This document shows, piece by piece, positions 1 to 64,000 of a stretch of 64,000 bases of DNA (positions within the stretch are counted from its first letter, which is position 1; each line of letters begins with the position of its first letter). The notes under the pieces are model-generated. The model did no database searches and was not told where the DNA came from. It saw only the letters and a program-made list of their open reading frames with translations. Both the position numbers and the translations under genes were made by a program. The stretch comes from Giardia intestinalis (lineage: Eukaryota), in assembly GCA_000002435.2 (NCBI GenBank), contig CM018789.1; one strand, 5' to 3'.

Positions 1-1
1 A

Positions 2-952
2 GGGACAGAGATCACCTGCACCAAATGCTCTAGCAATAATCTGAGCCCCCTGGGAGACGCGTGTCTAACAGACTGCCCTGCCGGAACGTATGCCGTTAGT
101 GGCGACAGCGGCAGTGTCTGCAAGCCCTGTCACAACACGTGCGCCGGCTGCCAGACCGACGACAGGGAGACTTCCTGCACGGCCTGCTACCCTGGATACT
201 CCCTTCTGTATGAGTCCAACGGAGCAACTGGGAGGTGCGTCAAGGAGTGCACTGGTGCGTTCATTACCAACTGTGCGGACGGGCAGTGCACGGCTAACGT
301 CGGGGGTGCGAAGTACTGCACCCAGTGCAAGGACGGGTACGCCCCGATCGACGGGATCTGTACAGCGGTGGCAGCTGCCGGGAGAGACGTGAGCGTGTGC
401 ACGGCCACAGGTGGCAAGTGCACGGCATGTACAGGCAACTATGCGTTATTATCAGGTGGATGTTATAACACACAAACACTTCCTGGAAAGTCAGTATGTA
501 AAGCCGTGGCTAATAGCAATGACGGGAAATGCAAAACATGTGCCAATGGTCAAGCACCAGATCCTGCTACTAATTTCTGCCCATTGTGTGATTCAACTTG
601 TGCAGAATGTTCAACTAAAAATGATGCTGATGCTTGTACAAAATGTTTTCCAGGATACTATAAAACAGGAAATAAGTGTATCAAATGTACAGAAAGTAGT
701 AATAACGGAAAAAAGATCGATGGAATACCTGATTGTTTAAGTTGTGAAGCACCGATTAATACTGGTCCTGTCATCTGCTACGTTAAAACGGATGGCACTA
801 GCGATGATAACAGCGGCAATGGTGGAGACAGCACCAACAAGAGCGGCCTTTCCACTGGCGCCATCGCGGGGATCTCCGTCGCAGCCTTCGTCGTCGTGGC
901 CGGCCTCGTGGGCTTCCTCTGCTGGTGGTTCATATGCAGGGGGAAGGCGTAG
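2..952 (+). CDS. Variant-specific surface protein (VSP), C-terminal 317 codons; 5' end lies outside the window
   Basis: Frame 2 is open from base 2 to the TAG at 950-952. The translation is Cys-rich with CxxC pairs and a GGCY motif, a C-terminal hydrophobic TM (IAGISVAAFVVVAGLVGFLCWWFI) and the invariant CRGKA tail. It is identical at the protein level to the C-terminal part of the minus-strand VSP at 3601-5391. The ORF track begins at 368 only because that is the first GTG in frame. Confidence 0.9.
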   Translation, partial: GTEITCTKCSSNNLSPLGDACLTDCPAGTYAVSGDSGSVCKPCHNTCAGCQTDDRETSCTACYPGYSLLYESNGATGRCVKECTGAFITNCADGQCTANVGGAKYCTQCKDGYAPIDGICTAVAAAGRDVSVCTATGGKCTACTGNYALLSGGCYNTQTLPGKSVCKAVANSNDGKCKTCANGQAPDPATNFCPLCDSTCAECSTKNDADACTKCFPGYYKTGNKCIKCTESSNNGKKIDGIPDCLSCEAPINTGPVICYVKTDGTSDDNSGNGGDSTNKSGLSTGAIAGISVAAFVVVAGLVGFLCWWFICRGKA

Positions 953-967
953 ACTTAGGTAGTAAAC
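953..967 (+). promoter_or_regulatory. Extended VSP-type polyadenylation signal ACTTAGGTAGTAAAC (contains AGTAAAC = AGTRAAY) immediately 3' of the stop
   Basis: The sequence gcgTAG ACTTAGGTAGTAAAC is read directly. It matches the conserved Giardia VSP 3' motif ACTYAGRTAGTRAAY. Confidence 0.8.
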
Positions 968-3099
968 GCGTCACTGTATATGGCTTATTACGCTGTGCTG
1001 CTGGGGCTATCTGAGAGCGGTCCAGAGATCATGCGAGTGGGCCCGCTCCTTCCTGGCCAGTCTAAGGACGAGGGTTGAGTATGGATAACATAATGAAAGA
1101 GTCCTCTTCAGTGACACATCCAGAATCTGGGCATTCCTCGCCGCTCCATGAGGATATGCTCTGTCTGGATGTCCATGCCGATCTGCCTTGGATTCAGGTC
1201 TTCTCGCAGACTCTCTGCTCTACCAGTGGCGCCTCTCCTTGGCCTGCCGTCTGGTGGGTGAAGCTCCAGTCGCCGTCTTTTTTAGATGCTCCCGTCTGAC
1301 TCGGTGATTGCTGTCGGGCCCTCCGCTGGCTGGGCCCCTCGGTGTCCGGGCAGCTGTGGCCCGGGTCAGCGCTCCCACAGTCGCGGTCGCTTGGGTCCCA
1401 GCGGGTTCGGATGATGGGTGGGGCGGTGAGGCTGGTGGGGCTCTGGTGGGGGCTGAGGTTGGTGGTGTTCGTATGTGCCTCTGGGTTCGGTGGGTCATTG
1501 GGGTGATCCCCGCTCTGTTTGCCAAGGTGGTTGTGTCTGCTCTCCAGCCCTCGTTGCACTCCCGAGACACAGGCACCGACGATCGTGTCGTGTCCCCCTG
1601 ACTGAGTGCCTCCCTTGGCCCCTGCATGCCTCAGGCAGTACTGCTGCTCTGTCTGGCTGGTGCGTGAGTGTCGAGGCAGGCCATCGCAGCCCCTCCTGCT
1701 ACTCGCTGTTGCTCTGTGCGGGTCTGCTGAGCCCCTGGCATGCCCTGTCCGGTGCCTCGACGGGGAGTTCACCTGGGACCAGCAGGGGTGTGGATGAGCC
1801 TGTGGATGGGATGGGTTCTCTCATGCCTCTAGTGTGATGACTCAAAAGACTAACACGGTGGGGCATCGGTGACTGCACTGTCCCCGTGGTCAGCTGTGCT
1901 GCTCCTGGTGGGTCCTCGTTGTGAAGCGCTGTGTGTCGTCCGTAGGCAGGGGTGAGCCCCCTTGGTCTCAGGATGCTCTACCATCAGAGAGGAGCACGCT
2001 GAGGATCACCCAACATCACCTGCTGTGCCCTCGGGAGTTCCCGGTGTGGTCTACTAACCTTGACCCCTCCTCGTGGCTCTGATGACCCCTCGGGGAGAGT
2101 CGGCATCCTATGCCAGGGGAGGCGTGCACCCTCCTGCATGAGCTGAGTCACTCACTGCACTGCCCTCAAGGAGGTCTGCTATGAGAGGCAGTGGAATGAT
2201 CGACAGCCCCTCAGAGTGGGTGGAGGGTGCTCGTGGTCGTCTCTGTGACCGGGCATCACTCTGATGGTCAGTCCTGTGCCTGGGTGGTGCTCAGAGGTCA
2301 CCTGTGCTCCATAGCCTGCTGGACAGCCGGGCCTCTTGTGGTGTCCGAAGGTCTCCTCACTCCTCTGGCTGCTGCCCCCTCAGGTCATCGTGAATGCAGT
2401 CGAGGCCAGCGAGTCTGGTGCCTGCCTGGGTGTCATGGGGGCTGGCAGCTGTCAGGGCTCTGCCACTGCTCACCTGCCTGGAGTGTGCCTCCCTTGGGCC
2501 TGCTCTGCTGTAGTGTTTGAGTCCTCTGGCTTCCTATCAGGCCCTGATTGTGAGGGTGACCCCACCTGGTCCTCTGATGCCCCTGTGGATGAGCATGGCA
2601 GCTGTCTGGCTGGGAATCTCTGGTGCCCGTGTCTGTTGCTGCCTCTCGGGTGCTCGGGTGGTTGCCTGGGGCTCTCGTATGGGGCACAGTCAGCGTGTCC
2701 CGAGCAGACTCCGGTCCTCTCTGGGTCTACACAGTCTGTTCGTGTGTGGACGGTCCTCCTGCACTCAGGTCCGTCTGGTTCATTGTCACTCAGCTTCGAG
2801 AGTAGGCCAGTGCAGTCACCAGGGCTGCTGTCAGAGGGAGTCGTCTGCCACTACCATCGCTCGAGCAGGCCCTGCAGATCAGGCTGGCTGCTGTGCACCC
2901 TCAGCATCATGGCAGGGCTGCTTAACTCCCTTGGTCACCCTCTCTGTCCCAGCGTGCACGGCTCCTGAGGGTTGCCTGGGCGGAGGGCACTCACGAGTCC
3001 ACAGAGGGATGGGTCACAGATAGACAGCCCCCAGTCACCACAGCTGCGATCACCCGACATGGCCCATCAGACCCAGGGGCACATACAACCACCCCCCGG

Positions 3100-4552
3100 T
3101 CCCCTCCAGCCTCACCGCCCCATACCCCGCCTCACCCATCATCCGAACCCGCTGGGACCCAAGCGACCGCGACTGTGGGAGCGCTGACCCGGGCCACAGC
3201 TGCCCGGACACCGAGGGGCCCAGCCAGCGGAGGGCCCGACAGCAATCACCGAGTCAGACGGGAGCATCTAAAAAAGACGGCGACTGGAGCTTCACCCACC
3301 AGACGGCAGGCCAAGGAGAGGCGCCACTGGTAGAGCAGAGAGTCTGCGAGAAGACCTGAATCCAAGGCAGATCGGCATGGACATCCAGACAGAGCATATC
3401 CTCATGGAGCGGCGAGGAATGCCCAGATTCTGGATGTGTCACTGAAGAGGACTCTTTCATTATGTTATCCATACTCAACCCTCGTCCTTAGACTGGCCAG
3501 GAAGGAGCGGGCCCACTCGCATGATCTCTGGACCGCTCTCAGATAGCCCCAGCAGCACAGCGTAATAAGCCATATACAGTGACGCGTTTACTACCTAAGT
3601 CTACGCCTTCCCCCTGCATATGAACCACCAGCAGAGGAAGCCCACGAGGCCGGCCACGACGACGAAGGCTGCGACGGAGATCCCCGCGATGGCGCCAGTG
3701 GAAAGGCCGCTCTTGTTGGTGCTGTCTCCACCATTGCCGCTGTTATCATCGCTAGTGCCATCCGTTTTAACGTAGCAGATGACAGGACCAGTATTAATCG
3801 GTGCTTCACAACTTAAACAATCAGGTATTCCATCGATCTTTTTTCCGTTATTACTACTTTCTGTACATTTGATACACTTATTTCCTGTTTTATAGTATCC
3901 TGGAAAACATTTTGTACAAGCATCAGCATCATTTTTAGTTGAACATTCTGCACAAGTTGAATCACACAATGGGCAGAAATTAGTAGCAGGATCTGGTGCT
4001 TGACCATTGGCACATGTTTTGCATTTCCCGTCATTGCTATTAGCCACGGCTTTACATACTGACTTTCCAGGAAGTGTTTGTGTGTTATAACATCCACCTG
4101 ATAATAACGCATAGTTGCCTGTACATGCCGTGCACTTGCCACCTGTGGCCGTGCACACGCTCACGTCTCTCCCGGCAGCTGCCACCGCTGTACAGATCCC
4201 GTCGATCGGGGCGTACCCGTCCTTGCACTGGGTGCAGTACTTCGCACCCCCGACGTTAGCCGTGCACTGCCCGTCCGCACAGTTGGTAATGAACGCACCA
4301 GTGCACTCCTTGACGCACCTCCCAGTTGCTCCGTTGGACTCATACAGAAGGGAGTATCCAGGGTAGCAGGCCGTGCAGGAAGTCTCCCTGTCGTCGGTCT
4401 GGCAGCCGGCGCACGTGTTGTGACAGGGCTTGCAGACACTGCCGCTGTCGCCACTAACGGCATACGTTCCGGCAGGGCAGTCTGTTAGACACGCGTCTCC
4501 CAGGGGGCTCAGATTATTGCTAGAGCATTTGGTGCAGGTGATCTCTGTCCCT
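3100..4552. repeat. Right arm of the inverted repeat (reverse complement of 1-1450)
   Basis: Same evidence as the left arm. The arm is bounded on the right only by the window start, so the repeat may extend further into the VSP coding region. Confidence 0.85.
3586..3600 (-). promoter_or_regulatory. Extended VSP polyadenylation signal (reverse complement gtttactacctaagt = ACTTAGGTAGTAAAC) 3' of the minus-strand VSP
   Basis: Mirror image of 953-967, immediately after the minus-strand stop at 3601-3603. Confidence 0.8.
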
Positions 4553-5391
4553 GCCCGTGCAGCGCTTTCCTTAGAGGTGCATTCTCCACAGTTTTCTATG
4601 CCGCCATTATTCGTTGTGCCACAACTTACGCATACCTTCTTGTTACCACCAGCGCTGTCAGTAGTGGGGAAGTGCGTCTTGCCTTCTCTGCACACGGCTT
4701 CGCTAACGCAAGACGTTTGTTCATCTGCTTCTGTTTTCAAATAATCAGCAGCACATTCAATGCACTTTGCAGGACCAGCGTTCTTTGGCTTTTCACATTT
4801 AGCACATCCAGCAACTCCTTTGTAGCTATTAGGCCCTGTGGTAGCGTCACATTTTATGCACCCACCTTCATTTCCAGTTGCTCCAACAAAGTATCCGTCT
4901 ATACATTTTGTACATTTGTTTTCACCAGCTCCTCCACATGTGGCACAGTTGGCATCTTCACATGCTATACAGGAGTCTGCAGTTGCAACAGCATCCGAAT
5001 TCTTATAATAGCCATCCTTGCAAGCACCACACACCCCTGCAGTACGTGCACCAGGATTTGACGCCTCATCCGCACAGATGAGATTGCCAGGAGCCTCTCC
5101 TATCTTATAGCATCCGCCTTTGTGCAGGAAGTAGCCATTTCCACATTGTCCACATACCTTATCACTTTCTTCTATATTAGTACCCCCGTTCTTCTTACAA
5201 CCAGCGTTAGTGACTGCTTCTTCACTATGGGCTGTACATATTCCATTGATGGGTACTTTCCCTTGATTACATTGCATACAGATTTCAGTATCGCCAATCG
5301 TATCACATTGGCCAGCTTCACAACTATTTCCACTATTCTTGCAATCTACTGCAAATGTAGATAATATAAGATAGAAGGCTATCAACAACAT
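3601..5391 (-). CDS. Variant-specific surface protein (VSP), complete, 596 aa
   Basis: ATG start. N-terminal signal peptide MLLIAFYLILSTFAVDC. About 12% Cys in CxxC spacing, GGCY motif, single C-terminal TM and CRGKA tail. AT-rich region upstream (5392-5650) is consistent with a Giardia promoter. Confidence 0.95.
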   Translation of the reverse strand: MLLIAFYLILSTFAVDCKNSGNSCEAGQCDTIGDTEICMQCNQGKVPINGICTAHSEEAVTNAGCKKNGGTNIEESDKVCGQCGNGYFLHKGGCYKIGEAPGNLICADEASNPGARTAGVCGACKDGYYKNSDAVATADSCIACEDANCATCGGAGENKCTKCIDGYFVGATGNEGGCIKCDATTGPNSYKGVAGCAKCEKPKNAGPAKCIECAADYLKTEADEQTSCVSEAVCREGKTHFPTTDSAGGNKKVCVSCGTTNNGGIENCGECTSKESAARAGTEITCTKCSSNNLSPLGDACLTDCPAGTYAVSGDSGSVCKPCHNTCAGCQTDDRETSCTACYPGYSLLYESNGATGRCVKECTGAFITNCADGQCTANVGGAKYCTQCKDGYAPIDGICTAVAAAGRDVSVCTATGGKCTACTGNYALLSGGCYNTQTLPGKSVCKAVANSNDGKCKTCANGQAPDPATNFCPLCDSTCAECSTKNDADACTKCFPGYYKTGNKCIKCTESSNNGKKIDGIPDCLSCEAPINTGPVICYVKTDGTSDDNSGNGGDSTNKSGLSTGAIAGISVAAFVVVAGLVGFLCWWFICRGKA

Positions 5392-5649
5392 TGAAGTTTC
5401 CCTCAGCTTATTATAGGGTAAGAGTCCTGTTAGTAAAGGTACTTAAAGCTAAAAAGATTCATCTGGTTATTACTATGCTACTAACTTAGAGATCTTCCTT
5501 TTTTATAATATCGTTGTACAAGCGATAGTTGTTAATGCTGAAAGCATCTACTACATATAGTTTGCCGCCCACCACGGATTCTTGCACAACACGCAGGGAA
5601 ACAGAAAATTCAAAAATAAGTAGCGATGCTGTCTTGCGTGTCTGCTACT

Positions 5650-8600
5650 CCCCTACCCTGTAGCTAATCAAAGGGCGGCCCGGGCGTCCTCCCTGCGTTA
5701 TGGGCCCACTGCTGGTTCCTCTCCTAATGTCTCTGCGTCCCTGATGAGCCAGCTCCCTGTGCCTCCCCTGCGCGGATCGAGCCCCTGTGGACCCCCGTGC
5801 GCCGATGATCTCTTCTCCGCCTCTGTAGTATTCTCATCCTTTTGGATTATGTCTGCGATTCCTAGCTGTCGTGGGGGAGCCGCACTCAAGGATAGACCCC
5901 TACAAGATCCCAAGAGAAGATCGCAGCAGTCGCTAAGGTCCATAGATGTGTGAATCAGTGTAGATTGGCCTATGAGACGCTCTGGTTTGTTGGGTGTGCA
6001 TGGCGCTATTTCTGGCTTTTTGTAGTGGATACTTTAAGGTTCCACATCACATGATAAGGTGTCAGATGGTCAGAGGGCGTAGGCCAGCAATCCTAAATTT
6101 AGACAAGGAGGAAACCCTGCCCAAGCTGTGCCACCCCCTGAGCTGATGGATCAGGACTCTTATCCTCCCCTCTGGATCATCCTGGTGCTATCACTACCAC
6201 CACTAATGGAAGCACCTAGGAGTGCAGTACCTTGAACCTGTTAGTGTAGGGCTCTAGGTCCTCAGAGCTTCCTACATGTGGATGTCTGTAGTAGAAGGAA
6301 CAGGGATCCAGGGAGACTGTATTAGTCCAGCATCCTTTATAGCCTCCTGTGAGTACTAGAGCAGTTGATCCCCCCATCTGCTGATAAGGGAATCGAATAG
6401 CATTCGCTCATGACCCTTGGTCCGAGCTATAGTTGGTCCCGAGGAGACACGCCGATCAGCCCAAGCGTCCTACCTCTTGACTCACGAATCATGCCACATT
6501 GCAGGACTTGTACTGGTGTTGCTTAGCACGCGTTACATAATGCATAGAAGGCCGGCATCCTCCTATCATATAGCTATAGGAATCAGACAAACCCTATTGA
6601 GGGCATCATATCCTGCGATCTTCTATAGCTCCGCTAGAGGCCAGAGCACCGCTGTACACAGACTGGTATGGAAAGTGCGATCCAGCACCATACACCTTGA
6701 GCTGGGAGTCCCATAAGCATGCGTTTCTGATACAACTCGCCAAGAATCTTGTAGGAAGCTGGCCTAAGTCAGTTACTGGAAGGTTTCCAATGAGCAGACG
6801 ACTGCTGTGGTCTACCAGTCGCTCCTCCTTGTCTTAAAAGATATCTGGTAATGTCTAGTGTTGTGGGCTGGGTGGTCCCTGTCCATCTATAAGATTTGAC
6901 TGGTGTACGTTGTAGACAACTGACGAGATTGATATCATCTTCCATCAGATGGGTCTGGGTGAGCAGGCAAACTATGTAGTTGACCGGTTATTCTAAAAAA
7001 TCCTGCACTTATGAGGCCACAACTACAACTTGCATTCGATAGGTAAGGAGTTCTATTGGACTGGGATGCTCTCTGCAAGTTCCTCGGGACGTGTGGCTAC
7101 CTTAGCGCAGTCTCCAAGAGGGTAGCCTTGTCTGACGGAGACGTGCAGGCACGAGCACAATATAGCGCCCTTCTCAGTCTACAGGGTCAAGCACACCCCA
7201 GACGACGGAGATAGATGGAGACCCAGAAGTGATCAATGCTAATCTGAGCTGTTCTGATCCCTCTTGGCTAAAAGATTAGTAGGATCGCAAAATGACAGGG
7301 ACCCACTTCACACCCCCGCTCAAGGAGGTCATGCCTTAGTGGAAGTACGTGTCATGGTTACTGCTGACTACTCGTTAACAAGGTACTGCTGTGCTTGAAG
7401 ACCTCCTGGAATAGCCTGTCTCGGTTTGCTGGTCATGAGCTGGGTCCTCGCGCTAGCTGATTGGATGAGAAACAGTAGTAGTATTACCCAGACGATGAGC
7501 TGAGAAGGCTGATGCTGACTATGTATCTCTCACGCTGAGCATACCCACTGTGCAGCGCAAGGGATTTGACGTCCTAGGTGGTCAGTCGAAGCTGCTAAGT
7601 GTTTGGTAGTAACGATATGCACGCGGGCTCCAGACAGCGGATTGTGAGTGAAGATGTTGGGGAGCACAAGACCTGCTGGATTACATAAGACGTACAAAGG
7701 ACCCCCACGCAGTGAACTGATTGACCCTTTTTCTTGGTAGACAAGGCTCTGGCCTGTAGTGGCCGCCTGCATAACACATTCTTTTGTGGGACCGATGGAA
7801 GCACCTGTTGATCTGGAAAGACCATCAATAAATGGTTGCACGAGATAGACGGGCAGAGGACAAGAGCTGATCAGATCACCTTGGCTGATGAGCAATCCAA
7901 ACTACGCAGTATGTGTAGCAACCTGTATCGAAGGTGGAGATACATCGTAGGACGTCATGTGGCCAAGAAGCGTCATTGGTGTCCGTCTGCCGTGGGAGGA
8001 CGTAGGTGAGACACATGTGGACAGCAACCATGCCGACTGATACCAACCTGCGCAGTATACCTCTACAATCGATCCTCACCCGTATACGAAGGGAAGGTGA
8101 ATGCCCTCGGTTCCAAACGAAGCAACTCTTAATAATATTACGTTGCTGTAAGTGCATAAAATCAAAAAGCAGCATCTAGCTTGTCTGCAGACCCTACGAC
8201 CTCTCCAGGCATAGAGGTCAAAGAGGCAATACAGGTGTCCCTGCTGTAATTCAGGCTAATTGCTGGCCTCTCTAGCATCAGTTTTATCTCACTGGTCTGC
8301 TGGTGGCCTCTACCTTCTCTGTGTGAGCCGGCTCTCTGAGAATCGCTGTGCACGGATAGCTTCCTGTGCACCTAAGTAACACCCTTCTTCGTTGAGGTGT
8401 GTCACCAAGGGCTAAATATTATAAAGCGAATGCTACCAAAGACAAGCCTCCTCGTAGGTCCGTCTGCCACTAGCAGGGAGCATCCAAACGTGTGCACAGG
8501 TTCTTGACAAATGGACTGTGATCCAGGCCAGTCAGTACACTAGGCTTATGGCACTTGGTGCACGAGTTTCCGTTTTTAGCTTTAGATGCAGGCCCATGTC

Positions 8601-11600
8601 TCATCTTGAAAGACGGTGGATTGCTCTGCAGGACCTTTTTAAGTATACAGTTATCATTATAGCCAGTGGAGAAGCAGCCATAAAGACTCTATACTTAAAC
8701 AAAAGCACCTCTGGTGCAACCAAGCGCTGTCTCCTATCGATAGCAAACACCTCAGACAGACGGTGGCTACTCTACCATTGGACATCGTGCAACGTGGATA
8801 ACCATGGAAGCCGCTGTAATCTCTATTCAGTCTGCCGAGCAGACGCAGCCTCTGATCGCAGCAAGCACGATGGCTGACAGGGTGCCAATGTAAGCCAGCT
8901 GAACCGCCTGTCTCAGCGCAGCTGCATGCATTTGGAAGTTGGAGTGCACCTTTATGAAGACAACGCACCGTCTGTATATACCGTTGTCTCCTTCTGTGCT
9001 GCTTAAGATCTTAATGCCTCAGAAGTCAGGGCCAGCCAGAGTGTCCCCAGCCTGCTCACCTGGGAGACCAAGGTCGATACCGCGCATAATACATCATCTT
9101 AGGGAGACAGCGGCTGCCATCGTCGTTCCGGATTTTTTGGTATCAGACAATCAGCCCCGTGATTAGTCCACTTTTCATAGCCTCTATCTGCATATCGATC
9201 CTGGCTTCTGGCTGCTTAGGCAGCGGATGAGGAGGCAGTACAGAGCATCAGTCACTGGTCTGCCTTTTATCCGCACATGGCCCTGAATGGCGGGTCAGAC
9301 AGTGCACAGCTTCCTCTTCTGCCCTGGATGTGATGCAACCTAGCTGAGGCATATGCCTTTCCAAGGAGTGATCGGATAGCACCTGGAGCTGCTCATGATG
9401 GGCATGCTCACCATCGCCCAGCTCTGTCCTCTCTCCAGCCATCAAGAGATACCTCCTGAGTACATACCTGCGGAGCACTGCATAGAGATAACAAGACGGC
9501 GCCACCACCCCTCGAGTCTCCTCGGCTTGTCCGGCAGCGTGCCTCTTAGAGTCCAGTGTGGGCCCGCCGGATGCATTTATGCGACTGTGGATACCTTACA
9601 GCGTCGCACTCATCTAATTCACTCTGTACCCTATTCTATCTGGGAGCAGCCCAGCCGTGCACAGGAGTCCCAGCCCCCACTCAGGATCTGGTCCAACGCT
9701 CACCTGGCTCGATGCCCTGCTGCACCTTGTTGGATGCCGCGCTGAAGCTATCGATCTGGCGATGCTCTGGGCGCACCACCCCACATCCACGCTGCTATAA
9801 AGCAGAGATCCTCAGGCTGCCCGTGGCCCGTTATAAGAGCTGTGATGCATAACCGCACACAGAGTGCCTGACTTAATATGCACCTGTCCACCGATGTGCC
9901 CTGACACTTGCTGGTGGAGATGCGTTGCTACAACCACGCAAGTGTTTACACCCCCTAGAGACTCTCACGCCATGCAACATAGAACTCTCCTGCCTGGCAC
10001 GGGCTCCATGATACTAAGGCCCTAGAAGAGCGCCCTGGGCGCCTTCAGTCCTATTTGGAGAGGAGACGTGGTGCGGGAGGGCTAGCTGCTTTCCAGCGTG
10101 ACTTAGAATAGTTGGAAGACCGCATGAAGACCTCTCACCACATGACCAGCGTGGTGTTCTGCCATCTGCCACTGATATAAGAGCCAACCCGCTGAGTCCA
10201 CATCGAGGCAGAGCACCACCCAACAGTGTAGGCGAGACTTATAACCGTGCTCATACATGTACACGCTGCTCGACCGGTTGGTGCCCATGTCCCTACGCCC
10301 TGCTCCTTCGCTGTACAATTGCTCCAATCGAGGCTACCAAAGCGTGGGTCCAGTAGCCACTATGCCCGTTGTACCGACAACGACAGCATGCCGCTTGCTG
10401 TAGGCGCCATCTACATCCAGGCATGCTCTTCACCGTTGTGCTGCTTCTGGTGCACTATGCGGCTTGTATGATGATTCATGTCCCCGGTGACCACTGGGAG
10501 TGTTGTCCCCGTGCCATCTTGATATCGAGTCCGATAATTGCCTGACAGAGCTCCCGGCTTGTGTGACCCTATATGGTAGTCTTGATTAGCACACAAATGT
10601 GTAATAGTTATGCTGCAAGACCCAGTAACAGCCGCTGGCCACTCGCATTGAGGTGAGAGACCAGACAGAAGTAGGAGTAGAATGCCCAAGAGGAACCATA
10701 TCATTAGATCTGCATCTGCAGAGAAGTTCACCTGTCACTACCACAGGGACAGGGCTCCATGTAAAGTATCAGTGAGCAATACCATAGGCAGTACCCCGAC
10801 TGTGCAGCTGCGGTGGCCGATGATCTGGAATGCTGACACATCTGCTACCGTCATGGATGGACTGGCAGGCCAGATAAGGATGCTCTAGGCTGCGATGGAA
10901 TCGCATGAGATTGTGTATGACTGGGGGTCACTTCCTTGTTATGCCTGCTATCGAAAGCCAGCTCATGAGATGGACAATCTTGGAGTGGTCAGTCCCCGTG
11001 TTCTCCCAGACATCAAGACTGTGAGGGCCTCCATGAGCTTTCATGTCCTCGTCCAGTCATGCTGGCTGTTCTCAGAAGCAGTCATAACTGTCGGGCCTGT
11101 TCGGATGCCACACCCCTGCAGGCCTCGGTGCTTTGAGCACAGCTTCCAGGCTGCATGCGTGCATTGGTGGACACCAGGTACGTCACTCGCTCCCTATTTT
11201 CTAAGCCTGTTATGACAGGGGTAGCCCTCACTAGCCTGACCCAGCCAAGCCTCCTGGCGTCCTACGCCGGGAGTTGCGGGGCCCAGACAGTTGTCTTATC
11301 TACACTATGGTTGCCATAATGACGGGTATATGATCACAGCCCTGATGGGATCATCTTCGCTGTCCTGGCGGACCTCCAACTCTTCAATGGGATAGATACG
11401 GGGCACCATCTCTCGACACTTTCAGCGAGGGTGACAGGCGCAGTGCTCTCGATACCAACAAGTAATGATGTTGGAGCGCAATGGACTGTCACAGAGTTAT
11501 AAAATTTCCTTCTTCCTTCCTACGTTAAAGCTGATCAATGTTCGAACTCTCTCGGATTAAATCCAGAAGTTGGCAGGACACCGCGTCCCGGTGAGGCTCG

Positions 11601-11720
11601 GAAGCTCAAGATCAGCATGTGATCACTAGCCGTTGAGAATAATGCACAGCACTCAGCAGCTCTCTCTCAGGGTCTGCTGGAGGCTGAATGAGCACAGGCA
11701 GGCAAAGCTCTTATGACGAG
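5650..11720. other. 6.1-kb region with no credible coding potential (gene desert / degenerate sequence)
   Basis: In about 6 kb the longest six-frame ORF is 121 aa, and stops occur at random-sequence frequency in all frames. There is no codon periodicity, no Cys-codon enrichment and no tandem repeats. Base composition is near even, with scattered short AT-rich patches. Confidence 0.5.
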
Positions 11721-11777
11721 CCATCGATTTAAAAGGATATTAAAAAATTACGAATAACCCCTTTAAATTCAAAACCA
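11720..11777 (+). promoter_or_regulatory. AT-rich initiator/promoter region upstream of the 11778 ATG
   Basis: The sequence gatttaaaaggatattaaaaaattacgaataacccctttaaattcaaaaccaATG is a typical Giardia short AT-rich core promoter directly abutting a start codon. Confidence 0.55.
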
Positions 11778-13364
11778 ATGGGCCAGTCGCCGTCCAAGCT
11801 TGCACCCCCGCCTTTCCTCGCGTTGCCAGTGCCTGGTGTAAGGTTCACAGGCCCCAATGGTACGACGTGCACGTGGGCAGACCTGTACGCCCACTGTTCT
11901 ATCAGGGCCCAGAAAGCCGTCCTTGACGCGTTCAACATGAAGTACAGGGAGAAGGTCGTCCACTGGCACGGGACGTTGCTGAATGCAGATCCTAGCACTA
12001 ATTCCGTCCTTTTCAAGATGAGCCCCTCTATCAACCAGGGGGCCGTTCCCGACCTGGCTCTTCACTTTCCTCAGTCGTTTACGGTGACGCAGCTTCAGCC
12101 TCTGATAAAAATGAATGAAATGAAGACGATCGACTTCGTGGGGAAGCTGAGAGGGATGAACGGGCCCGTAATTGCCGCTGACTACGTTTCTGTGGGCGGA
12201 GGCTACGTTGAAAAACCCGAGCACAATCTTCCAAAGACCGTTGCTGATGCGCTGCATGCGATTCCGGAGGCCTTCCCCTCTCTGGCTGCTCTGGAGTCTC
12301 AATTGACGGTGGAGTATCCTATGGTTGCGATGGAGTGCTCCATGCAAGCACGCGGGCTTCCTGAAGCTATCTTCATGAGGCACATCACTAAGGTTGCCGG
12401 CGCCTTATCCTGTCAGGTTATAGAGGTGTCTCCTCAGAACGCCAAGGTCAAGTGCAACCCCCGCATAGATGAGAAGGCGCCGTTCGATGTTCTAGTTACT
12501 TTCCAGCCAGCCATGGCTGCGAAGCTCCCAGAGGTCAAGCAAGGGGCGCTCTGCACTTTCCGGGGCAAGTACACCTCGATATCAACAGCACGCGAGCCGC
12601 AGAAGGTCTTTGGATTTGCCGCCGACGACGTTGTTCTCAATAAGGATCCTGCGGCAAGCTTAGCATCCCTGCCCACTAAGGGGGGCGATGTGTTCTACCA
12701 GGGTCAGGACGAAGTTGTGATGAAGAATCTCCGTGCTCAGGTTGAGTCTGATAGGCAGCTTCATAAGTCCATGAGGGGTGGTGCCCACGCACAGACACCA
12801 GCCTCTGCTCCCACTCCAGCGCCGCCGGCTCCATCAGAGCCCGCATCCTCATCTGCAGGGCACAAGCCAGCTGATGATAAACCCGTGGAGGAGCCACCAG
12901 CTGAAGCCTCAAAGCCAGCCGAGCCAACGCCGAAGGTCGAGGAGGTCAAGCCGCCAGTCATCGAGGAGACAGTGTCAGACGTTGCTGGGAAGGATCCTCT
13001 GGAGGTTGCTCTTACCCTCATGCAGTCTGCGCCAGAAGCGTCCTACACTGTCAAGAAGAGCATCCTCGATGCAGATGAACAGGAGGACGACCCAGTGGCC
13101 CGCATGGCCAGGCTGAAGATGGGCGGCTTCAACGCCAGCGCGTTTACTTCCTCCGCCGACAAGTACATGGGCGAGCTGGACATGCTAGCCGGCGTAAAGC
13201 CAACGCAGCAGAGTGACTATGACGTGTATGACGTGGCTAATGACTACAATAATACAAACAACTATGATAGCTACAACAGTGGCTACGATAACTATAACAG
13301 CGGCTATGACAACTATAGCAGCGGTGGCTACAACAGCTATGGCGGCGGCTATAGCAGCTGGTAG
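11778..13364 (+). CDS. Hypothetical protein, 528 aa; predicted N-myristoylation motif (MGQSPSK), acidic Pro/Glu/Lys-rich linker and C-terminal Tyr/Asn/Gly/Ser-rich low-complexity tail
   Basis: Long ATG-initiated ORF with an AT-rich promoter upstream. No recognisable catalytic domain. The MGxxxS N-terminus matches the N-myristoyltransferase consensus. The C-terminus contains degenerate YDNYNSG repeats. Confidence 0.6.
   Translation: MGQSPSKLAPPPFLALPVPGVRFTGPNGTTCTWADLYAHCSIRAQKAVLDAFNMKYREKVVHWHGTLLNADPSTNSVLFKMSPSINQGAVPDLALHFPQSFTVTQLQPLIKMNEMKTIDFVGKLRGMNGPVIAADYVSVGGGYVEKPEHNLPKTVADALHAIPEAFPSLAALESQLTVEYPMVAMECSMQARGLPEAIFMRHITKVAGALSCQVIEVSPQNAKVKCNPRIDEKAPFDVLVTFQPAMAAKLPEVKQGALCTFRGKYTSISTAREPQKVFGFAADDVVLNKDPAASLASLPTKGGDVFYQGQDEVVMKNLRAQVESDRQLHKSMRGGAHAQTPASAPTPAPPAPSEPASSSAGHKPADDKPVEEPPAEASKPAEPTPKVEEVKPPVIEETVSDVAGKDPLEVALTLMQSAPEASYTVKKSILDADEQEDDPVARMARLKMGGFNASAFTSSADKYMGELDMLAGVKPTQQSDYDVYDVANDYNNTNNYDSYNSGYDNYNSGYDNYSSGGYNSYGGGYSSW
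13214..13361 (+). repeat. Degenerate in-frame tandem repeats (about 21-nt units, GGCTAYGAYAACTATAACAGC) encoding the YDNYNSG low-complexity tail
   Basis: The DNA-level repetition ggctacgataactataacagc / ggctatgacaactatagcagc / ggtggctacaacagctat is visible. Confidence 0.6.
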
Positions 13365-13393
13365 GTTCTGAAGTAAAACTTTAAATTTGACCG

Positions 13394-13726
13394 ATGCCTC
13401 CGATTAATAGGCTAGATAGGAACCCGTGGCAGGATCCGAAGTCCATCCGCGACAGGGTTGACGCCGAAGGCATACAGAGGTGGCACGAAAATAATCTGAA
13501 GGAGATCCGCAAGGTGCAGCACCGCGCAGACTTTGACTCTAAGGACAAGCTTGGAAGTGAGGTTCTTGCTGCGCGCAAGGAGCTAGACCAAATAAGACAA
13601 GCAGTTAAGCAAGCAAACGTAGTGTGCAGACGCGAGAAACTCCTGAAGCTGTACAGTCTCGATTTTGAACGCCAACGCCAGGAGCTACAGCGCCTTGGCT
13701 ACGACATAAAGGTGGTGGCTCCGTAA
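13394..13726 (+). CDS. Hypothetical small charged coiled-coil protein, 110 aa
   Basis: ATG preceded by an AT-rich element (gtaaaactttaaatttgaccgATG). It fills the gap between two confident genes. No identifiable domain. Confidence 0.45.
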   Translation: MPPINRLDRNPWQDPKSIRDRVDAEGIQRWHENNLKEIRKVQHRADFDSKDKLGSEVLAARKELDQIRQAVKQANVVCRREKLLKLYSLDFERQRQELQRLGYDIKVVAP

Positions 13727-13727
13727 G

Positions 13728-14999
13728 TCATGCTCTTTGTGGTGGTTTTTCTCTGCCGTGTCCTGGCTGAGCCATGTGGTCAATGAGCAGATTCTCTACC
13801 CTGTGCAGTCGCATCTCCAAAGGACTCAAGAACGCAAAAGTTGCATTCCTCTGACTGTCCACAACGAGCTCATCGTATGACTTTTGGCGAAACACTTCGT
13901 ACTCCTTGTAAACATTGGTGCCAACGAGAAGGCTCTTGCAGTTATTGATTTGGAATAGCAGATCCTCCTCAAGGTCCTGCACTGAATCTGCAAGCTGGGC
14001 CACTGCTGCCCGCATCTCCTCGCAGGAATGCAAGGTTGCCTCCTCGCAATCTCCCATCTCATCACGCAAAGAGCGGGCTTCGGTTTCTAGAAAGAGCTTC
14101 ATGCTGTCGTACTTCACGCAGAGCTGCTTATAGCTATTTCCTAGGCTCTTGTCTTCGCTGTCCTGCTGGATCATGATAGTCTCGAGTGTCTTCATGCCGA
14201 GCTCCAATGCCTCCAAGACGGGATATTTGTCCTCCGCAGCAACCACTCTCTCAGTTAGTGCTTCTATCTGACTAGCAAGAGCGGGAATGCGTGCCCTTTC
14301 GGCGTCCATTTTCTGAGATACCTCTAGAAAGTCTGCCTCACACTTTCGTATGATGCTTGTCTGAGAGGTGAGATCCAGCTTGAACGCCTCTGTCAGTTCA
14401 GAGAACGCTGCGGTGGACTGAACGTACTCTTTGTAAAGCGTGTCGAATTGGGTGGCGAATCCGTCAGAACGAGTGAACAAGTCGGCGAGAAGGTCTGCAT
14501 AGCGCTTTTCTAGGGATGCGATCCTATCGGCTGCTGCACCTGAAATGTCTCCGACACAAGCACTGTCAATCTGCCGTTGAATCTCAGCAAACTTGGGCCC
14601 AATGCTTTCAAGGATGGAGTTGTTCATGAGCTCTATCTGCTGCTCGACTCCTGCCTTAATCTGTTTCATTTGCTCCTCTATCTGACGCTGTCGCTCCTGC
14701 AGAGAAGCCAGCTTAAACTCCATGTCTGTTTCTAAGGTCTTCACTCGGCGATCAATCTGCTCCTTGAACGAGGCTAGATCCTCCCTTCCCGAGCTCAGAA
14801 AGCGGTCTGTGTTCTGCACTATCTGCTGAGCGTCTCGAATCGTTTGATAATTTGTCTTAAGGTAGTTCTGTTCGGATGTAAACCAGGAAGACAGCTCGGT
14901 GAAGTTCTGCATGGTAACCCGCGCAAACTCCGTGATTACCGGCGGAAACATCGCCCACTGGTCATCCACAAAATGCTGGAGGGCAAGCTTCGTGAGCAT
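13728..14999 (-). CDS. Coiled-coil protein, 423 aa (cytoskeletal/flagellar-type; function unknown)
   Basis: Long ORF that begins MLTKLALQHF. Heptad-rich Glu/Leu/Lys/Gln composition throughout. Lies 1 bp from the neighbouring gene's stop. My line-based count puts the ATG at 14998-15000; the track coordinates are used here. Confidence 0.6.
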   Translation of the reverse strand: MLTKLALQHFVDDQWAMFPPVITEFARVTMQNFTELSSWFTSEQNYLKTNYQTIRDAQQIVQNTDRFLSSGREDLASFKEQIDRRVKTLETDMEFKLASLQERQRQIEEQMKQIKAGVEQQIELMNNSILESIGPKFAEIQRQIDSACVGDISGAAADRIASLEKRYADLLADLFTRSDGFATQFDTLYKEYVQSTAAFSELTEAFKLDLTSQTSIIRKCEADFLEVSQKMDAERARIPALASQIEALTERVVAAEDKYPVLEALELGMKTLETIMIQQDSEDKSLGNSYKQLCVKYDSMKLFLETEARSLRDEMGDCEEATLHSCEEMRAAVAQLADSVQDLEEDLLFQINNCKSLLVGTNVYKEYEVFRQKSYDELVVDSQRNATFAFLSPLEMRLHRVENLLIDHMAQPGHGREKPPQRA

Positions 15000-15031
15000 C
15001 TTTGAAAGGCTCGGTAGTAAGCTTTGAAAAT

Positions 15032-15652
15032 TTACTTGTCGCCTATTTTATCACCAAGGAAGCCGGCCTTCACAACCATTGGATAGGAGACAATAGGATT
15101 ATCTCCTTCGAACTGCACGAGTGTCTTGACCCAGCCCGTGCATGCCTCAAGCACGTCTATCTCTACACGAGGATCAAACCTGCTTAGGACCTCAAAAATC
15201 TGCATAAGAAGGGTAGCCCGAATCTCACCGTTATGTGTAGGACTTGTGACAGCCATCACAGACTCTACTACCTTGCCCATTGAGCTGTATGCTAGGCTCA
15301 GTAAAAGAATAGTATACGTCAGCGCATCGGGTTCTAGATGTGCCATTTGAAGCATAGAGTTGATCGAATGATGAACGGGCTGAGGGATTAGGTATTTTTC
15401 AACAGCTGCTTCGAGATTGACGTTATCCGAAAGGTCTCGATACATCCCCGATACGAGTTTTAGGTCGGGGCTGAAGGACTCGTGGGAAACGCTGTTCGGT
15501 CGCAAGGCGCTCAGTTGCTTGAAGTATTTGATAGAAAACTCTATTAAATCGCTCGGCTGCTCACGCAACACCACTTTTGAGTATTCCTTAATGATCTGCG
15601 GCAGTTGGTTCGGTATGGTTATCTGTTCGGAGCAGTATATACGTTCTTGCAT
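15032..15652 (-). CDS. RIIa dimerisation/docking-domain protein (ropporin / radial-spoke-like), 206 aa
   Basis: The N-terminus IPNQLPQIIKEYSKVVLREQPSDLIEFSIKYFKQL matches the RIIa consensus (IPxGLxELLxxFxxEVLRxQPxDLxxFAxxYFxxL). An AT-rich element lies upstream of the ATG. Confidence 0.7.
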   Translation of the reverse strand: MQERIYCSEQITIPNQLPQIIKEYSKVVLREQPSDLIEFSIKYFKQLSALRPNSVSHESFSPDLKLVSGMYRDLSDNVNLEAAVEKYLIPQPVHHSINSMLQMAHLEPDALTYTILLLSLAYSSMGKVVESVMAVTSPTHNGEIRATLLMQIFEVLSRFDPRVEIDVLEACTGWVKTLVQFEGDNPIVSYPMVVKAGFLGDKIGDK

Positions 15653-15808
15653 TCAACGTTTAAATTTTTTCCCTTCGCGCACTGTGCAAGCTCTTAAAGT
15701 GCATGAACGAAGATTTTGGCGTACGGCTGTGCACTGTTTTGTTAGCTATAGCCGGTAACTAGCAGATAATACATTCAATGAACTCGAGAGATTTGGACGG
15801 ATTTAAAA
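15653..15808. promoter_or_regulatory. Divergent (bidirectional) promoter region between the RIIa gene (-) and the 844-aa gene (+)
   Basis: A 156-bp spacer between two divergent ATGs. Both ATGs abut AT-rich elements (aaaaatttaaacgttgaATG on the minus strand; ggatttaaaaATG on the plus strand). Confidence 0.5.
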
Positions 15809-18343
15809 ATGCCATTTGGGCTTGACCAACTATGTGACACACAAGCCCAACCTCGGAGTCGGGTTTTACCTCTTGGCACCGGCAGCACTAGAAGCGAGGA
15901 TCCGTCCAGCTACAGGGCGCTTAGAGTGCGCAACTCTCCGTTTTTGACTAACGTGCCTCTAGTGTCAAAGGCCACTCCACAATTTGCGCACAAATCTATA
16001 GTTCACGGGGATGTGCTTGGTAGTCACGTGGCAAGTGCTATATTGTGCCATGTCCCTTCAGCAGAGGGGAGATCCAAGCAATCAGCTCTACCGCCACATG
16101 AAAACTCTTTAATAAACCAGGTACTGCCCAGGATCAGCGACACTCTACACGAAATGGCTCGCAACGCTACTCCAGATTTCTCGCAATACTCCGTACTCAA
16201 AGGCTCGGAGGACGTCGATGATAGTCCCCTGGCGTCAGTCGATCTCGACAAGTATACCAAGAATCCCCATTCAGTGCCTCACTCCCGGGTCCTTAGGCGT
16301 GCATGTCCCCCTGGCAGTGCCATACCAGGCCCGAAAAGTCACCGGAAGAGCTCTGATAGCGCCAGTGCACACCCTAAGGCCTCAGTGCACGATCCCCCTG
16401 GTCCCGTCGACCGGCAGTTCAAGTCAGCTAACGCATTCTTAGAAACAGGGAGGGCTTCGGAGCACTTCAGTATTACCGATGAGGATCTAGACGATACCGA
16501 AATCTACCAGGATATTGCTAGTTCTTTGCCAAACTCTCGCGGAAGTAATGCTTCGCGGGCAAAACCTGTTCTAAGTGTGGAGGCGAGCCCAATACATAAA
16601 CGGCCGATGCGTAAGCTCTGCCTCAACCACTTCCCCCAGCTTGTGTTGCACAATGACTCTCGTGGGAGAGCACCTTCAGTGGAGGATGCTTCTAATACGT
16701 CTGTTTCACCTGCAGGAAGTCTTGCAGATTCTAATGGTAAGGCTTCGCCTAAGGTTGAAACCCCTGTCTGCCAACTCATTCAGCTCCCTCCTATTACTGT
16801 CTTTGAGGATACTTGTGACGAGTACCAAGGTACAGCATCCAAACAAAGCCATACATCCAGTGGCAAACTGTCTTCTTGCTCACCAGCAGGTCAACTTAAC
16901 AGCCCTCGGCTACGCCTCAGCACTGGCCAAACTATAGGCGATATAAGCATAGATAACTCCATACAGTTTCCTCTATTAGAAAATGGTCGGTTATCTGGTG
17001 ATCGTTGCTCCTCCATAGACATGGATCTACCTATTCATCTGGGGACAACTCTGCTCACAATCAACGAGTCTGACAACGCAGAATTTGCTCAGCAGGTAGC
17101 TGACACCGCCACAACGAATCCCGCGTTAACGGCTGCATACAGTTCATCTTGCTCTGTCCCGCATATCTCTTCTATTACAGGCGCTCTAAATGATAGCATA
17201 ACTGAGCCGCCTCTTATGAATAGTGCAGAGCATACTCACACAAGGCTGGCAGAGCAGCGGCAGTATTCTATTGAACGTTTTCCCGTGATAGACTCCACCC
17301 AGCTGTCTGGAGCATCTTTTGCGCATAACTCTATTGCAAACGATGATCCAGACACAGGGACATTTACTTCTTCGAAGCAGTCCGTTATTCATTTGTTGAA
17401 AGGAAGCACCCGACAACTAAGTGACTATAGAGCCCTCATAGACCCAGATCAATCCACCTCACTTCTCACAGATAATATTGACGAGTGCATGGACTCATAC
17501 GTATTTATTGGGAAGCTCGGGGATGAAGATGGATCCGCAGACACTAAGTCGTGCACCTTAACTCCCCGGTATCTAAATATTACGTCGTATTGTGTTGGAG
17601 AAGACACGTCTTCTACAGCCATAGTTGACACAAACACGGCTCTTTCTCATCCTCGGCCAAGCAGTGAAGAAATCCTTAGCGGGCTATCCTCTGATGATTG
17701 GCAACGGCAGATAGATGCCATTACAAAATGTATTAGTTTTTTCTCTGCTCTGTCTACTACAACGGATAACATAGAAATCCAGACAATCATTGCATCGTAC
17801 GTTACGGTATTGTCTTCCCCACGGTCTAAGGTAATCAAGCACGCTATCGAAACTTTGGTTCCGATCTTTCTTACCAAGCACCCTGCCTTGCTGCACTACG
17901 CAGATAGGATATTCACCCCCTTGCTTCTTCGTGTTGGGTCCGCGTCCCAGGCCGACTTCATCTCCACAGCTGGAGACCGGGCGCTACACGTCATCGTATC
18001 GCTCACGCAGCCCCTCAAACTCGTGCCACATCTGCAGAAGGAGTCTAGACACAAGTCTCCAGGCGTGCGGCTTCGAGTCGCACAACTATTTACAATCATC
18101 TTCAAGGAATTTGCAGAGGATTCTCAGGTAGTTTCCCATTTCCGCAGCTCCACAGAGATATATGTTGAAACGCTATTAAGGTTGATAGGAGATAGCTCTG
18201 AATCGGCTAGGAAATATGCTCGAGAGGCCTTTGCAATGCTCTTGAGTATAACAAGGATACCAGGAGAGTCTGTTGCCGACTTTTTAACCCGTTGTAGGCT
18301 CTGCACAGTTGATAATCTTTCCAGGGTGAAGTTTGTCGAGTGA
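15809..18343 (+). CDS. Hypothetical Ser-rich protein, 844 aa, with a C-terminal alpha-helical HEAT/ARM-like region
   Basis: Long ATG ORF. The N-terminal 600 aa are low-complexity Ser/Pro/Thr-rich. The last about 230 aa are regularly helical (LLRVGSASQADFISTAGDRALHVIVSL...). No confident family assignment. Confidence 0.6.
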   Translation: MPFGLDQLCDTQAQPRSRVLPLGTGSTRSEDPSSYRALRVRNSPFLTNVPLVSKATPQFAHKSIVHGDVLGSHVASAILCHVPSAEGRSKQSALPPHENSLINQVLPRISDTLHEMARNATPDFSQYSVLKGSEDVDDSPLASVDLDKYTKNPHSVPHSRVLRRACPPGSAIPGPKSHRKSSDSASAHPKASVHDPPGPVDRQFKSANAFLETGRASEHFSITDEDLDDTEIYQDIASSLPNSRGSNASRAKPVLSVEASPIHKRPMRKLCLNHFPQLVLHNDSRGRAPSVEDASNTSVSPAGSLADSNGKASPKVETPVCQLIQLPPITVFEDTCDEYQGTASKQSHTSSGKLSSCSPAGQLNSPRLRLSTGQTIGDISIDNSIQFPLLENGRLSGDRCSSIDMDLPIHLGTTLLTINESDNAEFAQQVADTATTNPALTAAYSSSCSVPHISSITGALNDSITEPPLMNSAEHTHTRLAEQRQYSIERFPVIDSTQLSGASFAHNSIANDDPDTGTFTSSKQSVIHLLKGSTRQLSDYRALIDPDQSTSLLTDNIDECMDSYVFIGKLGDEDGSADTKSCTLTPRYLNITSYCVGEDTSSTAIVDTNTALSHPRPSSEEILSGLSSDDWQRQIDAITKCISFFSALSTTTDNIEIQTIIASYVTVLSSPRSKVIKHAIETLVPIFLTKHPALLHYADRIFTPLLLRVGSASQADFISTAGDRALHVIVSLTQPLKLVPHLQKESRHKSPGVRLRVAQLFTIIFKEFAEDSQVVSHFRSSTEIYVETLLRLIGDSSESARKYAREAFAMLLSITRIPGESVADFLTRCRLCTVDNLSRVKFVE

Positions 18344-18369
18344 CTTCTCTTTGAAAATAGATTCTAGTT

Positions 18370-18376
18370 AGTAAAT
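18370..18376 (+). promoter_or_regulatory. AGTAAAT polyadenylation signal 27 nt after the 15809-18343 stop
   Basis: Read in tgacttctctttgaaaatagattctagttAGTAAATtatc. Matches the Giardia AGTRAAY consensus. Confidence 0.5.
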
Positions 18377-18378
18377 TA

Positions 18379-20304
18379 TCACTTTCTGCCATCAGCAGTT
18401 TTATGTGTCTTTTCAACGAGGCTTTCCAGGATTTCACGACCACTTGCTACATCTGTACCAATAGTCAGGATGCCGACGCTCGGGCCATACTGCATAACAA
18501 GCTGCTCTTCAAGAATAGAAAGGGCAGCCAACTCGGCATACGTCACCCCGCCAATAAAGACCACGAGCACTGAGGAGCTCTGCTGTTCGCCTATTAGGTC
18601 ATTGTGGAGACGTACATCCTCTCCTACGCTGCCGCTCCATGCCTCCAAAGGTCTTTTGATTCCCCAGACGCGGGTCGCGGGGACATATGGATAACTGTTA
18701 GAAGCGTCTGAGGTGCTTTCTAGGGCAGGATCAGCACTGGGTCCTCCTCTAGCAATGCCCTTGAGTGCATTTTCTCCGGAACCAGAGGACAAAATGGCCT
18801 TGAGTTCTCTCTCAACCATCCGCACAGAAAGAGGTGCTCGGCTATTGAAGACATCGGAGATGTCTCGGTAGTGAGTAACAGACACGCCGTGGGTCCGTTC
18901 TGAGTGCTCGTCTTCATCATACCAAAGAGTGTAGGCAGTACGGAGGTCCTTGAACCATGATTTGGACGTGAGAGCAGGCAGCAATCCAGACCCATCAAGT
19001 GTATCAAAAAGAAAGTCGGCACTAACCCCATAGCGGGCGCTTATGTTGGAACGAATGATCTGGAGGTCCTTGGGCTTTGGCTGTGAGGTGATCAGGATCA
19101 ATAAGTAGAACTGGACGATCTCGACAAGTGGCGCGTTCTCCATAATTCGCAGAAGCAGGTGGTCTAGCACCCGCTTGGAAAGAACACCTTCCCGAAAGAG
19201 ATCACGTTTTAAGACAAAAGCTTGCCCGAGGTCATAGCTCATAAATTTCAAAATGCTATTAGCTAACCCAACGTGGCATTCAGTGAACTTTTGATTCCTT
19301 TCCGCTACAATGGACTTCTCTCTAATCAAGCGGATCTGCTGAAGAGAAAGATTGTCACGCCCTGCTATTGCTTGCTCCTTCTCCTGTTCCACCTCCTTGA
19401 GCTCCTCCAGTATCTTATCTATCTTGTCTTTTATTTTTGATATGTGTGTAGCTCGCAATCTCCTGTAAACGGGGTCCAAAGAGTTTAGATAGGTTATGCC
19501 AGAATCCTTATCAGTCTGGAGAGCAGAGTTGTGAAGAGAAAAGGTTTCTGCCAGCAGGGCTTCGTATGTCCATGGATCAAGGGTTAGAGATAGAAGATCT
19601 ATGCCTCTATCTATGAGGAATACGTGTTCAAAAGGCGGTTGTCGATTATGGGCCCCCTCCAGTAATTGAGCAGGTCTGGACTTCAGCTCTGCCAAGAATG
19701 AGCGAAGGCATCGAACACCCTCGAGGCCCCTAGCGTAAATGTTTCTGAAAAGGCCGGTTGTGTTAACAATCTGAAGAAGGGCCTGGGCTGAGCGCTGCAC
19801 TGCAATCATGCTTTTCTGGTAGAGCATGTGATTAAAGCCATAGCGCAGATTAAGCGTTATGACATCGGTGTCCAGGAAGACGGAGTTGTAGGAGAATGCC
19901 TCGAGCGTATGTACCTGATCGGATAAGCCCGTGTCGCATATGAGCTGCTCGACATATTGATCGCATGCCGGAGTCACTAGGAAGTGCAAGGCGATGCTTG
20001 GGCGGGCCTTCAGGAACATCTTGGCGCCAGATATGGCATCCAGTACATTAGCGCCATCAAAAACGATTACCAGGTTTATATCTGTCTTTGGATTGGGCTT
20101 CATGGCTGTAGACAAGAACGTGACCTCGTTATCCTTAAAGAGGTCACCTGCAATAAGAGAAAGAGGGTCGCGGAGCTTCTCGTCGAGTAGAAAGACACGG
20201 TTGCTTTCTGGGACATTGCTAAGGGCCGTTACTAAGCTTTCACGCTGTGAAGCTAGCAGATCAGACAGGTCATAGGCTCGCTCCTCAAAGGATAGAGATA
20301 TCAT
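18379..20304 (-). CDS. Sec1/Munc18 (SM) family protein (Vps33/Vps45/Sly1-like), about 641 aa
   Basis: N-terminal SM-like pattern (NRVFLLDEKL...LSLIAGDL...) and the characteristic C-terminal VVFIGGVTYAELAALS motif. The track start at 20325 is a TTG codon. The first ATG (MISLSFEE) at 20304 is preceded by cattaaaATG, so it is used as the start. Confidence 0.55.
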   Translation of the reverse strand: MISLSFEERAYDLSDLLASQRESLVTALSNVPESNRVFLLDEKLRDPLSLIAGDLFKDNEVTFLSTAMKPNPKTDINLVIVFDGANVLDAISGAKMFLKARPSIALHFLVTPACDQYVEQLICDTGLSDQVHTLEAFSYNSVFLDTDVITLNLRYGFNHMLYQKSMIAVQRSAQALLQIVNTTGLFRNIYARGLEGVRCLRSFLAELKSRPAQLLEGAHNRQPPFEHVFLIDRGIDLLSLTLDPWTYEALLAETFSLHNSALQTDKDSGITYLNSLDPVYRRLRATHISKIKDKIDKILEELKEVEQEKEQAIAGRDNLSLQQIRLIREKSIVAERNQKFTECHVGLANSILKFMSYDLGQAFVLKRDLFREGVLSKRVLDHLLLRIMENAPLVEIVQFYLLILITSQPKPKDLQIIRSNISARYGVSADFLFDTLDGSGLLPALTSKSWFKDLRTAYTLWYDEDEHSERTHGVSVTHYRDISDVFNSRAPLSVRMVERELKAILSSGSGENALKGIARGGPSADPALESTSDASNSYPYVPATRVWGIKRPLEAWSGSVGEDVRLHNDLIGEQQSSSVLVVFIGGVTYAELAALSILEEQLVMQYGPSVGILTIGTDVASGREILESLVEKTHKTADGRK

Positions 20305-20475
20305 TTTAATGTAGATGATGAACAAAGAAAGACGCGGTCAAACCCATAATACTGAGCCAACCAAGAGTCACCCTTACAGTACCCAGTGAACTCCGCTCTG
20401 GAGAGACAGTAGAGCAGGTTGTGACGGCACTAGCAGAGCTGCTAGTAGGGCATCGGAAAAATAAAGAAGAATCCG

Positions 20476-20727
20476 ATGGATTTGATTCAGAATGCCACCA
20501 GTGGAGGCTACTTCACTAATAACGAGATAGCTGAGCTACGAGGAAAGAAGGTCCAGGCTAAGATAAGCGATGTGGATTATCTGAAGACGCATCCGGAGGT
20601 TGAGCAGGTCATTGAGCTGCTATATATGAGCGTGCTCGAGCATAAGCCGCCTCGCGATCAGCTATATGTTTTTGTGGCCAACTTCTTTAGACAGCTTAAC
20701 GAAGAGCGGCAACGGGCGATGGGGTAG
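20476..20727 (+). CDS. Dpy-30-motif protein, 83 aa
   Basis: YLKTHPEVEQVIELLYMSVLEHKPPRDQLYVFVANFFRQL fits the Dpy-30 / RIIa-like X-type helix-bundle motif (YL..V.P.L...L..L....P.DP..FLA.YL). Confidence 0.55.
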   Translation: MDLIQNATSGGYFTNNEIAELRGKKVQAKISDVDYLKTHPEVEQVIELLYMSVLEHKPPRDQLYVFVANFFRQLNEERQRAMG

Positions 20728-20872
20728 TCTCAAGACTGAAGGTTGTTACCCGTTAAATCCTTTGGGCCCTCTGACATACAGATAAGTAGAGCGTGTTGTG
20801 GCGAAGTGAATTTGCAAATGCTAACTTTCGGCACAATCTTTACCCGGACACTCAAAAATTCAAATTATAGCT

Positions 20873-22171
20873 ATGGTCGATCTTAGTTCTATTATCACTC
20901 AGGTAAAGCAGGGAGAGACAATGCCAACTCCTCCTGCTCCACCACAGGCTGCTCCCACTATTACTGACACATCAAAAGTAAAGAAGACGAAGACCGCGTT
21001 TGGGGGATGTTGTGGGTCTAAACCAAAGCAGAAGAAGGAGTCAGTCACCAGGGAAGCACAATCCAACACTAAAACCACAGAAAACGCCGTTGAATTACAG
21101 AATGTTAGAACTTTAGCCACCACAATCGAAGACACCATGATGAACGACACTATTCCTATCGAGAGTGACCAGATCCTTGACCGGCAAATCTCATTATCTC
21201 CTAAAACAGTTACATCTGATGTTAGCAAATATGCTGTACCAGATAAACCTCACACTGCAGCTACCGATAACCTTGAGTCTAGTAAGAGGTTCTCACGGAA
21301 GCGGAGATCCACTGATGACCTCACTCCAGCAGCTACAATTGCAGTCGCCCGGAAAGCGGCTGACAGTTCACCCAACAACCTTGTCTCCTCAACTCCTCAA
21401 ACAGATGGAAAGCCAGTCTCAGACGCTTCGCCTTCTGGCGGCCAAGGCTCGAGACTTGGTTCTGAAGCAACGTCTCCTGTTCCATCCCCGGCAATGTCAC
21501 CTGGAAGCGAGGGAGCAGATAGACTCAGTACTAAGGAGAGCACCCCAAAGCCTCCTCCAAAGAGAATGTACTTTACCAAAGTAGAGAACTGGGCTCCAGG
21601 GCCTGATGCGTTACTACCGCCGCCAACAGAAGATCAGTATAACAAAAAGCTATTAGTCTTAGACCTAGACGAGACACTAGTTCACAGCTCTTTCAACAAG
21701 GTAGACAACGCAGACATGATAATACCTTTGTCCATAGAGGACCCCGTGAGCAAGGCGACAATAAGCCACCAGGTTTATGTGTATAAGCGGCCCTATGTCG
21801 ACGAATTCCTGGAAACCATGGCAAAGTATTATGAGCTGGCGATCTTCACCGCTTCTCTCCGAGTATACTGTGATGCGGTTATGGAGAAACTTGACCCCAA
21901 TGGGCTCTGTGTGCATCGCCTCTACCGTGATTCATGCATTCAATCCAACGGTGTATTTGTAAAAGATATGAGCATACTCGGGAGACCAATAGAATCTGTC
22001 ATTATTCTCGACAACTGTGCAGCCTCTTATATGTTTCAGCCGGAAAACGGTATTTTGGCCGTGGCCTTCTACGATGACAAATCGGATACGTTCCTCAAGG
22101 CCATTGAAGAGACCATGATCCATCTGAGTCGGGTTGAGGATGTGCGAACGTATCTTCGAAGCTGTCCATAA
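20873..22171 (+). CDS. NIF/FCP1-homology CTD-like phosphatase (SCP/Dullard family), 432 aa
   Basis: C-terminal catalytic domain with the DxDxT signature in LLVLDLDETLVHSS, followed by YVYKRPYVDEFLETMAKYYELAIFTAS and IILDNCAASYMFQPENGIL. The N-terminal 240 aa are low-complexity. Confidence 0.85.
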   Translation: MVDLSSIITQVKQGETMPTPPAPPQAAPTITDTSKVKKTKTAFGGCCGSKPKQKKESVTREAQSNTKTTENAVELQNVRTLATTIEDTMMNDTIPIESDQILDRQISLSPKTVTSDVSKYAVPDKPHTAATDNLESSKRFSRKRRSTDDLTPAATIAVARKAADSSPNNLVSSTPQTDGKPVSDASPSGGQGSRLGSEATSPVPSPAMSPGSEGADRLSTKESTPKPPPKRMYFTKVENWAPGPDALLPPPTEDQYNKKLLVLDLDETLVHSSFNKVDNADMIIPLSIEDPVSKATISHQVYVYKRPYVDEFLETMAKYYELAIFTASLRVYCDAVMEKLDPNGLCVHRLYRDSCIQSNGVFVKDMSILGRPIESVIILDNCAASYMFQPENGILAVAFYDDKSDTFLKAIEETMIHLSRVEDVRTYLRSCP

Positions 22172-22189
22172 CACGCGGACGCCACTCTC

Positions 22190-22196
22190 AGTAAAT
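22190..22196 (+). promoter_or_regulatory. AGTAAAT polyadenylation signal 19 nt after the CTD-phosphatase stop
   Basis: taacacgcggacgccactctcAGTAAATaagc. Confidence 0.5.
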
Positions 22197-22227
22197 AAGC
22201 TGTAAGCTTTTAGCCGATCGTCAGCTC

Positions 22228-22941
22228 ATGATGCTCCTCAGCATTCAGCCTCGCGGCCTCTCTAAGGGACCCCAGAGCAGCTGCACGCTTGACCACGGTC
22301 CACAACGGCAGGTGGTACTTGCAAGGAAAGACGACGAGGTGTATCTTCGACTTAAGCTAGATCTCTTTTGGGCGCACGCCCGCGGAGTCAAACGGCTCGG
22401 GGTTCTCTCTGACTCGATATTTACCAACTGCCCTTCAAGGGCCGACTTCTATGTTCCCGTCAATCCGTGGCACTACGCCGTCCCAACTTTGCGAGAAATG
22501 TCCGATAGTATGCACACAGAGGAAGACATAAGGCTGACGCTTGAAGATAGGGATCCGGCGCTGGCAAGCATTCTTACAGGCATTCCCCTTCAGCAGTGTC
22601 CAGGACTCGTTAGTCGAACGTTTGACGGAGAATTGGCTCATCAGTTCAGAGAAGACACGTACTTGCAGCACTGCAAGGAGCGGATCATTGCTCTATCAGC
22701 TACCGATGCTCTAAAGACACTCGACAGAGCCATCGACTTTTGTGCACAACTGTTTGACCAAACCACAATCCAGAAGCTCAGGCAAGATCTGGGGGCCCCA
22801 AAGGCCTCATGCCCACCAATGGCCGTATCTGCAACTAAGGACGCTAGACAAGGAGCGCGCCAAACAAAAGTGAAGCGCCAAACCAAAGAGGCACCCGGGA
22901 CCGGACCCATCGACGCATTTCTGCGCACAATAAAGAAGTAA
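22228..22941 (+). CDS. Hypothetical protein, 237 aa (start uncertain)
   Basis: Longest ORF in an otherwise unassigned 0.7-kb interval. No recognisable domain. An overlapping antisense ORF (22641-23003) of equal plausibility exists. Confidence 0.3.
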   Translation: MMLLSIQPRGLSKGPQSSCTLDHGPQRQVVLARKDDEVYLRLKLDLFWAHARGVKRLGVLSDSIFTNCPSRADFYVPVNPWHYAVPTLREMSDSMHTEEDIRLTLEDRDPALASILTGIPLQQCPGLVSRTFDGELAHQFREDTYLQHCKERIIALSATDALKTLDRAIDFCAQLFDQTTIQKLRQDLGAPKASCPPMAVSATKDARQGARQTKVKRQTKEAPGTGPIDAFLRTIKK

Positions 22942-23015
22942 TCAGCAAAATTCACTGCACTAGTGTCGCCAGCTCGACGGAGAGCACTGTGAAATCGAGG
23001 CAAAATGCTGCAGAA

Positions 23016-23171
23016 TCAGAGCTTGAGGTGAGACCTCCTCCAGTGGTGTCTCTTGTAATTCCACGTCTTCTTGAGATGATCCTTTGCGATGACCCAGCGC
23101 GGGATGTTCTTGTTCGTCTTTGTCTTCTTCGCGAGCCTCAACTTCCTACTGAGCGTCTTATTCGCAGTCAT
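23016..23171 (-). CDS. RPL39: 60S ribosomal protein L39 (eL39), 51 aa
   Basis: MTANKTLSRKLRLAKKTKTNKNIPRWVIAKDHLKKTWNYKRHHWRRSHLKL aligns along its length with eukaryotic L39e (..[48 protein letters not shown]). The track ORF 23016-23198 starts 9 codons earlier. The internal ATG gives the canonical 51-aa length. Confidence 0.8.
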   Translation of the reverse strand: MTANKTLSRKLRLAKKTKTNKNIPRWVIAKDHLKKTWNYKRHHWRRSHLKL

Positions 23172-23220
23172 GACGAAGGGGCTTTTTTCCCAAGCCAAAA
23201 AGTGGAATCAATTTATATTC

Positions 23221-23508
23221 ATGAGAATAACCACACACAATGCCCCGCAGAGCCTGTCCTCTTTGGGCTATACAGTACATCCCATCCGCCCTGGATTAGA
23301 AATACCGTTGACCTCCAAGCAGCTTGTCCTCGCCAGCTTCTCTTTATGTATAGTACTCGTTTGTATCTACGTGGCAGTGGGGATACCCCAGGAGCCTCGC
23401 AAGAGAGTGCTTGCTTGCCTGCCGCTCTTGCTTGTGTCGACAGCGACCGCAATGGCTCTGGCTGTTCTTTTTATGGTGCTCCTTTTTGTCGCAGAAGTGA
23501 CGCTCTAG
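23221..23508 (+). CDS. Possible small two-TM membrane protein, about 95 aa
   Basis: An internal ATG of track ORF 23089-23508 is preceded by aatcaatttatattcATG. Two hydrophobic helices are present. The upstream part of the track ORF is antisense to RPL39 and is rejected. Confidence 0.3.
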   Translation: MRITTHNAPQSLSSLGYTVHPIRPGLEIPLTSKQLVLASFSLCIVLVCIYVAVGIPQEPRKRVLACLPLLLVSTATAMALAVLFMVLLFVAEVTL

Positions 23509-23597
23509 GCTCTATGCCCAGCACACACTAATCTAGTGCCTCCAACCTGTAAACACACCCCAGCTTTTCCATGCGCAAATGTGTTTGCCTGCATGTA

Positions 23598-23873
23598 TTA
23601 GTAGAGCTCTTTGGAGGCAGTCTCGAACTTGGCCCAGATCTCCTGTGCGCGCAACGGGGAGTCTTTAATGAGGGTAACTGTCTTATGCAGCAGTTTAAGA
23701 AGAACCTTCCTGGCCTCAAATTCCCGCTGTAGATGCTCAATGGGGCCATTCATAATATCGCCATACTTCCGCTGGCAGGTTTGCAGGTATTTTGTGTCCT
23801 TGTCAATCTCGCGCAGCTCTGCAACAACGACTGCTTCATAGGCCTTGGCGCGTTGCAGAATTGCACCAGTCAT
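23598..23873 (-). CDS. Hypothetical small helical protein, 91 aa
   Basis: An ATG ORF whose start overlaps the stop of the upstream TPR gene in an ATGA arrangement, in a different frame. No recognisable domain. Confidence 0.4.
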   Translation of the reverse strand: MTGAILQRAKAYEAVVVAELREIDKDTKYLQTCQRKYGDIMNGPIEHLQREFEARKVLLKLLHKTVTLIKDSPLRAQEIWAKFETASKELY

Positions 23874-24439
23874 TTTTGCATACTGATATTAAACGAGCCA
23901 TCGGCGTTTTTGGCCAGCTTGAAATTATCCAGGGAGAGCCCTATCTTCCCAAGAAGTTTATTGCCCCAGGATTTCATTGTAGTGATACCTGCGTCCATTG
24001 CCTTCTTGTTGCATGCGTCCCTCTCCGCGGCTTCGGCGTCTGTCAAAGGCCGGAGCTGCGTCACCACACTCCATTCACTAGCTGCCAAGATGTACTTTTC
24101 TCTGGCGGCAAAGACACGCGCGACACGCAGACGCGCATTGATATGACGCGGATTTATGTCAATTGCCTCCCGAAGTGATCGCTCTGCCTCATCCAGTTCG
24201 CCCAGGCGAACACAGGCGGCCGCGTAGTTCGACAGACAGTTTGCACGCTCGGTGGTTCGTCCGGAAAATATGGCTAGGGCCTCTCGATAATGTTCTGCTG
24301 CTTCCTTGTACCTCCCCGTCTTCAGGGCGCTATTTCCTGCCTCTTTGAACGCTATTCCGCGATCAAAAGCGTCTTTTGCTGGTTCTGGCTCAAATACCAC
24401 CTCTTGCTCGTCGATCAGCTGTGCTGTAGGGGGCTCCAT
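23870..24439 (-). CDS. TPR-repeat protein, TTC1 (TPR1)-like, 189 aa
   Basis: Three TPR units (AFKEAGNSALKTGRYKEAAEHYREAL, CLSNYAAACVRLGELDEAERSLREAIDINP, ...). The C-terminal tail KLLGKIGLSLDNFKLAKNADGSFNI resembles the conserved TTC1 C-terminus. Confidence 0.65.
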   Translation of the reverse strand: MEPPTAQLIDEQEVVFEPEPAKDAFDRGIAFKEAGNSALKTGRYKEAAEHYREALAIFSGRTTERANCLSNYAAACVRLGELDEAERSLREAIDINPRHINARLRVARVFAAREKYILAASEWSVVTQLRPLTDAEAAERDACNKKAMDAGITTMKSWGNKLLGKIGLSLDNFKLAKNADGSFNISMQK

Positions 24440-24588
24440 TTTAAAACATTGAACACGATTTGCTGTAGAGCCCGTTGAGTGCTTAGGGGACGAACCCGGC
24501 TTCCAGACGCCAGTTCACATCCTGCGTAGTCCTGGAAAATAAACAAAATTAATTTTGAATCTGCTCCAATAAAACAGACCCGGGCGAG

Positions 24589-24960
24589 ATGGAGGAGATC
24601 AAGGGCAAGACATTTTTGCCGGCGATATTTGTCGGGTACCAGCGAAGTAGGGCCAAGCAGCGCGAAAATGTCGCTCTTGTCAAGGTCAGTGGGATCTATA
24701 CACGCGCAGAGACAGACAAGGTGCTCGGGAGACTCATTGCAATAATCCACTCCAAGAGCGGCAAGCCCATTTTCGGCAAAATCTGCCGCCCGCACGGCAA
24801 CTCCGGCATGGTCCGTGCGCGCTTCTACACAAACCTCCCGGGCCAGCTTATGGGCCACAAGGTGCGTGTTTTCTATGACAATATCGACGTGGGCGACCGC
24901 GCAACACCGAAGTACGAGCGCTTGTACGGGAACCCCAACGCGACGGTAACCTACGAGTAA
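24589..24960 (+). CDS. RPL35A: 60S ribosomal protein L35a (eL33), 123 aa
   Basis: GKICRPHGNSGMVRARFYTNLPGQLMGHKVRV matches the L35Ae signature GK(I/V)xRxHGNSGxVRAKFxxNLP. AT-rich initiator upstream. Confidence 0.9.
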   Translation: MEEIKGKTFLPAIFVGYQRSRAKQRENVALVKVSGIYTRAETDKVLGRLIAIIHSKSGKPIFGKICRPHGNSGMVRARFYTNLPGQLMGHKVRVFYDNIDVGDRATPKYERLYGNPNATVTYE

Positions 24961-25047
24961 ATAGTCAGGCGGGCTTGTGGCGTGATGCTGGGGGTCTCGC
25001 CCTGGTGGTTTACTGCTTTGCCGCCGCACTCAGTGTGAGACAGGCTA

Positions 25048-25527
25048 TCAGTTCATGAGTGCTCCGAGAAGAAAGCGGGCGCCGTCGCTCAAGGTTTGCT
25101 TGAAGGACCTCTCACTCACTTGCGGGCCAGCTGGGTTATCAGAAAGGTAAAACCCATTGTCCACAATTTCCCCAAGAGTTATGCAGATAGATGCATACTG
25201 CTCCTTGCACGCCGCTAGGGAGAGGCGCTCACCAAGTATGCCCACCAACGCCTCTACAACCGTGGAGGCGATATCGCAGAGAAGCATCTCATTCTCCGCT
25301 TCCGCGCCGATCACAAAGAGGAACAGCCCGCCAAGCTTTCTGTAGATGCACGGGTAGGGGCAATAGTGGAGCTGGCTGGACGTGCTAATCGAGTCCAGGG
25401 TGGCGGCATGCAGCGCCGGGAGAAAGGACGAGAGGTAGCCTTCGGCGAGGAGAGGGTCGTAGCACTGGGCGTAGATAGCTGCGCCGCTCACGTCCGTCAA
25501 AGCCAGCCCTGCGAGCTGCCTCTGCAT
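25048..25527 (-). CDS. Coatomer zeta subunit (zeta-COP; longin-like small adaptor subunit), 159 aa
   Basis: LALTDVSGAAIYAQCYD, IYRKLGGLFLFVIGAEAENEMLL and LGEIVDNGFYLSDNP align with the zeta-COP blocks ILILDNDGxRLFAKYYD, VVYKSxxDLYFYVIGSSxENELML and VDEIVDGGVILESDP. Confidence 0.75.
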   Translation of the reverse strand: MQRQLAGLALTDVSGAAIYAQCYDPLLAEGYLSSFLPALHAATLDSISTSSQLHYCPYPCIYRKLGGLFLFVIGAEAENEMLLCDIASTVVEALVGILGERLSLAACKEQYASICITLGEIVDNGFYLSDNPAGPQVSERSFKQTLSDGARFLLGALMN

Positions 25528-25676
25528 TTTATTAAAGGAACCTCATGTGTGCTTTCACTCATCAGCGTGCAAGACACTCCGAAACACGGACTAAGCGTTG
25601 CAAATCACGGGTTGCTAGGACTTTTTTCCCCACATGCAATGCAATTTAATATGATTACTGTCATCCATTTTTTAGT

Positions 25677-28448
25677 ATGGATTTTGGAGCCGCTGGGGCC
25701 TTGGACGATGTGCAAAGTCAGGAGGGGTTCCTCCATATTAACCAGATGGCCGACATGCTCTACAATTGCATTAAGAAGCAGTTGAATGTTGCAGACGACG
25801 ACACAGTTAACGTCGCAGATGTCAGCTCCTTGGTCAATCTTCCGTTTGACGCACTCAAGGATTACGTAGATGACACTGGGAGAATAAGCATCAATGGGAT
25901 TGTCAATTGTGCCGTCAGCCAGCTGGCCCAGAACAACGTAAGGTCCATCCGCACAGAAACCCAGGATACTCAGGCTAGACAGCAAGGCTCGACACTCAGG
26001 AGGCTCACCGGGGAATTAAAGGCAATTACGCGGCGTCGGAGTGAGATTCTTGGTGCGCAGCCTTCCAACTCCTTCGATCCCGCCCCCTCTATTGCAAGCC
26101 TTTTGGGGTCGAACACACATGTATTCAGTAGTATTGCTGGCTCTACCCATCCCCAGGGCTTTAACATAGCTACCTTCAATGAGCTTAAGACAAAGAACTC
26201 AGATCTGTCTACACAGTTAAGCAAGGCAGATAAACAGATAGGAGAGCTCAAGAAGCTTGTCTTAGATAAGGACTACGAAATAGCCCAGCTCAATGAGCGG
26301 ATCAAGGGCCTGATGACTGATGCTGCCAGTGTCGTCTCTCTGCCGCAGCGGACTCCATCCATCTCATCCGCAGAGCTTCAGTCACTCCAGGCCACCCTTC
26401 ATGAACCCCTCATTGTTCTCAGAGGGATGCTTCAAGACCTCCACACAGCCATTGTACCTGCTCCGTTGTCTGGGCCGGCCGATAACTTTGTCTCTGACGA
26501 AACAGGTCTGGTAGATATGAACGTAGGAGATAGACGATCGAATGCGACGCTCAAGGAGCGTGTGGCTAAGATTCTGACTGCAACAGAGCGTATTTTGGAG
26601 GGACAAAATACGGCATTCAAGCAGCTGGAGGAAAAAGATGCCAGTATCCTTAAAGTCTTGACCTCCAGCTTCGAGTCTGTACAGTCACATCTTTCTTCTA
26701 CTCAGGATGTCGTTATCACCACATTAGAGAAGAGGGTGGGATCCATCAATGCCAAGTTAGCAGATACCGTTAAAGACTACATTGAGCATCTTTTTGCATC
26801 TATACCTATACCTTCCACATGTGGCCAACAGGCAAGTAGCTCCGATGGCCTGGAAAAGCAAGTCTTCGATACCGTTTTTTCCGAAAGTCGTGTGCAATCG
26901 AGGATAGAGCTTAAGGAGGTGATAAGGGATATCATGGCTGCCAGTTCTGAGTCTCTCATAGCTAAGCTGGACGAAATTAAGAGGGAAGTGGTAAAGGTAG
27001 AGAGGACCGATTCCGAAAGCACAGTGGGCGACAGACTGATGCCTACCGATCTAGCTAGCGTCATTGCAGCACAAACAAGTGAGCTGTCCCTTATCTTGTC
27101 CGATGTACAAGGTAAGGTCATTGAAGGTGTATCAACACACATAGAGCAGCGTCTTTCTCAGCTTCAGCTTGAGCTGGCACGTAATATGCACAACCTGAAG
27201 GAGCTCCTCACCCAAAACCTAGAGGCCTTTGTCCACCCGGCGAACCTGTCCGGGAAGCCCTCTGCCTCACATTCATCGATGGACTCCATGATACAGCACT
27301 GGGACGCGTCTCTTGTTGAAGGAATTGCTCAAGAAGTTGCTTTAAAGATTCAAGCACGACTAGATCAGTACCGTGATGCGGTGCTTTCTCAGATACCGCG
27401 AGAGCAAACTACTCTGTATGATCAACAGCCAGGCTTGGTCTCAGGCGTGTTGCAAGCATTTGTCGACTCTGTTTTTCCTGACCTCAAAGAGGGGTTTCAG
27501 GAGCTTATAACAAAGCAGTTTACAATCCACATGGAGACCTTTGCAGAAGAGCAGTTGCGTTTTGCAGAGGCGCTCTGCTGTGACTTCAAGAGCATCCTTC
27601 TGGACGACCCTCACAGAAACCACTCCCAGCAAATGCCGATTTCTGAGGCCACTCGGTTGGAGAATATGCTTCCTCTGCGCGCTAGCCCCACAGTACTGAC
27701 GGAGGAGGACAATCCAGGTTGCTCTCCGCAAGAGATAGTACAAGGAGTGTCCAAGTTGCTGGAGAAGAAGGCCCCTGTAATCTCTGGTATTATTACAAAA
27801 GCATCAAAGAGGTCGCTGGCAGCTGCTAGCAGACGGGACTCCGGACGTCTTGAGGAAAGTGCTCTGATCGTGTTCAACGATGAAAACGACAACGTAATTG
27901 ATGCATTGGTCAAGGAAAAGGATTTGCTCAACATATGTCCCGGGCTAGCTAATGAAGAAACAGGCCTGCAAGGCAAACCTCTAACGGAGATATCGTTAGC
28001 TATAGATCAAATCTGTACACAGCCGGCCCAGAGCAATGTCCCAGAGTCCTTCCACACTCTCAGATTTCCACCGCACTCGTTCCAGACCCTGCAGCATTAT
28101 CTTCCGGAGACCAACACCAAGCTCGATCTCATTGAAGATCATATTCTGCGACAGTTTGCAGACGTAAGAAGCTCCATCGATGGGCTGACCAAATCTATCA
28201 ACACCTCAACCTATATAACATCTAGCGAGGCCGCAAGGATGCGGCAAGAATACCGCGACGTCGCCATGACTATAGATGATATAAACGACGGGCTTGCAGC
28301 GGTTATAGAGTCGGAGTCTGCTAGGACGCTCTCGAATTTACGTCACATTGTCTGGGCCGACTATATTACCGTAACTGCTGTCTTGGCCCTCACGCTGGTC
28401 ATATTTTTCAACCTGATTGTGGTTCTTGCAACACATAACTGCACATAG
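25677..28448 (+). CDS. Tail-anchored coiled-coil protein, 923 aa (function unknown)
   Basis: Long ATG ORF. Extended heptad-rich regions. A single C-terminal TM (ITVTAVLALTLVIFFNLIVVLA) lies 6 residues from the stop. Confidence 0.6.
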   Translation: MDFGAAGALDDVQSQEGFLHINQMADMLYNCIKKQLNVADDDTVNVADVSSLVNLPFDALKDYVDDTGRISINGIVNCAVSQLAQNNVRSIRTETQDTQARQQGSTLRRLTGELKAITRRRSEILGAQPSNSFDPAPSIASLLGSNTHVFSSIAGSTHPQGFNIATFNELKTKNSDLSTQLSKADKQIGELKKLVLDKDYEIAQLNERIKGLMTDAASVVSLPQRTPSISSAELQSLQATLHEPLIVLRGMLQDLHTAIVPAPLSGPADNFVSDETGLVDMNVGDRRSNATLKERVAKILTATERILEGQNTAFKQLEEKDASILKVLTSSFESVQSHLSSTQDVVITTLEKRVGSINAKLADTVKDYIEHLFASIPIPSTCGQQASSSDGLEKQVFDTVFSESRVQSRIELKEVIRDIMAASSESLIAKLDEIKREVVKVERTDSESTVGDRLMPTDLASVIAAQTSELSLILSDVQGKVIEGVSTHIEQRLSQLQLELARNMHNLKELLTQNLEAFVHPANLSGKPSASHSSMDSMIQHWDASLVEGIAQEVALKIQARLDQYRDAVLSQIPREQTTLYDQQPGLVSGVLQAFVDSVFPDLKEGFQELITKQFTIHMETFAEEQLRFAEALCCDFKSILLDDPHRNHSQQMPISEATRLENMLPLRASPTVLTEEDNPGCSPQEIVQGVSKLLEKKAPVISGIITKASKRSLAAASRRDSGRLEESALIVFNDENDNVIDALVKEKDLLNICPGLANEETGLQGKPLTEISLAIDQICTQPAQSNVPESFHTLRFPPHSFQTLQHYLPETNTKLDLIEDHILRQFADVRSSIDGLTKSINTSTYITSSEAARMRQEYRDVAMTIDDINDGLAAVIESESARTLSNLRHIVWADYITVTAVLALTLVIFFNLIVVLATHNCT

Positions 28449-28464
28449 GTGCTGATTGGTTGGT

Positions 28465-30861
28465 CTAAAAGGCACTATTTGAGCCTGTGCTGTCTGGTCT
28501 GGGTGGTAGGTCAGCCAGCCAAGATAAGGACGCTGCTCCCTGGAAGCTTGGGGAGGATGGAGGAGACAGAGGATAAGATGTGCTGATAACCGAGGTATCT
28601 ATGCCTTCAGACGTGCTACTCTGTGTTGGCCTGGAACTGGTCCTGAGTGTGGTCTTCTTCCTTTGCACAAGAGCCATGTTGGCATAAGCTGTCACAAAGT
28701 CTATTTCTGCTTGTTTTCCGGCGAATATCCTTTCCATACGATCTAGCTCTTTTGATGCGACATCAAATAGCTCGGTCGTGAATTTAACCAGCCTTTCTGG
28801 GTCCCGAAAGTAAGAAAACGGCGGGACTATCGTCCTTTTTGCCAAGGAGGTCCACTCTCTGTGGAGCCTGTCAGCATGTGCAACTAATATCTTATCCAGA
28901 AGAAGATGAGTGGCATCATTACCTTGATCGTATAGCATTTGCATGCTCTCGCATAGCAATTCTGATTTCATTACAGCCTCTACAAATCTATCCTCTGGTA
29001 TCTGTCCTTTGTTAGACTTTGAGTCAATGACTAACATACTTTTTCTTTCCTCTTCACTCGTGTGGATGCAAAGCTTTGCGTATGATGCAGCAATCTGCTG
29101 TAGGACCAACCCTGTCCGCGTGTGAAGGAGTGATGCAGTGACTTGCTGGTAAAGGTTATCTATATAAAAACATTGATTGACGAGTAAAGAGTAAAGGGAT
29201 TCCTCGACGTGAGTTGAGCATTTAGTGCGAGAATTCCCAGAGGCGCTTGATTTTCTGGTATCTGGTGCATGGGCTTTTGGCAACGCAGACGGCTCCACGA
29301 GGGATCCAATGCACGCCCGGAGCCGTGCATTCTCGCCAGCCAAGATGGCTATCGTCTCGTGAGACTCCTGAGAGGAACTGTCTTTGTTTAGGAGAAGTAA
29401 AACATCTGGCAAATGCTTTTCAAGCTTAGTCAGAGATATGCCAATCGAGGACAAATATGCTTCCGCGATGGCACGGCTATTGACCTCCATTGAAGAGTCA
29501 CAGCCAGACACAGACTCTATGTCCGTGGCAAAGCTTTTAGGCCTGCTCCGGTCTGGAAGGCTCTTGCACCGCTCTGCAAACGCAAGCGTTGACAAGGTCT
29601 CTGGTAGAGATGCTAGGTCTGGAGATAATGTTACTATCGCTACCATCCTGCTTTCACCAGCCAAAGAGGGCTTTAGAAGCTTCGTCAGCAGTGAGTCTCT
29701 GTACGGTACATGGGATATCTTCTTTCCTAAAGCTTGCTTTGACAGTGCACTTACAACGTTGCCGAGAGCAGAGAGGGACTGGTTAATATGGGTGGCCTCA
29801 GAGAGCCGAACCCCGTCTGATTTGCTCGCCTTAACTCGTTCGCTACCCGCTAGATCACAGAGGTAAAAGATTGCTTCGAAGGCAGGCGCATCAAACTGTG
29901 TCCTTGCCAGTGTCTTAGCATATGTTTGGAAACTCCTGGTTGTGCTTGTAGAGACGTGTAGCTCGTCCAAAGGACGTAATATCGCACTGTTCTGTTTTTC
30001 TAGCCGTGGTATGTTAGACTTCCTTCGCTCTTTGGCTAAAGCTGGAGCTGCACTATTTGCTCTTGGAGCCCTGTAACAGGCCCCTTGAGTAGTTCCAGAG
30101 AATTCTTCAGTGGTGTTTTTCAAGTATTCTGCGCTAGTAATGAACAGCTGAGAAGATTGCTTATCTCCTAGGGCGCGCTTACAGAGTGCGACGCAGAGAA
30201 CTGTGTGCGATCGCGAGGATGACTTGTTCATCATTGTAGGCGCGGTTGTCCTGTTTTGCAGCCCCACTCTAACAACTGCCATAGCATCGGCAGCTGTGGA
30301 AACTGAAACACACGTAGCATTTGATATGTAAAAGAACCCTCCTGCTTCACGAAGACTAATCCTCCTGCGAGGAAGTAGCAAGTCTTCCAATTCATCATTA
30401 TAAATCTGCACCATCGAAAGCAGCAGCTGCGAGGTGGCAAAGTTGTGCTTCTGGGGACCATACTGTAGCTTGTGAAAGAGCCTATTGAAGAAGATGCCGC
30501 AAACACCCTCCTCTTTCAGGCTGGCCCTGTCCTCTGACAAAGCAGGAGTGTCGGCTTCGAACCCCATGGTGTGTGTCTTGCCGGACCCCGTCTGGCCGTA
30601 CACAAAGCATGTGCATGAATAGCCATCAAGAAAGTCAGCGACCAGCGGTCCCAGTGAAGAGTCATGCACGTCTACGCTGGTGACATTCGGCCCATAAACG
30701 CCGTCCAGGGTAAACGAGCGGATGTTTGCAAATGGAGGACGCACAACGACTGTGCAGTCCTGGGAGAAAAGGCACTGTGGGTTAGTGATCTCATCAGCAC
30801 TGATCGGGGGCCGTAGACGGGCGTAGACCTTCACGTGCCGCTGCATATTGACATAATTCAA
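28465..30861 (-). CDS. Kinesin-like protein with N-terminal motor domain, 798 aa
   Basis: P-loop CFVYGQTGSGKTHTM, switch I SSRSHTV, switch II LCDLAGSER, and neck/motor conserved blocks VKVYARLRP, FTLDGVY, HVPYRDSLLTKLL. Confidence 0.9.
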   Translation of the reverse strand: MNYVNMQRHVKVYARLRPPISADEITNPQCLFSQDCTVVVRPPFANIRSFTLDGVYGPNVTSVDVHDSSLGPLVADFLDGYSCTCFVYGQTGSGKTHTMGFEADTPALSEDRASLKEEGVCGIFFNRLFHKLQYGPQKHNFATSQLLLSMVQIYNDELEDLLLPRRRISLREAGGFFYISNATCVSVSTAADAMAVVRVGLQNRTTAPTMMNKSSSRSHTVLCVALCKRALGDKQSSQLFITSAEYLKNTTEEFSGTTQGACYRAPRANSAAPALAKERRKSNIPRLEKQNSAILRPLDELHVSTSTTRSFQTYAKTLARTQFDAPAFEAIFYLCDLAGSERVKASKSDGVRLSEATHINQSLSALGNVVSALSKQALGKKISHVPYRDSLLTKLLKPSLAGESRMVAIVTLSPDLASLPETLSTLAFAERCKSLPDRSRPKSFATDIESVSGCDSSMEVNSRAIAEAYLSSIGISLTKLEKHLPDVLLLLNKDSSSQESHETIAILAGENARLRACIGSLVEPSALPKAHAPDTRKSSASGNSRTKCSTHVEESLYSLLVNQCFYIDNLYQQVTASLLHTRTGLVLQQIAASYAKLCIHTSEEERKSMLVIDSKSNKGQIPEDRFVEAVMKSELLCESMQMLYDQGNDATHLLLDKILVAHADRLHREWTSLAKRTIVPPFSYFRDPERLVKFTTELFDVASKELDRMERIFAGKQAEIDFVTAYANMALVQRKKTTLRTSSRPTQSSTSEGIDTSVISTSYPLSPPSSPSFQGAASLSWLADLPPRPDSTGSNSAF

Positions 30862-30947
30862 AAAAACCTACAAGGAGCGGTCCGCCCGGCCCTTCTGCAC
30901 ATTTACACGTTCTGGTCATTTCTAGTTACTTTCATAAATAATAACTC

Positions 30948-32276
30948 TTATTTGTTGGTGCTAGAAGGGAACGCGGTGTTGCGTTTCTCCGAGATCTTAA
31001 AATCTTTGGGAGCACCCTGCCTGTTCAACCTCGTTTGCGGGCCCGGCTCATAATAGTCTACCTCGAAAAGCTTCTCGTCGACAACGGAACTCCCCAGAAG
31101 GCTTTTCTCCTCCCTCAACCTCTGGATCGCCTCCTTGGCCATGTCAGCTGTCGAGAACAGAACATTAACGTGGAACTTAGCCTGGTCAAGCTTGGGGTCC
31201 AGGACCTTGGGAGGAAACTTGATCTCATATACATCCTCGCCCCAGATGTCTCTAATTCTCCTTTCAAACTCTTTCTGATCCAAATCAAGCTTCAATCCAT
31301 AGATACTAATGTTCCTTTTAGACGAGCAGTACTTGACGAAGTTCTCGCGCATCACCCTCTTCAGCTGCAGCGAGCGCAACCCCCTCGAGAGGAACTTGCA
31401 AGCCTGGATATTATACTTCTCTGCGTTGTCTGCGAATCCCTTGATGATCCTTTCGGCGTCTTCAACTCCCCTGGCTTTTACGACACACCAGGAGTTGTCC
31501 GTCCTGAAGGGCTCGGGACGACTGTCCCTCCTCATAATAATGGATGTCAGGTAGTACTCCTCCAGAAGGGCCTCAAGAGGCTTTCCGCAGAAGGAAACCA
31601 TGAGCTGCTTGAACTTGTCCAGGTCGTCTGCGTACTCGGGGGGAATGTTCTTAATGAAGATTGAGTTAGTGTTGCTGATGCGCTCCTCTGCAGTAAGGTA
31701 GCGGGAAGAAGTGACCTTGTTCACGCCGAGGAACTTCCCATTCGTCTCCCTTACAGCACGGTCAGCCTCTTCGTCAGAAAGAAACATGACGTACCCCATG
31801 GCCGAGCCGATAGGCGCCTGCGTTTTGTCCTCGGCCCCTTTGACGCGGGTGTCCCGGTTTGATACTAGCTTAGCGCTCAGCACAGTTCCAAAGGTGGAGA
31901 ACACGGACCTCAGTCCACTTACTGTGACGTCCTTGGGTAAGTTCTGAACCACCATCATCCCCGTCTTGGCCTTAATCCTCTTGGCCAAGTCCTGGACAAA
32001 CGGCGAGAAGTAAATCTGGTGCGGCTTCTGGTTGATCATCAAATTGATGTTGCTGAGAGCTTCTATCGCCGCCGCTGCAAGGTCCGGGTTGTCGAACTGG
32101 ACGACCATGTAACGGCCGGTCTCCGTGCCTGAGCCGCGATCCTTGGAGAGGCGGACCCTCTCGTGCTCTTTGAAACCGGTGACACCGGCCTGTGAGAGGA
32201 GCGCATAGACGTCCGACGCACCGAAGTTCTCAGGGATGTTGGAGATGAAGATGGATGGCGTGGGGCCGGATGACAT
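30948..32276 (-). CDS. RNA-binding protein with multiple degenerate RRM domains, 442 aa
   Basis: Repeated RNP2-like (IFISNIP, MVVQNLP, IFIKNIP) and RNP1-like (GYVMFLSDEEADRAV) blocks with about 90-aa spacing. Confidence 0.55.
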   Translation of the reverse strand: MSSGPTPSIFISNIPENFGASDVYALLSQAGVTGFKEHERVRLSKDRGSGTETGRYMVVQFDNPDLAAAAIEALSNINLMINQKPHQIYFSPFVQDLAKRIKAKTGMMVVQNLPKDVTVSGLRSVFSTFGTVLSAKLVSNRDTRVKGAEDKTQAPIGSAMGYVMFLSDEEADRAVRETNGKFLGVNKVTSSRYLTAEERISNTNSIFIKNIPPEYADDLDKFKQLMVSFCGKPLEALLEEYYLTSIIMRRDSRPEPFRTDNSWCVVKARGVEDAERIIKGFADNAEKYNIQACKFLSRGLRSLQLKRVMRENFVKYCSSKRNISIYGLKLDLDQKEFERRIRDIWGEDVYEIKFPPKVLDPKLDQAKFHVNVLFSTADMAKEAIQRLREEKSLLGSSVVDEKLFEVDYYEPGPQTRLNRQGAPKDFKISEKRNTAFPSSTNK

Positions 32277-32424
32277 ACTAACGCTTCGGCGGAGTATTCT
32301 TTATTAAGACAGAAATCGAATTAGAAACATTTCCTGTTACTAAAAATGAAAAAAGCGGCAATTATCACAAACAGCTATAATGTGAACATATGACAAAGTC
32401 TGGAAACAAATAGCGCTCAGCGGC

Positions 32425-33624
32425 ATGTCCGGGATTGCATGTCCCTTTTGTCAGAAGAAGTTTCAGGCACAGGACCTCATTACCCACTGCCGGATCTGCC
32501 GAGCTCTCCAAGCTGAGGCTAGCTCTGCCGGTCAACAAACCAAGACAGACACCCAGCGGTCCAGGCAGCCTGTTGGAGCCGGTGAACGCACATCTAACCG
32601 CGTATCAGAGGATTTTTCTACAAGGAAGGTCCAGGATAGTTCCAAACGCTCCTACGTTCAACAGGAACAGGAGAGTTCTCCTTCTAGAAACCACTCTGCA
32701 AACACTCCTGCGAGGACTTCTGATCCAGCAGAGGGCGAAGAGTCCCGAGAGGAGTGTCCCCATTGCGGTCGCAGGTTCATTTCTAGTCGCCTTGAGAAGC
32801 ACGTCAGTGCATGCGCTAAGCTTAGTACGCGGAGAGTCCCATCCTTCAATCCTCATGACCAGCGCTGGAGGAATGTCAGCAATGAAGATAGGCAGCTGGT
32901 CAACGAAGCAGAGCCAAGCACGCCGATGTCGCGTTCCATGGTGAAGTCCAAAACCCCTGTCCGCAAGAAACTCAACTGGAATACATCAGATATGGCCGCA
33001 AGCTTTGGGCAAGAAAAGTTGGCTTTCAATCCCACATATGATGACAATGTGGCCCCCCAGCGGCCCGTTCAGCATAGCCCGCCGCCGCCGCAGCAACAGC
33101 AACAATCTGACGAGAAGCCCAAAGATTCAGTAAAGGAAGATCGCATCCCAGAGCCACGTTCACCAGAGCGTCCTAAATCTGCCATCCAAAGAGATGAGCC
33201 AACAGATCCCCGTAGTGTCCCAGACCCTGCTTTCATGGCGTCAGCTGTCGAGTCTAAGCATCGACACAGGCACCGTCGCCGCCATGAGCACGGGCACACT
33301 CCACGAGTGCCTTCGGAGACATCTCGATATGTGTCTAGCACTCCTGGCCATACTGTGCCTGCATATGTCTCGGGCGTGCCAGCACACCTCGTGCAGCAGC
33401 CAGCGCAGCTTACTCATCAAACCCCTCTGGCCATACCGCAGCTGTCAACCGTGGCAGTATCATCTGGCGTTCCTGGGCTTCCTGTGCGAATTATGGCCAC
33501 GCCTCCAGAGCTGTGCACCTTTTGCATTTACTGCGGCTTAAAATTCCATCCAGATGCGGTCTTTTGCGGAAATTGTGGTAGTAAGCGACAATCCTATGAC
33601 CAGATTTATGGTGCACCCCAGTGA
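32425..33624 (+). CDS. C2HC zinc-finger protein (ZC2HC1-like) with a C-terminal zinc ribbon, 399 aa
   Basis: Two CPxCxxxFxxxxLxxHxxxC units (CPFCQKKFQAQDLITHCRIC; CPHCGRRFISSRLEKHVSAC). Low-complexity middle region. C-terminal CTFCIYCGLKFHPDAVFCGNCG. Confidence 0.5.
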   Translation: MSGIACPFCQKKFQAQDLITHCRICRALQAEASSAGQQTKTDTQRSRQPVGAGERTSNRVSEDFSTRKVQDSSKRSYVQQEQESSPSRNHSANTPARTSDPAEGEESREECPHCGRRFISSRLEKHVSACAKLSTRRVPSFNPHDQRWRNVSNEDRQLVNEAEPSTPMSRSMVKSKTPVRKKLNWNTSDMAASFGQEKLAFNPTYDDNVAPQRPVQHSPPPPQQQQQSDEKPKDSVKEDRIPEPRSPERPKSAIQRDEPTDPRSVPDPAFMASAVESKHRHRHRRRHEHGHTPRVPSETSRYVSSTPGHTVPAYVSGVPAHLVQQPAQLTHQTPLAIPQLSTVAVSSGVPGLPVRIMATPPELCTFCIYCGLKFHPDAVFCGNCGSKRQSYDQIYGAPQ

Positions 33625-33628
33625 CAGA

Positions 33629-34498
33629 CTACTTGTCCTTCTCAATCCGGCGTATGGTGTTCTCTTGATCGTCGCGAACATCTCCTCGAACCTCAAGCCT
33701 AAAAATCCCTGCTATCATTCTAATTATCATCACCATCCAATATACGTCTATGACATAGAGACTCGTAAGGACACCATAGAACCCCCACCTGTGTAGTTTT
33801 GTCTCTCCACAGTTCTGACCTGCTCCTAGTCTCTTTTCAACCAGGAAGTCACACTTTCCTGCTATCGGCGGTATTATAAGGTATGTGGGGTAAACAACTA
33901 TTCTAGCAATGAAGAAGGTCAAGGCAAAGAGCACAAAGGTCACCAAAGACCAGGGCTCTCCTATGGTGAGGTTGATGATCTTTGAGGCTTCGAGAAAAAT
34001 GTCCGATACGTCGTGGAGGTTTGCGAGTATCAGCCCAAAGTTGTAGTGGCGGAAGGAGTATCCTGCCACTATCAATGTACATGCAATCACATGATGTGCT
34101 AGCATCACTGTAAAGTCTTTATTGTTCTTCCTTGTCTCCGAGAATAAGAAAAGCAAGCTGACAGAGTATACCGTAAGCTGACAGATAAAGAACTTGTGCA
34201 CGTTAGCAGAGAAGGACAGCCTGAGAGGATAGTCGCTGAAGAAGGCTTCAAAGTGGTATGGCTGTATCCCTCTTTCCTTTATCAATGCGTGAGAAAACCA
34301 GTACAGTAGTGTATACTGAATCAGATAAAACCCAGACTCTGCCACTTTTCCTTTAGCAACAGGATGTGCTGATGCCCATGGCGTGCGACTAGCTACATAA
34401 CGAAGACAGCCACTTAGCATGTAGCGTATGCCCGCCCAGATAGGGATAGTAAACACCAAACAACTGTAATGTAACCAGTTTATGGGGAGCGAGAGCAT
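33629..34498 (-). CDS. Ceramide synthase (TLC / Lag1 longevity-assurance family), 289 aa
   Basis: Multi-TM protein with the Lag1 motif (MLAHHVIACTLIVAGYS, containing the conserved HH) and the downstream LHDVSDIFLEASKI block (D.sD.fLE.sK). Confidence 0.8.
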   Translation of the reverse strand: MLSLPINWLHYSCLVFTIPIWAGIRYMLSGCLRYVASRTPWASAHPVAKGKVAESGFYLIQYTLLYWFSHALIKERGIQPYHFEAFFSDYPLRLSFSANVHKFFICQLTVYSVSLLFLFSETRKNNKDFTVMLAHHVIACTLIVAGYSFRHYNFGLILANLHDVSDIFLEASKIINLTIGEPWSLVTFVLFALTFFIARIVVYPTYLIIPPIAGKCDFLVEKRLGAGQNCGETKLHRWGFYGVLTSLYVIDVYWMVMIIRMIAGIFRLEVRGDVRDDQENTIRRIEKDK

Positions 34499-34510
34499 TT
34501 AAGTTTCCGA

Positions 34511-35308
34511 CTAGATTGCAGTATACAGTTTGGTTCTATTCATCTTGGCATAAATGGGATATAACGACAACGGGGGAGAGTGTGCTTCTTGTGAATTACT
34601 AACTAACTTCGTAGCCACTTGAGGCCCATCTAATGTACCTCTATTTGGTTGTAGTGGCACGTCTAGTTGTATACGGTTCCGGCGTATATAGCTACAGATA
34701 TATTGTCGATAGTCTTTTGCTGTTGCTGCTACCCCTGTTGATGACGCACGTTTGGAATGAGAGCAGTGAGTATCTTTAGCTGTTCGCTTTTTGGGTCTGT
34801 GCTTCAGGTATGCAGTATATTCCCTTTGACGGGTAGCTGCCAAGTCTGTACAGCTCTTAGCACATAGGCACTCGGCCTGCACTCTATCTGATTGACGTAG
34901 TGCACTTGAGCTTATCGCTATTGAGCCATGGACATTCTCTGCGTCCACTGTAGCGTAGTCTGTCACATGAGCAGATGGGACAGTCGAAGAATCATCGGAC
35001 GAGGACTCTAAGCCAAGAAGAGAGTACACTCTCGACTTGCAGACTGCGGGAGACGAGAGGGTAGCATTGCCTATAACATCCCATGCGTCGCCGAACAGAC
35101 GGTAGAGTCTCAGGAGCTCGTTATCAGTGACTACGCTTACGGTGCGCTTGTACTGCAGCACATGAGCCCAGCGCTCCCTACACTCTTGCGGACTTCTTCC
35201 CACTAGCAGGCTTGAGATAGCGCCCCACTTGTGCACGCCATACCTATTTACTGCTTGCTCAAGCATTATGTCATCCTCCTTGCGCCATCTGACTTCTTCT
35301 AACGACAT
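34511..35308 (-). CDS. Myb/SANT DNA-binding-domain protein, 265 aa
   Basis: The N-terminal repeat WRKEDDIMLEQAVNRYGVHKWGAISSLLVGRSPQECRERW fits the Myb repeat (W..eED..L...v..yG...W..Ia..l.gR...qCreRW). A second degenerate repeat follows. Confidence 0.6.
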   Translation of the reverse strand: MSLEEVRWRKEDDIMLEQAVNRYGVHKWGAISSLLVGRSPQECRERWAHVLQYKRTVSVVTDNELLRLYRLFGDAWDVIGNATLSSPAVCKSRVYSLLGLESSSDDSSTVPSAHVTDYATVDAENVHGSIAISSSALRQSDRVQAECLCAKSCTDLAATRQREYTAYLKHRPKKRTAKDTHCSHSKRASSTGVAATAKDYRQYICSYIRRNRIQLDVPLQPNRGTLDGPQVATKLVSNSQEAHSPPLSLYPIYAKMNRTKLYTAI

Positions 35309-35326
35309 CGGGAATAAAGTTAGGAA

Positions 35327-35725
35327 CTAAATCCCTTGCACCAGTCTCTGGACTCCCTTCTCAAATTTTGCTGCACGGATAAGCTGATTAGGAACAAAGA
35401 AGGGATTCTTGACCACAAAGTCTGCATATAAACGATATAGATCCCGAAGAAACTGGTGAAGCCGCACAATAGGCACATGCTTCGCTGCTGCCGCAATCAA
35501 ACGAATTCCAGTTGGAGTTTCCAAGCACGCGATGCTCCCTGCTGTTGTTCCTATTTCACGTAGCCCAGAGGTGCAGGGCTCTCTTGGACTGCATTCATTA
35601 GACATTATTGACAGGCTGAAATACGTCGAAGCTAGCGCGATATGGTCGTTAGAGTCTAGGTTCTTGATAGTAGAGTAGCTGTACATGAGAGACCCCGAGC
35701 TGTTGATCAAGTAGACCTGCTGCAT
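35327..35725 (-). CDS. TRAPP complex subunit, Bet5/TRAPPC1-like (longin fold), about 133 aa
   Basis: MQQVYLINSSGSLMYSYS ... PTGIRLIAAAAKHVPIVRLHQFLRDLYRLYADFVVKNPFFVPNQLIRAAKFEKGVQRLV resembles Bet5 (MTIYNLYIFDRNG...PSGIKFVLNTD...YVEFVVKNPL...). The track ORF extends to 35860 and overlaps the upstream MFS gene, so the start is re-set to the internal ATG. Confidence 0.65.
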   Translation of the reverse strand: MQQVYLINSSGSLMYSYSTIKNLDSNDHIALASTYFSLSIMSNECSPREPCTSGLREIGTTAGSIACLETPTGIRLIAAAAKHVPIVRLHQFLRDLYRLYADFVVKNPFFVPNQLIRAAKFEKGVQRLVQGI

Positions 35726-35769
35726 GAAGGTTTTTAATTCACTTACAGTGTAATCGTATTCATGCCCAT

Positions 35770-37749
35770 TCACACACGGGCCAAGGAGGCTCTCTCCTCC
35801 TTTTGCTTTTGTTCCAGCTGGTTTGCGACGTTCTGCTCGAGAATAGGCCTTACAAAGCATAAGAAAATGAGGGATACCGAACCATAGAGCATAAACAGCA
35901 AAGATCCATTCCTCCAGTTCCAGTTGTAAAGCTCCCCGGCCATCAATGCAGCCCCGAACCGTCCAATGCTGTTACCTATCTGAAAGAGGCCCATCAACGT
36001 CCCTCTATTCTGGGGAGTGGTATAGAGAGTTGCAAATTGCACGATTAGAGCGTCGCCCAGGTTCAGTGCAATGGTATTGAACGGAAGAAACAAGAGCCAA
36101 ATCGGGATTGGTGGATCAACTGCCCAGCGTAAAAGCCCAGGTATCATTGACAAGATTATAGACATGATAATGACACGCAGCTCACCCATATACTTAGCCA
36201 GGATGCGAGTTAATCCGAGTACAAAGGCCAGTGCTATCAGAACAGAGACAAATGCCGCAATGCTGCTCCACTTCTTTGCGACTTGCGAGTCTGAGAACCC
36301 ATAGAACTTAGAAACTATGTATGTGCTGCTGCTGAACGGAAGCTGAGACGAAAACATTTGGAAAAGGTAAGCAAACCAAAGAATGACAAGCTCCCTACTC
36401 TTCACAAGCACCTTGAACGTGGTGCAGAAGCTGTCCCTCTTCAAGTTTTCCCTGTAGGCAGTGGTGTTGGTTTTCCCCATTTTCTTGGCAGCTTTTCTGG
36501 CAAGAACACCTGCGGACGACTCCTTCATGCAAACAGATAAGATCAAGCATAGGGCATATGAGACAGAAGCCACATAGCATGTGTGCTGGAAACTTATAGA
36601 AACCGCTGACGGATTGGTTTTCGTATCATATCTTCCAGTAGAAAAAACAAAGGACACCAACAAGGAAGCGGCGGCAGACCCCAACTGGTTGCATACATTG
36701 GCACCTATTAGTACCATCGGTCTCACCCTAGGATTGGCGATGTCAGAAGCAATCAGAAATGAAATGGGGATGGTGATGGCAAAGATGCCATTAATAGCAC
36801 GCATCCCAAGGATGAAGTTGATTTTGCTTTGATTTCCGGCAGCTGTATTGGCTTCACCTATTAACAGTGCCAAAGAATAGACAGCCATCATCACGGTATA
36901 TCCTGCAAAGGAGATGGACATGATAATTCGGCGTCCAATAAACTCCGACGCCCAAAGAAGGAGAGGACAGCAAATGAGTTGTGCCAGATTGAAAAATGCG
37001 GTGCTATTGAGTGTCTGCGATGGAGTAGCCGACAGGTCTGTAAGGTAGAATGGCAAAGTAAGGCCTACGCATTGGTACCCCAATCCAGCAACTATATTAA
37101 TGGCCAAAAGGTGTATGACGCGGCAGCTGCACCATGTACGCTTATCCTGGAGGTCCTTATTGTTGTCCATGGCGCTAATGGCCTCTGCGTCAAGGTTGAT
37201 GACCAGCTTGACCTCGTCTGGACAGGGCTTGTAGTCCAGGGTGAAGTGGTCTGCGTTCCAGTCGATCTTCGGGGTGCCCATGAGCTTCTCCACATAGACC
37301 AAGGAGGAGAAAAGGTGGTCGACGAGCTTGAAGTATGTCTCCGTGGTCGCCAGTTCGGGCGCGGGGTGCAGCGGGTCCGGATGCACCCTGTTCATCTCAG
37401 TGCAGTAGTTCTGGTAGCGACGGTGGGCCTCTGCCGGGTCCGCTGCTGGGAGGACCGCTTCGCTAGCTCCCATGGCCTCTGGCAGGTGTAAGTCCATCTT
37501 GGGAGAATCGGCATCCAGGGGCGCGCTGGACGGTCCGGCTGCCGCACACCCTGCAGCGCAGACGACGAGCTCCAAGATGTCTGTGCACTGGATGCAGTCG
37601 CCGAGATAGCGGTCTCGGTTGCTGTCTCCGAGTCCGTACGCGTCGAAAGCGTGTCCCGCCGCAGCCACAAGGAGCCTCAAGTACTCGAAGCAGCGATACT
37701 GTGTGCGCGCCCTGGCCTCCCCGGCCGGGTTTAGAACGAGATTTGCCAT
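35770..37749 (-). CDS. Major facilitator superfamily transporter with an about 200-aa N-terminal cytoplasmic extension, 659 aa
   Basis: About 12 predicted TM helices in the C-terminal 460 aa. MFS loop-2/3 motif SEFIGRRIIMSISFAG. The ATG at 37749 is backed by an AT-rich divergent promoter. Confidence 0.7.
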   Translation of the reverse strand: MANLVLNPAGEARARTQYRCFEYLRLLVAAAGHAFDAYGLGDSNRDRYLGDCIQCTDILELVVCAAGCAAAGPSSAPLDADSPKMDLHLPEAMGASEAVLPAADPAEAHRRYQNYCTEMNRVHPDPLHPAPELATTETYFKLVDHLFSSLVYVEKLMGTPKIDWNADHFTLDYKPCPDEVKLVINLDAEAISAMDNNKDLQDKRTWCSCRVIHLLAINIVAGLGYQCVGLTLPFYLTDLSATPSQTLNSTAFFNLAQLICCPLLLWASEFIGRRIIMSISFAGYTVMMAVYSLALLIGEANTAAGNQSKINFILGMRAINGIFAITIPISFLIASDIANPRVRPMVLIGANVCNQLGSAAASLLVSFVFSTGRYDTKTNPSAVSISFQHTCYVASVSYALCLILSVCMKESSAGVLARKAAKKMGKTNTTAYRENLKRDSFCTTFKVLVKSRELVILWFAYLFQMFSSQLPFSSSTYIVSKFYGFSDSQVAKKWSSIAAFVSVLIALAFVLGLTRILAKYMGELRVIIMSIILSMIPGLLRWAVDPPIPIWLLFLPFNTIALNLGDALIVQFATLYTTPQNRGTLMGLFQIGNSIGRFGAALMAGELYNWNWRNGSLLFMLYGSVSLIFLCFVRPILEQNVANQLEQKQKEERASLARV

Positions 37750-37822
37750 AATGGTGCCTTACAATAAATATTGCAAAAGGATTATTACTTCATTCCTGTT
37801 TTGATATTCCAAAGTTTAAAAT

Positions 37823-39409
37823 TTGAAGATGCCATTGACAAAAGAATCGGCAGCCGTGGAAAAGAGAAAGCTTGATGAAGCGTCCAGTCTCGTTTCCCGT
37901 TTACAGAATAGACTTGTAGAAGGCGTGGGGAGTCGCACTGAGGCAGAGGCCATTCGTCAGAAGATTGTTTCTCTTGGCGGGACTGTCTCCCAAGATGTCA
38001 TGAACAATGCAGTCAAGGCAGTTGCTGTGTCGCGAACTTCTCAAAACCGGATCGGCAGTCTGATGGCTCAAACTAGCGAGCAAGCTAAAGACTTGGGATG
38101 CAGTTCTGAGTACACCCCTTCCAAGGCTGTCCCCGATACATGGGAAGCACTGACACGCGATAGGCTCAAAATAATTCATTCAGAGGAGGAAGAAGTTAAA
38201 GCTGTTCAGTCCCAGAAAGAAAAGGACCTCAAGGAGGCACAGAGAAGAGATATGATAGCAAAACGGAAGGAGCGAGAGCTTGAGGAGAAGCTTGAGAAAA
38301 TGGAGCCTTCGTTTGCTTTGAGAAACACGGCGTGGGATAACTTTGGACGCAGAGATCAAACTTTGGCAAAAGAACGCAACAATCAGGCAGCCAAGGCAGA
38401 GCTGGCCAAGGAACTCAAGAGTGCAGCCATCAAGGAGCAAGAACAGCGCCGACAGCAGCGAAAGGACTACAGACAGCAGGGCCTCTATGACTCTGATGCT
38501 CTTCCACATGACCGTATTGATCCCGCAACGGGCAAACCTCTACATACTGCTCTACCTGATAAGTATTTAGAGAGGATGAAACAGGAAGCGTGCAAGGAGC
38601 ACGATTGGGTGCCCGACATTCCATCTAGGACTGAAACCTTACAGCGTGCAATGTTAGGGCTCAACCAGCCAACAGACATTCAGGCATCGGGGGTTGGCAA
38701 CTCAATATCGTCAGGCGCTATGCAGTCGCGAGCAGGTTTCAAACATACAACCAAAGTACAAGCCTATCAGGAGCGCGCGAGGGCAGAGAAAGAAGAACTC
38801 AAGAACATGTCGAAAGTATACAAGACTCAAGAGATACAGAATCAGAACCTATTCAGCAAGGCAAACTCGACTGCAAACATCGCCAGGCACGATGCCATGG
38901 TTGCCGAAGTGCATACAAAGAAAATCCAGGACGAGCTGGAACTACGTCAGCGCCGAGAAGGTGGTATGGAGCTGCCTACAGCAGACGAAGTTGCTCACTC
39001 AAAGAAGGGCGCTTTTACATCTACTAAACCAGTCGAATATTCTCCTGAAGATGAAAGGATCCCTTATAACGCAAAGGGCGCCTCCTACATAGATCAGTTT
39101 GGCATTGAGGACGAAGCTAGGATGCGTCGCGACCGCAAGCACGTCGCACCCTTAACAGAGGAAGAGAAACGAAAGCTGGAGAAGGAGTTCTATTACAAGA
39201 GGAATCCCCACAAGCGGCCTCTGAGCCCCACCGTTGCTGCGATTATTGAGAATGAAAAAGCGCTGTCGGCAAATAAGGCTACACGCAATCCAGTGAAGGC
39301 TGCGCCTAACCTCGATGTTCCTCTTCAGAGAAAAGAAGACTTTGAAAGGCTCAATTCCGAAGAGATGAAGATCAATGCACTCCCTTGCTACATAAAGCCC
39401 CTCATCTAG
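37823..39409 (+). CDS. Charged (Lys/Glu/Arg/Gln-rich) coiled-coil protein, 528 aa
   Basis: Long ATG ORF with an AT-rich initiator. No catalytic motifs. An AGTAAAT signal follows the stop. Confidence 0.55.
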   Translation: MKMPLTKESAAVEKRKLDEASSLVSRLQNRLVEGVGSRTEAEAIRQKIVSLGGTVSQDVMNNAVKAVAVSRTSQNRIGSLMAQTSEQAKDLGCSSEYTPSKAVPDTWEALTRDRLKIIHSEEEEVKAVQSQKEKDLKEAQRRDMIAKRKERELEEKLEKMEPSFALRNTAWDNFGRRDQTLAKERNNQAAKAELAKELKSAAIKEQEQRRQQRKDYRQQGLYDSDALPHDRIDPATGKPLHTALPDKYLERMKQEACKEHDWVPDIPSRTETLQRAMLGLNQPTDIQASGVGNSISSGAMQSRAGFKHTTKVQAYQERARAEKEELKNMSKVYKTQEIQNQNLFSKANSTANIARHDAMVAEVHTKKIQDELELRQRREGGMELPTADEVAHSKKGAFTSTKPVEYSPEDERIPYNAKGASYIDQFGIEDEARMRRDRKHVAPLTEEEKRKLEKEFYYKRNPHKRPLSPTVAAIIENEKALSANKATRNPVKAAPNLDVPLQRKEDFERLNSEEMKINALPCYIKPLI

Positions 39410-39418
39410 CGCTCCTCA

Positions 39419-39425
39419 GTAAATG
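39419..39425 (+). promoter_or_regulatory. AGTAAAT polyadenylation signal 10 nt after the 37823-39409 stop
   Basis: tagcgctcctcAGTAAATggcc. Confidence 0.5.
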
Positions 39426-39462
39426 GCCCGTGAGAACTTGATTTACTAGGGAGACGAACGTA

Positions 39463-42400
39463 TCAATTCATGAACTGATAGGTGTGGGTTGCGTATATGT
39501 CCGGTTTGCCACTCTGTGTGACGTCGAAGGGTCCAAGCGCAGAGATCTCGTCGTAATCAGCGTCTTCGCCGTCGGAGTCAGAAAGACCGAGAGTACCCAG
39601 GAACTCGCCCCTGTCGCTACGGTCCAGAACGACAATAGGCTTAGCCCCAGTACTGCGCCATAGGGATCGGCAATCGTGGCGAAGCTCCACAAGGCCTTTT
39701 GTTGTGTTAAAGCCGGGAGCGTTTAGTTCGGCCTTTCTTCGCAGGACCTCGGCACGTGCTGCCAGTGAAATGAGAGTGGTGGTGGAGGGGTCGAGAATCT
39801 TGATGCTGTAGAAGGTCTGGTCATTGTACACAGACGAGACGCTTGCGCAGCTACCGAGAAACGCGTCAGCGCTCCCCTTCCACAGGTCTGAGACCTGCTC
39901 TAAAAACCGTGACGTGCCTGTGTAAGATGGTATGAGACTGGAGTAGACGGCGCTACAGATGGACTCGGATGTCGGAATCATCTTTCCATAGTACTTCTTG
40001 GAGAAGTATGCAGTATTGGGGTCAATCGCGTTGAAGTTAGACATGATTGGAGCAGCATAGTGCGAGACCATTAAGACCTGTTGTCCATTGACGGGGATAT
40101 ATGTGAGGTCATGCTCGTCTTCGATTCCACGTTCTAGAATAGTTGATTCTTTAAGCACAGAGTATCTGTTAAGATTCTTAGGATCTCCTGTTGTAATCAA
40201 GTGCGAGGCAAGCGTCGATCCCTCGATAAGAGACGTAGTCGGCAGCGCCTCGCCAATCTCATCTCCCAGAAGCTGTATGGAAATCATGTCCTCCTCGAGA
40301 CGAATGCGGCGTGGTGCAGCCACAGAGTTTGCTCTTGCTGCCCTGAGAATAGAGTTAGACGGATACCTGTTTGCTTGCTCCGTCGCACTAGCACCAGGAT
40401 TACATGGAGAAAACGATTTCATGTGTGCAAAGAAGTCTTGGCATGAGGAACTTCGGGCCAGATTAACCTGCTGAGACACAGTTTCAAAATACGCATCGAG
40501 GGCTTCGTCGGCGAGAGCTGCTGCACTCAGCATCAGTCCTGTGTTAGCGTTTTCGCTTTTGACGGTATCTTCCACAAAGCCGGAGGCCGTACCTGCCCCA
40601 GAGAGCTCATGAGCGACGATGGCACTTTCAACAGCAGAGTTTGCCCGCTTACTCCGCCCAATCATGGAGACATGATCTGCATAGACTTTGGCGGCATTCT
40701 TTGGTTCGCTTAGGATTGTGAAGCAATGGAGTTCTGCGTCCAAGGACTTGGAAATAGCAACGATCACTTCGTCCGGAATAACGTTCGTCACTTCGCCCAG
40801 ATTGTTGATAGCTAGTATCACGTCTGATGCTTGCATAAGGTTAACGCAGTTAGTACATATAGCGCGCAGTATGTCAAGGGGAATGGCTGCAAGAGAGCTC
40901 AGCAGAGAGATGTCAATCTTAGCTGCAGGAATCGCAGTGAGTATTCTCTTGATATTATCGTTATAATTGAAAGTGTTCTTCTGCAGAGCCCCAGCGGTTC
41001 CATAACCTGTCATTGAGGTGCCTCCTAGCGCACTTCCCATCGCGCTATGGTGACGGCTAGCTGCGGAGACGTTGGCTGTCCGGGTCACTCTGGATGCTTG
41101 TTCAAGGGTGGACTGTGCGCTTGGGCCTCCCATCAAGCCAGAAAGCAGGGTGTGATCTGTGCTCTCATACGCATTACGATCGATGACTACGCCATCCGCA
41201 TTGCGCTCCACAAAGGTAATTTCCGACTGTCCACTGAGGAGAGATTTTTCAATGGACTTCGCATAGGCCCTGCTAAATTCTATCGCGTTGACACGACCTA
41301 TATCAAATCCAGACGAAATGTGGCTCTGCTGAATGAATTCGTTCTCCAAGTCATTAAAGCCGTCAACAAACATGCGTCCATTTGCATGATCGTACCAGTA
41401 AAGTCGCGGTATCTGCAAGCGGCTAGTTCCTGAAAGTCTTGCGTCATATGTATTAAGCTCGTTGGACGTTTCCTCATCGGCACCATCTTCACTTGCTTGA
41501 GGTGTACGGGTCTCCTTAGATTTGGAAGGCGCAGTAGCAAGGTTTTCAAGCCGCGCCCTGAGCCACTCTGCCGTAGTGGCTGTGAAAACGTCGTCCAGCT
41601 CACTTTTCCCAAAGACCGTCTTCGCCATTTCAATGAGTTCAGCATCTGTAATATGCCTCTGTTCTCTAATTTCTAAAATGTTTTTCGCTAATTTGACGAG
41701 CATACCTGTTTGCGGAATATGACCAACTTCGACATCAATGATATCCTGACGAAGCAGCTTGAAATCGAGCCCTGTAATGGGGGTAACATGGTAGCATTGC
41801 CTCTGCTTTATGGTGGGTGAACCAGAAGAAAGCCCTACATTGAGGTCAGGATTAAGCGTTTCATAGTCTGCTCCGCCAGCAGACACAGACAGATTCGGGT
41901 CTTCCTCACGCGCTTCCTGCTTCCTGCAGCTGATTCTCGCTCTGTATCGCTCATACCGGTGATACTTTAGCTCGGCTGTAACGTGTATATAGCGACTGCC
42001 GGAGAGGAAGGGCGTCTCGTCACAGAGCCTGCGAACAACGTGTTCCTGCTGAAGATCTAACTCATCATCTGACTCATATGTCGCGAGGTAGCTTGTCGAC
42101 TTGTGCTGGAGGTGTGCCGGTAAAACGTAATCCGATTTGTTCATTGATATCATGTGTGACCCAAACTTCACCTGCTCTGCGCCTGCCTGCTGTCCTTTGG
42201 CGCGCTGCTTGTCAACATTGGCCAGAAGGCCTGCCGAGAGATGAGCAGATCCGGCTGCCCCAGAAGAATCACCAGAGATAGATCCACCATACGCCCGCCA
42301 GAGAACAGTGGCCATACTCACTCGTATGAGTTGCGTAAAGTCCTCCTCCTCAAAGAGAAACTGAGTGTGTGTGCGTGGATCAATGATCAACTTGGGTATT

Positions 42401-45400
42401 GTATACTCCTGCTCTGATGGAAGCTTCGGGAAAAGGTAATAGCTGCCATTGTTGTCGATAGATACCTTGTTAATCGAGGACGCTCCAGAAACAGACGTGG
42501 AGACCCCCGAGTCCTTGCCTTGTGCAAGCGCGTCCATATATGTGTGGATGTCTACTCCGCAGCATCGCGCCATTATCGAATTGCGTACCCACTTGACACG
42601 ATTAACATCTAGCATGATGCCCGTGAGAAGTATGGAGCCCGCCGACGCCTTTATCCGCTTATAGCCAGTCTTTCGAGACCCGCTACCTGTTAGAAACTGT
42701 TCAAACGAAAGCTGCCTACGGTGGGCGTTATCTTCTCGCCACTTTAAATATGTATTGGTCTTGCAATTCGGAGACAGTGCACGTGGAATATCTGAGACAT
42801 CGATAACTAGGTCGCCACAGAGGGATTTCAAGAGGTCATTGACTATTCCTGCGACAAATTCATAGGTACAGCCCAGCTCTGCAGCGATGGTGATAATGAT
42901 GCTGCTAAGCTGTACGCCAATGGCAGATATACGCTCAAACTGAAGGGAGAGGTAGCGAAGCTCGTCGATCATGGCGTTAGACTCGCCATTCTCTGTAAGC
43001 CCCGAGACCTGAGCCATATACGACTTGTAGTTTTTCAGGTGTTCAGCAGACGACACATGTGTCCTGTAGTTGTCATACTTAACGTTGCAGACAGCACAAT
43101 CACCGCCAGTTCGATCCTCCTCTACTCGAACTCTATTATACTTCTCCCTATTCAGCGAGTTGTAGGTTAGGTTGTAAGTCAGATTGACATTATTATAAAA
43201 GTCTATCAAGAGTGCAAAATTAGCCTTGGACGTAGCGCTACATGTACCTCCCGGCCCGCCACCACCGTTGACCAAAGCTGGACTGAACTGGCTCATTGCT
43301 GGAACGTGAGACGTCAAAAAGTGAGCCAAGATTGTGCCTTGTGTGTTGGTTCCATTAGCATTGTTTGTATCGTTTCTGGCCGAAAGTTCAAGGCGCTGAT
43401 AATCATTAGCTATTGCGCCCTTCAAATGATAGGGGTAGAAGAGATTATTCAGACCTAGGGATGTATTGAAGATAAGGGTGTGTGTAAAGCTACGGTGAGG
43501 GAAGGGATTAAAACGAGCAACGAGGCTCATGAAATCTGCCAGGCTTATAAGTTGCTCAAATGTCGTCCGGTTCCTTCCCGAGACGGGTATAAAGAGTTGA
43601 TACGTGATTGCGTTGGATAGTGGCCTGATGCTGATCACGTCGTCTTTCAGTGAAGGGCAGTCGGGGCTCTGTGTGTACAGGGCGATAGAGGGCTGGACCT
43701 TATGATAGGGAGACTTTGAGAGCAGAATCTGCTCATCGAAGTCCATAATCGATGTCGCGTCGTGCTCTGCACCTGGTCGAGGAATCATAGACTGCCGTAA
43801 CAGATGAAGGAAGCGATACGTATAGAGACGTGTAAGCCCGGAAGTGGTCAATGAAACACCTTGTGGAGCGCCGCTTCCGAATACGTTCTTCCCGACTCGG
43901 CGGTCATCAGCAACGGTGGATTCCACCAGTGCAAGATAAGACTCTACAAATCCATCCACAAGACCATCAATTCGCCAAGAAATAGAGTTAAGAGCCACCT
44001 GATTTGCCAAGATAAAATCTTCTGCCATATTATCACAATCTGCGTCAAGAATCTTCTGGATATAGAGTAGAACAGTTTCAGAAAGCCCATTCTGGGCACA
44101 GAACTGTCCCATCTTTTCAGTTAGAACGACGGCCTGTCGGTATCTTGAGAAGTTCTCTTGGCAGGGTTTTTGATTTAGGTATGCCATGTAATCAAGAAAC
44201 TCGTTTAGAATAACAAAAGGGAGGGTGGTCAGATACGCAATGGTCGTGACGTAGTTGTCCATGTCTGCCTGGGTAATGTACAGGCGCCGCATATACGCAT
44301 AAGACCATTTTGCTGCGCCCCCTTGCGCTGCACCGCTAGTTGGGACAGTGACTATTGGTGCGGCTGGGCCCCCAATGTTCTTGACCGTCAAGTTAAAGGT
44401 GGAGTCTGGAGAAGGGCTCTTCAACCGAATGGCCAAAAGGAGGATCAGATCAGAGAAGGATGTAACGAAGGTAGTGTGATGGAGTGCATAGGCAAGGCTG
44501 TTTGAAGGAAGATCTGCACCTATGAAAGGATTGGTTGCTGCACCATTTGAACCAGGCACTTCTGATGAGGCTCCCTTGTCCCCCTGCCTGCCTACGTCTA
44601 TGGTGTGGCCAGCGATAATGTGCCGAAACGTCTCGTAGTTGATAGATACGCGTCCACTCTTAAGAGACTCTATTTCCTCGACAATCAGCTTCTGGGCACG
44701 AAGAGAGTGCTTCCAGGCGCTGACCAAGAGCTGAGACAGCGCATGGACAGCCTTAGCAATGTACGCCTCATATTGTCGGTAAGTCGTGGCTAAATCTGTG
44801 GCGCCCGACAGGAGGTACTTGTCTTGTAGAATACAGCTTGTCTGAGATGTGTAGTCTCCACGAATAAGTAGGCGGCCACACGGGCTATTGTCTACCTGCA
44901 AAGAATACATTGGCCTGATTTCATTGACGTAAAACCAGGCATTAGTGGGATCGTCGCAGAGGTCTAACGACAAGGTAACGGGTTCGTATACTGTCGCCAG
45001 TCTATCGGCGAAGTAGTGGAGAAGCACAACCCCGTTAGATATCCCACTAGTGTTGTACTCCATCGTCGCATCAATGTTCTTGGGAGCGAAGTAGTGGAAA
45101 AAATCCTGGATGTGCAGAGAGAGCATCGGCCATCCTCCCCCGACAGTTGTGTTGAGGATCTGATTTATCAAAGATAGGACGTTCGTCTGAAAGGCCTGGT
45201 TGCTGGCAGAGATCTGCTTCTGTGCCTGACTAGAAACCTCAGTCACATGCTGCGCTACAGACTGGTGACGAGTGCTGAGAAGGTGCTGGAGGGTAGATAG
45301 TATAGATGAAGATATAGTTGATAAGGGGCGGGGAACATCTGCACCTGACCCCCCTGGCAGGGCGCTATTAGACGGAGAATGAGGGACAGTGGGTGCGTAC

Positions 45401-46005
45401 CCACTTTGCTCCACAAGGCTAGCCAAAGATGAAACTATGTTACCGTGGTAGTTAGTAAAGGCGTCTGCACAATCAGAAACGGCCTTCTTGATCATGTCGT
45501 GGCCAGCTTTCGACCCTGTATGGAGGGCCGGATCAGTGTAGAAATTCTTTGTGCCGGCAGAGCCAAATTTTGCCGCCCAGACTAATGTAATATGCTTGAG
45601 CCTGTGGATCATAATCTCGGAGAGCGTTCCAATGCGCACAGACGTCTTTGCTTTTAAGTCATCAACAAAGCTCTCGCAATTCTTCAAGACCCTCAGCATC
45701 TCAGCGTCTGTTAGCACCTTGTAGTCGAGTCCGACAAACTGATTGCTCTGAACTGTCTGAATCGCCGCTTCTGTGGAAACAATTACGAAGATGGAGCGGA
45801 GGGTATGCCTCTTGGAGATCAAGGCTTCAGAAAGCAGCATTGGTAGATCGTAAATGAAGACTCTTGGTACATTATTTGTTTGAAGCATTTGCTTCGTCTG
45901 CTTGCGCTCGTGGGTAGCCGCCGCGTCATCGTACAATACGTATGCGTAATCCGCCACAAGATCCAGGAAATGACGGGGCGAAAAACTCCTTTTCAGTACA
46001 CTCAT
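39463..46005 (-). CDS. Giant lineage-specific protein, about 2180 aa, with one C2H2 (U1/matrin-like) zinc finger
   Basis: A continuous 6.5-kb ORF with CAVCNVKYDNYRTHVSSAEHLKNYKSY internal. The track start at 46044 directly abuts an in-frame TAG. Its first 13 codons are an AT-rich promoter-like tract (atgagtttcaaatttagaataaaaaaggaaagg), so the start is moved to the next ATG (MSVLKRSF). Confidence 0.65.
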   Translation of the reverse strand: MSVLKRSFSPRHFLDLVADYAYVLYDDAAATHERKQTKQMLQTNNVPRVFIYDLPMLLSEALISKRHTLRSIFVIVSTEAAIQTVQSNQFVGLDYKVLTDAEMLRVLKNCESFVDDLKAKTSVRIGTLSEIMIHRLKHITLVWAAKFGSAGTKNFYTDPALHTGSKAGHDMIKKAVSDCADAFTNYHGNIVSSLASLVEQSGYAPTVPHSPSNSALPGGSGADVPRPLSTISSSILSTLQHLLSTRHQSVAQHVTEVSSQAQKQISASNQAFQTNVLSLINQILNTTVGGGWPMLSLHIQDFFHYFAPKNIDATMEYNTSGISNGVVLLHYFADRLATVYEPVTLSLDLCDDPTNAWFYVNEIRPMYSLQVDNSPCGRLLIRGDYTSQTSCILQDKYLLSGATDLATTYRQYEAYIAKAVHALSQLLVSAWKHSLRAQKLIVEEIESLKSGRVSINYETFRHIIAGHTIDVGRQGDKGASSEVPGSNGAATNPFIGADLPSNSLAYALHHTTFVTSFSDLILLLAIRLKSPSPDSTFNLTVKNIGGPAAPIVTVPTSGAAQGGAAKWSYAYMRRLYITQADMDNYVTTIAYLTTLPFVILNEFLDYMAYLNQKPCQENFSRYRQAVVLTEKMGQFCAQNGLSETVLLYIQKILDADCDNMAEDFILANQVALNSISWRIDGLVDGFVESYLALVESTVADDRRVGKNVFGSGAPQGVSLTTSGLTRLYTYRFLHLLRQSMIPRPGAEHDATSIMDFDEQILLSKSPYHKVQPSIALYTQSPDCPSLKDDVISIRPLSNAITYQLFIPVSGRNRTTFEQLISLADFMSLVARFNPFPHRSFTHTLIFNTSLGLNNLFYPYHLKGAIANDYQRLELSARNDTNNANGTNTQGTILAHFLTSHVPAMSQFSPALVNGGGGPGGTCSATSKANFALLIDFYNNVNLTYNLTYNSLNREKYNRVRVEEDRTGGDCAVCNVKYDNYRTHVSSAEHLKNYKSYMAQVSGLTENGESNAMIDELRYLSLQFERISAIGVQLSSIIITIAAELGCTYEFVAGIVNDLLKSLCGDLVIDVSDIPRALSPNCKTNTYLKWREDNAHRRQLSFEQFLTGSGSRKTGYKRIKASAGSILLTGIMLDVNRVKWVRNSIMARCCGVDIHTYMDALAQGKDSGVSTSVSGASSINKVSIDNNGSYYLFPKLPSEQEYTIPKLIIDPRTHTQFLFEEEDFTQLIRVSMATVLWRAYGGSISGDSSGAAGSAHLSAGLLANVDKQRAKGQQAGAEQVKFGSHMISMNKSDYVLPAHLQHKSTSYLATYESDDELDLQQEHVVRRLCDETPFLSGSRYIHVTAELKYHRYERYRARISCRKQEAREEDPNLSVSAGGADYETLNPDLNVGLSSGSPTIKQRQCYHVTPITGLDFKLLRQDIIDVEVGHIPQTGMLVKLAKNILEIREQRHITDAELIEMAKTVFGKSELDDVFTATTAEWLRARLENLATAPSKSKETRTPQASEDGADEETSNELNTYDARLSGTSRLQIPRLYWYDHANGRMFVDGFNDLENEFIQQSHISSGFDIGRVNAIEFSRAYAKSIEKSLLSGQSEITFVERNADGVVIDRNAYESTDHTLLSGLMGGPSAQSTLEQASRVTRTANVSAASRHHSAMGSALGGTSMTGYGTAGALQKNTFNYNDNIKRILTAIPAAKIDISLLSSLAAIPLDILRAICTNCVNLMQASDVILAINNLGEVTNVIPDEVIVAISKSLDAELHCFTILSEPKNAAKVYADHVSMIGRSKRANSAVESAIVAHELSGAGTASGFVEDTVKSENANTGLMLSAAALADEALDAYFETVSQQVNLARSSSCQDFFAHMKSFSPCNPGASATEQANRYPSNSILRAARANSVAAPRRIRLEEDMISIQLLGDEIGEALPTTSLIEGSTLASHLITTGDPKNLNRYSVLKESTILERGIEDEHDLTYIPVNGQQVLMVSHYAAPIMSNFNAIDPNTAYFSKKYYGKMIPTSESICSAVYSSLIPSYTGTSRFLEQVSDLWKGSADAFLGSCASVSSVYNDQTFYSIKILDPSTTTLISLAARAEVLRRKAELNAPGFNTTKGLVELRHDCRSLWRSTGAKPIVVLDRSDRGEFLGTLGLSDSDGEDADYDEISALGPFDVTQSGKPDIYATHTYQFMN

Positions 46006-46044
46006 CGCTATCCTTTCCTTTTTTATTCTAAATTTGAAACTCAT
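46006..46044 (-). promoter_or_regulatory. AT-rich initiator element of the giant gene (between the upstream TAG and the preferred ATG)
   Basis: The minus-strand sequence ATGAGTTTCAAATTTAGAATAAAAAAGGAAAGGATAGCG immediately precedes ATGAGTGTACTG. Confidence 0.45.
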
Positions 46045-46623
46045 CTATTTACATGGAGAAGCGACTGGGAGGTCCTCCTCTGCCCGGGCATCACTAGCAT
46101 GTGCTAGAAACTGCGAATCGAACTGCCTAACCTCCTCCAGAGCATCTTTGTATTCCGCTGCGGCCCGCTCGTCGTCACTATCGTCAACAACACCATCTTC
46201 AAGAAGTAGCTGAGCCCTCATATTCATCTCTGTGGACCAATTATCGTAGAGCGGCTGCTCGCCTCTTGCTTCGTCATTTTCCTCTATGCCATCAAAAATT
46301 GGATTGCTAAGGCAGAGACCAATTCGCGCTTTTACCGCCTCACACTCTGCCTGAAGCTTCAGCCTTGCCTCCTTTGCGTCAGCAAGTTTTTTCAACCCTG
46401 CGTCGAAATCAGGCACCTTTTTATGCGCAATCGCGCGTTTGAGTCTTTCGTTCCCGTTGTCCTTCTCATCGACTGTCTCTGGCAGTGGTTCGCTCGAGTC
46501 TTTCCGTCCTTCACGGACCAGTGCTTCAAACTCAGCGGCCTCCTTCCGCAACGCAGTCACCTTTCGGTTCAGTTCCTCCCGCGTAAATGATACTGGCACC
46601 TGAGGCTCCTCCACGGGTTGCAT
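46045..46623 (-). CDS. Hypothetical acidic coiled-coil protein, 192 aa
   Basis: ATG ORF. Its 5' 92 bp overlap the 3' end of the upstream kinase gene. It ends with a TAG that is in frame with the downstream giant ORF. Confidence 0.45.
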   Translation of the reverse strand: MQPVEEPQVPVSFTREELNRKVTALRKEAAEFEALVREGRKDSSEPLPETVDEKDNGNERLKRAIAHKKVPDFDAGLKKLADAKEARLKLQAECEAVKARIGLCLSNPIFDGIEENDEARGEQPLYDNWSTEMNMRAQLLLEDGVVDDSDDERAAAEYKDALEEVRQFDSQFLAHASDARAEEDLPVASPCK

Positions 46624-48292
46624 AGGTCTGCTCTAAAACTACCTCCTTTTCAGATTGAATTTTTCTTCCAGCATCTGACAACTCTGGCTGGACGCAAAGT
46701 CCTCTACTTAAAAGGTCCTCTCGGGGCTCTGGACAGAGGATTACATAATCCATAATAAGAGACCATACATATGAGGCATTTTGGACACCAGCGTTGGATA
46801 GGGCGATCTGAATAAGATCAAATTCATCAGACAGTTGAAAGCACGATGCACGCTCTCTCCCAAATGAGTCACTAATAAGATCGTCTTGTTGAGCTAGCGG
46901 AGAACTAACCTCTGAGAACATGGACTTCCCAGCAGTAATTGTGACCAACTCCGTGTACATCGACGACCAAATAGCCTTGAATTCTTCTGGTGACTCAATG
47001 TATTTAAGCGCCAATCTAATCAGCCAATCCAGGAGTCTAGGACAAAGATTCATGGCCTCTATCTCTCCACACAGAGACATAACAAACGGATCTGAATGAA
47101 CCGTTGCATGATCACTGGTAAAATACACTGTGCGAGAAGTTATCTTCGTCACCCCTTCGGGCGTCAATGATGAGGATGGTCCGGTCCCGGTTTGAGCAGC
47201 TGCTAAAGTGAGTAAGGTCTTCTCTGTATATGCACGATGGAGCTTTGTAAACCCGCTGGCTGTTTCTTCGCGTATGAAAAAGGGTACCTCCTGGTTATTC
47301 AATGATGAAAAGAGGGGCGTCACCGATAGAAAACTCCTCACTGGAGGCAAACACATAAAAGCCCTGAGTCGTGCGCGAACAGCATCGTGATCAGTGGAGC
47401 GAGAACTATAATATGCTTCAATGGCCTCGTCCGTGCTGAAATACAGAAGAAACTCCGCATAACGGGGGTCGTGCCCACTGAGAGCGTCTAGAAGGTCGAT
47501 ATGGTAGTTCTGCAAGTAATGTGTGAGAGAGGCAGAGTTGGTGAATTGAAAGAATGACGTTAGGTCACCCAAGATGGAGATGCTAACGAGAGTGGCTGCC
47601 CAGATATCTGTGCACTGGCTCACGACTGGGGTGCCGTCTCGAAAGTAAGGTAGATAGCTTCGTGTCACACCGTGGTGACCCTCTGCTGGAACTTGTTGTA
47701 AAGACGCTGCATCATACCTTTGAAAATGTGTGCTCCCAAAGTCTCCTAGTTTCTGGTCCCGGTCTTGATCCAGAAAGCAGTTGCTCCTCTTCACGTCTCC
47801 GTGTACGAAGAAAAGAGACGAGTAAGGGAGAGTGTGGAGGTAATGAAGCACACTAAAAAGCTGTGCAACGATGCGACCTGCGGTGTATGCAGTGAATACG
47901 CCAGTGTAGTGGTCAAGGTCGTAGTACTTACAGTGCTCAAGAAGGATCTTTAGCTCGCTCCCCTCCTGTGAGGTACAAAGACAGCGGACCAAATTGGGAT
48001 GCTGGAGAGCTTGGTGAAACATAAATTCCCTTACTGCCTCTTGCTGTTGCTGCTTAGAACCGAAGTAAAGGGTCTTCATAACGACCGGATAGCTCTTTGC
48101 TCTCCGAGCTGGATCACCAAAAACAGCTATTCCTTCCTCTACGCGACGGTTTTGGTTGATAGATAGAAGTCTCGACGATGTAAATCGTATACCTTGGCCG
48201 GTGTCATCGTCTGTATCAAAAGTAGCACAGTCCATAGGATGCTTGTTCTCGAAGAGACGAATAGTCTCTCTCTGATACCGAAAGCTTTGCAT
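46532..48292 (-). CDS. Ser/Thr protein kinase (non-RD, HGD catalytic loop) with a long C-terminal extension, 586 aa
   Basis: VAIK-type Lys (VVMKTL), alphaC Glu, catalytic loop FFVHGDVKRSNCFL (HGD instead of HRD, Lys and Asn retained), KLGDFG, and subdomain IX DIWAATLV. Confidence 0.8.
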   Translation of the reverse strand: MQSFRYQRETIRLFENKHPMDCATFDTDDDTGQGIRFTSSRLLSINQNRRVEEGIAVFGDPARRAKSYPVVMKTLYFGSKQQQQEAVREFMFHQALQHPNLVRCLCTSQEGSELKILLEHCKYYDLDHYTGVFTAYTAGRIVAQLFSVLHYLHTLPYSSLFFVHGDVKRSNCFLDQDRDQKLGDFGSTHFQRYDAASLQQVPAEGHHGVTRSYLPYFRDGTPVVSQCTDIWAATLVSISILGDLTSFFQFTNSASLTHYLQNYHIDLLDALSGHDPRYAEFLLYFSTDEAIEAYYSSRSTDHDAVRARLRAFMCLPPVRSFLSVTPLFSSLNNQEVPFFIREETASGFTKLHRAYTEKTLLTLAAAQTGTGPSSSLTPEGVTKITSRTVYFTSDHATVHSDPFVMSLCGEIEAMNLCPRLLDWLIRLALKYIESPEEFKAIWSSMYTELVTITAGKSMFSEVSSPLAQQDDLISDSFGRERASCFQLSDEFDLIQIALSNAGVQNASYVWSLIMDYVILCPEPREDLLSRGLCVQPELSDAGRKIQSEKEVVLEQTYATRGGASGASIIYAGGTEPKGDCVAEGGR

Positions 48293-48340
48293 GCGTCTTC
48301 AAAGTCAGATTGATTACGCTGCGTCTTAGCTTGTCTGTGA

Positions 48341-49345
48341 TTGAAAAGAAGAGAAGCCCTGAAAAATAAAAGAAGCAACCATCATACAAGTACTACAAGA
48401 GTTATGAGAGAAAGAGCAGAAAACTCCAATGCTGGGCATGCAGGCGGTAATCCTCCTCAGAAGCTGTGGAGCCCTAAACGGCTTATTATGATTTGTGTAA
48501 CATTTGGCGCGTTCATAGGTTTCCTGGGTGGCTACCTGGCCAGCAACGTGACCTACGAGACATCAATTTATATCAGGCCGAACACAACCCTATTTTTGAC
48601 CCCTCCTGGCGTCAACACTGAGCTGGGTATCATAGGAGTGTCTGACTGCGTCGAGATCTATGAAAATGTTCGGACAGTCAGCGAGTATTCACTACAATAT
48701 GGCTCTTACGAGACCCTTTCTCTGAGCCGAAACATCTCTATGTTGACCAACGACACCATAGTGCTTGGTCAGCTCCAGGGGATTGTTTCTGTTAAGTTCA
48801 TGCTCCTTGACGTCAACCACTGCATGCTAGGGTTGGGTGTACCATTAACCCTGAGGAATGAGCAACTGGAGTTCTCCTACTTTCCGTATATCTCCGAATA
48901 CAGAAGTGTTTTGCGGCCCAATGAGCCTCAGATCTACAATCTGTCTGGCACTATTGATGAGTACTTTAAAATGCTTGCTGTTGTGAACCCGGTGGTGATA
49001 CCGAAGAAAGGTAGGGCAAAACTATCTTCAATGGTGGAGGACTGCGTATATTCTCTTGTAATTATTGTCGAAACCACCTCTTACAGCATGACGAATGTCC
49101 CGCACAGATCCATTTTGTATCCATCCACCGTGGATAAAAATAAAAAATTCAAGACACCGATTGCCTTACGTTCTCTGAGTCCGCTGAGCGAACAAACAGT
49201 TGTAACGCTAGAGATGTGCGCCACTGCACACCAACTGAATTATCGCACGCAGCTATTGTCTCTGGCGATAGCTTCTTTTATTATATTTCTTATTATATGT
49301 ATCTATGCGCTTTGTGGACATTGTCGCAATAAAGAAAAAGCGTGA
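48341..49345 (+). CDS. Hypothetical type-I-like membrane protein, 334 aa
   Basis: N-terminal hydrophobic segment (LIMICVTFGAFIGFLGGYLASNV) and a C-terminal TM (LLSLAIASFIIFLIICIYALC) with a short basic tail. Confidence 0.5.
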   Translation: MKRREALKNKRSNHHTSTTRVMRERAENSNAGHAGGNPPQKLWSPKRLIMICVTFGAFIGFLGGYLASNVTYETSIYIRPNTTLFLTPPGVNTELGIIGVSDCVEIYENVRTVSEYSLQYGSYETLSLSRNISMLTNDTIVLGQLQGIVSVKFMLLDVNHCMLGLGVPLTLRNEQLEFSYFPYISEYRSVLRPNEPQIYNLSGTIDEYFKMLAVVNPVVIPKKGRAKLSSMVEDCVYSLVIIVETTSYSMTNVPHRSILYPSTVDKNKKFKTPIALRSLSPLSEQTVVTLEMCATAHQLNYRTQLLSLAIASFIIFLIICIYALCGHCRNKEKA

Positions 49346-49389
49346 GCAGAGGATCTACGCACGGCTACTTTCTATATGCCAATGACATG

Positions 49390-50829
49390 TTAATAATATC
49401 TAATATATTCTCTTCTGGCAATAAGGGTTATGTCAGACGGATCTATACTGCAATCATCCTGCCTCTTACTCTTAAAGCTTACTGACTTACAACGTCCCCT
49501 TCCTCTGGACGATTCTGCTGCCAGGTATCCTGTGGTGACAATATCTACTACTCTATTCCTTACATGAGTGTCCGTATTTGTACTATACGTTTTTAAGCGT
49601 GCAGATGTTGATCTGAGGGGCATGGTTTGCTCATCTGCGTCATAGAGTTCTGGCTCATGCTTGGCGTAGTCACAATTAGAGCTTGCATACGGTACACCCG
49701 TATGCATATGCTTTGGACTGTACTCATTAGATACATCTTTATTTTCCACCTCAATGGGAGTATCCTGGCAAGCCTTGATATCTAGCCCAGTTCTATGCAC
49801 TGATGGCAAGACCACATCATTCTCCACTAAGCGTTCATGTATACCCGTTGGGCCGTGCTCTAAAAGTAAGCTCACAGTATCATTTGGTTCCTCATGCCCC
49901 GGGGCTCCAGGCAGTGTATGGTTGGAGCTATTGTCTATTATTTTATCAGCAACACTATTTGTTATGGAATTGTCATATCCATTGCACGGCATTAACTGGA
50001 TACCAATCTCCACAGAAGAAGAAGAAAAAGAAGCCGCTGTAGGCGCTGGTACCTGCCCTGCTTCAGGTTCCACCTTACAGTAGTCGTCAATGTCCTTAAT
50101 AAAGCGTGATATGATGGGAATTGTAACTATTTCATTAAAGGCTATCGGAAGGCCGTCGAGTGGTGCACAAGGTCCTGCAATAATACACATTCGTGTCACC
50201 ATGTCTACTAGTGCATCGGAGTACAGGTTACTCTCAAGAGTAAACTCATACTCGATAAGGTCAAGGATGAGATGGTGGATGCGCTTTGGCGTGTCGGCAA
50301 AAGGGGTAACAGTCATCAGACAAAGCGCAAGTAGTCCGACTGCAAAGAGAACCTTTCCCTCGTCAGTGACGGAGGTACATGCAGAAATGGTGGAGACTGT
50401 TGATGGAATGGTACTAAGATTGATGGTCTCTTGCATCAAAAGAGACACTGCTGTCTGCTCAAAGCACATGATATTTGTGACTTCTGCAATCATGTCGTAT
50501 ACCGTTTGCTCTGGGACAGGTTTTTCTGCGCGGATCCTAATCCCAAACAGGCGGTCAACATCTGCGCAACTTAGCTGAAAGATAAGAAACACCGAGCTCT
50601 TATTCTTGACGATGTTTATCAGTTCCATGTCGTCTATGTCTCGCAGTGCATCTGGGGCTGCATCTCGGTAAGCCTTGAGGGCATCGTCGGTTAGACGTGG
50701 CAAGGCAATCTCACGAGCCAGTAGTAACTCCCCCCGCCGTATGTCAAAGACTTTGTGAAGCACTTGCTGGCCTGGAGAGTGAACGCGCCCGAGGAACAGG
50801 TAGAAGGTCTTGTGGGTCATTTCAAGCAT
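49390..50829 (-). CDS. Hypothetical protein, 479 aa
   Basis: Long ORF filling the interval. No recognisable domain. Confidence 0.45.
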   Translation of the reverse strand: MLEMTHKTFYLFLGRVHSPGQQVLHKVFDIRRGELLLAREIALPRLTDDALKAYRDAAPDALRDIDDMELINIVKNKSSVFLIFQLSCADVDRLFGIRIRAEKPVPEQTVYDMIAEVTNIMCFEQTAVSLLMQETINLSTIPSTVSTISACTSVTDEGKVLFAVGLLALCLMTVTPFADTPKRIHHLILDLIEYEFTLESNLYSDALVDMVTRMCIIAGPCAPLDGLPIAFNEIVTIPIISRFIKDIDDYCKVEPEAGQVPAPTAASFSSSSVEIGIQLMPCNGYDNSITNSVADKIIDNSSNHTLPGAPGHEEPNDTVSLLLEHGPTGIHERLVENDVVLPSVHRTGLDIKACQDTPIEVENKDVSNEYSPKHMHTGVPYASSNCDYAKHEPELYDADEQTMPLRSTSARLKTYSTNTDTHVRNRVVDIVTTGYLAAESSRGRGRCKSVSFKSKRQDDCSIDPSDITLIARREYIRYY

Positions 50830-50922
50830 GACTTTTTTAGTCTTAGGATTTTATGCCCAGTTTAGAACCCTAGCTCAGAGCAACTGGCAGCGAAAGTATC
50901 AAGTATACAGCGAGTGACCACT

Positions 50923-53900
50923 TTACTCGTTGACTTCAAGGTTGATGCGCTTTGCTGCCATGTCAACATGAAGGCCCAATATATCTAGCTCCTTATCAAC
51001 AACGGTTTGCATGGCCCGGGCCGTACTTGCAGTAACAGAAAGGGTTGACGCATAGAGACTGTCGATCATATCCCCTACCTTTAGTAAAGTATTGGAGAGA
51101 CCGTCGGTACACATTGCAATATAGGTCTGTACTTGCTGCTTAGCAAACGATAACTTGTTTCCTAACTTACCAGATAAACGCATAACAAGCTTGTTATACA
51201 CCGGATGCAAACAAGCCCGTGTCACGGTAGCGCCTGCACCTTGGGAAATGAGCATTCCATTATGCACCAAATCATTTAGTTGATCTATAGCATCCTTACT
51301 AGCTTGATAGTTATAGTGCGCATACTCTTCGACTGTCAAGGCGGGATCCTGTCCCAGGCTCGTGACAGCCTTCTCCTTCATCTTCAATAGCAGCGCCTTA
51401 TGCTCGTCAGAAGGTCCGGCTAAGCTCTTCGCTAGTGCATAGAGAGGCTCTAAGGCAGCGGCATAGCCTTCGTGTGGCTTCTGATTCTTTTGCTGCACGT
51501 GCTCCTGAAGACAGCTTGTACTGACGATTAACACAGGTGGAGCTACTCGTCCGAAAGTCTTCAATTGAGAGAGCTGTTGTCCAACCATTGCGGAAGTAAC
51601 CTGCCGTCCATTCAAGAGCGGCTCCAGCTGTTTGTTATATGCCTCCGCAAGGGCTTGTTGCTCCGAGTCTACGGAAAGTGCAGCTAAAAGATCATAGAGC
51701 ATGTTAGTTGACGCATCATATGCAGACAAGGATACCTCGTGCAACGTGAACAGGACAAGGGAAACATAGGCAATGTCGTTCCACATTATATCGTACAGAG
51801 AGGAAACATATTGAAACAACAGAATCCCCAGCGCAATGCCAGCTTCTCTGTCTTTTGTCGTCAGTGGGAGATGCTTGGAAACGACTTCATTATAGTCACC
51901 AAAGGAAAGGACGTCAAGAGACATTTTAGCAGAAAGCCGGAGGTACCGTGTGGTTAGTCCATTAATCAATACGTTCGATCGAGTCTTGGTCTTGAAGACC
52001 TCATCGTTGCATTGTGCAAGACACTTGTCTATGAGCAAAAGGGCGTCTGCCTTAATATTTGGCTGACTCCGTGCTTCTCGATCAATGCTTTTGTAAAAAT
52101 TGAGAAATTCAATGAAGATAGCTTGGGTACGCTCCAGCGAAACATCATAGAAGTTGGTGAGTAGATCTGTTTGTCCAGCAGCCTCGTGAGTCAATATGTC
52201 TGTCATCGCAGATTGAGATATTGTAAGCTTATAAACGGATTGCTCCATAAAGACCTGTCGCTGTTTGTATCCTCTTGTTATATCTTGTAGTGCATTAGAA
52301 AGTGTGCCAGAGAAAAAGCTTTGTGGAAGATTGAATGTGGTCAGGGGATTTAGCGCAACATAGGCAGCATCAGAAGGCGTAGTTTTGGCCTTGTTGCCCT
52401 GTGTTTTTGCGGGAACAGGTTTAGCCTTCTTTAGGTCGGTGGCATCAAGCGGTGGCTCTGGAATCGGGTGGTCCAAGTATTCTGTGCTGGGAGTCTGCAC
52501 TCCTAGCTCCTTTTGATACATTTTTAGAAACTCGGTTGCAAAACTAGACTTCTCGACGCACTTTTGAGCAGTAAAAGCCTTAGACCCTTGTGCATGCGGT
52601 AGCATGGCTTGCAATTCATAGGACGCACTAGAGACACTCTGTTTGCGGTGCTCTATTGCGTGAAGTACATGGTGATAAACTCTATTGCCAACTTCAGCTA
52701 GTTCCTCTGCAAACACACTACCAGACTGACCGTCAGAAAAGGCTGCTAGCGCCTTGTCAAATAGCGGGCCAACATTACAGACACAGAGAACAGAGGGAAC
52801 TAGGGCTTCTTCGTGATCCACATCGTCAGTGAAGCAAATCTCGATTCCATCAGATCTGTGCCTTGAGCGCCGAAACAGTGCATCTGCTTGGATGCATGGC
52901 GGAAGAGAGACACGGGGCTGCAGGTCTCCATATACATGCTGCATCCAGGCAAGTAGGGTGTCCCGTTTTTGCTTGTAAGAAGCTAATTCTATATCCACTC
53001 TATTGACCAGTAGTCTGTTCTCGTAATTGAGCTGGACAAGGTTCCTCACCACTTCGTGCTTGTGTGGTGTCGCATACTGTGGAGGATCAGTCAAAGACTC
53101 TCCATAGACATCAAAAAAGCGATAGGAGAAGAACACCTCCGCTATAGAGGGCTTAAGCTTTCTCTCGTCACTTAAGGGAGAGTCAGTGCCTCTTACTTTG
53201 TGCGGACAGCCTGTACTTAGGCGAACAGCATTCTGCGCAACGGCTCTGCAGAATGCGTCGTACGCTTGTGGATCGACAATAGGATAGCTCTTGATGAAGG
53301 TATCATCTACTGAAAAATGCTCATCGCCCTTCTCGTCTGCCCAAGGAGCAAAGCCAAGGGACGTCGTTGTGTAAACGCTTAAGAGACTGAGATTTGCCTT
53401 GGATACATTTCTTGTCGGAAGATCTGCCCACTGTGCTACTGGTTTAAGAGGTATTTCTACAGGAGCCCGTGTGTAATCATCCCCGAAGAGGACCGAATCC
53501 TTCACAGGGTCCGTATTGAGAACATCAAGAGTGGCCGAGTTCATAAATCCTATGTCACGGACTTCATGTGCAGGTACTTTGAGCCCGGCACTATACACAG
53601 CAAGGTTATCAGCCGATAGATTAAGTCGCCGACTATTGTAGAGAATGCTCTTTGAGGTCCGCGTGCTACGGATAGCAGTCGCGGCAGCACAGTTAGGAGA
53701 GGTATGGGTATGAGTACCAGAGTGCTGAGGGCTAGATGCTTCGGAACCAATCGGGAATTCCTTTCGTACACGCTCACAATCAGGATCAGTGGACTCGTCC
53801 TCATTAGAAGAGTAGTCCATGGAAGTATCTGGTGAAAAGTCACTTCCAGAAGACGTTGAACGATCTTTCCGTTGATGTGAACGACCTACAGCTTGAGTGT

Positions 53901-56900
53901 CAATGGTTAAATATTGTTTTTTGGGATTGTCTGCATCGTCTGTCATACTCTCCTCGTGTTCGTTGATACATGTGGATGTTCTACAGAGCCCAAGGTCTTT
54001 TGATGGCCACTGTACCTCGTTAACTGATAATTCTGTATTGTACGGGTCCCCATGGTCCATGTGATGGCTGGTCAGGTAGGCATCGAATAAGTCATCACAC
54101 TCTACCGGGTGACTTGAAATAAATAGCCTACCATACAACCTTCGACAAATAGCCTCAAAGTTATCATCGTGAAGATAAATTAATGACGTTATGCCAGAGC
54201 GTTTTATAAACACAGGCGTTAAAGACTCAGTCAGGCTCGATGCTGCATGCAAGGCTGGGGTAACATCAACGTTCTGGTCAGAACTAGCTGTAACATGAGA
54301 CGCATACCCATTCAAAAGCCTCTGTAAAGAGTCCCTTGTTAGGCATCCGTTTAGTAAGTCCTCGATAATATCGCTGTCACAAACTGAGTTGGGAAAGCCG
54401 TCAAAGATCAGGCATGTATAATTACTTAGCAAGCTTTGTGTAATAGCCTGAACCAGCATGGAGCGAGCAACAAATCTATTGATCTGATCCACATCTGTCA
54501 CATCAACCGTTAGCTTATCTGAAGCATAATAGTCCTTACCGGAAAGAATAGATTCAACTACGCTAGCCAGATCATCGACTCCATTGTCGACTCTTTCTAT
54601 TTCTTGAAGCTCACTAGACTGGTCGTCAGCTCCTGCAGAAGAGTCCGTAGTAGCAAGAGAAAGCTCACTAGGATGTGTCCTAGACAAGAGACTCTTCCGC
54701 ACCCTTCTCTGAATGGCACGGTATAACATCATATATTGCTCTGGTGTGCGGAGTATGGCTTGAACGTCAGAGGGGATGCTGAAGCGTATGGTTTGTTGGT
54801 GGCTATCCGAAGGCTCGTCAGTAATCTCTCCCTCATTTTGCGAAAAGAGAGACCCGTCACGGCACAGTTCATTTGGTACAAAGATGTTGCCCCCAGACGA
54901 GATGTTGTGCCGAATGGCAGCATGTGCAGAATTGCTGCCTCTCACATCATGAGCCGCAGCATCCTGCGTTACTGCACGGCTAACATTTTGTGAGGAAAGA
55001 GTGTCTGTGTCAATGGGCAACTCATCGCGGAGAGTGCTTCTTCCTGGAGCCCGTTGATGAAGGGACTGGATAGGACTATCGGAGGAGTGATCATGTAGAT
55101 CAGGAACACTGGCACAATTGGCCATGCTGTTACTGTTTAATATCAGACCATCGCTAAGGCTCTTAGGGTTATGGAGAGGATGTGGATAGAATCGTGCCCC
55201 CGGTTGGGCGCCGGTCAATTGTGTATAGAGCAAGTTATTATGAAGGGTAAGGAGGTCGCTCATCAGCTCATCCTCTAAGTATACACTTCGGGAGGAGATA
55301 TCCTTATGTGACTCGTACTTAGAGCTTCGATCGTCGAGGATACGCATAAGCTCCTCATAGAGCGAGCGGTAGATAGTGCAGGCGTCCACTATACCGGTAG
55401 GGATTTTTCGCTCTCCAGACAGGCGTCTTGAGAGCTCTGCCGTGACGAGGGTCTTCCCGGACACCGGGTCGCCAGTGACAAAGACCAGATCAATCTTGTC
55501 AATAAGCATCCTTATATATGCATCGTTGTTCAAATTAGCTAGTAATAGCGTAAAATAGTTGTCGTCTTGTGACACAGCTGGTGGTTTAATTTGCCGAGCC
55601 AATGAGCAGTCTGTCAAGGCAGCATATGGAACGCTGTTCTTGTTAATAAGATAGTTCCGTATGGACATTGTGTCATTGTCAGACTTCCACAGCTCTAGAA
55701 GTACCAGGTCCTGTATCTCCTTTAGAAGCGACTGGCGTGCCCGTACTTCATAGCTGTCATCTACAAATGTACGTAGAAAGCGGAAGTAATTAATTAGGTC
55801 GCCTACAGAAACAAAGTCTATGTTTAGCAAATCTAAGAATGATGAGGTACCATTAGAGTATTCCTCTAATTCTACGCGCGACCCTGGTGGCGTGACAGCC
55901 TTAGATCTAGGCCTTTCTGCAGACCCTTTTTGCTTTACAGAAAGTGGTGAAGACAACGTTGGATTTGCTTGTTCGGAGTGAAAAAGGTCTGTAAGGAGAT
56001 CAACATTATCTAGAGAGCCCTTAGATAGTAGTGAGGAAAACTCAAGGAAGAACGCTGCATTTGCAATAGAAACTTGCGAAAGAGCATTTTGCCCATTAGA
56101 AGCAAGAGATCTTACATACTCGGAAAGTGAAAAGGTTGGATCCATTACAGCGCAGCGCAAAAGCTTCACATCTCTGGAAGGGTCCACGCAGTATTGATAA
56201 AAGTGATAGATATGTTTGAACACGTTAAGAACCTGGTTATAATCTAGATATCCCTCGTCTAGCATGGCGGCAGCATCAATGCTCGGGTCCTTTAGTACCG
56301 CAGCAGGAGTGTGCATAACGGGAGTTTGCGGAGCCTTCTTAGAGGAGGCCGTACTGGACGGCGATCGCTTTGTTGCTGAAGGCGAGCTTCCGCGGGTCGT
56401 CACCTTCGGCGCAATTGTGGCACTCGGCCTCCTTGTACTGGCGGCTGATTTCACAGTGAGCTTCCCAATAATTGCCGCGAAATCGACCAGAGGGCAGGTT
56501 GAAATTTCATGATAGAATGATGAACAGAACAAAACAGATAACTCCGAACTGTATAGATTCGGGCATGTCCTGTACTTCTCATACCTAGACAACAAAGTTG
56601 ACATCGGATGAATCTCCACCGAATCAGATGAGCCTGAAGGCATGCTGGCGCCGCAATTTAGATCGTCCTCTTTGTCTACAACGTTTTTCACCGACTTGAG
56701 TGTCTTGATGTTTGATTGCACAGTGGAGTCGGTAGATGCTTCAGTCACTGAATACATGCTGAGGATGTCGTAGTAGGAAGCAAGATCTGAAAGAAGAGGA
56801 CCTGACCCAACAGAGTCAAGGAGCTTCTCGATGCATTCTGTGAAGAGCTGAAATGACATATGATCTGACTCCTGGAGCGCAGCCGCTTCGGAGGGTTCTT

Positions 56901-57786
56901 TTTCCTGTATCGAACCAGCAACAGGCTGGGTTTCGGGACTGCAATCTTTGTGTGAAGGTGCATCCTGCTTGGTAGGCTCAGTGGAACCCGGTTCTTTGAG
57001 TGATACCGGGTCGACATCAGTACCGACAGGGTTATCTGCAAAAGGACAGTTGGTTTCAGAATCAACGAATTTTGGTCTTAGAAATGGCGCTTTAATGGTT
57101 GATTCAAGGGAGAAGAAGCCAGTGGTTCCACTGTCCCCTGTTCCAGCTGCTTCCAGAGCAATAGAAGCTAAGAGCTTATCAAGAAGAAAGGTGTCGCACT
57201 CTACTGATAGATTCATTCGAAGGAGCGCTGCATAGCTCAGCTCATGCACAGAGCGCTTTGTAAAGCGCAGCATAGAAAGGGTTTCTTGGTCAGAAATGGA
57301 AGTGCAGATATAGTCATGCATCCGTACTTCGCGGTCAACGCGCTGGGCAGTTGTAAGCATGAAGTTACCAAGTTCCGCAGCGGCAGACTCCATTCCATAC
57401 AGGTCGACGTGTTTGCGAAGCGTCAGTCGATAGTCTGTTTCCGCGTCCATATTGGCTGCGGCCTGCTGCACTTGACGCCGTGCTTCGCCGTTATAGAAGG
57501 TAATTCGGGCCTCCTCCTTGCTCTTTCTCATGATGAATCTATTCAAAGATGAGCGCAGGTCCTCTAGACGGACGGAGCTAGTTAGTCGGAGAGGATATTT
57601 ATATTGATAAAACATCACAGGACGGGGGCCATGAAGACTGAACTTGAAGAAGTAGCGAGCATCCTCTGATAAAAGGTCCATGACTCCAGAGTCCGTGGCA
57701 ATGGCTTTAGAAAGATCGTAGGGCCCCACTGGTACTTCGCCACATGGGGCACCATCAGATGAACTAGAAGAGTCAGAGCTGTCCAT
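50923..57786 (-). CDS. Giant lineage-specific protein, about 2287 aa, with one Walker-A P-loop (GDPVSGKT)
   Basis: Continuous 6.9-kb ORF. The track start at 57804 is GTG. The first ATG (MDSSDSSSSS) is at 57786, with an AT-rich element 25-50 nt upstream. P-loop at VFVTGDPVSGKTLVTAEL. Confidence 0.65.
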   Translation of the reverse strand: MDSSDSSSSSDGAPCGEVPVGPYDLSKAIATDSGVMDLLSEDARYFFKFSLHGPRPVMFYQYKYPLRLTSSVRLEDLRSSLNRFIMRKSKEEARITFYNGEARRQVQQAAANMDAETDYRLTLRKHVDLYGMESAAAELGNFMLTTAQRVDREVRMHDYICTSISDQETLSMLRFTKRSVHELSYAALLRMNLSVECDTFLLDKLLASIALEAAGTGDSGTTGFFSLESTIKAPFLRPKFVDSETNCPFADNPVGTDVDPVSLKEPGSTEPTKQDAPSHKDCSPETQPVAGSIQEKEPSEAAALQESDHMSFQLFTECIEKLLDSVGSGPLLSDLASYYDILSMYSVTEASTDSTVQSNIKTLKSVKNVVDKEDDLNCGASMPSGSSDSVEIHPMSTLLSRYEKYRTCPNLYSSELSVLFCSSFYHEISTCPLVDFAAIIGKLTVKSAASTRRPSATIAPKVTTRGSSPSATKRSPSSTASSKKAPQTPVMHTPAAVLKDPSIDAAAMLDEGYLDYNQVLNVFKHIYHFYQYCVDPSRDVKLLRCAVMDPTFSLSEYVRSLASNGQNALSQVSIANAAFFLEFSSLLSKGSLDNVDLLTDLFHSEQANPTLSSPLSVKQKGSAERPRSKAVTPPGSRVELEEYSNGTSSFLDLLNIDFVSVGDLINYFRFLRTFVDDSYEVRARQSLLKEIQDLVLLELWKSDNDTMSIRNYLINKNSVPYAALTDCSLARQIKPPAVSQDDNYFTLLLANLNNDAYIRMLIDKIDLVFVTGDPVSGKTLVTAELSRRLSGERKIPTGIVDACTIYRSLYEELMRILDDRSSKYESHKDISSRSVYLEDELMSDLLTLHNNLLYTQLTGAQPGARFYPHPLHNPKSLSDGLILNSNSMANCASVPDLHDHSSDSPIQSLHQRAPGRSTLRDELPIDTDTLSSQNVSRAVTQDAAAHDVRGSNSAHAAIRHNISSGGNIFVPNELCRDGSLFSQNEGEITDEPSDSHQQTIRFSIPSDVQAILRTPEQYMMLYRAIQRRVRKSLLSRTHPSELSLATTDSSAGADDQSSELQEIERVDNGVDDLASVVESILSGKDYYASDKLTVDVTDVDQINRFVARSMLVQAITQSLLSNYTCLIFDGFPNSVCDSDIIEDLLNGCLTRDSLQRLLNGYASHVTASSDQNVDVTPALHAASSLTESLTPVFIKRSGITSLIYLHDDNFEAICRRLYGRLFISSHPVECDDLFDAYLTSHHMDHGDPYNTELSVNEVQWPSKDLGLCRTSTCINEHEESMTDDADNPKKQYLTIDTQAVGRSHQRKDRSTSSGSDFSPDTSMDYSSNEDESTDPDCERVRKEFPIGSEASSPQHSGTHTHTSPNCAAATAIRSTRTSKSILYNSRRLNLSADNLAVYSAGLKVPAHEVRDIGFMNSATLDVLNTDPVKDSVLFGDDYTRAPVEIPLKPVAQWADLPTRNVSKANLSLLSVYTTTSLGFAPWADEKGDEHFSVDDTFIKSYPIVDPQAYDAFCRAVAQNAVRLSTGCPHKVRGTDSPLSDERKLKPSIAEVFFSYRFFDVYGESLTDPPQYATPHKHEVVRNLVQLNYENRLLVNRVDIELASYKQKRDTLLAWMQHVYGDLQPRVSLPPCIQADALFRRSRHRSDGIEICFTDDVDHEEALVPSVLCVCNVGPLFDKALAAFSDGQSGSVFAEELAEVGNRVYHHVLHAIEHRKQSVSSASYELQAMLPHAQGSKAFTAQKCVEKSSFATEFLKMYQKELGVQTPSTEYLDHPIPEPPLDATDLKKAKPVPAKTQGNKAKTTPSDAAYVALNPLTTFNLPQSFFSGTLSNALQDITRGYKQRQVFMEQSVYKLTISQSAMTDILTHEAAGQTDLLTNFYDVSLERTQAIFIEFLNFYKSIDREARSQPNIKADALLLIDKCLAQCNDEVFKTKTRSNVLINGLTTRYLRLSAKMSLDVLSFGDYNEVVSKHLPLTTKDREAGIALGILLFQYVSSLYDIMWNDIAYVSLVLFTLHEVSLSAYDASTNMLYDLLAALSVDSEQQALAEAYNKQLEPLLNGRQVTSAMVGQQLSQLKTFGRVAPPVLIVSTSCLQEHVQQKNQKPHEGYAAALEPLYALAKSLAGPSDEHKALLLKMKEKAVTSLGQDPALTVEEYAHYNYQASKDAIDQLNDLVHNGMLISQGAGATVTRACLHPVYNKLVMRLSGKLGNKLSFAKQQVQTYIAMCTDGLSNTLLKVGDMIDSLYASTLSVTASTARAMQTVVDKELDILGLHVDMAAKRINLEVNE

Positions 57787-57855
57787 CTGTGGGGAGAGAA
57801 ACACACAGCCTAGTTTCTATTTTTTGAAACCCAATTTACATTAAGGACAGCAGAA

Positions 57856-58863
57856 ATGCAAGCTATAGCTGCGCCCAACGTCGCTTTAATTAAGTATTGG
57901 GGCAAGGGAGACCAGAAAACTAACTCCCCCGCTTCTGGCTCTATCTCTTTCACGCTATCTGCGGAAACTCTATGGGCCAAAACAAAAGTGCTGTCCCGTG
58001 ATGTCTCCAAAGGTACAATTGGTCCGACCATGGAGATAAATGGGACCACTGTTGCGGTTAAGGATTCCCTAGTGCGCCTTCTGGATGGATTCAGTCAATG
58101 TGCACATTTAACGGGCGCCTCTGCTTCCAGTGGTTCGTCTGCCTTGGGGCTTGTAGAAGAATTCTCAAGAGACATCTCCATAGTGTCTCAGACTAATATC
58201 CCCATCGCTAGTGGCATCGCATCTTCAGCTGCCGGTGCAGCCGCACTCGCTCTAGCCCTGAACGAGTACTACCGAACAAACTTCGATAGAAAGATTCTTT
58301 CATGTCTTGCACGGCTATATTCTGGCTCAGGCGCACGCTCTGTGTATCCAGGAGCTGTGGAGATGGTTTGTGACGCCAACGCACACTCTCTGCTCCGCTG
58401 GCACGCAGTCCCCCTTTCCGTTCACCCCTCTTTTCACTCTCTGGAGTGCCTTATACTTCTTTTTTCATCCGCTCCAAAGCCCCTCTCGTCCACAGAAGCC
58501 ATGAATAAATGTGCAGATCATCCATCCCAGAAGGCACGGTTGGTTCGTATTCCCGCTCGTCTTGACCGCTGCAGATCTGCCCTGCAACGTGGGTGCTTCA
58601 ATGACCTGGCTGAAGTGTGTGAAGAGGACTGGAAGTGCATGCATAGCGTTGTGCAGGAGGCGGCAGAAGTGACATATATAACAGAGGATGGGCGTGCCTT
58701 CTCCGACTGGGTCACCACTCAAAGACGCACAGCAGGACTGCAGGCTTTTTGCACATACGATGCAGGCCCCAATTGCATTGTATTTGGATTTCCTGACGAC
58801 CTTAGTAGAATAAGGAAGAGTCAACCACGGTTTCAGTACCTCGCGTGCAAGATTTCTTGGTAA
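57856..58863 (+). CDS. Diphosphomevalonate (mevalonate-5-pyrophosphate) decarboxylase, GHMP-kinase fold, 335 aa
   Basis: The N-terminus APNVALIKYWGKGDQKTNSPASGSISFTL matches the MVD signature (AP.NIA.IKYWGKRD...P.N.S.S.TL). GHMP ATP motif IPIASGIASSAAGAAALALAL. Confidence 0.8.
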   Translation: MQAIAAPNVALIKYWGKGDQKTNSPASGSISFTLSAETLWAKTKVLSRDVSKGTIGPTMEINGTTVAVKDSLVRLLDGFSQCAHLTGASASSGSSALGLVEEFSRDISIVSQTNIPIASGIASSAAGAAALALALNEYYRTNFDRKILSCLARLYSGSGARSVYPGAVEMVCDANAHSLLRWHAVPLSVHPSFHSLECLILLFSSAPKPLSSTEAMNKCADHPSQKARLVRIPARLDRCRSALQRGCFNDLAEVCEEDWKCMHSVVQEAAEVTYITEDGRAFSDWVTTQRRTAGLQAFCTYDAGPNCIVFGFPDDLSRIRKSQPRFQYLACKISW

Positions 58864-58871
58864 ACAAATAA

Positions 58872-61382
58872 TTGTATAAAGGTCCTCTCTACCTCTTAAT
58901 GAACGTCCCTGAGCTCTTTGAACAAGCGAATACGCCAGCACTCCTAGGCTCTCTGTTTGTTCTCTTAGATAAAGCGTCGACACGCACCTCAGAAACCATC
59001 GTTTCTACTTGTCTCACACGCAGCATAAAAGCATCCATGCACAATGTGCTAGCCGCTTGGAAACTAGCTGCAACATTAAGCCAGTCCCTTCCGAAGTGTA
59101 CAGACAGTTTTATGCTAAGAAACGCCGTACGGTTAGAGAAGCTGTATGACGACGCCTTCATAGGCATTTCTCGTGAAATGGAGGTTTCTCATGCAGGATT
59201 CTTCCATGATCCTCAGAGGGCCTCGTTAACGAAGGTCCTTGTCCTTTCTTATGGCGATTTTGCTCTAAGAATGATCAGTATCAGCGGGAGCCATCAGATC
59301 AAGTCAACCACCTTTTCCACACTTTTATGCCTTCTAGCGTGGCCCCAGCGCGCGATTCTTTCTCATAGCGGCGAACCATCAGTCGCAGAACTCCACAGAG
59401 GGTTCGATACCATCTCATCTGTCTTCACGTTACTACTTCGCTTACAACAATGTGCTCACGTGCGAACATTCCTCCGCAGTAGGGCTGCTGAAATACGTGC
59501 AGCGTGCTTCTCAGTTGTTATTGCAGTGACATACGTCGGTGCCAGTTTGAACAAATGCCGTATCGATAACTTGATCACCATTGCAGCGTCACTATTTAGT
59601 TTTGTTATCCTCGCATTAGAAAGTAGAGCGATACGCTACGAGGCAGGGGCAGAATTACTTCGGATATTTGTCGCATTCAAGTGTATGGCAGAATCTAGAC
59701 TTTTCGAACATGTAGAGCTATCTGTGCTCGATGGGTACTTGGTTATCTCATCTATTGGACAAGTTCTTGGCGTATCGTCCTCTGCAGCCTGTATCAATTT
59801 CTGGAAGGATCATCCTGTCATAGGAAACATACGATTTAGTAAGTTTCTGCATAACTTTGCCCGTACTTGTAGTTTGTTCTTTGCTTTATGTGTTAAAAGC
59901 ACTCTTTCTCTTCCATCTGGCTTGAGCCAGTATGAAATCCCAGTCGGTGAACAGGTGTCTCCTCTTCGAAATGATGTCTGCCCTGTTCTTTTCTATCCCG
60001 TGGCCGGGCTCATTGAGCTTATGATCTCTTGCAGCAAAACGCTGTTGGAGAAACTCATAACAACACCTTCTTTCAACGACTTGGCAGCAATCTCAACACA
60101 CTTTCTTCTGGCGTGCACTACCATTCTTGAAATGAACTTTGGTCTTTTCAATGGTTTGAAGACAGCGCTTTTCTGGCCGCTTGTCCAGCTCCTCACTGTA
60201 CCTGCGGATGCGCTCACCATCATAAAGCCACACCTTTATAACTGCTTAGCCTCGCTTCTCGCTGAATCATCTCTTACCTTTCCCATCGACAATCGCCTCC
60301 ACAATGAGCGGTTTCATAGCTTTACAACACTGGTTTTGACCATGTATCAGGACTTTTTGGATTTAGTGTCAGTCGCCAAGGGCTTGGCCAAACAGACTCA
60401 TTCTCATCGTAACTTGCCAGAGCTTGCAAAGCTACTTCGTGCCCTTTGTAGTTCTGGTAGCATTCGGCTACTTGCTGCTCATGCAACGGTATTTCAAGAC
60501 GCTGGATGCCCTCTACTTACAGATATTATATCTGTATGTCTTCGTGTTGTGTCTATACTCTCCCATAATTCACGGGAAGCCCTCGTTGTTCAGGGCGAAC
60601 AAGCGAACGGTTACTCTACGAAGGAGTACCCTTACGTAATGGAATGTGTACACCAACAGACATTGCTATCCTTTGAGAGTTTGGAGTTATACACATTCCT
60701 ACTAGAAGGCTTGACGCATCTGTGTCTGACTCCCATCAACGGGCAGCTAAGCTCTGCCCTACCTTTGACAATACACTTTCTTGAGATAGCCCTGACAGAT
60801 CAATTACTTGTGGCGGACCATCTTCGCCGCCTCGCTAGCTGTCGCCGCCTTATTTCTGCTGCCCTTTTGCCAGCTACTCCTCTGATGTACCTCTATGGGA
60901 TGCAGGTCAGTTCTGACCTGAGGCTTGCCTATGGCATTGCTGACCCTTCTGAGATATCATTAGAAAGTGTGCTTACCATGGCAGGAAACGCTCCTCTTAC
61001 AGAACCTGGATTGAAGCAGCATCGTCCTGGCCTCCTTCCATATCTTCCAATTGTTTCTATCAGTGGAGATGCGCAACCGCCACATTCAGACGTCAACGCC
61101 GACAATGGTATTTCATCTGACCCGTCACTTAGTATTGGTGCTCATTCAGTCTTCGCCACTCCATGTGTGACGGAGGACATGTCCGTAGTCTCCTCAACGC
61201 CTGCTCTCCCCTCCGCTACCAGTTTAGCTACCACGCAGCTAAGTATGCAATCGGTAAGATCAGCTGTTGCCAGTATAGACTCCATTGTGGCAGGTACTAA
61301 AAAGCAAAGTGGCGAGGCGCTCATAAGCAATGACGCAGCACCTGCTCCTCTTATCTTGGACTCTTCCGAAGACGATGAATGA
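58872..61382 (+). CDS. Hypothetical protein, 836 aa (largely alpha-helical; C-terminal Ser-rich tail)
   Basis: Long ATG ORF beginning 8 bp after the MVD stop. No recognisable catalytic motif. Confidence 0.55.
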   Translation: MYKGPLYLLMNVPELFEQANTPALLGSLFVLLDKASTRTSETIVSTCLTRSIKASMHNVLAAWKLAATLSQSLPKCTDSFMLRNAVRLEKLYDDAFIGISREMEVSHAGFFHDPQRASLTKVLVLSYGDFALRMISISGSHQIKSTTFSTLLCLLAWPQRAILSHSGEPSVAELHRGFDTISSVFTLLLRLQQCAHVRTFLRSRAAEIRAACFSVVIAVTYVGASLNKCRIDNLITIAASLFSFVILALESRAIRYEAGAELLRIFVAFKCMAESRLFEHVELSVLDGYLVISSIGQVLGVSSSAACINFWKDHPVIGNIRFSKFLHNFARTCSLFFALCVKSTLSLPSGLSQYEIPVGEQVSPLRNDVCPVLFYPVAGLIELMISCSKTLLEKLITTPSFNDLAAISTHFLLACTTILEMNFGLFNGLKTALFWPLVQLLTVPADALTIIKPHLYNCLASLLAESSLTFPIDNRLHNERFHSFTTLVLTMYQDFLDLVSVAKGLAKQTHSHRNLPELAKLLRALCSSGSIRLLAAHATVFQDAGCPLLTDIISVCLRVVSILSHNSREALVVQGEQANGYSTKEYPYVMECVHQQTLLSFESLELYTFLLEGLTHLCLTPINGQLSSALPLTIHFLEIALTDQLLVADHLRRLASCRRLISAALLPATPLMYLYGMQVSSDLRLAYGIADPSEISLESVLTMAGNAPLTEPGLKQHRPGLLPYLPIVSISGDAQPPHSDVNADNGISSDPSLSIGAHSVFATPCVTEDMSVVSSTPALPSATSLATTQLSMQSVRSAVASIDSIVAGTKKQSGEALISNDAAPAPLILDSSEDDE

Positions 61383-61431
61383 TAATGCGTACCTATCAAT
61401 TTACAACCAAACAGAAGACACAAGTTAGTTT

Positions 61432-62811
61432 TCACCTAGATACAACAGAGTACACAGCCGATCCAAATCCGGAGATGGTGTAAAAGATCCCCAAGACTAT
61501 AATACTCAAGGACGAGATGTATCTATGCTTGGGACCACCAAAACGCTTTGTGACACTGTAGCCAAACATTCCTGGAAAAATAAACACCATTGGAGATCCG
61601 CAGAGACTGCTTGTAAATGAAAGAATGTCGGCAATGCTATCAACGAACGTTGCAACGATAGCGGGGAGAAAGACATTGAACATTATGATAAGCAGACGCC
61701 ACTTGTAGGGAATCTTCTGGCCAGGCGAATAAAACATAGATTCTATGGTACACCTGAGGCCATAGCATAATAGAGGATAGGAAAAAAGCATCACAAGTAT
61801 CATAGCAGAGTTAGCGATGTAGAAGATCACCGAAGCCCCTGGAATCTCAGCTATGTTCTTCAGTATGTCGGAGTGCAAAAGGTCTGTGAAGGTAAAATAC
61901 CCAAAGAGAGCCATTACAGAGTTGAATAACGACGTAACGATAACCGTAATGCATATCACTATGTTCATGCGCTTGATGGACCTGTTGTTGAGCTCCTTAT
62001 AGATGTTCAGGCTATTATAGTGACCACAGAATGCTGTTGTGAAAAGAGGAAAGGATGTCAGCGCGTTGATAGACCAATTGAAGACTTGTGGGGGCCCCTT
62101 AGCGATATACTTGGTTTTATCAAAAGTTGTGAGAACGAAGAACCCAACGACAACGAAAATGATATAAAGGATGCTCACTATGGCCACGAGAGACGTAAAG
62201 TTTAGGAAGTCGATGCGTGGGAGGAGACTTAAGGGAAAGACTATCAGGCAGACCATCGCCCAAAGCATCCCCCTCTTGTTTGATGCATTGGCTGGCGTGT
62301 CCTCAGCCCACCAGAACATGTTGTCCCGCAGAACTATGGAGTAGGACCCAATGGTGCCCAGAGTATAAATGGCGACCATAACAGCAACAAGGTGGCTGAA
62401 CCACGGTTTATACAGCACACGAGCAATATCCCGATACTGGTACATCTTTGTGACGTCTGAAGCAACGGTAAGAAGGTAAAATGACAGCGCAGAAGAGACA
62501 CCAATAAGCACAAGGAAGAACATCCCCAGGAGCCAGCCGCAATTCATGAGATTGTAAGGTAGAGTCAAAATGCCTGCACCAAGAACGGTATTGGAAAGGT
62601 TAAACGAGGACGACAGAATAGACGCTCTGTTAACATTCCTGCCTTCCTCTGGAGGCTCTGGGTCGCGCGGATCCGCTGCCATAGAGTCCAGGGCCGATTC
62701 CACACTTGGTGAGTGATCCATTAGGGTCTGGGCGTTAAAATTCAAATTGTTTTGTAAAATGGACACATTTAATAGTGCATTTGGACTCGTTGAGGACACA
62801 CTGACAGGCAT
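61432..62811 (-). CDS. Amino-acid transporter, AAAP/SLC38-like family, 459 aa
   Basis: 11 predicted TM helices. Signature SILSSSFNLSNTVLGAGILTLPYNL. Confidence 0.8.
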   Translation of the reverse strand: MPVSVSSTSPNALLNVSILQNNLNFNAQTLMDHSPSVESALDSMAADPRDPEPPEEGRNVNRASILSSSFNLSNTVLGAGILTLPYNLMNCGWLLGMFFLVLIGVSSALSFYLLTVASDVTKMYQYRDIARVLYKPWFSHLVAVMVAIYTLGTIGSYSIVLRDNMFWWAEDTPANASNKRGMLWAMVCLIVFPLSLLPRIDFLNFTSLVAIVSILYIIFVVVGFFVLTTFDKTKYIAKGPPQVFNWSINALTSFPLFTTAFCGHYNSLNIYKELNNRSIKRMNIVICITVIVTSLFNSVMALFGYFTFTDLLHSDILKNIAEIPGASVIFYIANSAMILVMLFSYPLLCYGLRCTIESMFYSPGQKIPYKWRLLIIMFNVFLPAIVATFVDSIADILSFTSSLCGSPMVFIFPGMFGYSVTKRFGGPKHRYISSLSIIVLGIFYTISGFGSAVYSVVSR

Positions 62812-63106
62812 CCTAGATGGACTATCTGGGGACAGAACAGGAGTCAGGCTGGAGGACTATGCAATCAGATTCCAGGAGCAGCTTATGGTCATTTACAATG
62901 ACATTTTGAAGCTGTCCGAAGAGCTTCGAGAGACCTGGCGATCCCCGGCCGTCCAAACCCGCCTAAAAGAACTATTTCTGAGCGATGCCCAAGAGGACAT
63001 TGCAAGTGGCCTGAGCGAGTGGAGGAAAAGCTGGGAACTACACAGCGTTGCTGCCTCTAAAATTAAAGCTGTCGCCTCTCTGGACGAATTTGCAGACACA
63101 GAGTAA
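62759..63106 (+). CDS. Hypothetical small helical protein, about 115 aa
   Basis: ORF 62747-63106, trimmed to the internal ATG (MDTFNSAF) to reduce overlap with the transporter gene's 5' end. No recognisable domain. Confidence 0.35.
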   Translation: MDTFNSAFGLVEDTLTGILDGLSGDRTGVRLEDYAIRFQEQLMVIYNDILKLSEELRETWRSPAVQTRLKELFLSDAQEDIASGLSEWRKSWELHSVAASKIKAVASLDEFADTE

Positions 63107-63160
63107 ACGCCTTAAGGGGAACGCGACCGTACACCCACCTACTCATAGCCGAAAGGATCA

Positions 63161-64000
63161 ATGAACATCCTCGCAGACGACGACTTTGTATCCCCCTGTG
63201 GTCATATGAACCTTAAAATCAGGACTCTGAAGCGGCTTATACTGGCAAATAAGAGCGCCTTCATGGATAAGAATGCCACGTGCGCAGCCTCACGCTGCAA
63301 CAAGTCCTGGAAATCCCTCTGGATGTGCTGTACATGTGGGCGATTCTTCTGTGGCTACACAGACAACGAGCATGCCAAAGACCATTACAACCAGGACCAC
63401 CATGCGATCTTTTTTCATCTGACTTGTCACGATCTCTGGTGCTATAATTGCAATTCGTACAAAACCAGCAACCCATGGCTTGCAACCATAAAACCTCTCA
63501 CGACTATCACTAAAGATAAGCTTATCAAGCTAGAGCAGGCCACTGCAGGCTCTGTCCAGGTTGATGGCTCACGGGTGGCTGATGTGAATCTTCACCAGGA
63601 GGGTCAAGCAGTTTCGCGGCAACTGGGAAGGCCTGCCCAGAACAAGCCCAAAATCACAACCTTAGAGAATATGCTTTTACATTTGAATGGGACTGCTTCG
63701 TTTTCTCATTATAATATGGCCATTTCGCAGCCTAAGAGTGAAAGAATAGGTAGCACAGGCGCCTCTGTGCAGGCACTGGTTCATGCAAAGTGCTTTGCCA
63801 AAGTTCCAATCCACAGTCATGCTAATACATGCTATCTCAATGGAATTTTACAGGTACTTGCTCACCTGCCCCCATTTGCCCAGTACTTTATTGCCTTGCA
63901 ACCCATTCTTCAGTCTCTGGATGCGGGAATCTACACAAACTTGCTCCAACAATTCACTCTCACCATGGTTGCTCTGCAGCTTGTTACAGACGCCTCTATT
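63161..64000 (+). CDS. Ubiquitin-specific protease with N-terminal ZnF-UBP domain; 3' end beyond the window (at least 280 aa shown)
   Basis: Frame 2 is open from the ATG at 63161 to the window end. It is not in the track because it has no stop. ZnF-UBP pattern CGHM...C..C...LWMCCTCGRFFCGY...HAKDHYNQDHH...LWCYNC, followed by the USP Cys-box ANTCYLNGILQVLAHLPPF. Confidence 0.75.
   Translation, partial: MNILADDDFVSPCGHMNLKIRTLKRLILANKSAFMDKNATCAASRCNKSWKSLWMCCTCGRFFCGYTDNEHAKDHYNQDHHAIFFHLTCHDLWCYNCNSYKTSNPWLATIKPLTTITKDKLIKLEQATAGSVQVDGSRVADVNLHQEGQAVSRQLGRPAQNKPKITTLENMLLHLNGTASFSHYNMAISQPKSERIGSTGASVQALVHAKCFAKVPIHSHANTCYLNGILQVLAHLPPFAQYFIALQPILQSLDAGIYTNLLQQFTLTMVALQLVTDASI

Follow-up and report, generated by a model that had tools for sequence, protein, structure and literature searches.

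The VSP1267 pair and its inverted repeat

[quoted passage not shown] This locus is the already described VSP1267 pair on chromosome 1 of Giardia lamblia WB (GL50803_00112208 / GL50803_00d112208). It corresponds to vsp98.1 of Adam et al. 2010 and was, according to that paper, described by Mowatt, Aggarwal and Nash in 1991; it was catalogued in 2010, 2020 and 2022, and as a gene pair it is already known. The features of the locus are as follows.

1-1420, no strand: left arm, exact part, complementary to 3133-4552 and truncated by the window edge
2-952, + strand: left VSP1267 copy, 3' 951 nt (316 codons and stop), ending in CRGKA; the 5' part falls beyond the window edge
953-967, + strand: extended VSP polyadenylation motif ACTTAGGTAGTAAAC of the left copy, from a motif scan
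953-1420, + strand: left 3' flank within the exact arm, A-poor from about 1200, 81-86% identical to the module flanks of contigs L007 and L008
1421-1508, no strand: left arm inner end, degenerate and G-rich, terminating in GGGTGATC; 72% identical with gaps to 3048-3132
1509-3047, no strand: unique non-coding core (spacer) of 1,539 nt, 62% GC, A-poor on the + strand
3048-3132, no strand: right arm inner end, degenerate, from the gapped alignment to 1421-1508
3133-4552, no strand: right arm, exact part within the window, complementary to 1-1420
3586-3600, - strand: extended VSP polyadenylation motif of the right copy, from a motif scan
3601-5391, - strand: complete VSP1267 gene, 596 aa, Pfam PF03302; N-terminus, length, Cys and CXXC counts and chromosome as in published tables
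5389-5395, - strand: initiator CAATGTT overlapping the start codon, read from the sequence; an Inr is also published for vsp98.1

The 596-aa ORF matches Pfam PF03302 with E=3e-76 and 257 bits (cut-off 31.4), starts with the hydrophobic N-terminus MLLIAFYLILSTFAVDC and contains 68 Cys (11.4%), 23 CXXC and GGCY at residues 92 and 432. In both copies a C-terminal membrane span is followed by the invariant CRGKA (...AIAGISVAAFVVVAGLVGFLCWWFICRGKA, then the stop). The truncated frame, 316 aa and a stop, agrees without any difference with the C-terminal end of the complete ORF, as had been proposed for the last 317 codons, and according to the literature the identity covers both ORFs in full. Xu 2020 and a 2022 preprint both count the gene among the bona fide VSPs, and it has been published as a chromosome 1 gene with the label TTIPa. 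Protein start, length, Cys and CXXC counts, Inr, orientation and spacing of the published pair all match the window, and no difference was found. A protein search with VSP1267 returned a closest match of only 59% identity, although the gene is public, and a metagenome scan yielded just two distant Cys-rich proteins (L005 and L006) with 22-26% identity. An adjoining ORF shows 100% identity to GL50803_8528. Those Logan contigs that include the neighbouring gene end about 400 bp upstream of VSP1267.

Directly after the stop codons, at 953(+) and 3600(-), both genes carry ACTTAGGTAGTAAAC, which agrees with the VSP-type extended polyadenylation motif ACTYAGRTAGTRAAY and lies inside the identical flanks, as the sequence-only reading had stated; the supplement of the 2022 preprint gives an identical polyA 20-mer for GL50803_00112208. 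Upstream of the VSP1267 start the DNA is AT-rich (5392-5672), and the INR CAATGTT has been assigned to vsp98.1 (Adam 2010). Both copies are probably ordinary VSP genes, each equipped with an initiator and a polyadenylation signal.

A repeat search across the whole 64-kb window found a single inverted repeat, 1-1426 against 3127-4552, with 1,700 nt between the arms. In a base-by-base check, 1-1420 proved exactly complementary to 3133-4552; the first mismatch stands at 1421, and the ungapped arm of 1,426 nt contains only this one. Because the window edge truncates the left arm, 1,420 nt is a minimum for the arm length. Thus the proposed near-identity of the arms holds without a mismatch over this distance, and the dimensions that had been given, arms of about 1.45 kb around a spacer of about 1.65 kb, were close approximations. 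Beyond 1420 a gapped homology runs to a shared GGGTGATC at 1501-1508 / 3048-3055, and in these inner arm ends 67 of 93 aligned columns match (72%); by blastn the repeat extends over 1-1517 versus 3039-4552. Counted from each stop, the exact identity continues for 468 nt, where about 500 bp had been estimated, and the gapped homology for 556 nt. A perfect inverted repeat of 1.4 kb cannot have arisen by chance.

The intergenic module and its paralogues

The stop codons enclose 2,648 nt of intergenic DNA (953-3600, '-> <-'), which equals the value in table S4 of the 2022 preprint. This 2.65-kb module is composed of two inverted 3' flanks of about 0.55 kb and a non-coding, A-poor core of 1.54 kb. 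The core does contain long ORFs, but these exist because A is scarce and stop codons are consequently few. The possibility that the core harbours a coding or RNA gene was considered and rejected: the core ORFs lack a Pfam match, Rfam gave no match at E<=1 in 1-12000, codon periodicity is absent, and indels relative to the paralogues are not multiples of 3. By tblastn the core gave a single, marginal match to a VSP (2691-2951, E=7e-4). Motif scans of 1509-3047 found neither a canonical polyA signal nor an AT-rich 8-mer. AT-rich initiator-like 8-mers occur at 1.5 per kb in the whole intergenic region versus 10.3 per kb window-wide, and AGTRAAY is found once per transcribed strand in 1-6000 and nowhere in the core. 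Strict G-quadruplex motifs (loops <=7) are absent as well, only relaxed ones being present.

Copies of the module are present in two samples and in WB, and the comparison contigs L007-L010 come from an AII-like isolate (assemblage A). As the housekeeping proteins of that sample are 99.2-99.4% identical to those of WB, the diverged modules on these contigs, which are 71-90% identical, represent paralogues. For the same reason, L007 was rejected as an orthologue of VSP1267 from another lineage. L007 carries a different VSP with a flank of 84-86% identity and ends at the corresponding arm boundary. The core alone, with about 90% identity, makes up L009, and L010 comprises half of the core and the right flank. 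L008 spans flank, core and inverted flank behind a single VSP, a second VSP being absent, and the arms of its internal repeat (534-896 versus 2951-2583) are 87% identical. The repeat/core boundary at GGGTGATC recurs in L008 and L009, and the singleton VSPs L003 and L004 align only to about 968-976. The module is therefore multicopy, and its repeat/core boundary is fixed across the family. Between these paralogues the core is more conserved (89-90% identity to L008, L009 and L010) than the flanks (71-86%), and this conservation, together with the marked strand asymmetry and the missing polyA and AT-rich elements, hints at a constraint beyond a purely structural account.

Foldback or long-TIR elements likewise have inverted ends of about 0.4-0.55 kb, a non-coding core and multiple copies, and the occurrence behind a solo VSP in L008 fits this likeness. 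They differ in that the VSP module always lies directly after a VSP stop codon and a transposase is absent, no Pfam domain being found in the core ORFs, whose indel pattern is non-coding. Both the solo occurrence and the position after a VSP stop could equally reflect decayed former pairs.

Origin of the perfect arms

Identical inverted VSP pairs form a known class, which the Giardia genome papers since 2010 have listed and judged cryptic though interesting. WB contains about 13 tail-to-tail and 7 head-to-head pairs. Adam 2010 described 14 identical inverted pairs, with a spacing of 2,393-3,222 nt between tail-to-tail ORFs and an abrupt onset of 3' divergence 318-559 nt past the stop; PacBio reads confirmed 19 identical pairs (Xu 2020). 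VSP1267 falls within this class in all respects, with '-> <-' ORFs that are identical (316 aa and stop in the window, full length from the literature), 2,648 nt of non-coding DNA where about 2.4-3.2 kb is typical, and flanks that end 468 nt (exact) or 556 nt (gapped) past the stop. The tail-to-tail pairs of WB share homologous intergenic DNA, and the other pairs encode different VSPs; in GL50803_115797/d115797 the spacing is 2,649 nt, almost as in VSP1267. G. muris has 7 identical VSP pairs, which differ in their intervening DNA (ARP-2 pseudogenes, NEK, tubulin) and in their distances of 1.7-10.6 kb.

The repeat at VSP1267 combines parts of different age, as the inner 88 nt are 72% identical and the outer part, at least 1,420 nt, is 100% identical. 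Perfect arms that are younger than the inverted repeat to which they belong indicate homogenisation at the DNA level, by gene conversion or by inverted duplication that recurred. Within the pair there are 0 differences in 1,420 nt versus 14-29% between the paralogous flanks, and the arms of the solo module in L008 have 87% identity. As the arms are perfect, no conversion tracts are visible. The inverted repeat pre-existing in the module may thus drive arm-to-arm gene conversion, and alternatively or additionally a fold-back or template-switch inverted duplication might occur repeatedly. By either route two identical intact VSP copies would be kept or re-created; the pair would encode a single antigen, whose mRNA, once the pair is chosen for expression, could reach very high levels. 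The proposal of a recent duplication or gene conversion, which the sequence-only reading had based on the identity reaching into non-coding flank, was structurally correct. Taken together, we think it quite probable that the perfect arms of this known VSP1267 palindrome are a phenomenon at the level of the DNA, and that an RNA-hairpin function is not needed for its anatomy.

Arm-to-arm gene conversion has reportedly been described for palindromes of the human Y chromosome by Rozen et al. in 2003. These palindromes likewise have near-identical inverted arms, functional multicopy genes and a unique spacer, and the two arms of one palindrome are likewise more alike than related palindromes are to each other. 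They reach up to Mb in size versus kb in Giardia, and conversion was demonstrated there by cross-species comparison and is deduced here, so that the analogy is a functional one and not a homology.

A single recent inverted duplication, with arms identical merely through youth, no continuing homogenisation and no role of the module, is one alternative. It would account for the perfect identity of at least 1,420 nt, it accords with the preference of Adam 2010 for recent duplication and transposition, and it suits the position of the pair at a synteny break, since in contig L011, whose lineage shows 73% nucleotide identity, genes for ribosomal protein S7 and ankyrin take the place of the pair. 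A one-step event fails to explain the 72% identity of the inner 88 nt, however, unless the breakpoint fell inside an older repeat. Moreover, all 19-20 pairs of WB and all 7 of G. muris are reported to be identical, which is unlikely to result from independent recent accidents, and modules differ by 10-29% between pairs and arms by 0% within the VSP1267 pair. We therefore regard a single duplication as unlikely, although it keeps a small share of plausibility.

Proposed roles in hairpin RNA and switching

As alternative to the DNA-level account of the arms, a function in RNA had been suggested, in which transcripts that escape polyadenylation cross the core and fold into a stem of at least 1.4 kb, or in which sense and antisense transcripts pair, giving Dicer-made small RNAs for VSP silencing or switching. 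The stem would indeed be perfect, with arms of at least 1,420 nt, and once past the first polyA signal a transcript would reach the opposite arm without passing another canonical one; by itself this absence is neutral as to efficient read-through. As the core lacks AT-rich initiator-like 8-mers, any core RNA would have to come from outside. In WB, 81% of the tail-to-tail gene pairs whose 3' UTRs have been mapped have overlapping transcripts. Transcription is pervasive in Giardia, and for most VSPs antisense reads outnumber sense reads. In the literature found by our search the idea has been neither tested nor proposed.

Several observations are difficult to reconcile with such a function. The complete VSP polyadenylation motif directly after both stops argues against efficient read-through, and in an expressing clone the VSP1267 pair provides 87% of the VSP transcripts and the top mRNA, which is hard to square with constitutive self-targeting. 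Silencing works just as well for the roughly 70% of intact VSPs that exist in one copy, and the head-to-head pairs are equally perfect, although VSP read-through cannot yield a hairpin in that arrangement. Of 104 published small RNAs associated with Argonaute, none maps to the window with up to 4 mismatches; this is a weak test, as the set had been filtered for short hairpin precursors. Liao et al. 2014 reportedly traced endo-siRNAs to retrotransposons and to three further regions, VSP pairs not being among them. The SRI/SRII endo-siRNA regions were considered as possible VSP pairs and rejected as an unrelated locus: the SRI/SRII-tagged genes 92651, 92663, 93851, 137687 and 137688 sit among 'DNA polymerase, putative' genes at CH991767:1.35-1.39 Mb, where most clustered Argonaute-bound RNAs are also located.

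In animals and plants, hpRNA or endo-siRNA loci, such as esi-1 and esi-2 of Drosophila, are defined by a spanning transcript and Dicer-dependent small RNAs. The VSP1267 pair resembles them in its long inverted repeat, which could form a perfect stem if it were one transcription unit. It differs in that each arm contains a complete coding gene with its own polyA signal, which can give rise to the commonest mRNA of the cell, and in that the locus is known here from its sequence. Silencing by a hairpin RNA is so far without support and is pure inference, and we consider it improbable. Still more doubtful is a combination of both ideas, in which the module is a dedicated element that seeds and maintains identical copies and in addition lets escaping transcripts form a VSP hairpin that feeds Dicer. 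If this were true, about 30% of the intact VSPs would carry a built-in source of dsRNA.

The pair had also been proposed as a recombination cassette, in which recombination or inversion between the arms would serve antigen switching by changing the expressed VSP. Long perfect inverted repeats do suit intramolecular recombination, and recombination among VSPs is evidenced in the literature, but VSP switching without DNA rearrangement has been reported (background in Adam 2010). A crossover between the arms would flip just the core and the arm parts inside the crossover and leave genes and promoters unchanged. As such an exchange inverts the spacer and changes neither gene, a switching cassette is very improbable. 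The likelihood that the pair is an assembly artefact, a collapse or chimera, is practically negligible: identical pairs were doubted in the older assembly and short-read contigs such as L007 and L009 end at the arm boundaries, but the pair has been in the literature since 1991, before genome assemblies (according to Adam 2010), the chromosome-scale PacBio assembly keeps the identical pairs, the 2022 re-analysis lists the VSP1267 pair, and the short-read contig L008, from another isolate, covers a paralogous module without a break, from the flank across the core to the inverted flank.

The locus itself is a textbook example of its class and adds nothing new. The question that remains is why about 30% of the intact G. 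lamblia VSPs, and most intact G. muris VSPs, sit in perfect inverted pairs. There are two candidate answers: the pairs may reflect nothing more than palindrome-type gene conversion, by which intact genes are protected, or they may also supply dsRNA for the disputed RNAi model of VSP control. The multicopy module, its fixed boundary, the old inner repeat with young arms and the solo version with diverged arms narrow down the explanation at the level of the DNA.

The VSP1267 locus

The ORF at 3601-5391 on the minus strand carries every hallmark of a variant-specific surface protein (VSP): it matches Pfam PF03302 (E=3e-76), contains 68 Cys, 23 CXXC, two GGCY, a membrane span and CRGKA, and has the initiator CAATGTT at its ATG. 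The large ORF that follows it (11778-13364) matches GL50803_8528 of G. lamblia WB at 100% identity. The locus is the published VSP1267 pair, GL50803_00112208 / GL50803_00d112208, whose products begin MLLIAFYLILSTFAVDCKNSGNSCEAGQ... and which the supplementary tables of two papers place on chromosome 1 (NC_051856.1), with 596 aa, 68 Cys and 23 CXXC per copy, the label 'TTIPa' (tail-to-tail inverted pair) and the 3' motif GACTTAGGTAGTAAACGCGT. A 2022 preprint, whose supplement lists the protein accessions XP_001706567.1 / XP_037901584.1, gives the pair in table S4 as '-> <-' with 2,648 intergenic nt and no annotated feature in between, a distance that equals 953-3600 of the window exactly. It was the sole identical inverted pair known before genomics, tail to tail and ~3 kb apart (Mowatt et al. 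1991, per Adam et al. 2010).

As a feature the pair is nothing new, since it is a long-described member of a catalogued class. Adam et al. 2010 counted 14 identical inverted pairs (10 tail-to-tail, 4 head-to-head), with 2,393-3,222 nt between the tail-to-tail ORFs and an abrupt loss of flank identity 318-559 nt past the stop, and called them "an interesting, but cryptic observation". The PacBio assembly (Xu 2020) confirmed 19 pairs, which comprise 38 of 133 VSPs, and the 2022 preprint lists 20 (13 tail-to-tail, 7 head-to-head) and describes near-identical intergenic sequences between different pairs. In G. muris, 7 identical pairs occur among only 26 intact VSPs in total.

A repeat search of the 64-kb window returned one large repeat, the inverted pair 1-1426 / 3127-4552 with arms 1,700 nt apart. 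Aligned arm to arm, as the sequence-only reading had suggested, 1-1420 and 3133-4552 are exactly complementary base by base, with mismatches starting at 1421; from there the repeat continues as a gapped, G-rich, degenerate stretch (1421-1508 versus 3048-3132, 67 of 93 columns or 72% matching) that terminates at GGGTGATC, common to both arms. The extent given by blastn is 1-1517 versus 3039-4552. Because the gapped homology runs to 1508 and 3048, the unique core between the arms is 1509-3047 (1,539 nt). The right arm is part of the complete 596-aa ORF, the frame 2-952 on the plus strand encodes the same last 316 residues and stop, and ACTTAGGTAGTAAAC, the extended VSP polyadenylation motif, lies directly 3' of both stops. 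Adding the full 1,791-nt ORF to the 468-nt flank gives an expected arm length of at least 2,259 nt. The inverted VSP pair noticed in the sequence-only reading is confirmed, its coordinates and sizes having been good approximations.

Upstream of the complete copy, 5392-11777 (6.4 kb) contains no ORF longer than 121 aa, and a Pfam search of its three ORFs of at least 110 aa gave no match; a gene-free stretch of this kind is out of the ordinary in a genome as compact as that of Giardia. On contig L007, the 5' flank of a paralogous VSP is collinear with two segments of this stretch (5712-5778 and 8144-8537), and the 2022 preprint reports transposon relics within 7 kb upstream of VSP1267. Repeated DNA is suggested by the short-read (Logan) contigs of WB-like samples, which stop at window ~11380 (~400 bp upstream of GL50803_8528). 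In contig L011, from a lineage 73% identical in nucleotides, synteny begins 55 nt upstream of GL50803_8528 (window 11723, L011 9947) and runs rightwards for 11.6 kb, with none to the left, where ribosomal protein S7, ankyrin and zinc-finger genes replace the VSP pair and the gene-free stretch. The pair thus stands at a synteny break.

The non-coding core and its paralogues

The core is non-coding. Of 50 indels between its copies, a single one is a multiple of three, substitutions between the copies show no codon periodicity, and Pfam and Rfam searches of the core gave no match. Its GC content is 62%. On the plus strand it is strongly depleted in A: 237 of the 1,700 nt between the ungapped arms (1427-3126) are A, and each 200-nt bin across the ~1.8 kb of 1200-3050 has only 8-19%, beyond which the asymmetry reverses and the right flank is T-poor. 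This A-poverty gives rise to long spurious ORFs (2336-2968, for example), and a spurious core ORF served as the query that found the core contigs L008-L010. The strand asymmetry is kept in all paralogous modules (L008 600-2400, L009, and L010 1-600). Relaxed G-quadruplex motifs number only three in the 64-kb window, all in the intergenic module, and strict ones (loops <=7) are absent from the window.

Sequence elements of the intergenic module
1393-1423, plus strand: relaxed G-quadruplex motif (loops <=12)
2648-2684, plus strand: relaxed G-quadruplex motif (loops <=12)
3118-3160, minus strand: relaxed G-quadruplex motif (loops <=12)
1276-1287 and 3266-3277, plus strand: TTTTTTAGATG / CATCTAAAAAA element, ~325 nt downstream of each stop

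Two of the three G-quadruplex motifs lie at the inner arm ends, and read-through transcription of a VSP gene would copy their strand. Each flank has only two AT-rich elements, of which the TTTTTTAGATG / CATCTAAAAAA element is one; paralogous modules retain it (L007 6197, L008 2720, L010 893). Its A-run faces the VSP gene when read on the opposite strand, and one may speculate that it is a candidate AT-rich initiator of antisense VSP transcripts.

L007 (ENA ERZ27317378) encodes a different VSP with 48% protein identity to VSP1267. The 3' flank of that gene is 84-86% identical to 953-1426, and the contig ends 6-8 nt further on, where an assembly graph should break at the inverted repeat. In the singleton VSPs L003 and L004, similarity goes no further than ~968-976 and covers only the CDS end and the polyadenylation motif. 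L009 is a stand-alone 1,639-nt contig equivalent to the core and ~90% identical, and L010 comprises the right flank and half of the core. The 6-kb contig L008 runs from a VSP C-terminus through flank and core into an inverted flank, with only 87% identity between its arms and no second VSP. A Cys-rich gene (L008 4266-6071, plus strand; PF03302, E=3e-25; ~30% identical to VSPs) lies 1.3 kb past this flank in the orientation of the upstream VSP; a pair that has decayed or been rearranged is one possible origin of the site. The repeat/core junctions GGGTGATC|CCCGCTCTG... and GGGTGATC|GCAGCTGTGG... are identical in WB, L008 and L009. Of the proteins from ERZ27317378, one matches a DH-isolate entry exactly and two others are 99.2-99.4% identical to WB; judged from these sequences the sample is assemblage AII-like, and these modules are therefore paralogues, not orthologues, of the VSP1267 module. 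Between the paralogous modules, 1509-3047 and its counterparts in L008, L009 and L010 are 89-90% identical and the flanks 71-86%, a pattern that hints at constraint on the cores or at exchange between them.

Origin of the perfect arms

The proposal that the arms reflect recent duplication or gene conversion is supported by the perfect outer arms and by identity that extends into the non-coding flank. Within the repeat, identity is only 72% over the inner 88 nt but complete over at least 1,420 nt outside them; paralogous modules diverge by 10-29%, and the arms of the solo module are 87% identical. One recent duplication of the entire arm does not account for this pattern. The inner 88 nt are old, and we infer an older inverted repeat whose outer parts, together with the attached genes, would have been homogenised by arm-to-arm gene conversion, or alternatively regenerated by a fold-back or template-switch duplication beginning within the old repeat. 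Such a step would also explain the equal perfection of head-to-head pairs and the excess of intact G. muris VSPs in pairs.

Possible functions of the pair

The sequence-only reading proposed that a read-through hairpin RNA from the pair could be a source of VSP-directed small RNAs, which we consider improbable. Several observations favour the idea. Within 1-6000, AGTRAAY occurs once per transcribed strand, after each stop, and the core has no second canonical signal. AT-rich 8-mer segments number only four in the intergenic DNA (1.5 per kb versus 10.3 per kb in the whole window); each arm contains two, mirrored in the other arm, and the core is free of them, so that core RNA would be possible only by read-through; tail-to-tail transcript overlap and VSP antisense RNA are both published as common in Giardia. 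However, both copies have the full VSP polyadenylation motif, and in a published VSP1267-expressing clone the pair gives about 87% of VSP mRNA (roughly 18,000 TPM), hence the locus is not self-silencing. The majority of VSPs are single-copy and silenced nonetheless, and the promoters of head-to-head pairs cannot yield such hairpins. Of the 104 Argonaute-associated small RNAs in Table S1 of Saraiya 2014, not one maps to the window with <=4 mismatches, a weak test as that list was pre-filtered for short hairpin precursors. The literature searched contained neither a proposal nor a test of the VSP-pair hairpin idea, and the available pointers lean against such a function. The other suggestion, VSP switching by recombination between the arms, is unlikely because an exchange would flip only non-coding DNA.

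Elsewhere in the old WB assembly, one region of roughly 36 kb (CH991767:1.35-1.39 Mb), in which 'DNA polymerase, putative' genes lie (137688, 93851), has a cluster, spread over both strands, of about 40 of the 105 published Argonaute-bound 'miRNAs', and a 2023 extracellular-vesicle study tagged these gene IDs as SRI endo-siRNA sources. The cluster resembles one large siRNA-producing element more than a set of miRNA genes.

Why identical inverted VSP pairs persist in Giardia can be tested directly with small-RNA and long-read data that already exist, if twice-mapping reads are retained.

Follow-up and report, generated by a model that had tools for sequence, protein, structure and literature searches.

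At the start of the DNA analysed here (64 kb of Giardia intestinalis WB chromosome 1, called the window below), two VSP1267 genes face each other tail to tail across a stretch that is conspicuously poor in A on one strand, and whose composition reverses away from the middle. What is this stretch, where does its strand asymmetry come from, and why does the reversal lie off-centre?

The gap between the two VSP1267 ORFs is 2648 nt long (953-3600), and the right copy encodes 596 aa. Since both values agree with the chromosome 1 entry d112208/112208 in Table 2 of Xu 2020 (PMC7000408; 596 aa, spacing 2648 bp), the locus is that pair, and the A-poor tract is the known non-coding spacer between the tail-to-tail VSP1267 copies GL50803_112208/d112208. 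Tail-to-tail pairs have been described before (PMC2996952, PMC7000408, 10.1101/2022.03.07.483299), this locus among them, with its identical 596-aa ORFs and a non-coding spacer resembling those of other pairs. All 12 WB tail-to-tail pairs (12/12) are spaced by 2526-2813 bp, with no annotation in between (Xu 2020, PMC7000408). For the class, ~2.4-3.2 kb of non-coding DNA separates the ORFs, and flank identity breaks off abruptly 318-559 nt beyond the stop codon (Adam 2010, PMC2996952). In the VSP1267 pair, arm identity stops 474 nt beyond the stop codon, at 1426/3127; identical facing ORFs, spacing and abrupt flank divergence, the three traits of the class, are all found here. The features on which the argument relies are the following:

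1 to 952, + strand: left VSP1267 copy, 3' part (ORF table), ending in CWWFICRGKA and a stop, cut by the window start
1 to 1426, no strand: visible part of the perfect left palindrome arm, 100% complementary to 3127-4552
953 to 1129, + strand: proximal 3' flank of neutral composition (sequence, motif scan, composition)
1130 to 1566, + strand: left-arm portion depleted in A (8.7%; AT skew -0.52)
1401 to 1463, + strand: G-run block on the VSP-sense strand, predicted to be G-quadruplex-prone (G4Hunter 2.08, top score in the 64 kb)
1427 to 1566, no strand: degenerate inner extension of the left arm ('left-type'); blastn pairs 950-1566 with 3603-2990
1567 to 2989, + strand: one-way, non-coding spacer core in unique orientation, with no inverted partner
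2990 to 3126, no strand: degenerate inner extension of the right arm ('right-type'); the composition reverses at its left edge
3080 to 3150, - strand: G-run block mirroring 1401-1463, in the VSP sense of the right copy (G4Hunter 1.96, second in the 64 kb)
3127 to 4552, no strand: perfect right palindrome arm, 100% complementary to 1-1426
3601 to 5391, - strand: right VSP1267 copy, complete, 596 aa, with a CRGKA tail (ORF table)

CRGKA is the C-terminal end of both copies, and the last 952 nt of the left copy, the part lying inside the window, are 100% identical, inverted, to 3601-4552. The canonical VSP poly(A) signal AGTAAA is found at 961-966, 8 nt past the left stop codon, and the motif scan placed the signal of the right copy at 3587-3592 on the - strand. 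The vsp1267 pair was reportedly described by Mowatt et al. in 1991. Adam 2010 (PMC2996952) credits it to its ref. 17. Public assemblies had no record of the exact 596-aa VSP; for the neighbouring 528-aa gene they gave short-read contigs only, ending ~400 bp upstream of the gene and short of the spacer.

The first-pass annotation had put A at about 10% in 1300-2950. The depletion stands, but not the figure: A amounts to 12.5% (206/1651), with T 24.7%, G 33.1% and C 29.8%. This is the lowest content of A or T among all 1650-nt windows of the 64 kb (z = -5.9; background for A or T 25.4 +/- 2.2%, minimum 18.4%; window median for A 25%). Sliding composition likewise bore out the strand skew, AT skew being at or below -0.35 from ~1130 to ~2900, and weaker in islands at 1750-1850, 1950-2250 and 2800-2900. 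The A-free run quoted as an example is present, 62 nt from 2617, and is the longest non-A run in the 64-kb window. The reversal, announced near 2960-2990, is seen between 2950 and 3000. Beyond it, 2990-3250 had been called T/G-poor and C/A-rich; it is T-poor (9.2%) and C-rich (42.9%), but hardly G-poor (25.3%) or A-rich (22.6%). The lengths of A-poor sequence, given as 1.65 kb after the + copy and 0.26 kb after the - copy, had to be revised to ~1.86 kb (1130-2989) and ~0.43 kb (3420 to 2990). Stop codons number 0.026 per codon in the tract versus 0.043 in adjacent non-coding DNA, and AT-rich 10-mers are six-fold depleted in the spacer (1.9 versus 11.8 per kb).

The repeat search returned an inverted repeat, 1-1426 / 3127-4552, with 100% identity and a 1700-nt gap, its left arm cut by the window start. 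The palindrome centre falls at 2276.5 and the reversal at ~2990, so that the switch is off-centre, as had been proposed. The perfect arms are not the whole palindrome, as 1427-1566 still aligns with the right arm at ~63-79% identity with many indels. Consequently, the mirror relation claimed between 2990-3250 and 1300-1450 is exact for 3127-3250 = 1303-1426, and degenerate for 2990-3126 = 1427-1566. The core inside (1567-2989) has 13.6% A, 62% GC and a CpG observed/expected ratio of 0.38. Because the palindrome exceeds its perfect arms, extending to 1566/2990, the reversal is the junction between the unique core and the inverted right arm, at the latter's degenerate inner end, and not an independent feature; its off-centre position means that the core retains the polarity of the left unit, and nothing else. 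We also considered whether the reversal marks an origin or terminus of replication, and dropped the idea, as the skew is limited to ~2.3 kb and its edges coincide exactly with repeat boundaries. The switch should not be taken for a replication or transcription landmark.

Is the spacer peculiar to this locus? The tract recurs, with 82-94% identity, on six metagenome contigs (L003-L008), anonymous assemblies in which paralogues of one genome and copies from different Giardia assemblages are indistinguishable. On L004, L007 and L008, it lies directly 3' of three further, different VSPs. In WB itself, the S4 table of the 2022 preprint (10.1101/2022.03.07.483299) groups the tail-to-tail spacers as 'very similar', the 112208 spacer being placed in group *5 and called identical to that of 115797. 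Membership of a repeat family, one of the early suggestions, is thereby upheld: the family is dispersed, and it is tied in position to VSP 3' ends, so that it is not the kind of dispersed repeat, unconnected with VSP 3' ends, that would have spoken against the first-pass annotation. An internal degenerate repeat array was found by neither TRF, self-blastn nor k-mer counts: TRF reported only two tiny arrays in the tract (26 and 16 nt), self-blastn gave nothing with E below 0.1, and repeated 8- and 10-mers exceeded a first-order Markov expectation by no more than 2.4-2.7 SD. JGI metagenome contigs, apparently free of Giardia, had no match to a 23-mer conserved in the core, nor to the VSP stop codon followed by the extended poly(A) signal.

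The related copies also tell how the spacer is built. The L004 and L006 cassettes have inverted ends without a second VSP, and in L004 both inverted ends are present, with 87% mutual identity. Left-type inner sequence is common to L004-left and L007, and right-type inner sequence to L004-right and L006. Since each type is shared across loci, and L004 has both without a second VSP, the imperfect inverted ends are ancestral and older than the divergence of the copies. The VSP of L007 has 39% amino-acid identity to VSP1267, while its 3' tract and its 5' upstream region have 82% and 79% DNA identity to those of the window; the non-coding flanks (~80%) are therefore far better conserved than the VSPs they bracket. 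L008 is a mosaic, its identity to the window dropping from 100% to 83% along the flank. Finally, among the six copies identity is 90-94% in the core and 74-86% in the flanks. A core better conserved than its flanks is not what is expected of a purely neutral spacer, and may point to constraint or to conversion between loci.

The reading that we favour, and hold to be probable, is that the tract is the one-way spacer cassette of a tail-to-tail VSP pair, its skew a fading trait of the founder sequence, and its switch the junction of core and right arm. The ancestral unit runs in one direction: the VSP is followed by ~180 nt of neutral flank, in which the poly(A) signal lies, by ~440 nt of A-poor flank closed by the G-run block, and by the A-poor core of 1.4 kb. 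At the far end of the core, the initial ~600 nt downstream of the VSP recur in inverted orientation, and at the VSP1267 locus so does the VSP gene. The arms are presumably kept identical by arm-to-arm gene conversion, which would halt where homology fails, in the indel-rich G-run block. The cassette would thus serve mainly as a spacer and as a homology scaffold for the inverted duplication and the identity of VSP genes.

Human X/Y palindromes are comparable in their near-perfect arms, unique spacer, gene-family members and raised GC (PMC3723533, PMC8981503), and their arm identity is credited to intrachromosomal gene conversion (same references). They differ in measuring tens of kb to Mb, against kb in Giardia. 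In addition, the Giardia spacer is a conserved cassette repeated across palindromes with different genes, and gene conversion is inferred there. What we describe is a known element with modest new descriptive detail. Adam 2010, Xu 2020, the 2022 preprint and Franzen 2013 mention neither the A/T strand asymmetry and its decay, nor the degenerate arm extension, the ancestral left- and right-type ends and the boundary G-run blocks. To a structure still called cryptic by Giardia researchers, the present analysis adds testable details: tail-to-tail spacers are a one-way cassette with ancestral, imperfect inverted ends, the cassette can occur with a single VSP, and a conserved G-run block marks the end of perfect arm identity. 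If these details bear on VSP duplication and homogenisation, they matter for the evolution of the antigen repertoire.

The G-run blocks raise a more active alternative. Perfect arm identity stops inside the left block, at 1426, where TRF finds a 9-nt GGTGGGGCT x3 repeat at 1417-1442, and all related loci whose sequence reaches the block (L003-L007) have it at the same place and on the same strand. A canonical G4 motif (four runs of at least 3 G, loops of 1-7 nt) is found nowhere in the 64-kb window. Under relaxed thresholds (loops of at most 12 nt, or G4Hunter of at least 1.5), the window holds only three motifs by loop length, at 1393-1423 (+), 2648-2684 (+) and 3118-3160 (-). The idea of a G-quadruplex-prone strand consequently holds for one 60-70-nt block per arm, and fails for the tract as a whole. 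The companion idea of a triplex is excluded: H-DNA takes a homopurine/homopyrimidine mirror repeat of roughly 15 nt or more, and between 1100 and 3450 no run of purines or of pyrimidines exceeds 9 nt (purine fraction 0.46). One further candidate, a peak of left/right arm identity beside the G-block of L004, expected if conversion starts there, was rejected, this identity being patchy and following conserved blocks of the whole family.

In this alternative, which we consider unlikely, the cassette is a recombination module: G4-prone blocks would hold up replication or transcription and set off repair that copies from the opposite arm, homogenising the VSPs outwards, and the inverted ends could template an inverted duplication of the adjacent VSP. 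Several observations are in keeping with it, namely that the two top G4Hunter blocks of the 64 kb are symmetric and both contain the end of perfect identity, that their position and strand persist despite indel-rich sequence, that inverted ends exist without a second VSP in L004 and L006, that L008 is a mosaic, and that all WB tail-to-tail pairs have near-equal spacing. Nevertheless, the blocks lack a motif with loops of at most 7 nt, and the L004 arms are just 87% identical although L004 has both blocks, which means that the block alone is not the driver of homogenisation. Moreover, the loss of homology at so indel-rich a block would by itself be enough to end conversion. The pilE G4 element of Neisseria, reportedly the work of Cahoon and Seifert in 2009, is said to support G-quadruplex-dependent gene conversion in antigenic variation. 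With it the VSP block shares a G-run element adjoining an antigen gene and a fixed strand orientation to that gene; it differs in having no canonical G4 motif, its G4 being a predicted one, so that the likeness is only a lead. VSP switching in Giardia is regarded as an epigenetic or post-transcriptional process rather than one of recombination. The full form of the proposal, a module dedicated to the VSP repertoire in which inverted ends copy the VSP at the left end, G4-prone blocks at the inner arm edges start or stop conversion, and the conserved 5' and 3' non-coding flanks are homology anchors for exchanging different VSP coding regions, strikes us as rather improbable; if true, it would be a eukaryotic counterpart of the bacterial antigenic variation systems that rely on G4 and flanking homology.

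Returning to the fading founder trait of the favoured reading, the skew itself could be judged from the substitutions among copies, polarised by majority rule with 3-6 sequences. In the core, rates per 1000 are 19.1 for A>G versus 20.1 for T>C, and 20.7 for G>A versus 23.5 for C>T, and all six complementary pairs are equal (Fisher p 0.4-1.0). A was gained 52 times and lost 18 times (p = 6e-5), implying an equilibrium A content of ~0.31, against 0.13 now. The arms, with 5-6 sequences, show no substitution asymmetry either, and 10 gains of A for 2 losses. With strand-symmetric substitutions and a net gain of A, the skew is a decaying relic and is not maintained; strong as it is, it should not be taken to show that a mutational or structural process is at work today.

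An ongoing form of the transcription-associated mutation bias suggested at first therefore finds no support. In this proposal, for which we see very little likelihood, strand-biased mutation linked to transcription or repair makes and maintains the skew today, by read-through of the VSP with the A-poor strand as non-template. The A-poor strand is indeed the sense strand of the VSP at the left-type end, in arms and core alike. On mammalian non-template strands, T reportedly exceeds A and G slightly exceeds C, a finding attributed to Green et al. in 2003. The direction here is the same on the sense strand (T>A, G at or above C), but the Giardia skew is many times larger, -0.3 to -0.6, far beyond known transcription-linked skews, and substitutions among the copies show no strand bias. 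Unequal complementary rates, the defining feature of such asymmetry, are found in neither core nor arms, so that the feature is lacking at present. One comparison of three arm sequences had G>T above C>A (p = 0.004); the difference was gone with 5-6 sequences. Furthermore, the VSP poly(A) signal lies ~170 nt ahead of the onset of the skew. As for the founder's A-poverty, our best guess is an old asymmetry linked to the direction of transcription, or avoidance of A/T-rich signals in the VSP sense, neither of them active now.

That the cassette recurs beside varied neighbours invites comparison with a foldback-type mobile element, present or former, with long imperfect terminal inverted repeats and insertion beside VSPs, an origin to which we give slight credence. 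The unit measures 2.4-2.6 kb, has inverted ends of ~370-600 bp, and exists in several copies, flanked on the right by a MEC-17-like acetyltransferase gene in L004 and by unrelated sequence in L006. However, it has no capacity to encode a protein, nor any trace of a transposase or reverse transcriptase, and its right-hand ends differ, corresponding to window position 3486 in L004 and 3557 in L006. All visible outer left-type ends continue directly from a VSP 3' end, so that neither the limits of an element nor a target-site duplication can be made out. The literature on the GilD/GilT/Genie retrotransposons and the Girep RNAs yielded nothing bearing on the tract.

We also see very little likelihood in a role for the spacer as a signal-free loop, in which read-through into the antisense of the other copy yields a long hairpin RNA that feeds the proposed VSP-silencing RNAi. 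The inverted-repeat arms are perfect over at least 1.4 kb, and the depletion of AT-rich 10-mers would suit such a loop, as would the alternative long 3' UTRs of some VSPs (preprint 10.1101/2022.03.07.483299). AGTRAA is absent from both strands between the canonical signals at 961 and 3587, but over 2.6 kb this absence is not significant, ~1-1.6 occurrences being expected per strand. RNA folding of the core gave no excess structure (mean z ~+0.4 on both strands, as in the coding control), and Rfam had no match at E <= 1 in positions 1-12000. Single-VSP cassettes exist, and tail-to-tail pairs hold only ~13 of the ~136 VSPs.

That the tract could be a protein gene or a decayed one, such as a VSP pseudogene, and owe its composition to this, can practically be dismissed: ORFs of up to 210 aa do occur on both strands and the preprint (10.1101/2022.03.07.483299) calls the spacers 'VSP like region', but the period-3 signal-to-noise is 1.1 in the core versus 10-29 in real genes, Pfam has no match to the tract, 118 of the 123 indels that distinguish the copies have lengths not divisible by 3, stretches with 89% identity in DNA have 50% identity in amino acids, and tblastn against VSP proteins found no similarity (best E-value 0.42). 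The ORFs listed in the first-pass annotation are present in the ORF table, 1194-1772 being on the - strand, and its view that they are spurious and that the skew is not due to coding agrees with all of these measures. HMMER, run exhaustively against 1.8 billion proteins, matched only spurious ORFs of the same family, and the long spacer ORFs should remain unannotated.

The A-poor tract lies between two ORFs for VSPs (Giardia surface antigens) that face one another with a separation of 2648 nt:

to 952, + strand: left VSP copy, with the identical tail, followed by ACTTAGGTAGTAAAC (ORF table, sequence)
3601-5391, - strand: right VSP copy, 596 aa, cysteine-rich, ending in ...CWWFICRGKA (ORF table)

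As a single pair of that size is present in Table 2 of Xu et al. 2020 (PMC7000408; chromosome 1, d112208/112208, 596 aa, 2648 bp), the locus is the VSP1267 pair d112208/112208 of G. intestinalis isolate WB, the earliest inverted VSP pair in the literature (Adam 2010, PMC2996952). The tract is therefore an already known spacer cassette, the one that separates the two copies of the tail-to-tail VSP1267 pair within a published palindrome. In WB, all 12 of the 12 tail-to-tail pairs are 2526-2813 bp apart, with no annotation in between (Xu 2020, PMC7000408). The S4 table of a preprint (10.1101/2022.03.07.483299) groups tail-to-tail spacers as "very similar", and calls those of 112208 and 115797 identical; 11521, 115830, 16501 and 137708 make up another spacer group (*3). 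Given this agreement, the spacer family and its association with VSPs were already known. The main text of the same preprint describes the 112208 and 115797 pairs as 'head to head', in conflict with the S4 table of that preprint, Table 2 of Xu 2020 and the window, all of which have them tail to tail. No mention of a strand asymmetry of the spacer was found in Adam 2010, Xu 2020, the 2022 preprint or Franzen 2013. Also without documentation there are the one-way polarity of the core, the ancestral left-type and right-type inner ends, the cassettes with a single VSP, the G-run blocks that are conserved where perfect arm identity ends, and a conservation of the flanks that exceeds that of the genes between them.

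The first-pass annotation, which had pointed to A depletion over 1300-2950, was correct and careful, and the compositional oddity is real. Base counts over this interval (A 12.5%, T 24.7%, G 33.1%, C 29.8%) bear it out with small numerical corrections: A and T each make up at least 18.4% of every other 1650-nt window of the 64 kb, and the z of the tract is -5.9. At 100-nt resolution, the skew sets in around 1130, about 180 nt past the stop codon, and is maximal at 1200-1550 and 2400-2750. It is weaker at 1750-1850, 1950-2250 and 2800-2900. Between 1130 and 2989, dinucleotides made of A and T are strongly avoided (TT 0.38, TA 0.38 and AA 0.52 of the expectation from base composition), meaning that the T's are almost all isolated between G or C; the commonest trinucleotides are CTG, CTC and GTG. 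AT-rich 10-mers are six-fold below the window average in the tract. Beyond the two canonical VSP signals no AGTRAA was found there, where only about 1 per strand is expected. One weak-skew island, at 1838-1860, is private to the window copy, which reads GACTCAAAAGACTAACAC where L004 and L005, two metagenome contigs, have GGCCCAGAAGACTGGCAC and a third, L007, has GACCCAGAAGACTGGCAC; it is a local G>A cluster.

The skew reverses between 2950 and 3000, near 2960-2990 as had been noted, and 2990-3250 is C-rich and T-poor (C 43%, T 9%). The perfect inverted repeat spans 1-1426 and 3127-4552, with its centre at 2276.5, so the reversal is indeed off-centre. With a sensitive blastn, the palindrome was found to extend past the perfect arms, 950-1566 pairing with 3603-2990. 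These additional 140 nt of the arms are 63-79% identical and carry many indels, and only the core, 1567-2989, is unpaired unique sequence. The polarity of the core continues that of the left arm, and the inverted right arm has the opposite one. The flip at about 2990 is thus the junction of core and right arm and nothing else: the polarity switch is a repeat junction, not a separate feature.

Relatives of the tract were retrieved from ENA metagenome assemblies by protein searches with three spurious ORFs.

Metagenome contigs related to the tract, with the matching part of the window and its identity
L003: window 2157-3097, 89% identity
L004: window 830-3486, 83% identity
L005: window 1501-3109, 87.5% identity
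L006: window 2399-3557, 83% identity
L007: window 757-2711, 82% identity
L008: window 820-1380, 93% identity

The change from A-poor to T-poor is present in each contig that is sufficiently long, and in three of the six (L004, L007 and L008) the tract stands immediately 3′ of another VSP. The idea of a repeat family associated with VSP 3′ ends was therefore upheld. The VSP of L007 has only 39% protein identity to VSP1267, yet at the DNA level the 3′ tracts are 82% identical, and window 5583-6133 has 79% identity to the 5′ upstream region of the L007 gene, meaning that conservation is far higher in the non-coding flanks than in the VSP genes between them.

When all arms were aligned in VSP-sense orientation, the inner 140 nt fell into two versions. 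The left-type is common to the window left arm, the left end of L004 and L007; the right-type is common to the window right arm, the right end of L004 and L006. Since both versions recur across loci, the imperfect inverted ends are older than the divergence of the copies. In L004 (1-6072), both inverted ends are present, 87% identical over 369 bp, with a VSP at the left end only; further right are:

L004 3101-3697, - strand: MEC-17-like tubulin acetyltransferase gene, right of the cassette (Pfam PF05301, E = 3e-30)
L004 4266-6071: additional VSP-family gene

The right side of L006 is also without a VSP. In both contigs that allow placement (L004 and L007), the single VSP is at the left-type end, so that the core, read in the direction of that VSP, is poor in A. 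A 50-nt block of the arms, 1290-1339 (mirror 3214-3263), is 100% identical in both ends of L004 and in the right end of L006, with adjacent blocks at 75-90%; its core, GGGCTCTCCGCTGGCTGGGCCCTCGGTGTCCG, is a candidate conserved arm motif.

The contig L008 (1014-1567, aligned with window 820-1380) carries another VSP, whose 3′ end and first 150 nt of flank are 100% identical to those of VSP1267. Identity to the window is 100% at 953-1100 and drops stepwise to 83% at 1301-1380, where L008 is closer to L006. L008 is a mosaic; this points to recombination between cassettes and suggests a gene-conversion tract between loci. Between copies, the core 1567-2989 is 90-94% identical, whereas the flanks 953-1566 and 2990-3560 are 74-86% identical. 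A core more conserved than its flanks is unexpected for a neutral spacer, and may reflect constraint or inter-locus conversion. We infer that the cassette most likely serves as a spacer and as a homology scaffold for inverted VSP duplication and arm-to-arm homogenisation: with such a scaffold, a VSP could be copied in inverted orientation and the arms kept alike.

The ORFs named in the first-pass annotation are all present in the ORF table, and stop codons are 40% scarcer in the tract than in the non-coding sequence next to it. That these ORFs are spurious, and the skew without coding cause, was confirmed. The period-3 signal-to-noise ratio is 1.1 in the core versus 10-29 in five real genes of the window, and 118 of the 123 indels between copies are not multiples of three. 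Pfam returned no family for seven ORF translations from the tract, and comparison of the VSP with the spacer by tblastn gave a best E of 0.42. When 1.84 billion representative proteins were searched exhaustively with HMMER, 6 matched, 5 of them ORFs of the same DNA family and 1 marginal. Rfam gave no match, and RNA folding of the core was no lower in energy than that of dinucleotide shuffles (mean z +0.4 on both strands, equal to the coding control). We conclude that the tract is neither protein-coding nor a structured RNA. Local RNA folding below shuffled controls was seen in the VSP-sense arm, at 1075-1374 (+) and 3175-3474 (-), with z of -2.2 to -3.3, the sole such signal in the region between the ORFs.

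Of the structural causes proposed for the skew, G-quadruplex propensity is limited to one block per arm. No canonical motif exists in the whole 64-kb window. Allowing loops of up to 12 nt, only three motifs were found in the 64 kb, at 1393-1423 (+), 2648-2684 (+) and 3118-3160 (-), and the two top G4Hunter scores of the window are at 1401-1463 (+, 2.08) and 3080-3150 (-, 1.96), the third being 1.64. Both G-run blocks are on the VSP-sense strand of their own arm, and the perfect identity of the arms stops within them. A block of like position and orientation, poorly conserved in sequence, occurs in L003, L004 (both ends), L005, L006 and L007. These predicted G-quadruplex blocks at the identity boundary are the most interesting lead. 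Against a role for them, conversion tracts would halt at any indel-rich block, and L004 has both blocks but its arms are not homogenised.

A transcription-associated mutation bias acting now is not supported by the substitutions, polarised as singleton differences from the majority in a six-sequence alignment. All complementary pairs are balanced among the 166 core substitutions (per 1000, A>G 19.1 vs T>C 20.1, and G>A 20.7 vs C>T 23.5; all Fisher p > 0.4). A is gained rather than lost (52 gains, 18 losses, p = 6e-5), G has 52 losses and 26 gains, and such changes would bring A to an equilibrium of about 0.31, compared to 0.13 at present. In the arms, with five to six sequences, A shows 10 gains versus 2 losses. 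A nominal excess of G>T over C>A, seen in the arms with three sequences, was gone with five to six. The substitution spectrum among copies thus gives no sign of present-day strand-biased mutation or of selection against new A's, and symmetric substitutions with a net gain of A mean that the skew and the high GC were inherited from a founder and are eroding. The skew is a fading relic and does not point to an active process; its cause in the founder is beyond recovery from these sequences. A triplex-prone strand (H-DNA) is excluded, as the longest purine or pyrimidine run of the tract is 9 nt and its purine fraction 0.46.

CpG is depleted in the core (1567-2989): its observed/expected ratio of 0.38 is the window minimum, compared to 0.78 elsewhere and 0.57 in other non-coding DNA. 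TpG and CpA are in excess (1.49 and 1.54 of expectation), and among family copies, C/G transitions are 1.9 times as common at CpG as elsewhere (p = 0.002). This pattern is a methylation-like decay signature; Giardia is not generally considered a cytosine methylator.

Upstream of the right VSP, 6.4 kb (5392-11777) contain no ORF of at least 125 aa, where the Giardia intergenic median is 79 nt. This stretch has an ordinary composition, with no skew and no internal repeats, and nine ORFs of 98-121 aa from it had no match in Pfam. Short-read (Logan) contigs that carry the next gene reach only some 400 bp upstream of that gene; the stretch therefore does not assemble from short reads. The 7-kb upstream region of VSP1267 has been described as resembling other VSP upstream regions and as containing transposon relics (preprint 10.1101/2022.03.07.483299).

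Follow-up and report, generated by a model that had tools for sequence, protein, structure and literature searches.

The gene-free block of about 6 kb beside a VSP gene in the window analysed here (64,000 nucleotides of Giardia intestinalis WB chromosome 1; all positions below are those of the window unless a contig is named) is very probably native non-coding chromosome 1 DNA, which serves as the 5′ flank of VSP1267 and forms the outer right arm of an inverted duplication that is itself old. The block is real but largely ordinary for a VSP-flank locus, since gene-poor flanks, and indeed this 7-kb upstream region, are already known. Genes tend to be sparse around VSPs (Xu et al. 2020, Sci Data, PMC7000408), and VSP intergenic regions have a median length of 1280 nt and a mean of 2131 nt, as against 79 and 392 nt genome-wide (bioRxiv 10.1101/2022.03.07.483299). 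What had looked like a suspicious desert is hereby cleared as genuine reference sequence of a documented class. The modest addition made here is that the VSP1267 locus appears to be an old palindrome, with a boundary common to assemblages A and E and with arms that evolve under neutral drift and patchy conversion. The features of the locus are collected in Table 1.

Table 1. Features of the VSP1267 locus and its right-hand neighbourhood in the window
Feature	Position	Strand	Remarks
d112208, second identical VSP copy	1..952	+	3′ part, cut by window edge; Pfam VSP
Spacer of the tail-to-tail VSP copies	953..3600	.	2648 nt; GC 0.61, CpG o/e 0.48
VSP gene GL50803_112208 (VSP1267)	3601..5391	-	596 aa; Pfam VSP, 257 bits
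ORF-free block	5392..11458	.	right arm (probable), outer non-coding part; also 5′ flank of VSP 112208
Unique upstream non-coding DNA of GL50803_8528	11459..11777	+	outside the repeat; GC 0.45, AA/TT not depleted
GL50803_8528	11778..13364	+	hypothetical protein KAE8301461.1; first gene right of the block

The VSP gene at the left edge of the block encodes exactly the protein deposited as KAE8301459.1/KAE8301460.1, both on the 1,485,438-bp WB chromosome. Positions 1–1426 are 100% complementary to 3127–4552; this perfect inverted repeat holds the VSP pair and takes in the outer 474 nt of the spacer on each side, leaving 1427–3126 as the centre. The pair, on chromosome 1 in the orientation ‘-> <-’ with a separation of 2648 bp and 596 aa per protein, matches d112208/112208 in Table 2 of PMC7000408. 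It shares with the duplicated inverted VSP pairs described there the locus itself, identical inverted genes that both carry the Pfam VSP domain, and a gene-free flank. KAE8301460 (VSP) and KAE8301461 (8528) are adjacent GenBank accession numbers, which means that the block has no annotated protein gene.

A preliminary description of this DNA had called the block an ORF desert with the stop-codon spacing of random sequence, and both statements are borne out. None of the six frames of 5443–11732 (6290 nt) stays free of stops for 150 codons or more, the second-largest gap of this kind in the 64-kb window being 583 nt; the longest stop-free stretch is 139 codons, compared with 151 ± 27 in mononucleotide shuffles. 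Codon-usage log-odds, trained on the genes of the window, stayed flat and below zero whichever of the six frames was read (−0.15 to −0.19 per codon), with maxima no higher than in shuffles, in agreement with the lack of codon periodicity noted earlier. The several short same-strand ORFs seen at 7530–8371 do exist and show no coding signal. Tandem repeats are absent from the block, as had been said, and neither repeats within it nor repeats shared with the remaining 64-kb window were found. The further statement that inverted repeats are missing holds inside the window but fails beyond it, where the partner of what is very likely an inverted-duplication arm lies past the left edge. The right limit, set at 11720, also moves: the repeated block stops at 11458, and the DNA beyond it is the unique upstream region of the next gene.

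The proposal that the block is random-like fails at the level of dinucleotides. CpG is strongly depleted (observed/expected 0.55; z = −12 versus shuffles), as are AA (0.76) and TT (0.70), whereas TG (1.37) and CT/AG (1.25) are raised, and the trinucleotide structure exceeds that of dinucleotide shuffles (z = 3.6). With a GC of 0.52 the block comes close to the 53.9% reported for the 2 kb upstream of VSPs (bioRxiv 10.1101/2022.03.07.483299), and resembles other gene-poor VSP flanks in being both long and raised in GC. It is long even for this class: the flank totals 6386 nt, roughly threefold the mean for VSP intergenic regions. One of the candidate explanations offered earlier, filler beside a VSP cluster, was essentially right: the VSP1267 pair has the block as its gene-poor 5′ flank, of a class described in PMC7000408 and in bioRxiv 10.1101/2022.03.07.483299.

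Mirrored homologues of the block were found in two other isolates. Positions 6500–11458 align mirror-wise to 1–4997 of the A2 contig L010 (74.9% over 5051 nt), and 5679–10872 align to 1007–6285 of contig L013 of P15 (assemblage E; 65% over 5445 nt). In the A2-type contig and in P15, from which the mirror copy is known (the WB window begins inside the left arm), the homologue sits across the VSP pair and adjoins the Ank-zf/RPS5 genes (RPS5 is KAE8301456.1); in P15, about 8.1 kb without a called gene extends from the VSP to Ank-zf/RPS5. In this mirrored form the flank sequence is recurrent. The preliminary description had overlooked that the block belongs to a palindrome.

Arm homology stops at 11458. 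An A2 contig (L007) spans 11057–15015, and right-side A2 contigs extend 141 nt (k=141), 30 nt (k=31) and 404 nt into the arm of L010 with 99.75–100% identity. The end of the P15 right contig is 100% identical to the P15 left contig over 454 nt, placing the boundary there at window position 11461. The outer boundary is thus identical in assemblages A and E (∼11458–11461), which implies that the palindrome is older than the A–E split. On the left of the WB locus, WB-like contigs (L011) end 523 nt outside the A2 boundary and have no k-mers in common with the block, and the left side may be arranged differently in WB.

Between the copies, transitions dominate (ts/tv 3.96), substitutions outnumber indels (1185 substitutions versus 48 indel events) and the mismatches show no period-3 component. 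Non-coding DNA of Giardia in general has a ts/tv of 7–12 and 20–36 substitutions per indel, and the transition-dominated, indel-poor divergence without codon periodicity is Giardia's neutral pattern. Identity along the arms is a mosaic of 60–96%, in which the closest pair of copies switches from segment to segment; at the level of sequence, such switching marks arms that have undergone patchy gene conversion or exchange with each other. A1–A2 identity is 98.7% outside the boundary and 91% inside, changing exactly at 11458, and the unique DNA at 11459–11777 is 77.7% identical to P15. Moreover, the arm ends match each other far better within the P15 and A2 genomes (the 454 nt and the 30–404 nt given above) than the arms of assemblages A and E do (0.65–0.70). 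Arms that are closer within a genome than between lineages, together with a sharp boundary, are what a palindrome maintained by conversion displays. The WB block nevertheless differs from the A2 arm by about 25%, when genome-wide A1–A2 divergence is about 2%. Accounting for this difference, which goes beyond what the literature contains, takes an additional assumption: the arm haplotype may be ancient and divergent, or another VSP flank may have been the source of a conversion.

These observations fit a model in which the palindrome is centred on the tail-to-tail identical VSP1267 genes. The block itself probably has no sequence-specific function, judging from its lack of conservation, and may have persisted simply through slow deletion of DNA in Giardia. 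Through their homology the arms could contribute to the recombination by which the two VSP copies stay identical, and the block, being free of genes, could buffer housekeeping genes against a VSP locus of variable expression. Where the sequence ultimately came from, be it a transposon, an old VSP array or something else, would by now be past recognition. More generally, a very low indel rate and a strong transition bias can keep kilobases of functionless DNA in a genome as compact as that of Giardia.

The ampliconic palindromes P1–P8 of the human Y chromosome are large palindromes maintained by arm-to-arm gene conversion. Common to these and the VSP1267 locus are inverted arms of several kilobases with genes in them, a short unique spacer, identical or near-identical arms attributable to intrachromosomal conversion, and a palindrome that predates a lineage split. 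The two differ in size, the Giardia palindrome measuring ∼18 kb against 10 kb to Mb, and in that 100% identity in WB is shown for the inner arms (the VSP genes) only, the outer arm being mosaic and non-coding; conversion in Giardia is moreover deduced from sequence. The palindrome has a bearing on how duplicated VSP genes are kept identical and on why short-read assemblies break here.

Among other explanations, the one that survives best, although we consider it unlikely, is that the block consists of one or more decayed transposable-element relics (GilD-like non-LTR elements, or LTR/Tc1 fragments) that drove VSP duplication and then eroded. CENSOR matches to BEL, Gypsy and Mariner/Tc1 were reported in the 7000-nt 5′-upstream region of VSP1267, and other duplicated VSP pairs have similar sequences upstream (Rodriguez-Walker et al. 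2022, bioRxiv 10.1101/2022.03.07.483299). Pseudo-RT remnants occur between several head-to-head VSP pairs (PMC7000408), and the sequence family is indeed multi-copy, with arms in A2 and P15. Yet the CENSOR-reported relics find no counterpart at the protein level here: when the block was scanned against Pfam in six frames at E≤1, no reverse transcriptase (RT), integrase, transposase, endonuclease, VSP or other domain came up, and none of its stop-free pieces of at least 60 aa had a match among 5.8 billion proteins. A majority consensus of the three copies has a random stop density (0.039–0.045 per codon) and at most 124 stop-free codons. Neither terminal repeats nor a poly(A) tract was seen in the block, its mismatches lack codon periodicity, and Table 2 of PMC7000408 annotates no pseudo-RT at the 112208 pair. 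GilD, a ‘dead’ non-LTR retrotransposon family of Giardia (Arkhipova & Morrison 2001, cited in PMC7000408), resembles the block in being non-functional, ORF-broken, multi-copy DNA within a compact genome. However, neither RT nor endonuclease has left a recognisable trace in any frame or in the consensus of the three copies, and the block is not assigned to GilD. The degraded pseudogene or GilD-like retroelement suggested earlier accordingly lacks support from the Pfam scans, the VSP searches described below, the consensus ORFs and the mismatch periodicity alike.

Less probable again is a functional regulatory or ncRNA locus for VSP switching, acting through antisense or hairpin transcripts that feed RNAi or as a heterochromatin nucleation zone. 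The retention of palindrome and boundary in assemblages A and E would agree with such a role, as would the near-identity of the outer arm ends in A2 and in P15 and the genome-wide tendency of VSP upstream regions to be unusually long and GC-rich (bioRxiv 10.1101/2022.03.07.483299). Conservation argues against it. Between assemblages the block contains no conserved islands, and no segment rises above the neutral level (R–P identity ≤0.73, compared with 0.79 for ordinary upstream DNA). High-identity patches are not the same in different lineages, which is expected from conversion rather than constraint. Rfam gave no match at the gathering threshold, nor any at E≤1 on 5392–11777, and the ncRNA locus listed among the early candidates is likewise unsupported.

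We give slightly less weight still to a decayed array of VSP/HCMP pseudogenes or other former genes. About 208 pseudo-VSPs exist in WB, often arrayed near VSPs (PMC7000408), and the excess of TG over CA on the + strand of the block (1.37 versus 1.20) could be a faint echo of a VSP coding strand. Even so, no Pfam VSP domain (PF03302) was detected in any frame, and the best tblastn match of 121 VSPs against the block had an E of 0.06 per query, at the level of noise. Codon-usage scores are flat, and the consensus is as free of ORFs as the A2 and P15 copies, so the intact genes that related isolates might have carried in the orthologous block are not there. Taken together, the block, its A2 and assemblage-E counterparts and their consensus are devoid of genes, domains and known RNAs.

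A similarly slight probability attaches to the idea that the whole ∼18-kb palindrome, including its non-coding outer arms, is a unit of antigenic variation. By one route, read-through across the inverted arms might yield long hairpin dsRNA and thereby RNAi-type silencing of VSPs; by another, the arms might be the substrate for recombination in which paralogous palindromes swap VSP cassettes. Such swapping would explain the ∼25% difference between the WB and A2 arms despite a genome divergence of ∼2%.

The possibility of an assembly artefact, or of a foreign or scrambled segment as had once been considered, is refuted for all practical purposes: protein matches are absent, stop spacing looks random and the short-read assemblies all break at the edge of the block, but the breaks are exactly explained by the repeat boundary, because contigs enter the arm by k or k−1 nt, collinear homologous DNA is present in the independent A2 and P15 assemblies, all three arms (WB block, A2 and P15) have the same dinucleotide signature, and the locus agrees with the published PacBio and optical-map reference (PMC7000408).

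In a more distant assemblage only a 1.4-kb gap occupies this position, without a VSP. The GlsR9 snoRNA, present elsewhere in the WB window, adds to the identification of the locus.

The block of DNA in the 5′ flank of the VSP1267 gene had been noted in the preliminary description as an ORF-free, random-like segment devoid of repeats, and its lack of coding capacity is real: over 6290 nt no frame of the six contains a stop-free stretch of at least 150 codons, the second-largest such gap in the 64-kb window being 583 nt. The longest stop-free stretch within 5650–11720 is 139 codons, compared with 151±27 in mononucleotide shuffles. A codon-usage log-odds score, trained on 23 genes of the window, gave +0.06 to +0.15 per codon for real genes in frame and −0.15 to −0.19 for the block in all six frames, and its window maxima in the block did not rise above those of shuffles. 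The search for tandem repeats in the block found none, and repeats were equally absent inside the block and between it and the rest of the window; Rfam identified no family in the block, whether at gathering score or with the threshold relaxed to E≤1. The term random-like had to be abandoned. CpG is depleted (observed/expected 0.55, z=−12 against shuffles), TG (1.37) and CT/AG (1.25) are in excess, AA (0.76) and TT (0.70) are scarce, and trinucleotides carry content beyond that of dinucleotide-preserving shuffles (z=3.6).

We searched for relatives of the block at the protein level. All 35 stop-free pieces of at least 60 aa, joined, returned zero matches against 5.8 billion proteins, which denotes no homology and says little about whether the DNA is native, because gene callers skip such DNA. 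Pfam scans of X-masked six-frame translations yielded nothing at E≤1, reverse transcriptase, integrase, transposase and VSP domains all being absent, and tblastn with 121 VSPs against the block gave noise only. The transposon relics reported with CENSOR in a preprint (bioRxiv 10.1101/2022.03.07.483299) are without protein-level support in the block and may reflect a distant origin of the sequence. JGI metagenome scans with a 26-mer from the block were negative but uninformative, since a 23-mer control taken from the adjacent gene was negative too. Exact look-ups of the VSP product and of a 106-aa ORF of the block gave no record in an index that evidently lacks the NCBI WB chromosomes.

The adjoining VSP genes place the block precisely. 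They lie within a perfect inverted repeat, and their orientation, length of 596 aa and separation of 2648 bp match exactly the chromosome 1 pair d112208/112208 ('-> <-') in Table 2 of Xu et al. 2020 (PMC7000408), which identifies the locus; VSP1267 is GL50803_112208 (bioRxiv 10.1101/2022.03.07.483299). The exact protein is KAE8301459.1/KAE8301460.1, on a WB chromosome of 1,485,438 bp. Since these accessions and that of the first gene right of the block are consecutive, no protein-coding gene is annotated inside the block in the reference. A homology search with the VSP gave a best match of just 52–59% identity, suggesting a foreign or novel VSP; this idea was dropped on finding the exact protein in the collection, the low match being a clustering artefact, since a Logan fragment of 301 aa stands for the whole 90% cluster. 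Only one Logan contig, of 1.3 kb, carries any part of the VSP1267 gene; the palindromic locus is almost wholly lost from short-read assemblies. The centre of the pair contains one weak tblastn VSP match (P0083, E=0.001, window ∼2691–2951), which may be what remains of a pseudo-VSP such as the literature reports between tail-to-tail pairs.

Features of the VSP1267 locus, contigs bounding its arm and other elements, in window coordinates
Feature	Coordinates	Description
Inverted repeat	1–1426 and 3127–4552	100% identity
Centre between inverted repeats	1427–3126	1.7 kb; GC ∼0.61; strong T>A skew
VSP gene	3601–5391	
VSP1267 copies		596 aa each, identical; tail-to-tail, 2648 nt between
ORF desert	5443–11732	
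GL50803_8528		First gene right of block; KAE8301461.1
Ribosomal protein S5 (RPS5)		KAE8301456.1
Contig L004 (A2, MEGAHIT)		k=141; overlap with end of L010 arm exactly 141 nt, 100%
Contig L005 (A2, Logan)		k=31; overlap with end of L010 arm exactly 30 nt, 100%
Contig L007 (A2, Logan)	11057–15015	Covers right end of block; k=31; overlap with end of L010 arm 404 nt, 99.75%
21-nt tandem repeat	13262–13348	∼3 copies, 73–83% matches; 3′ end of GL50803_8528
Second, smaller gene-sparse region	22942–25676	
Single ORF of at least 200 aa in that region	24415–25029 (−)	
C/D-box snoRNA GlsR9	25539–25617 (−)	Rfam RF02477, 114 bits; directly upstream of gene at 25677

Homologous DNA in other isolates demonstrated that the block is native to Giardia. 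On its right side, in addition to the A2-type contig L007, the P15 (assemblage E) contig L003 showed weak collinearity back to about 11021. The far side of the VSP pair was reached via contigs carrying RPS5. The ENA contig L010 (A2) contains ∼6.4 kb nearly free of called genes, after which come genes for a 121-aa protein, an Ank-zf protein and RPS5, and its positions 1–4997 align with window 6500–11458 at 74.9% identity over 5051 nt, in mirrored orientation on the chromosome. The P15 contig ACVC01000023.1 (L013) runs from a VSP through ∼8.1 kb to Ank-zf/RPS5, its positions 1007–6285 aligning with window 5679–10872 (65%, 5445 nt). In keeping with the earlier account of a gene-free block, no intact gene is called in this P15 counterpart and the A2 counterpart is almost gene-free. 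The dinucleotide signature is common to all three arms of the inverted duplication (WB block, A2 and P15; GC 0.52–0.56), and no hidden ancestral ORF emerges from their majority consensus, in which stop density is random and stop-free runs reach at most 124 codons. In assemblage E the 3′ end (tail) of the VSP faces the desert (L013 1–833 beside 1007–6285), as against the 5′ end in WB; judged from this arrangement, the VSP cassette appears to have been inverted or replaced in P15 and the arm kept. In a more distant assemblage (L008, 82% amino-acid identity) a gap of only 1.4 kb, with no VSP, separates the 122-aa, Ank-zf and RPS5 genes from the orthologue of GL50803_8528, so the palindrome and its deserts are an insertion relative to that lineage. 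Assemblage B contigs break at the same place, and the end of their left flank (L014 1–1378) has no alignable similarity to the arms.

The outer edge of the arm could be located from contig ends. Short-read assemblies entering from the right all stop at window ∼10916–11435, and the overlaps of three A2 contigs with the end of the L010 arm are characteristic of de Bruijn assembly stopping at the edge of a repeat, here window 11458. Over its last 454 nt the P15 right contig matches the left contig at 100% identity, placing the boundary at 11461. This coincidence between assemblages A and E indicates that the inverted duplication, including its outer edge, is older than the A/E split. If the WB arms are equal in length, the mirror copy being known from the A2 contig and P15, the arm spans 3127–11458 (∼8.3 kb) and the palindrome ∼18.4 kb; Xu et al. 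(PMC7000408) report resolving duplications as long as 20 kb. WB-like left contigs (L011; 18 of 23 read) all terminate 523 nt short of the A2 arm, on its outer side. The L011 end point has no similarity to the window, and L011 1–921 aligned with L010 5520–6445. Since L011 ends outside the boundary and shares nothing with the block, the WB left side may differ, and its contig ends hint that this flank in WB contains another repeat or is arranged differently.

Alignment of the WB block with the A2 arm shows 1185 substitutions (ts/tv 3.96) and 48 indel events, mostly of 1 nt, with no 3-base periodicity among mismatches. Baseline ts/tv in Giardia is about 12 for A1–A2 and about 7 for A–E (window 11319–23364 against L004 and L003), and non-coding DNA accumulates 20–36 substitutions per indel, a baseline that fits neutral evolution of the arms. 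Identity changes in a mosaic fashion along the arm (78–90% at 6500–7700, 60–72% at 8000–10000 and 81–96% at 10200–11420). In mid-arm the A2 and P15 arms resemble each other most (0.74–0.81) and the WB block stands apart (0.60–0.72); at either end of the arm the highest identity is between the two assemblage-A copies (0.78–0.93). Across assemblages no arm segment is better conserved than ordinary upstream DNA (0.79). From these alignments, the mosaic is best read as patchy gene conversion, not constraint. Identity between A1 and A2 falls at 11458, from 98.7% across the 319 nt of unique sequence beyond it to 91% just inside and 60–70% in mid-arm. The 25% difference between the WB and A2 arms, in genomes ∼2% apart, implies either that WB retained an old divergent arm type or that conversion occurred from another VSP flank. 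Giardia overall has an extreme transition bias, and indels are very rare even in its non-coding DNA.

One-directional, RIP-like C→T hypermutation was rejected because changes on the block's branch, polarized with P15, are bidirectional (C>T 160 and G>A 122 against T>C 123 and A>G 98) and are not concentrated at CpG. Contamination by vertebrate or host DNA, raised by the CpG depletion, was rejected since other Giardia non-coding DNA has the same signature and homologues exist within Giardia contigs.

Arms of palindromes on the human Y chromosome are maintained by conversion, and by analogy the block resembles the arms of such palindromes. Regions flanking VSPs are often gene-poor with higher allelic variation (Xu et al., PMC7000408), and the block belongs to this class but is ∼3 times the mean VSP intergenic length (median 1280 nt, mean 2131 nt; genome-wide values 79 and 392 nt, respectively; Rodriguez-Walker et al., bioRxiv 10.1101/2022.03.07.483299). 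The same study gives a GC content of 53.9% for the 2 kb upstream of VSPs and describes a '7000-nt 5′-upstream region of VSP1267' similar to upstream DNA of other duplicated VSP pairs; the block corresponds to this VSP1267 region. The block is thus real and native, its class and locus both already published, and most likely has no role beyond palindrome homology and spacing.

Outside the arm, the table lists a snoRNA, a second gene-sparse region and a tandem repeat, the last being an in-frame 7-aa coding repeat of GL50803_8528.
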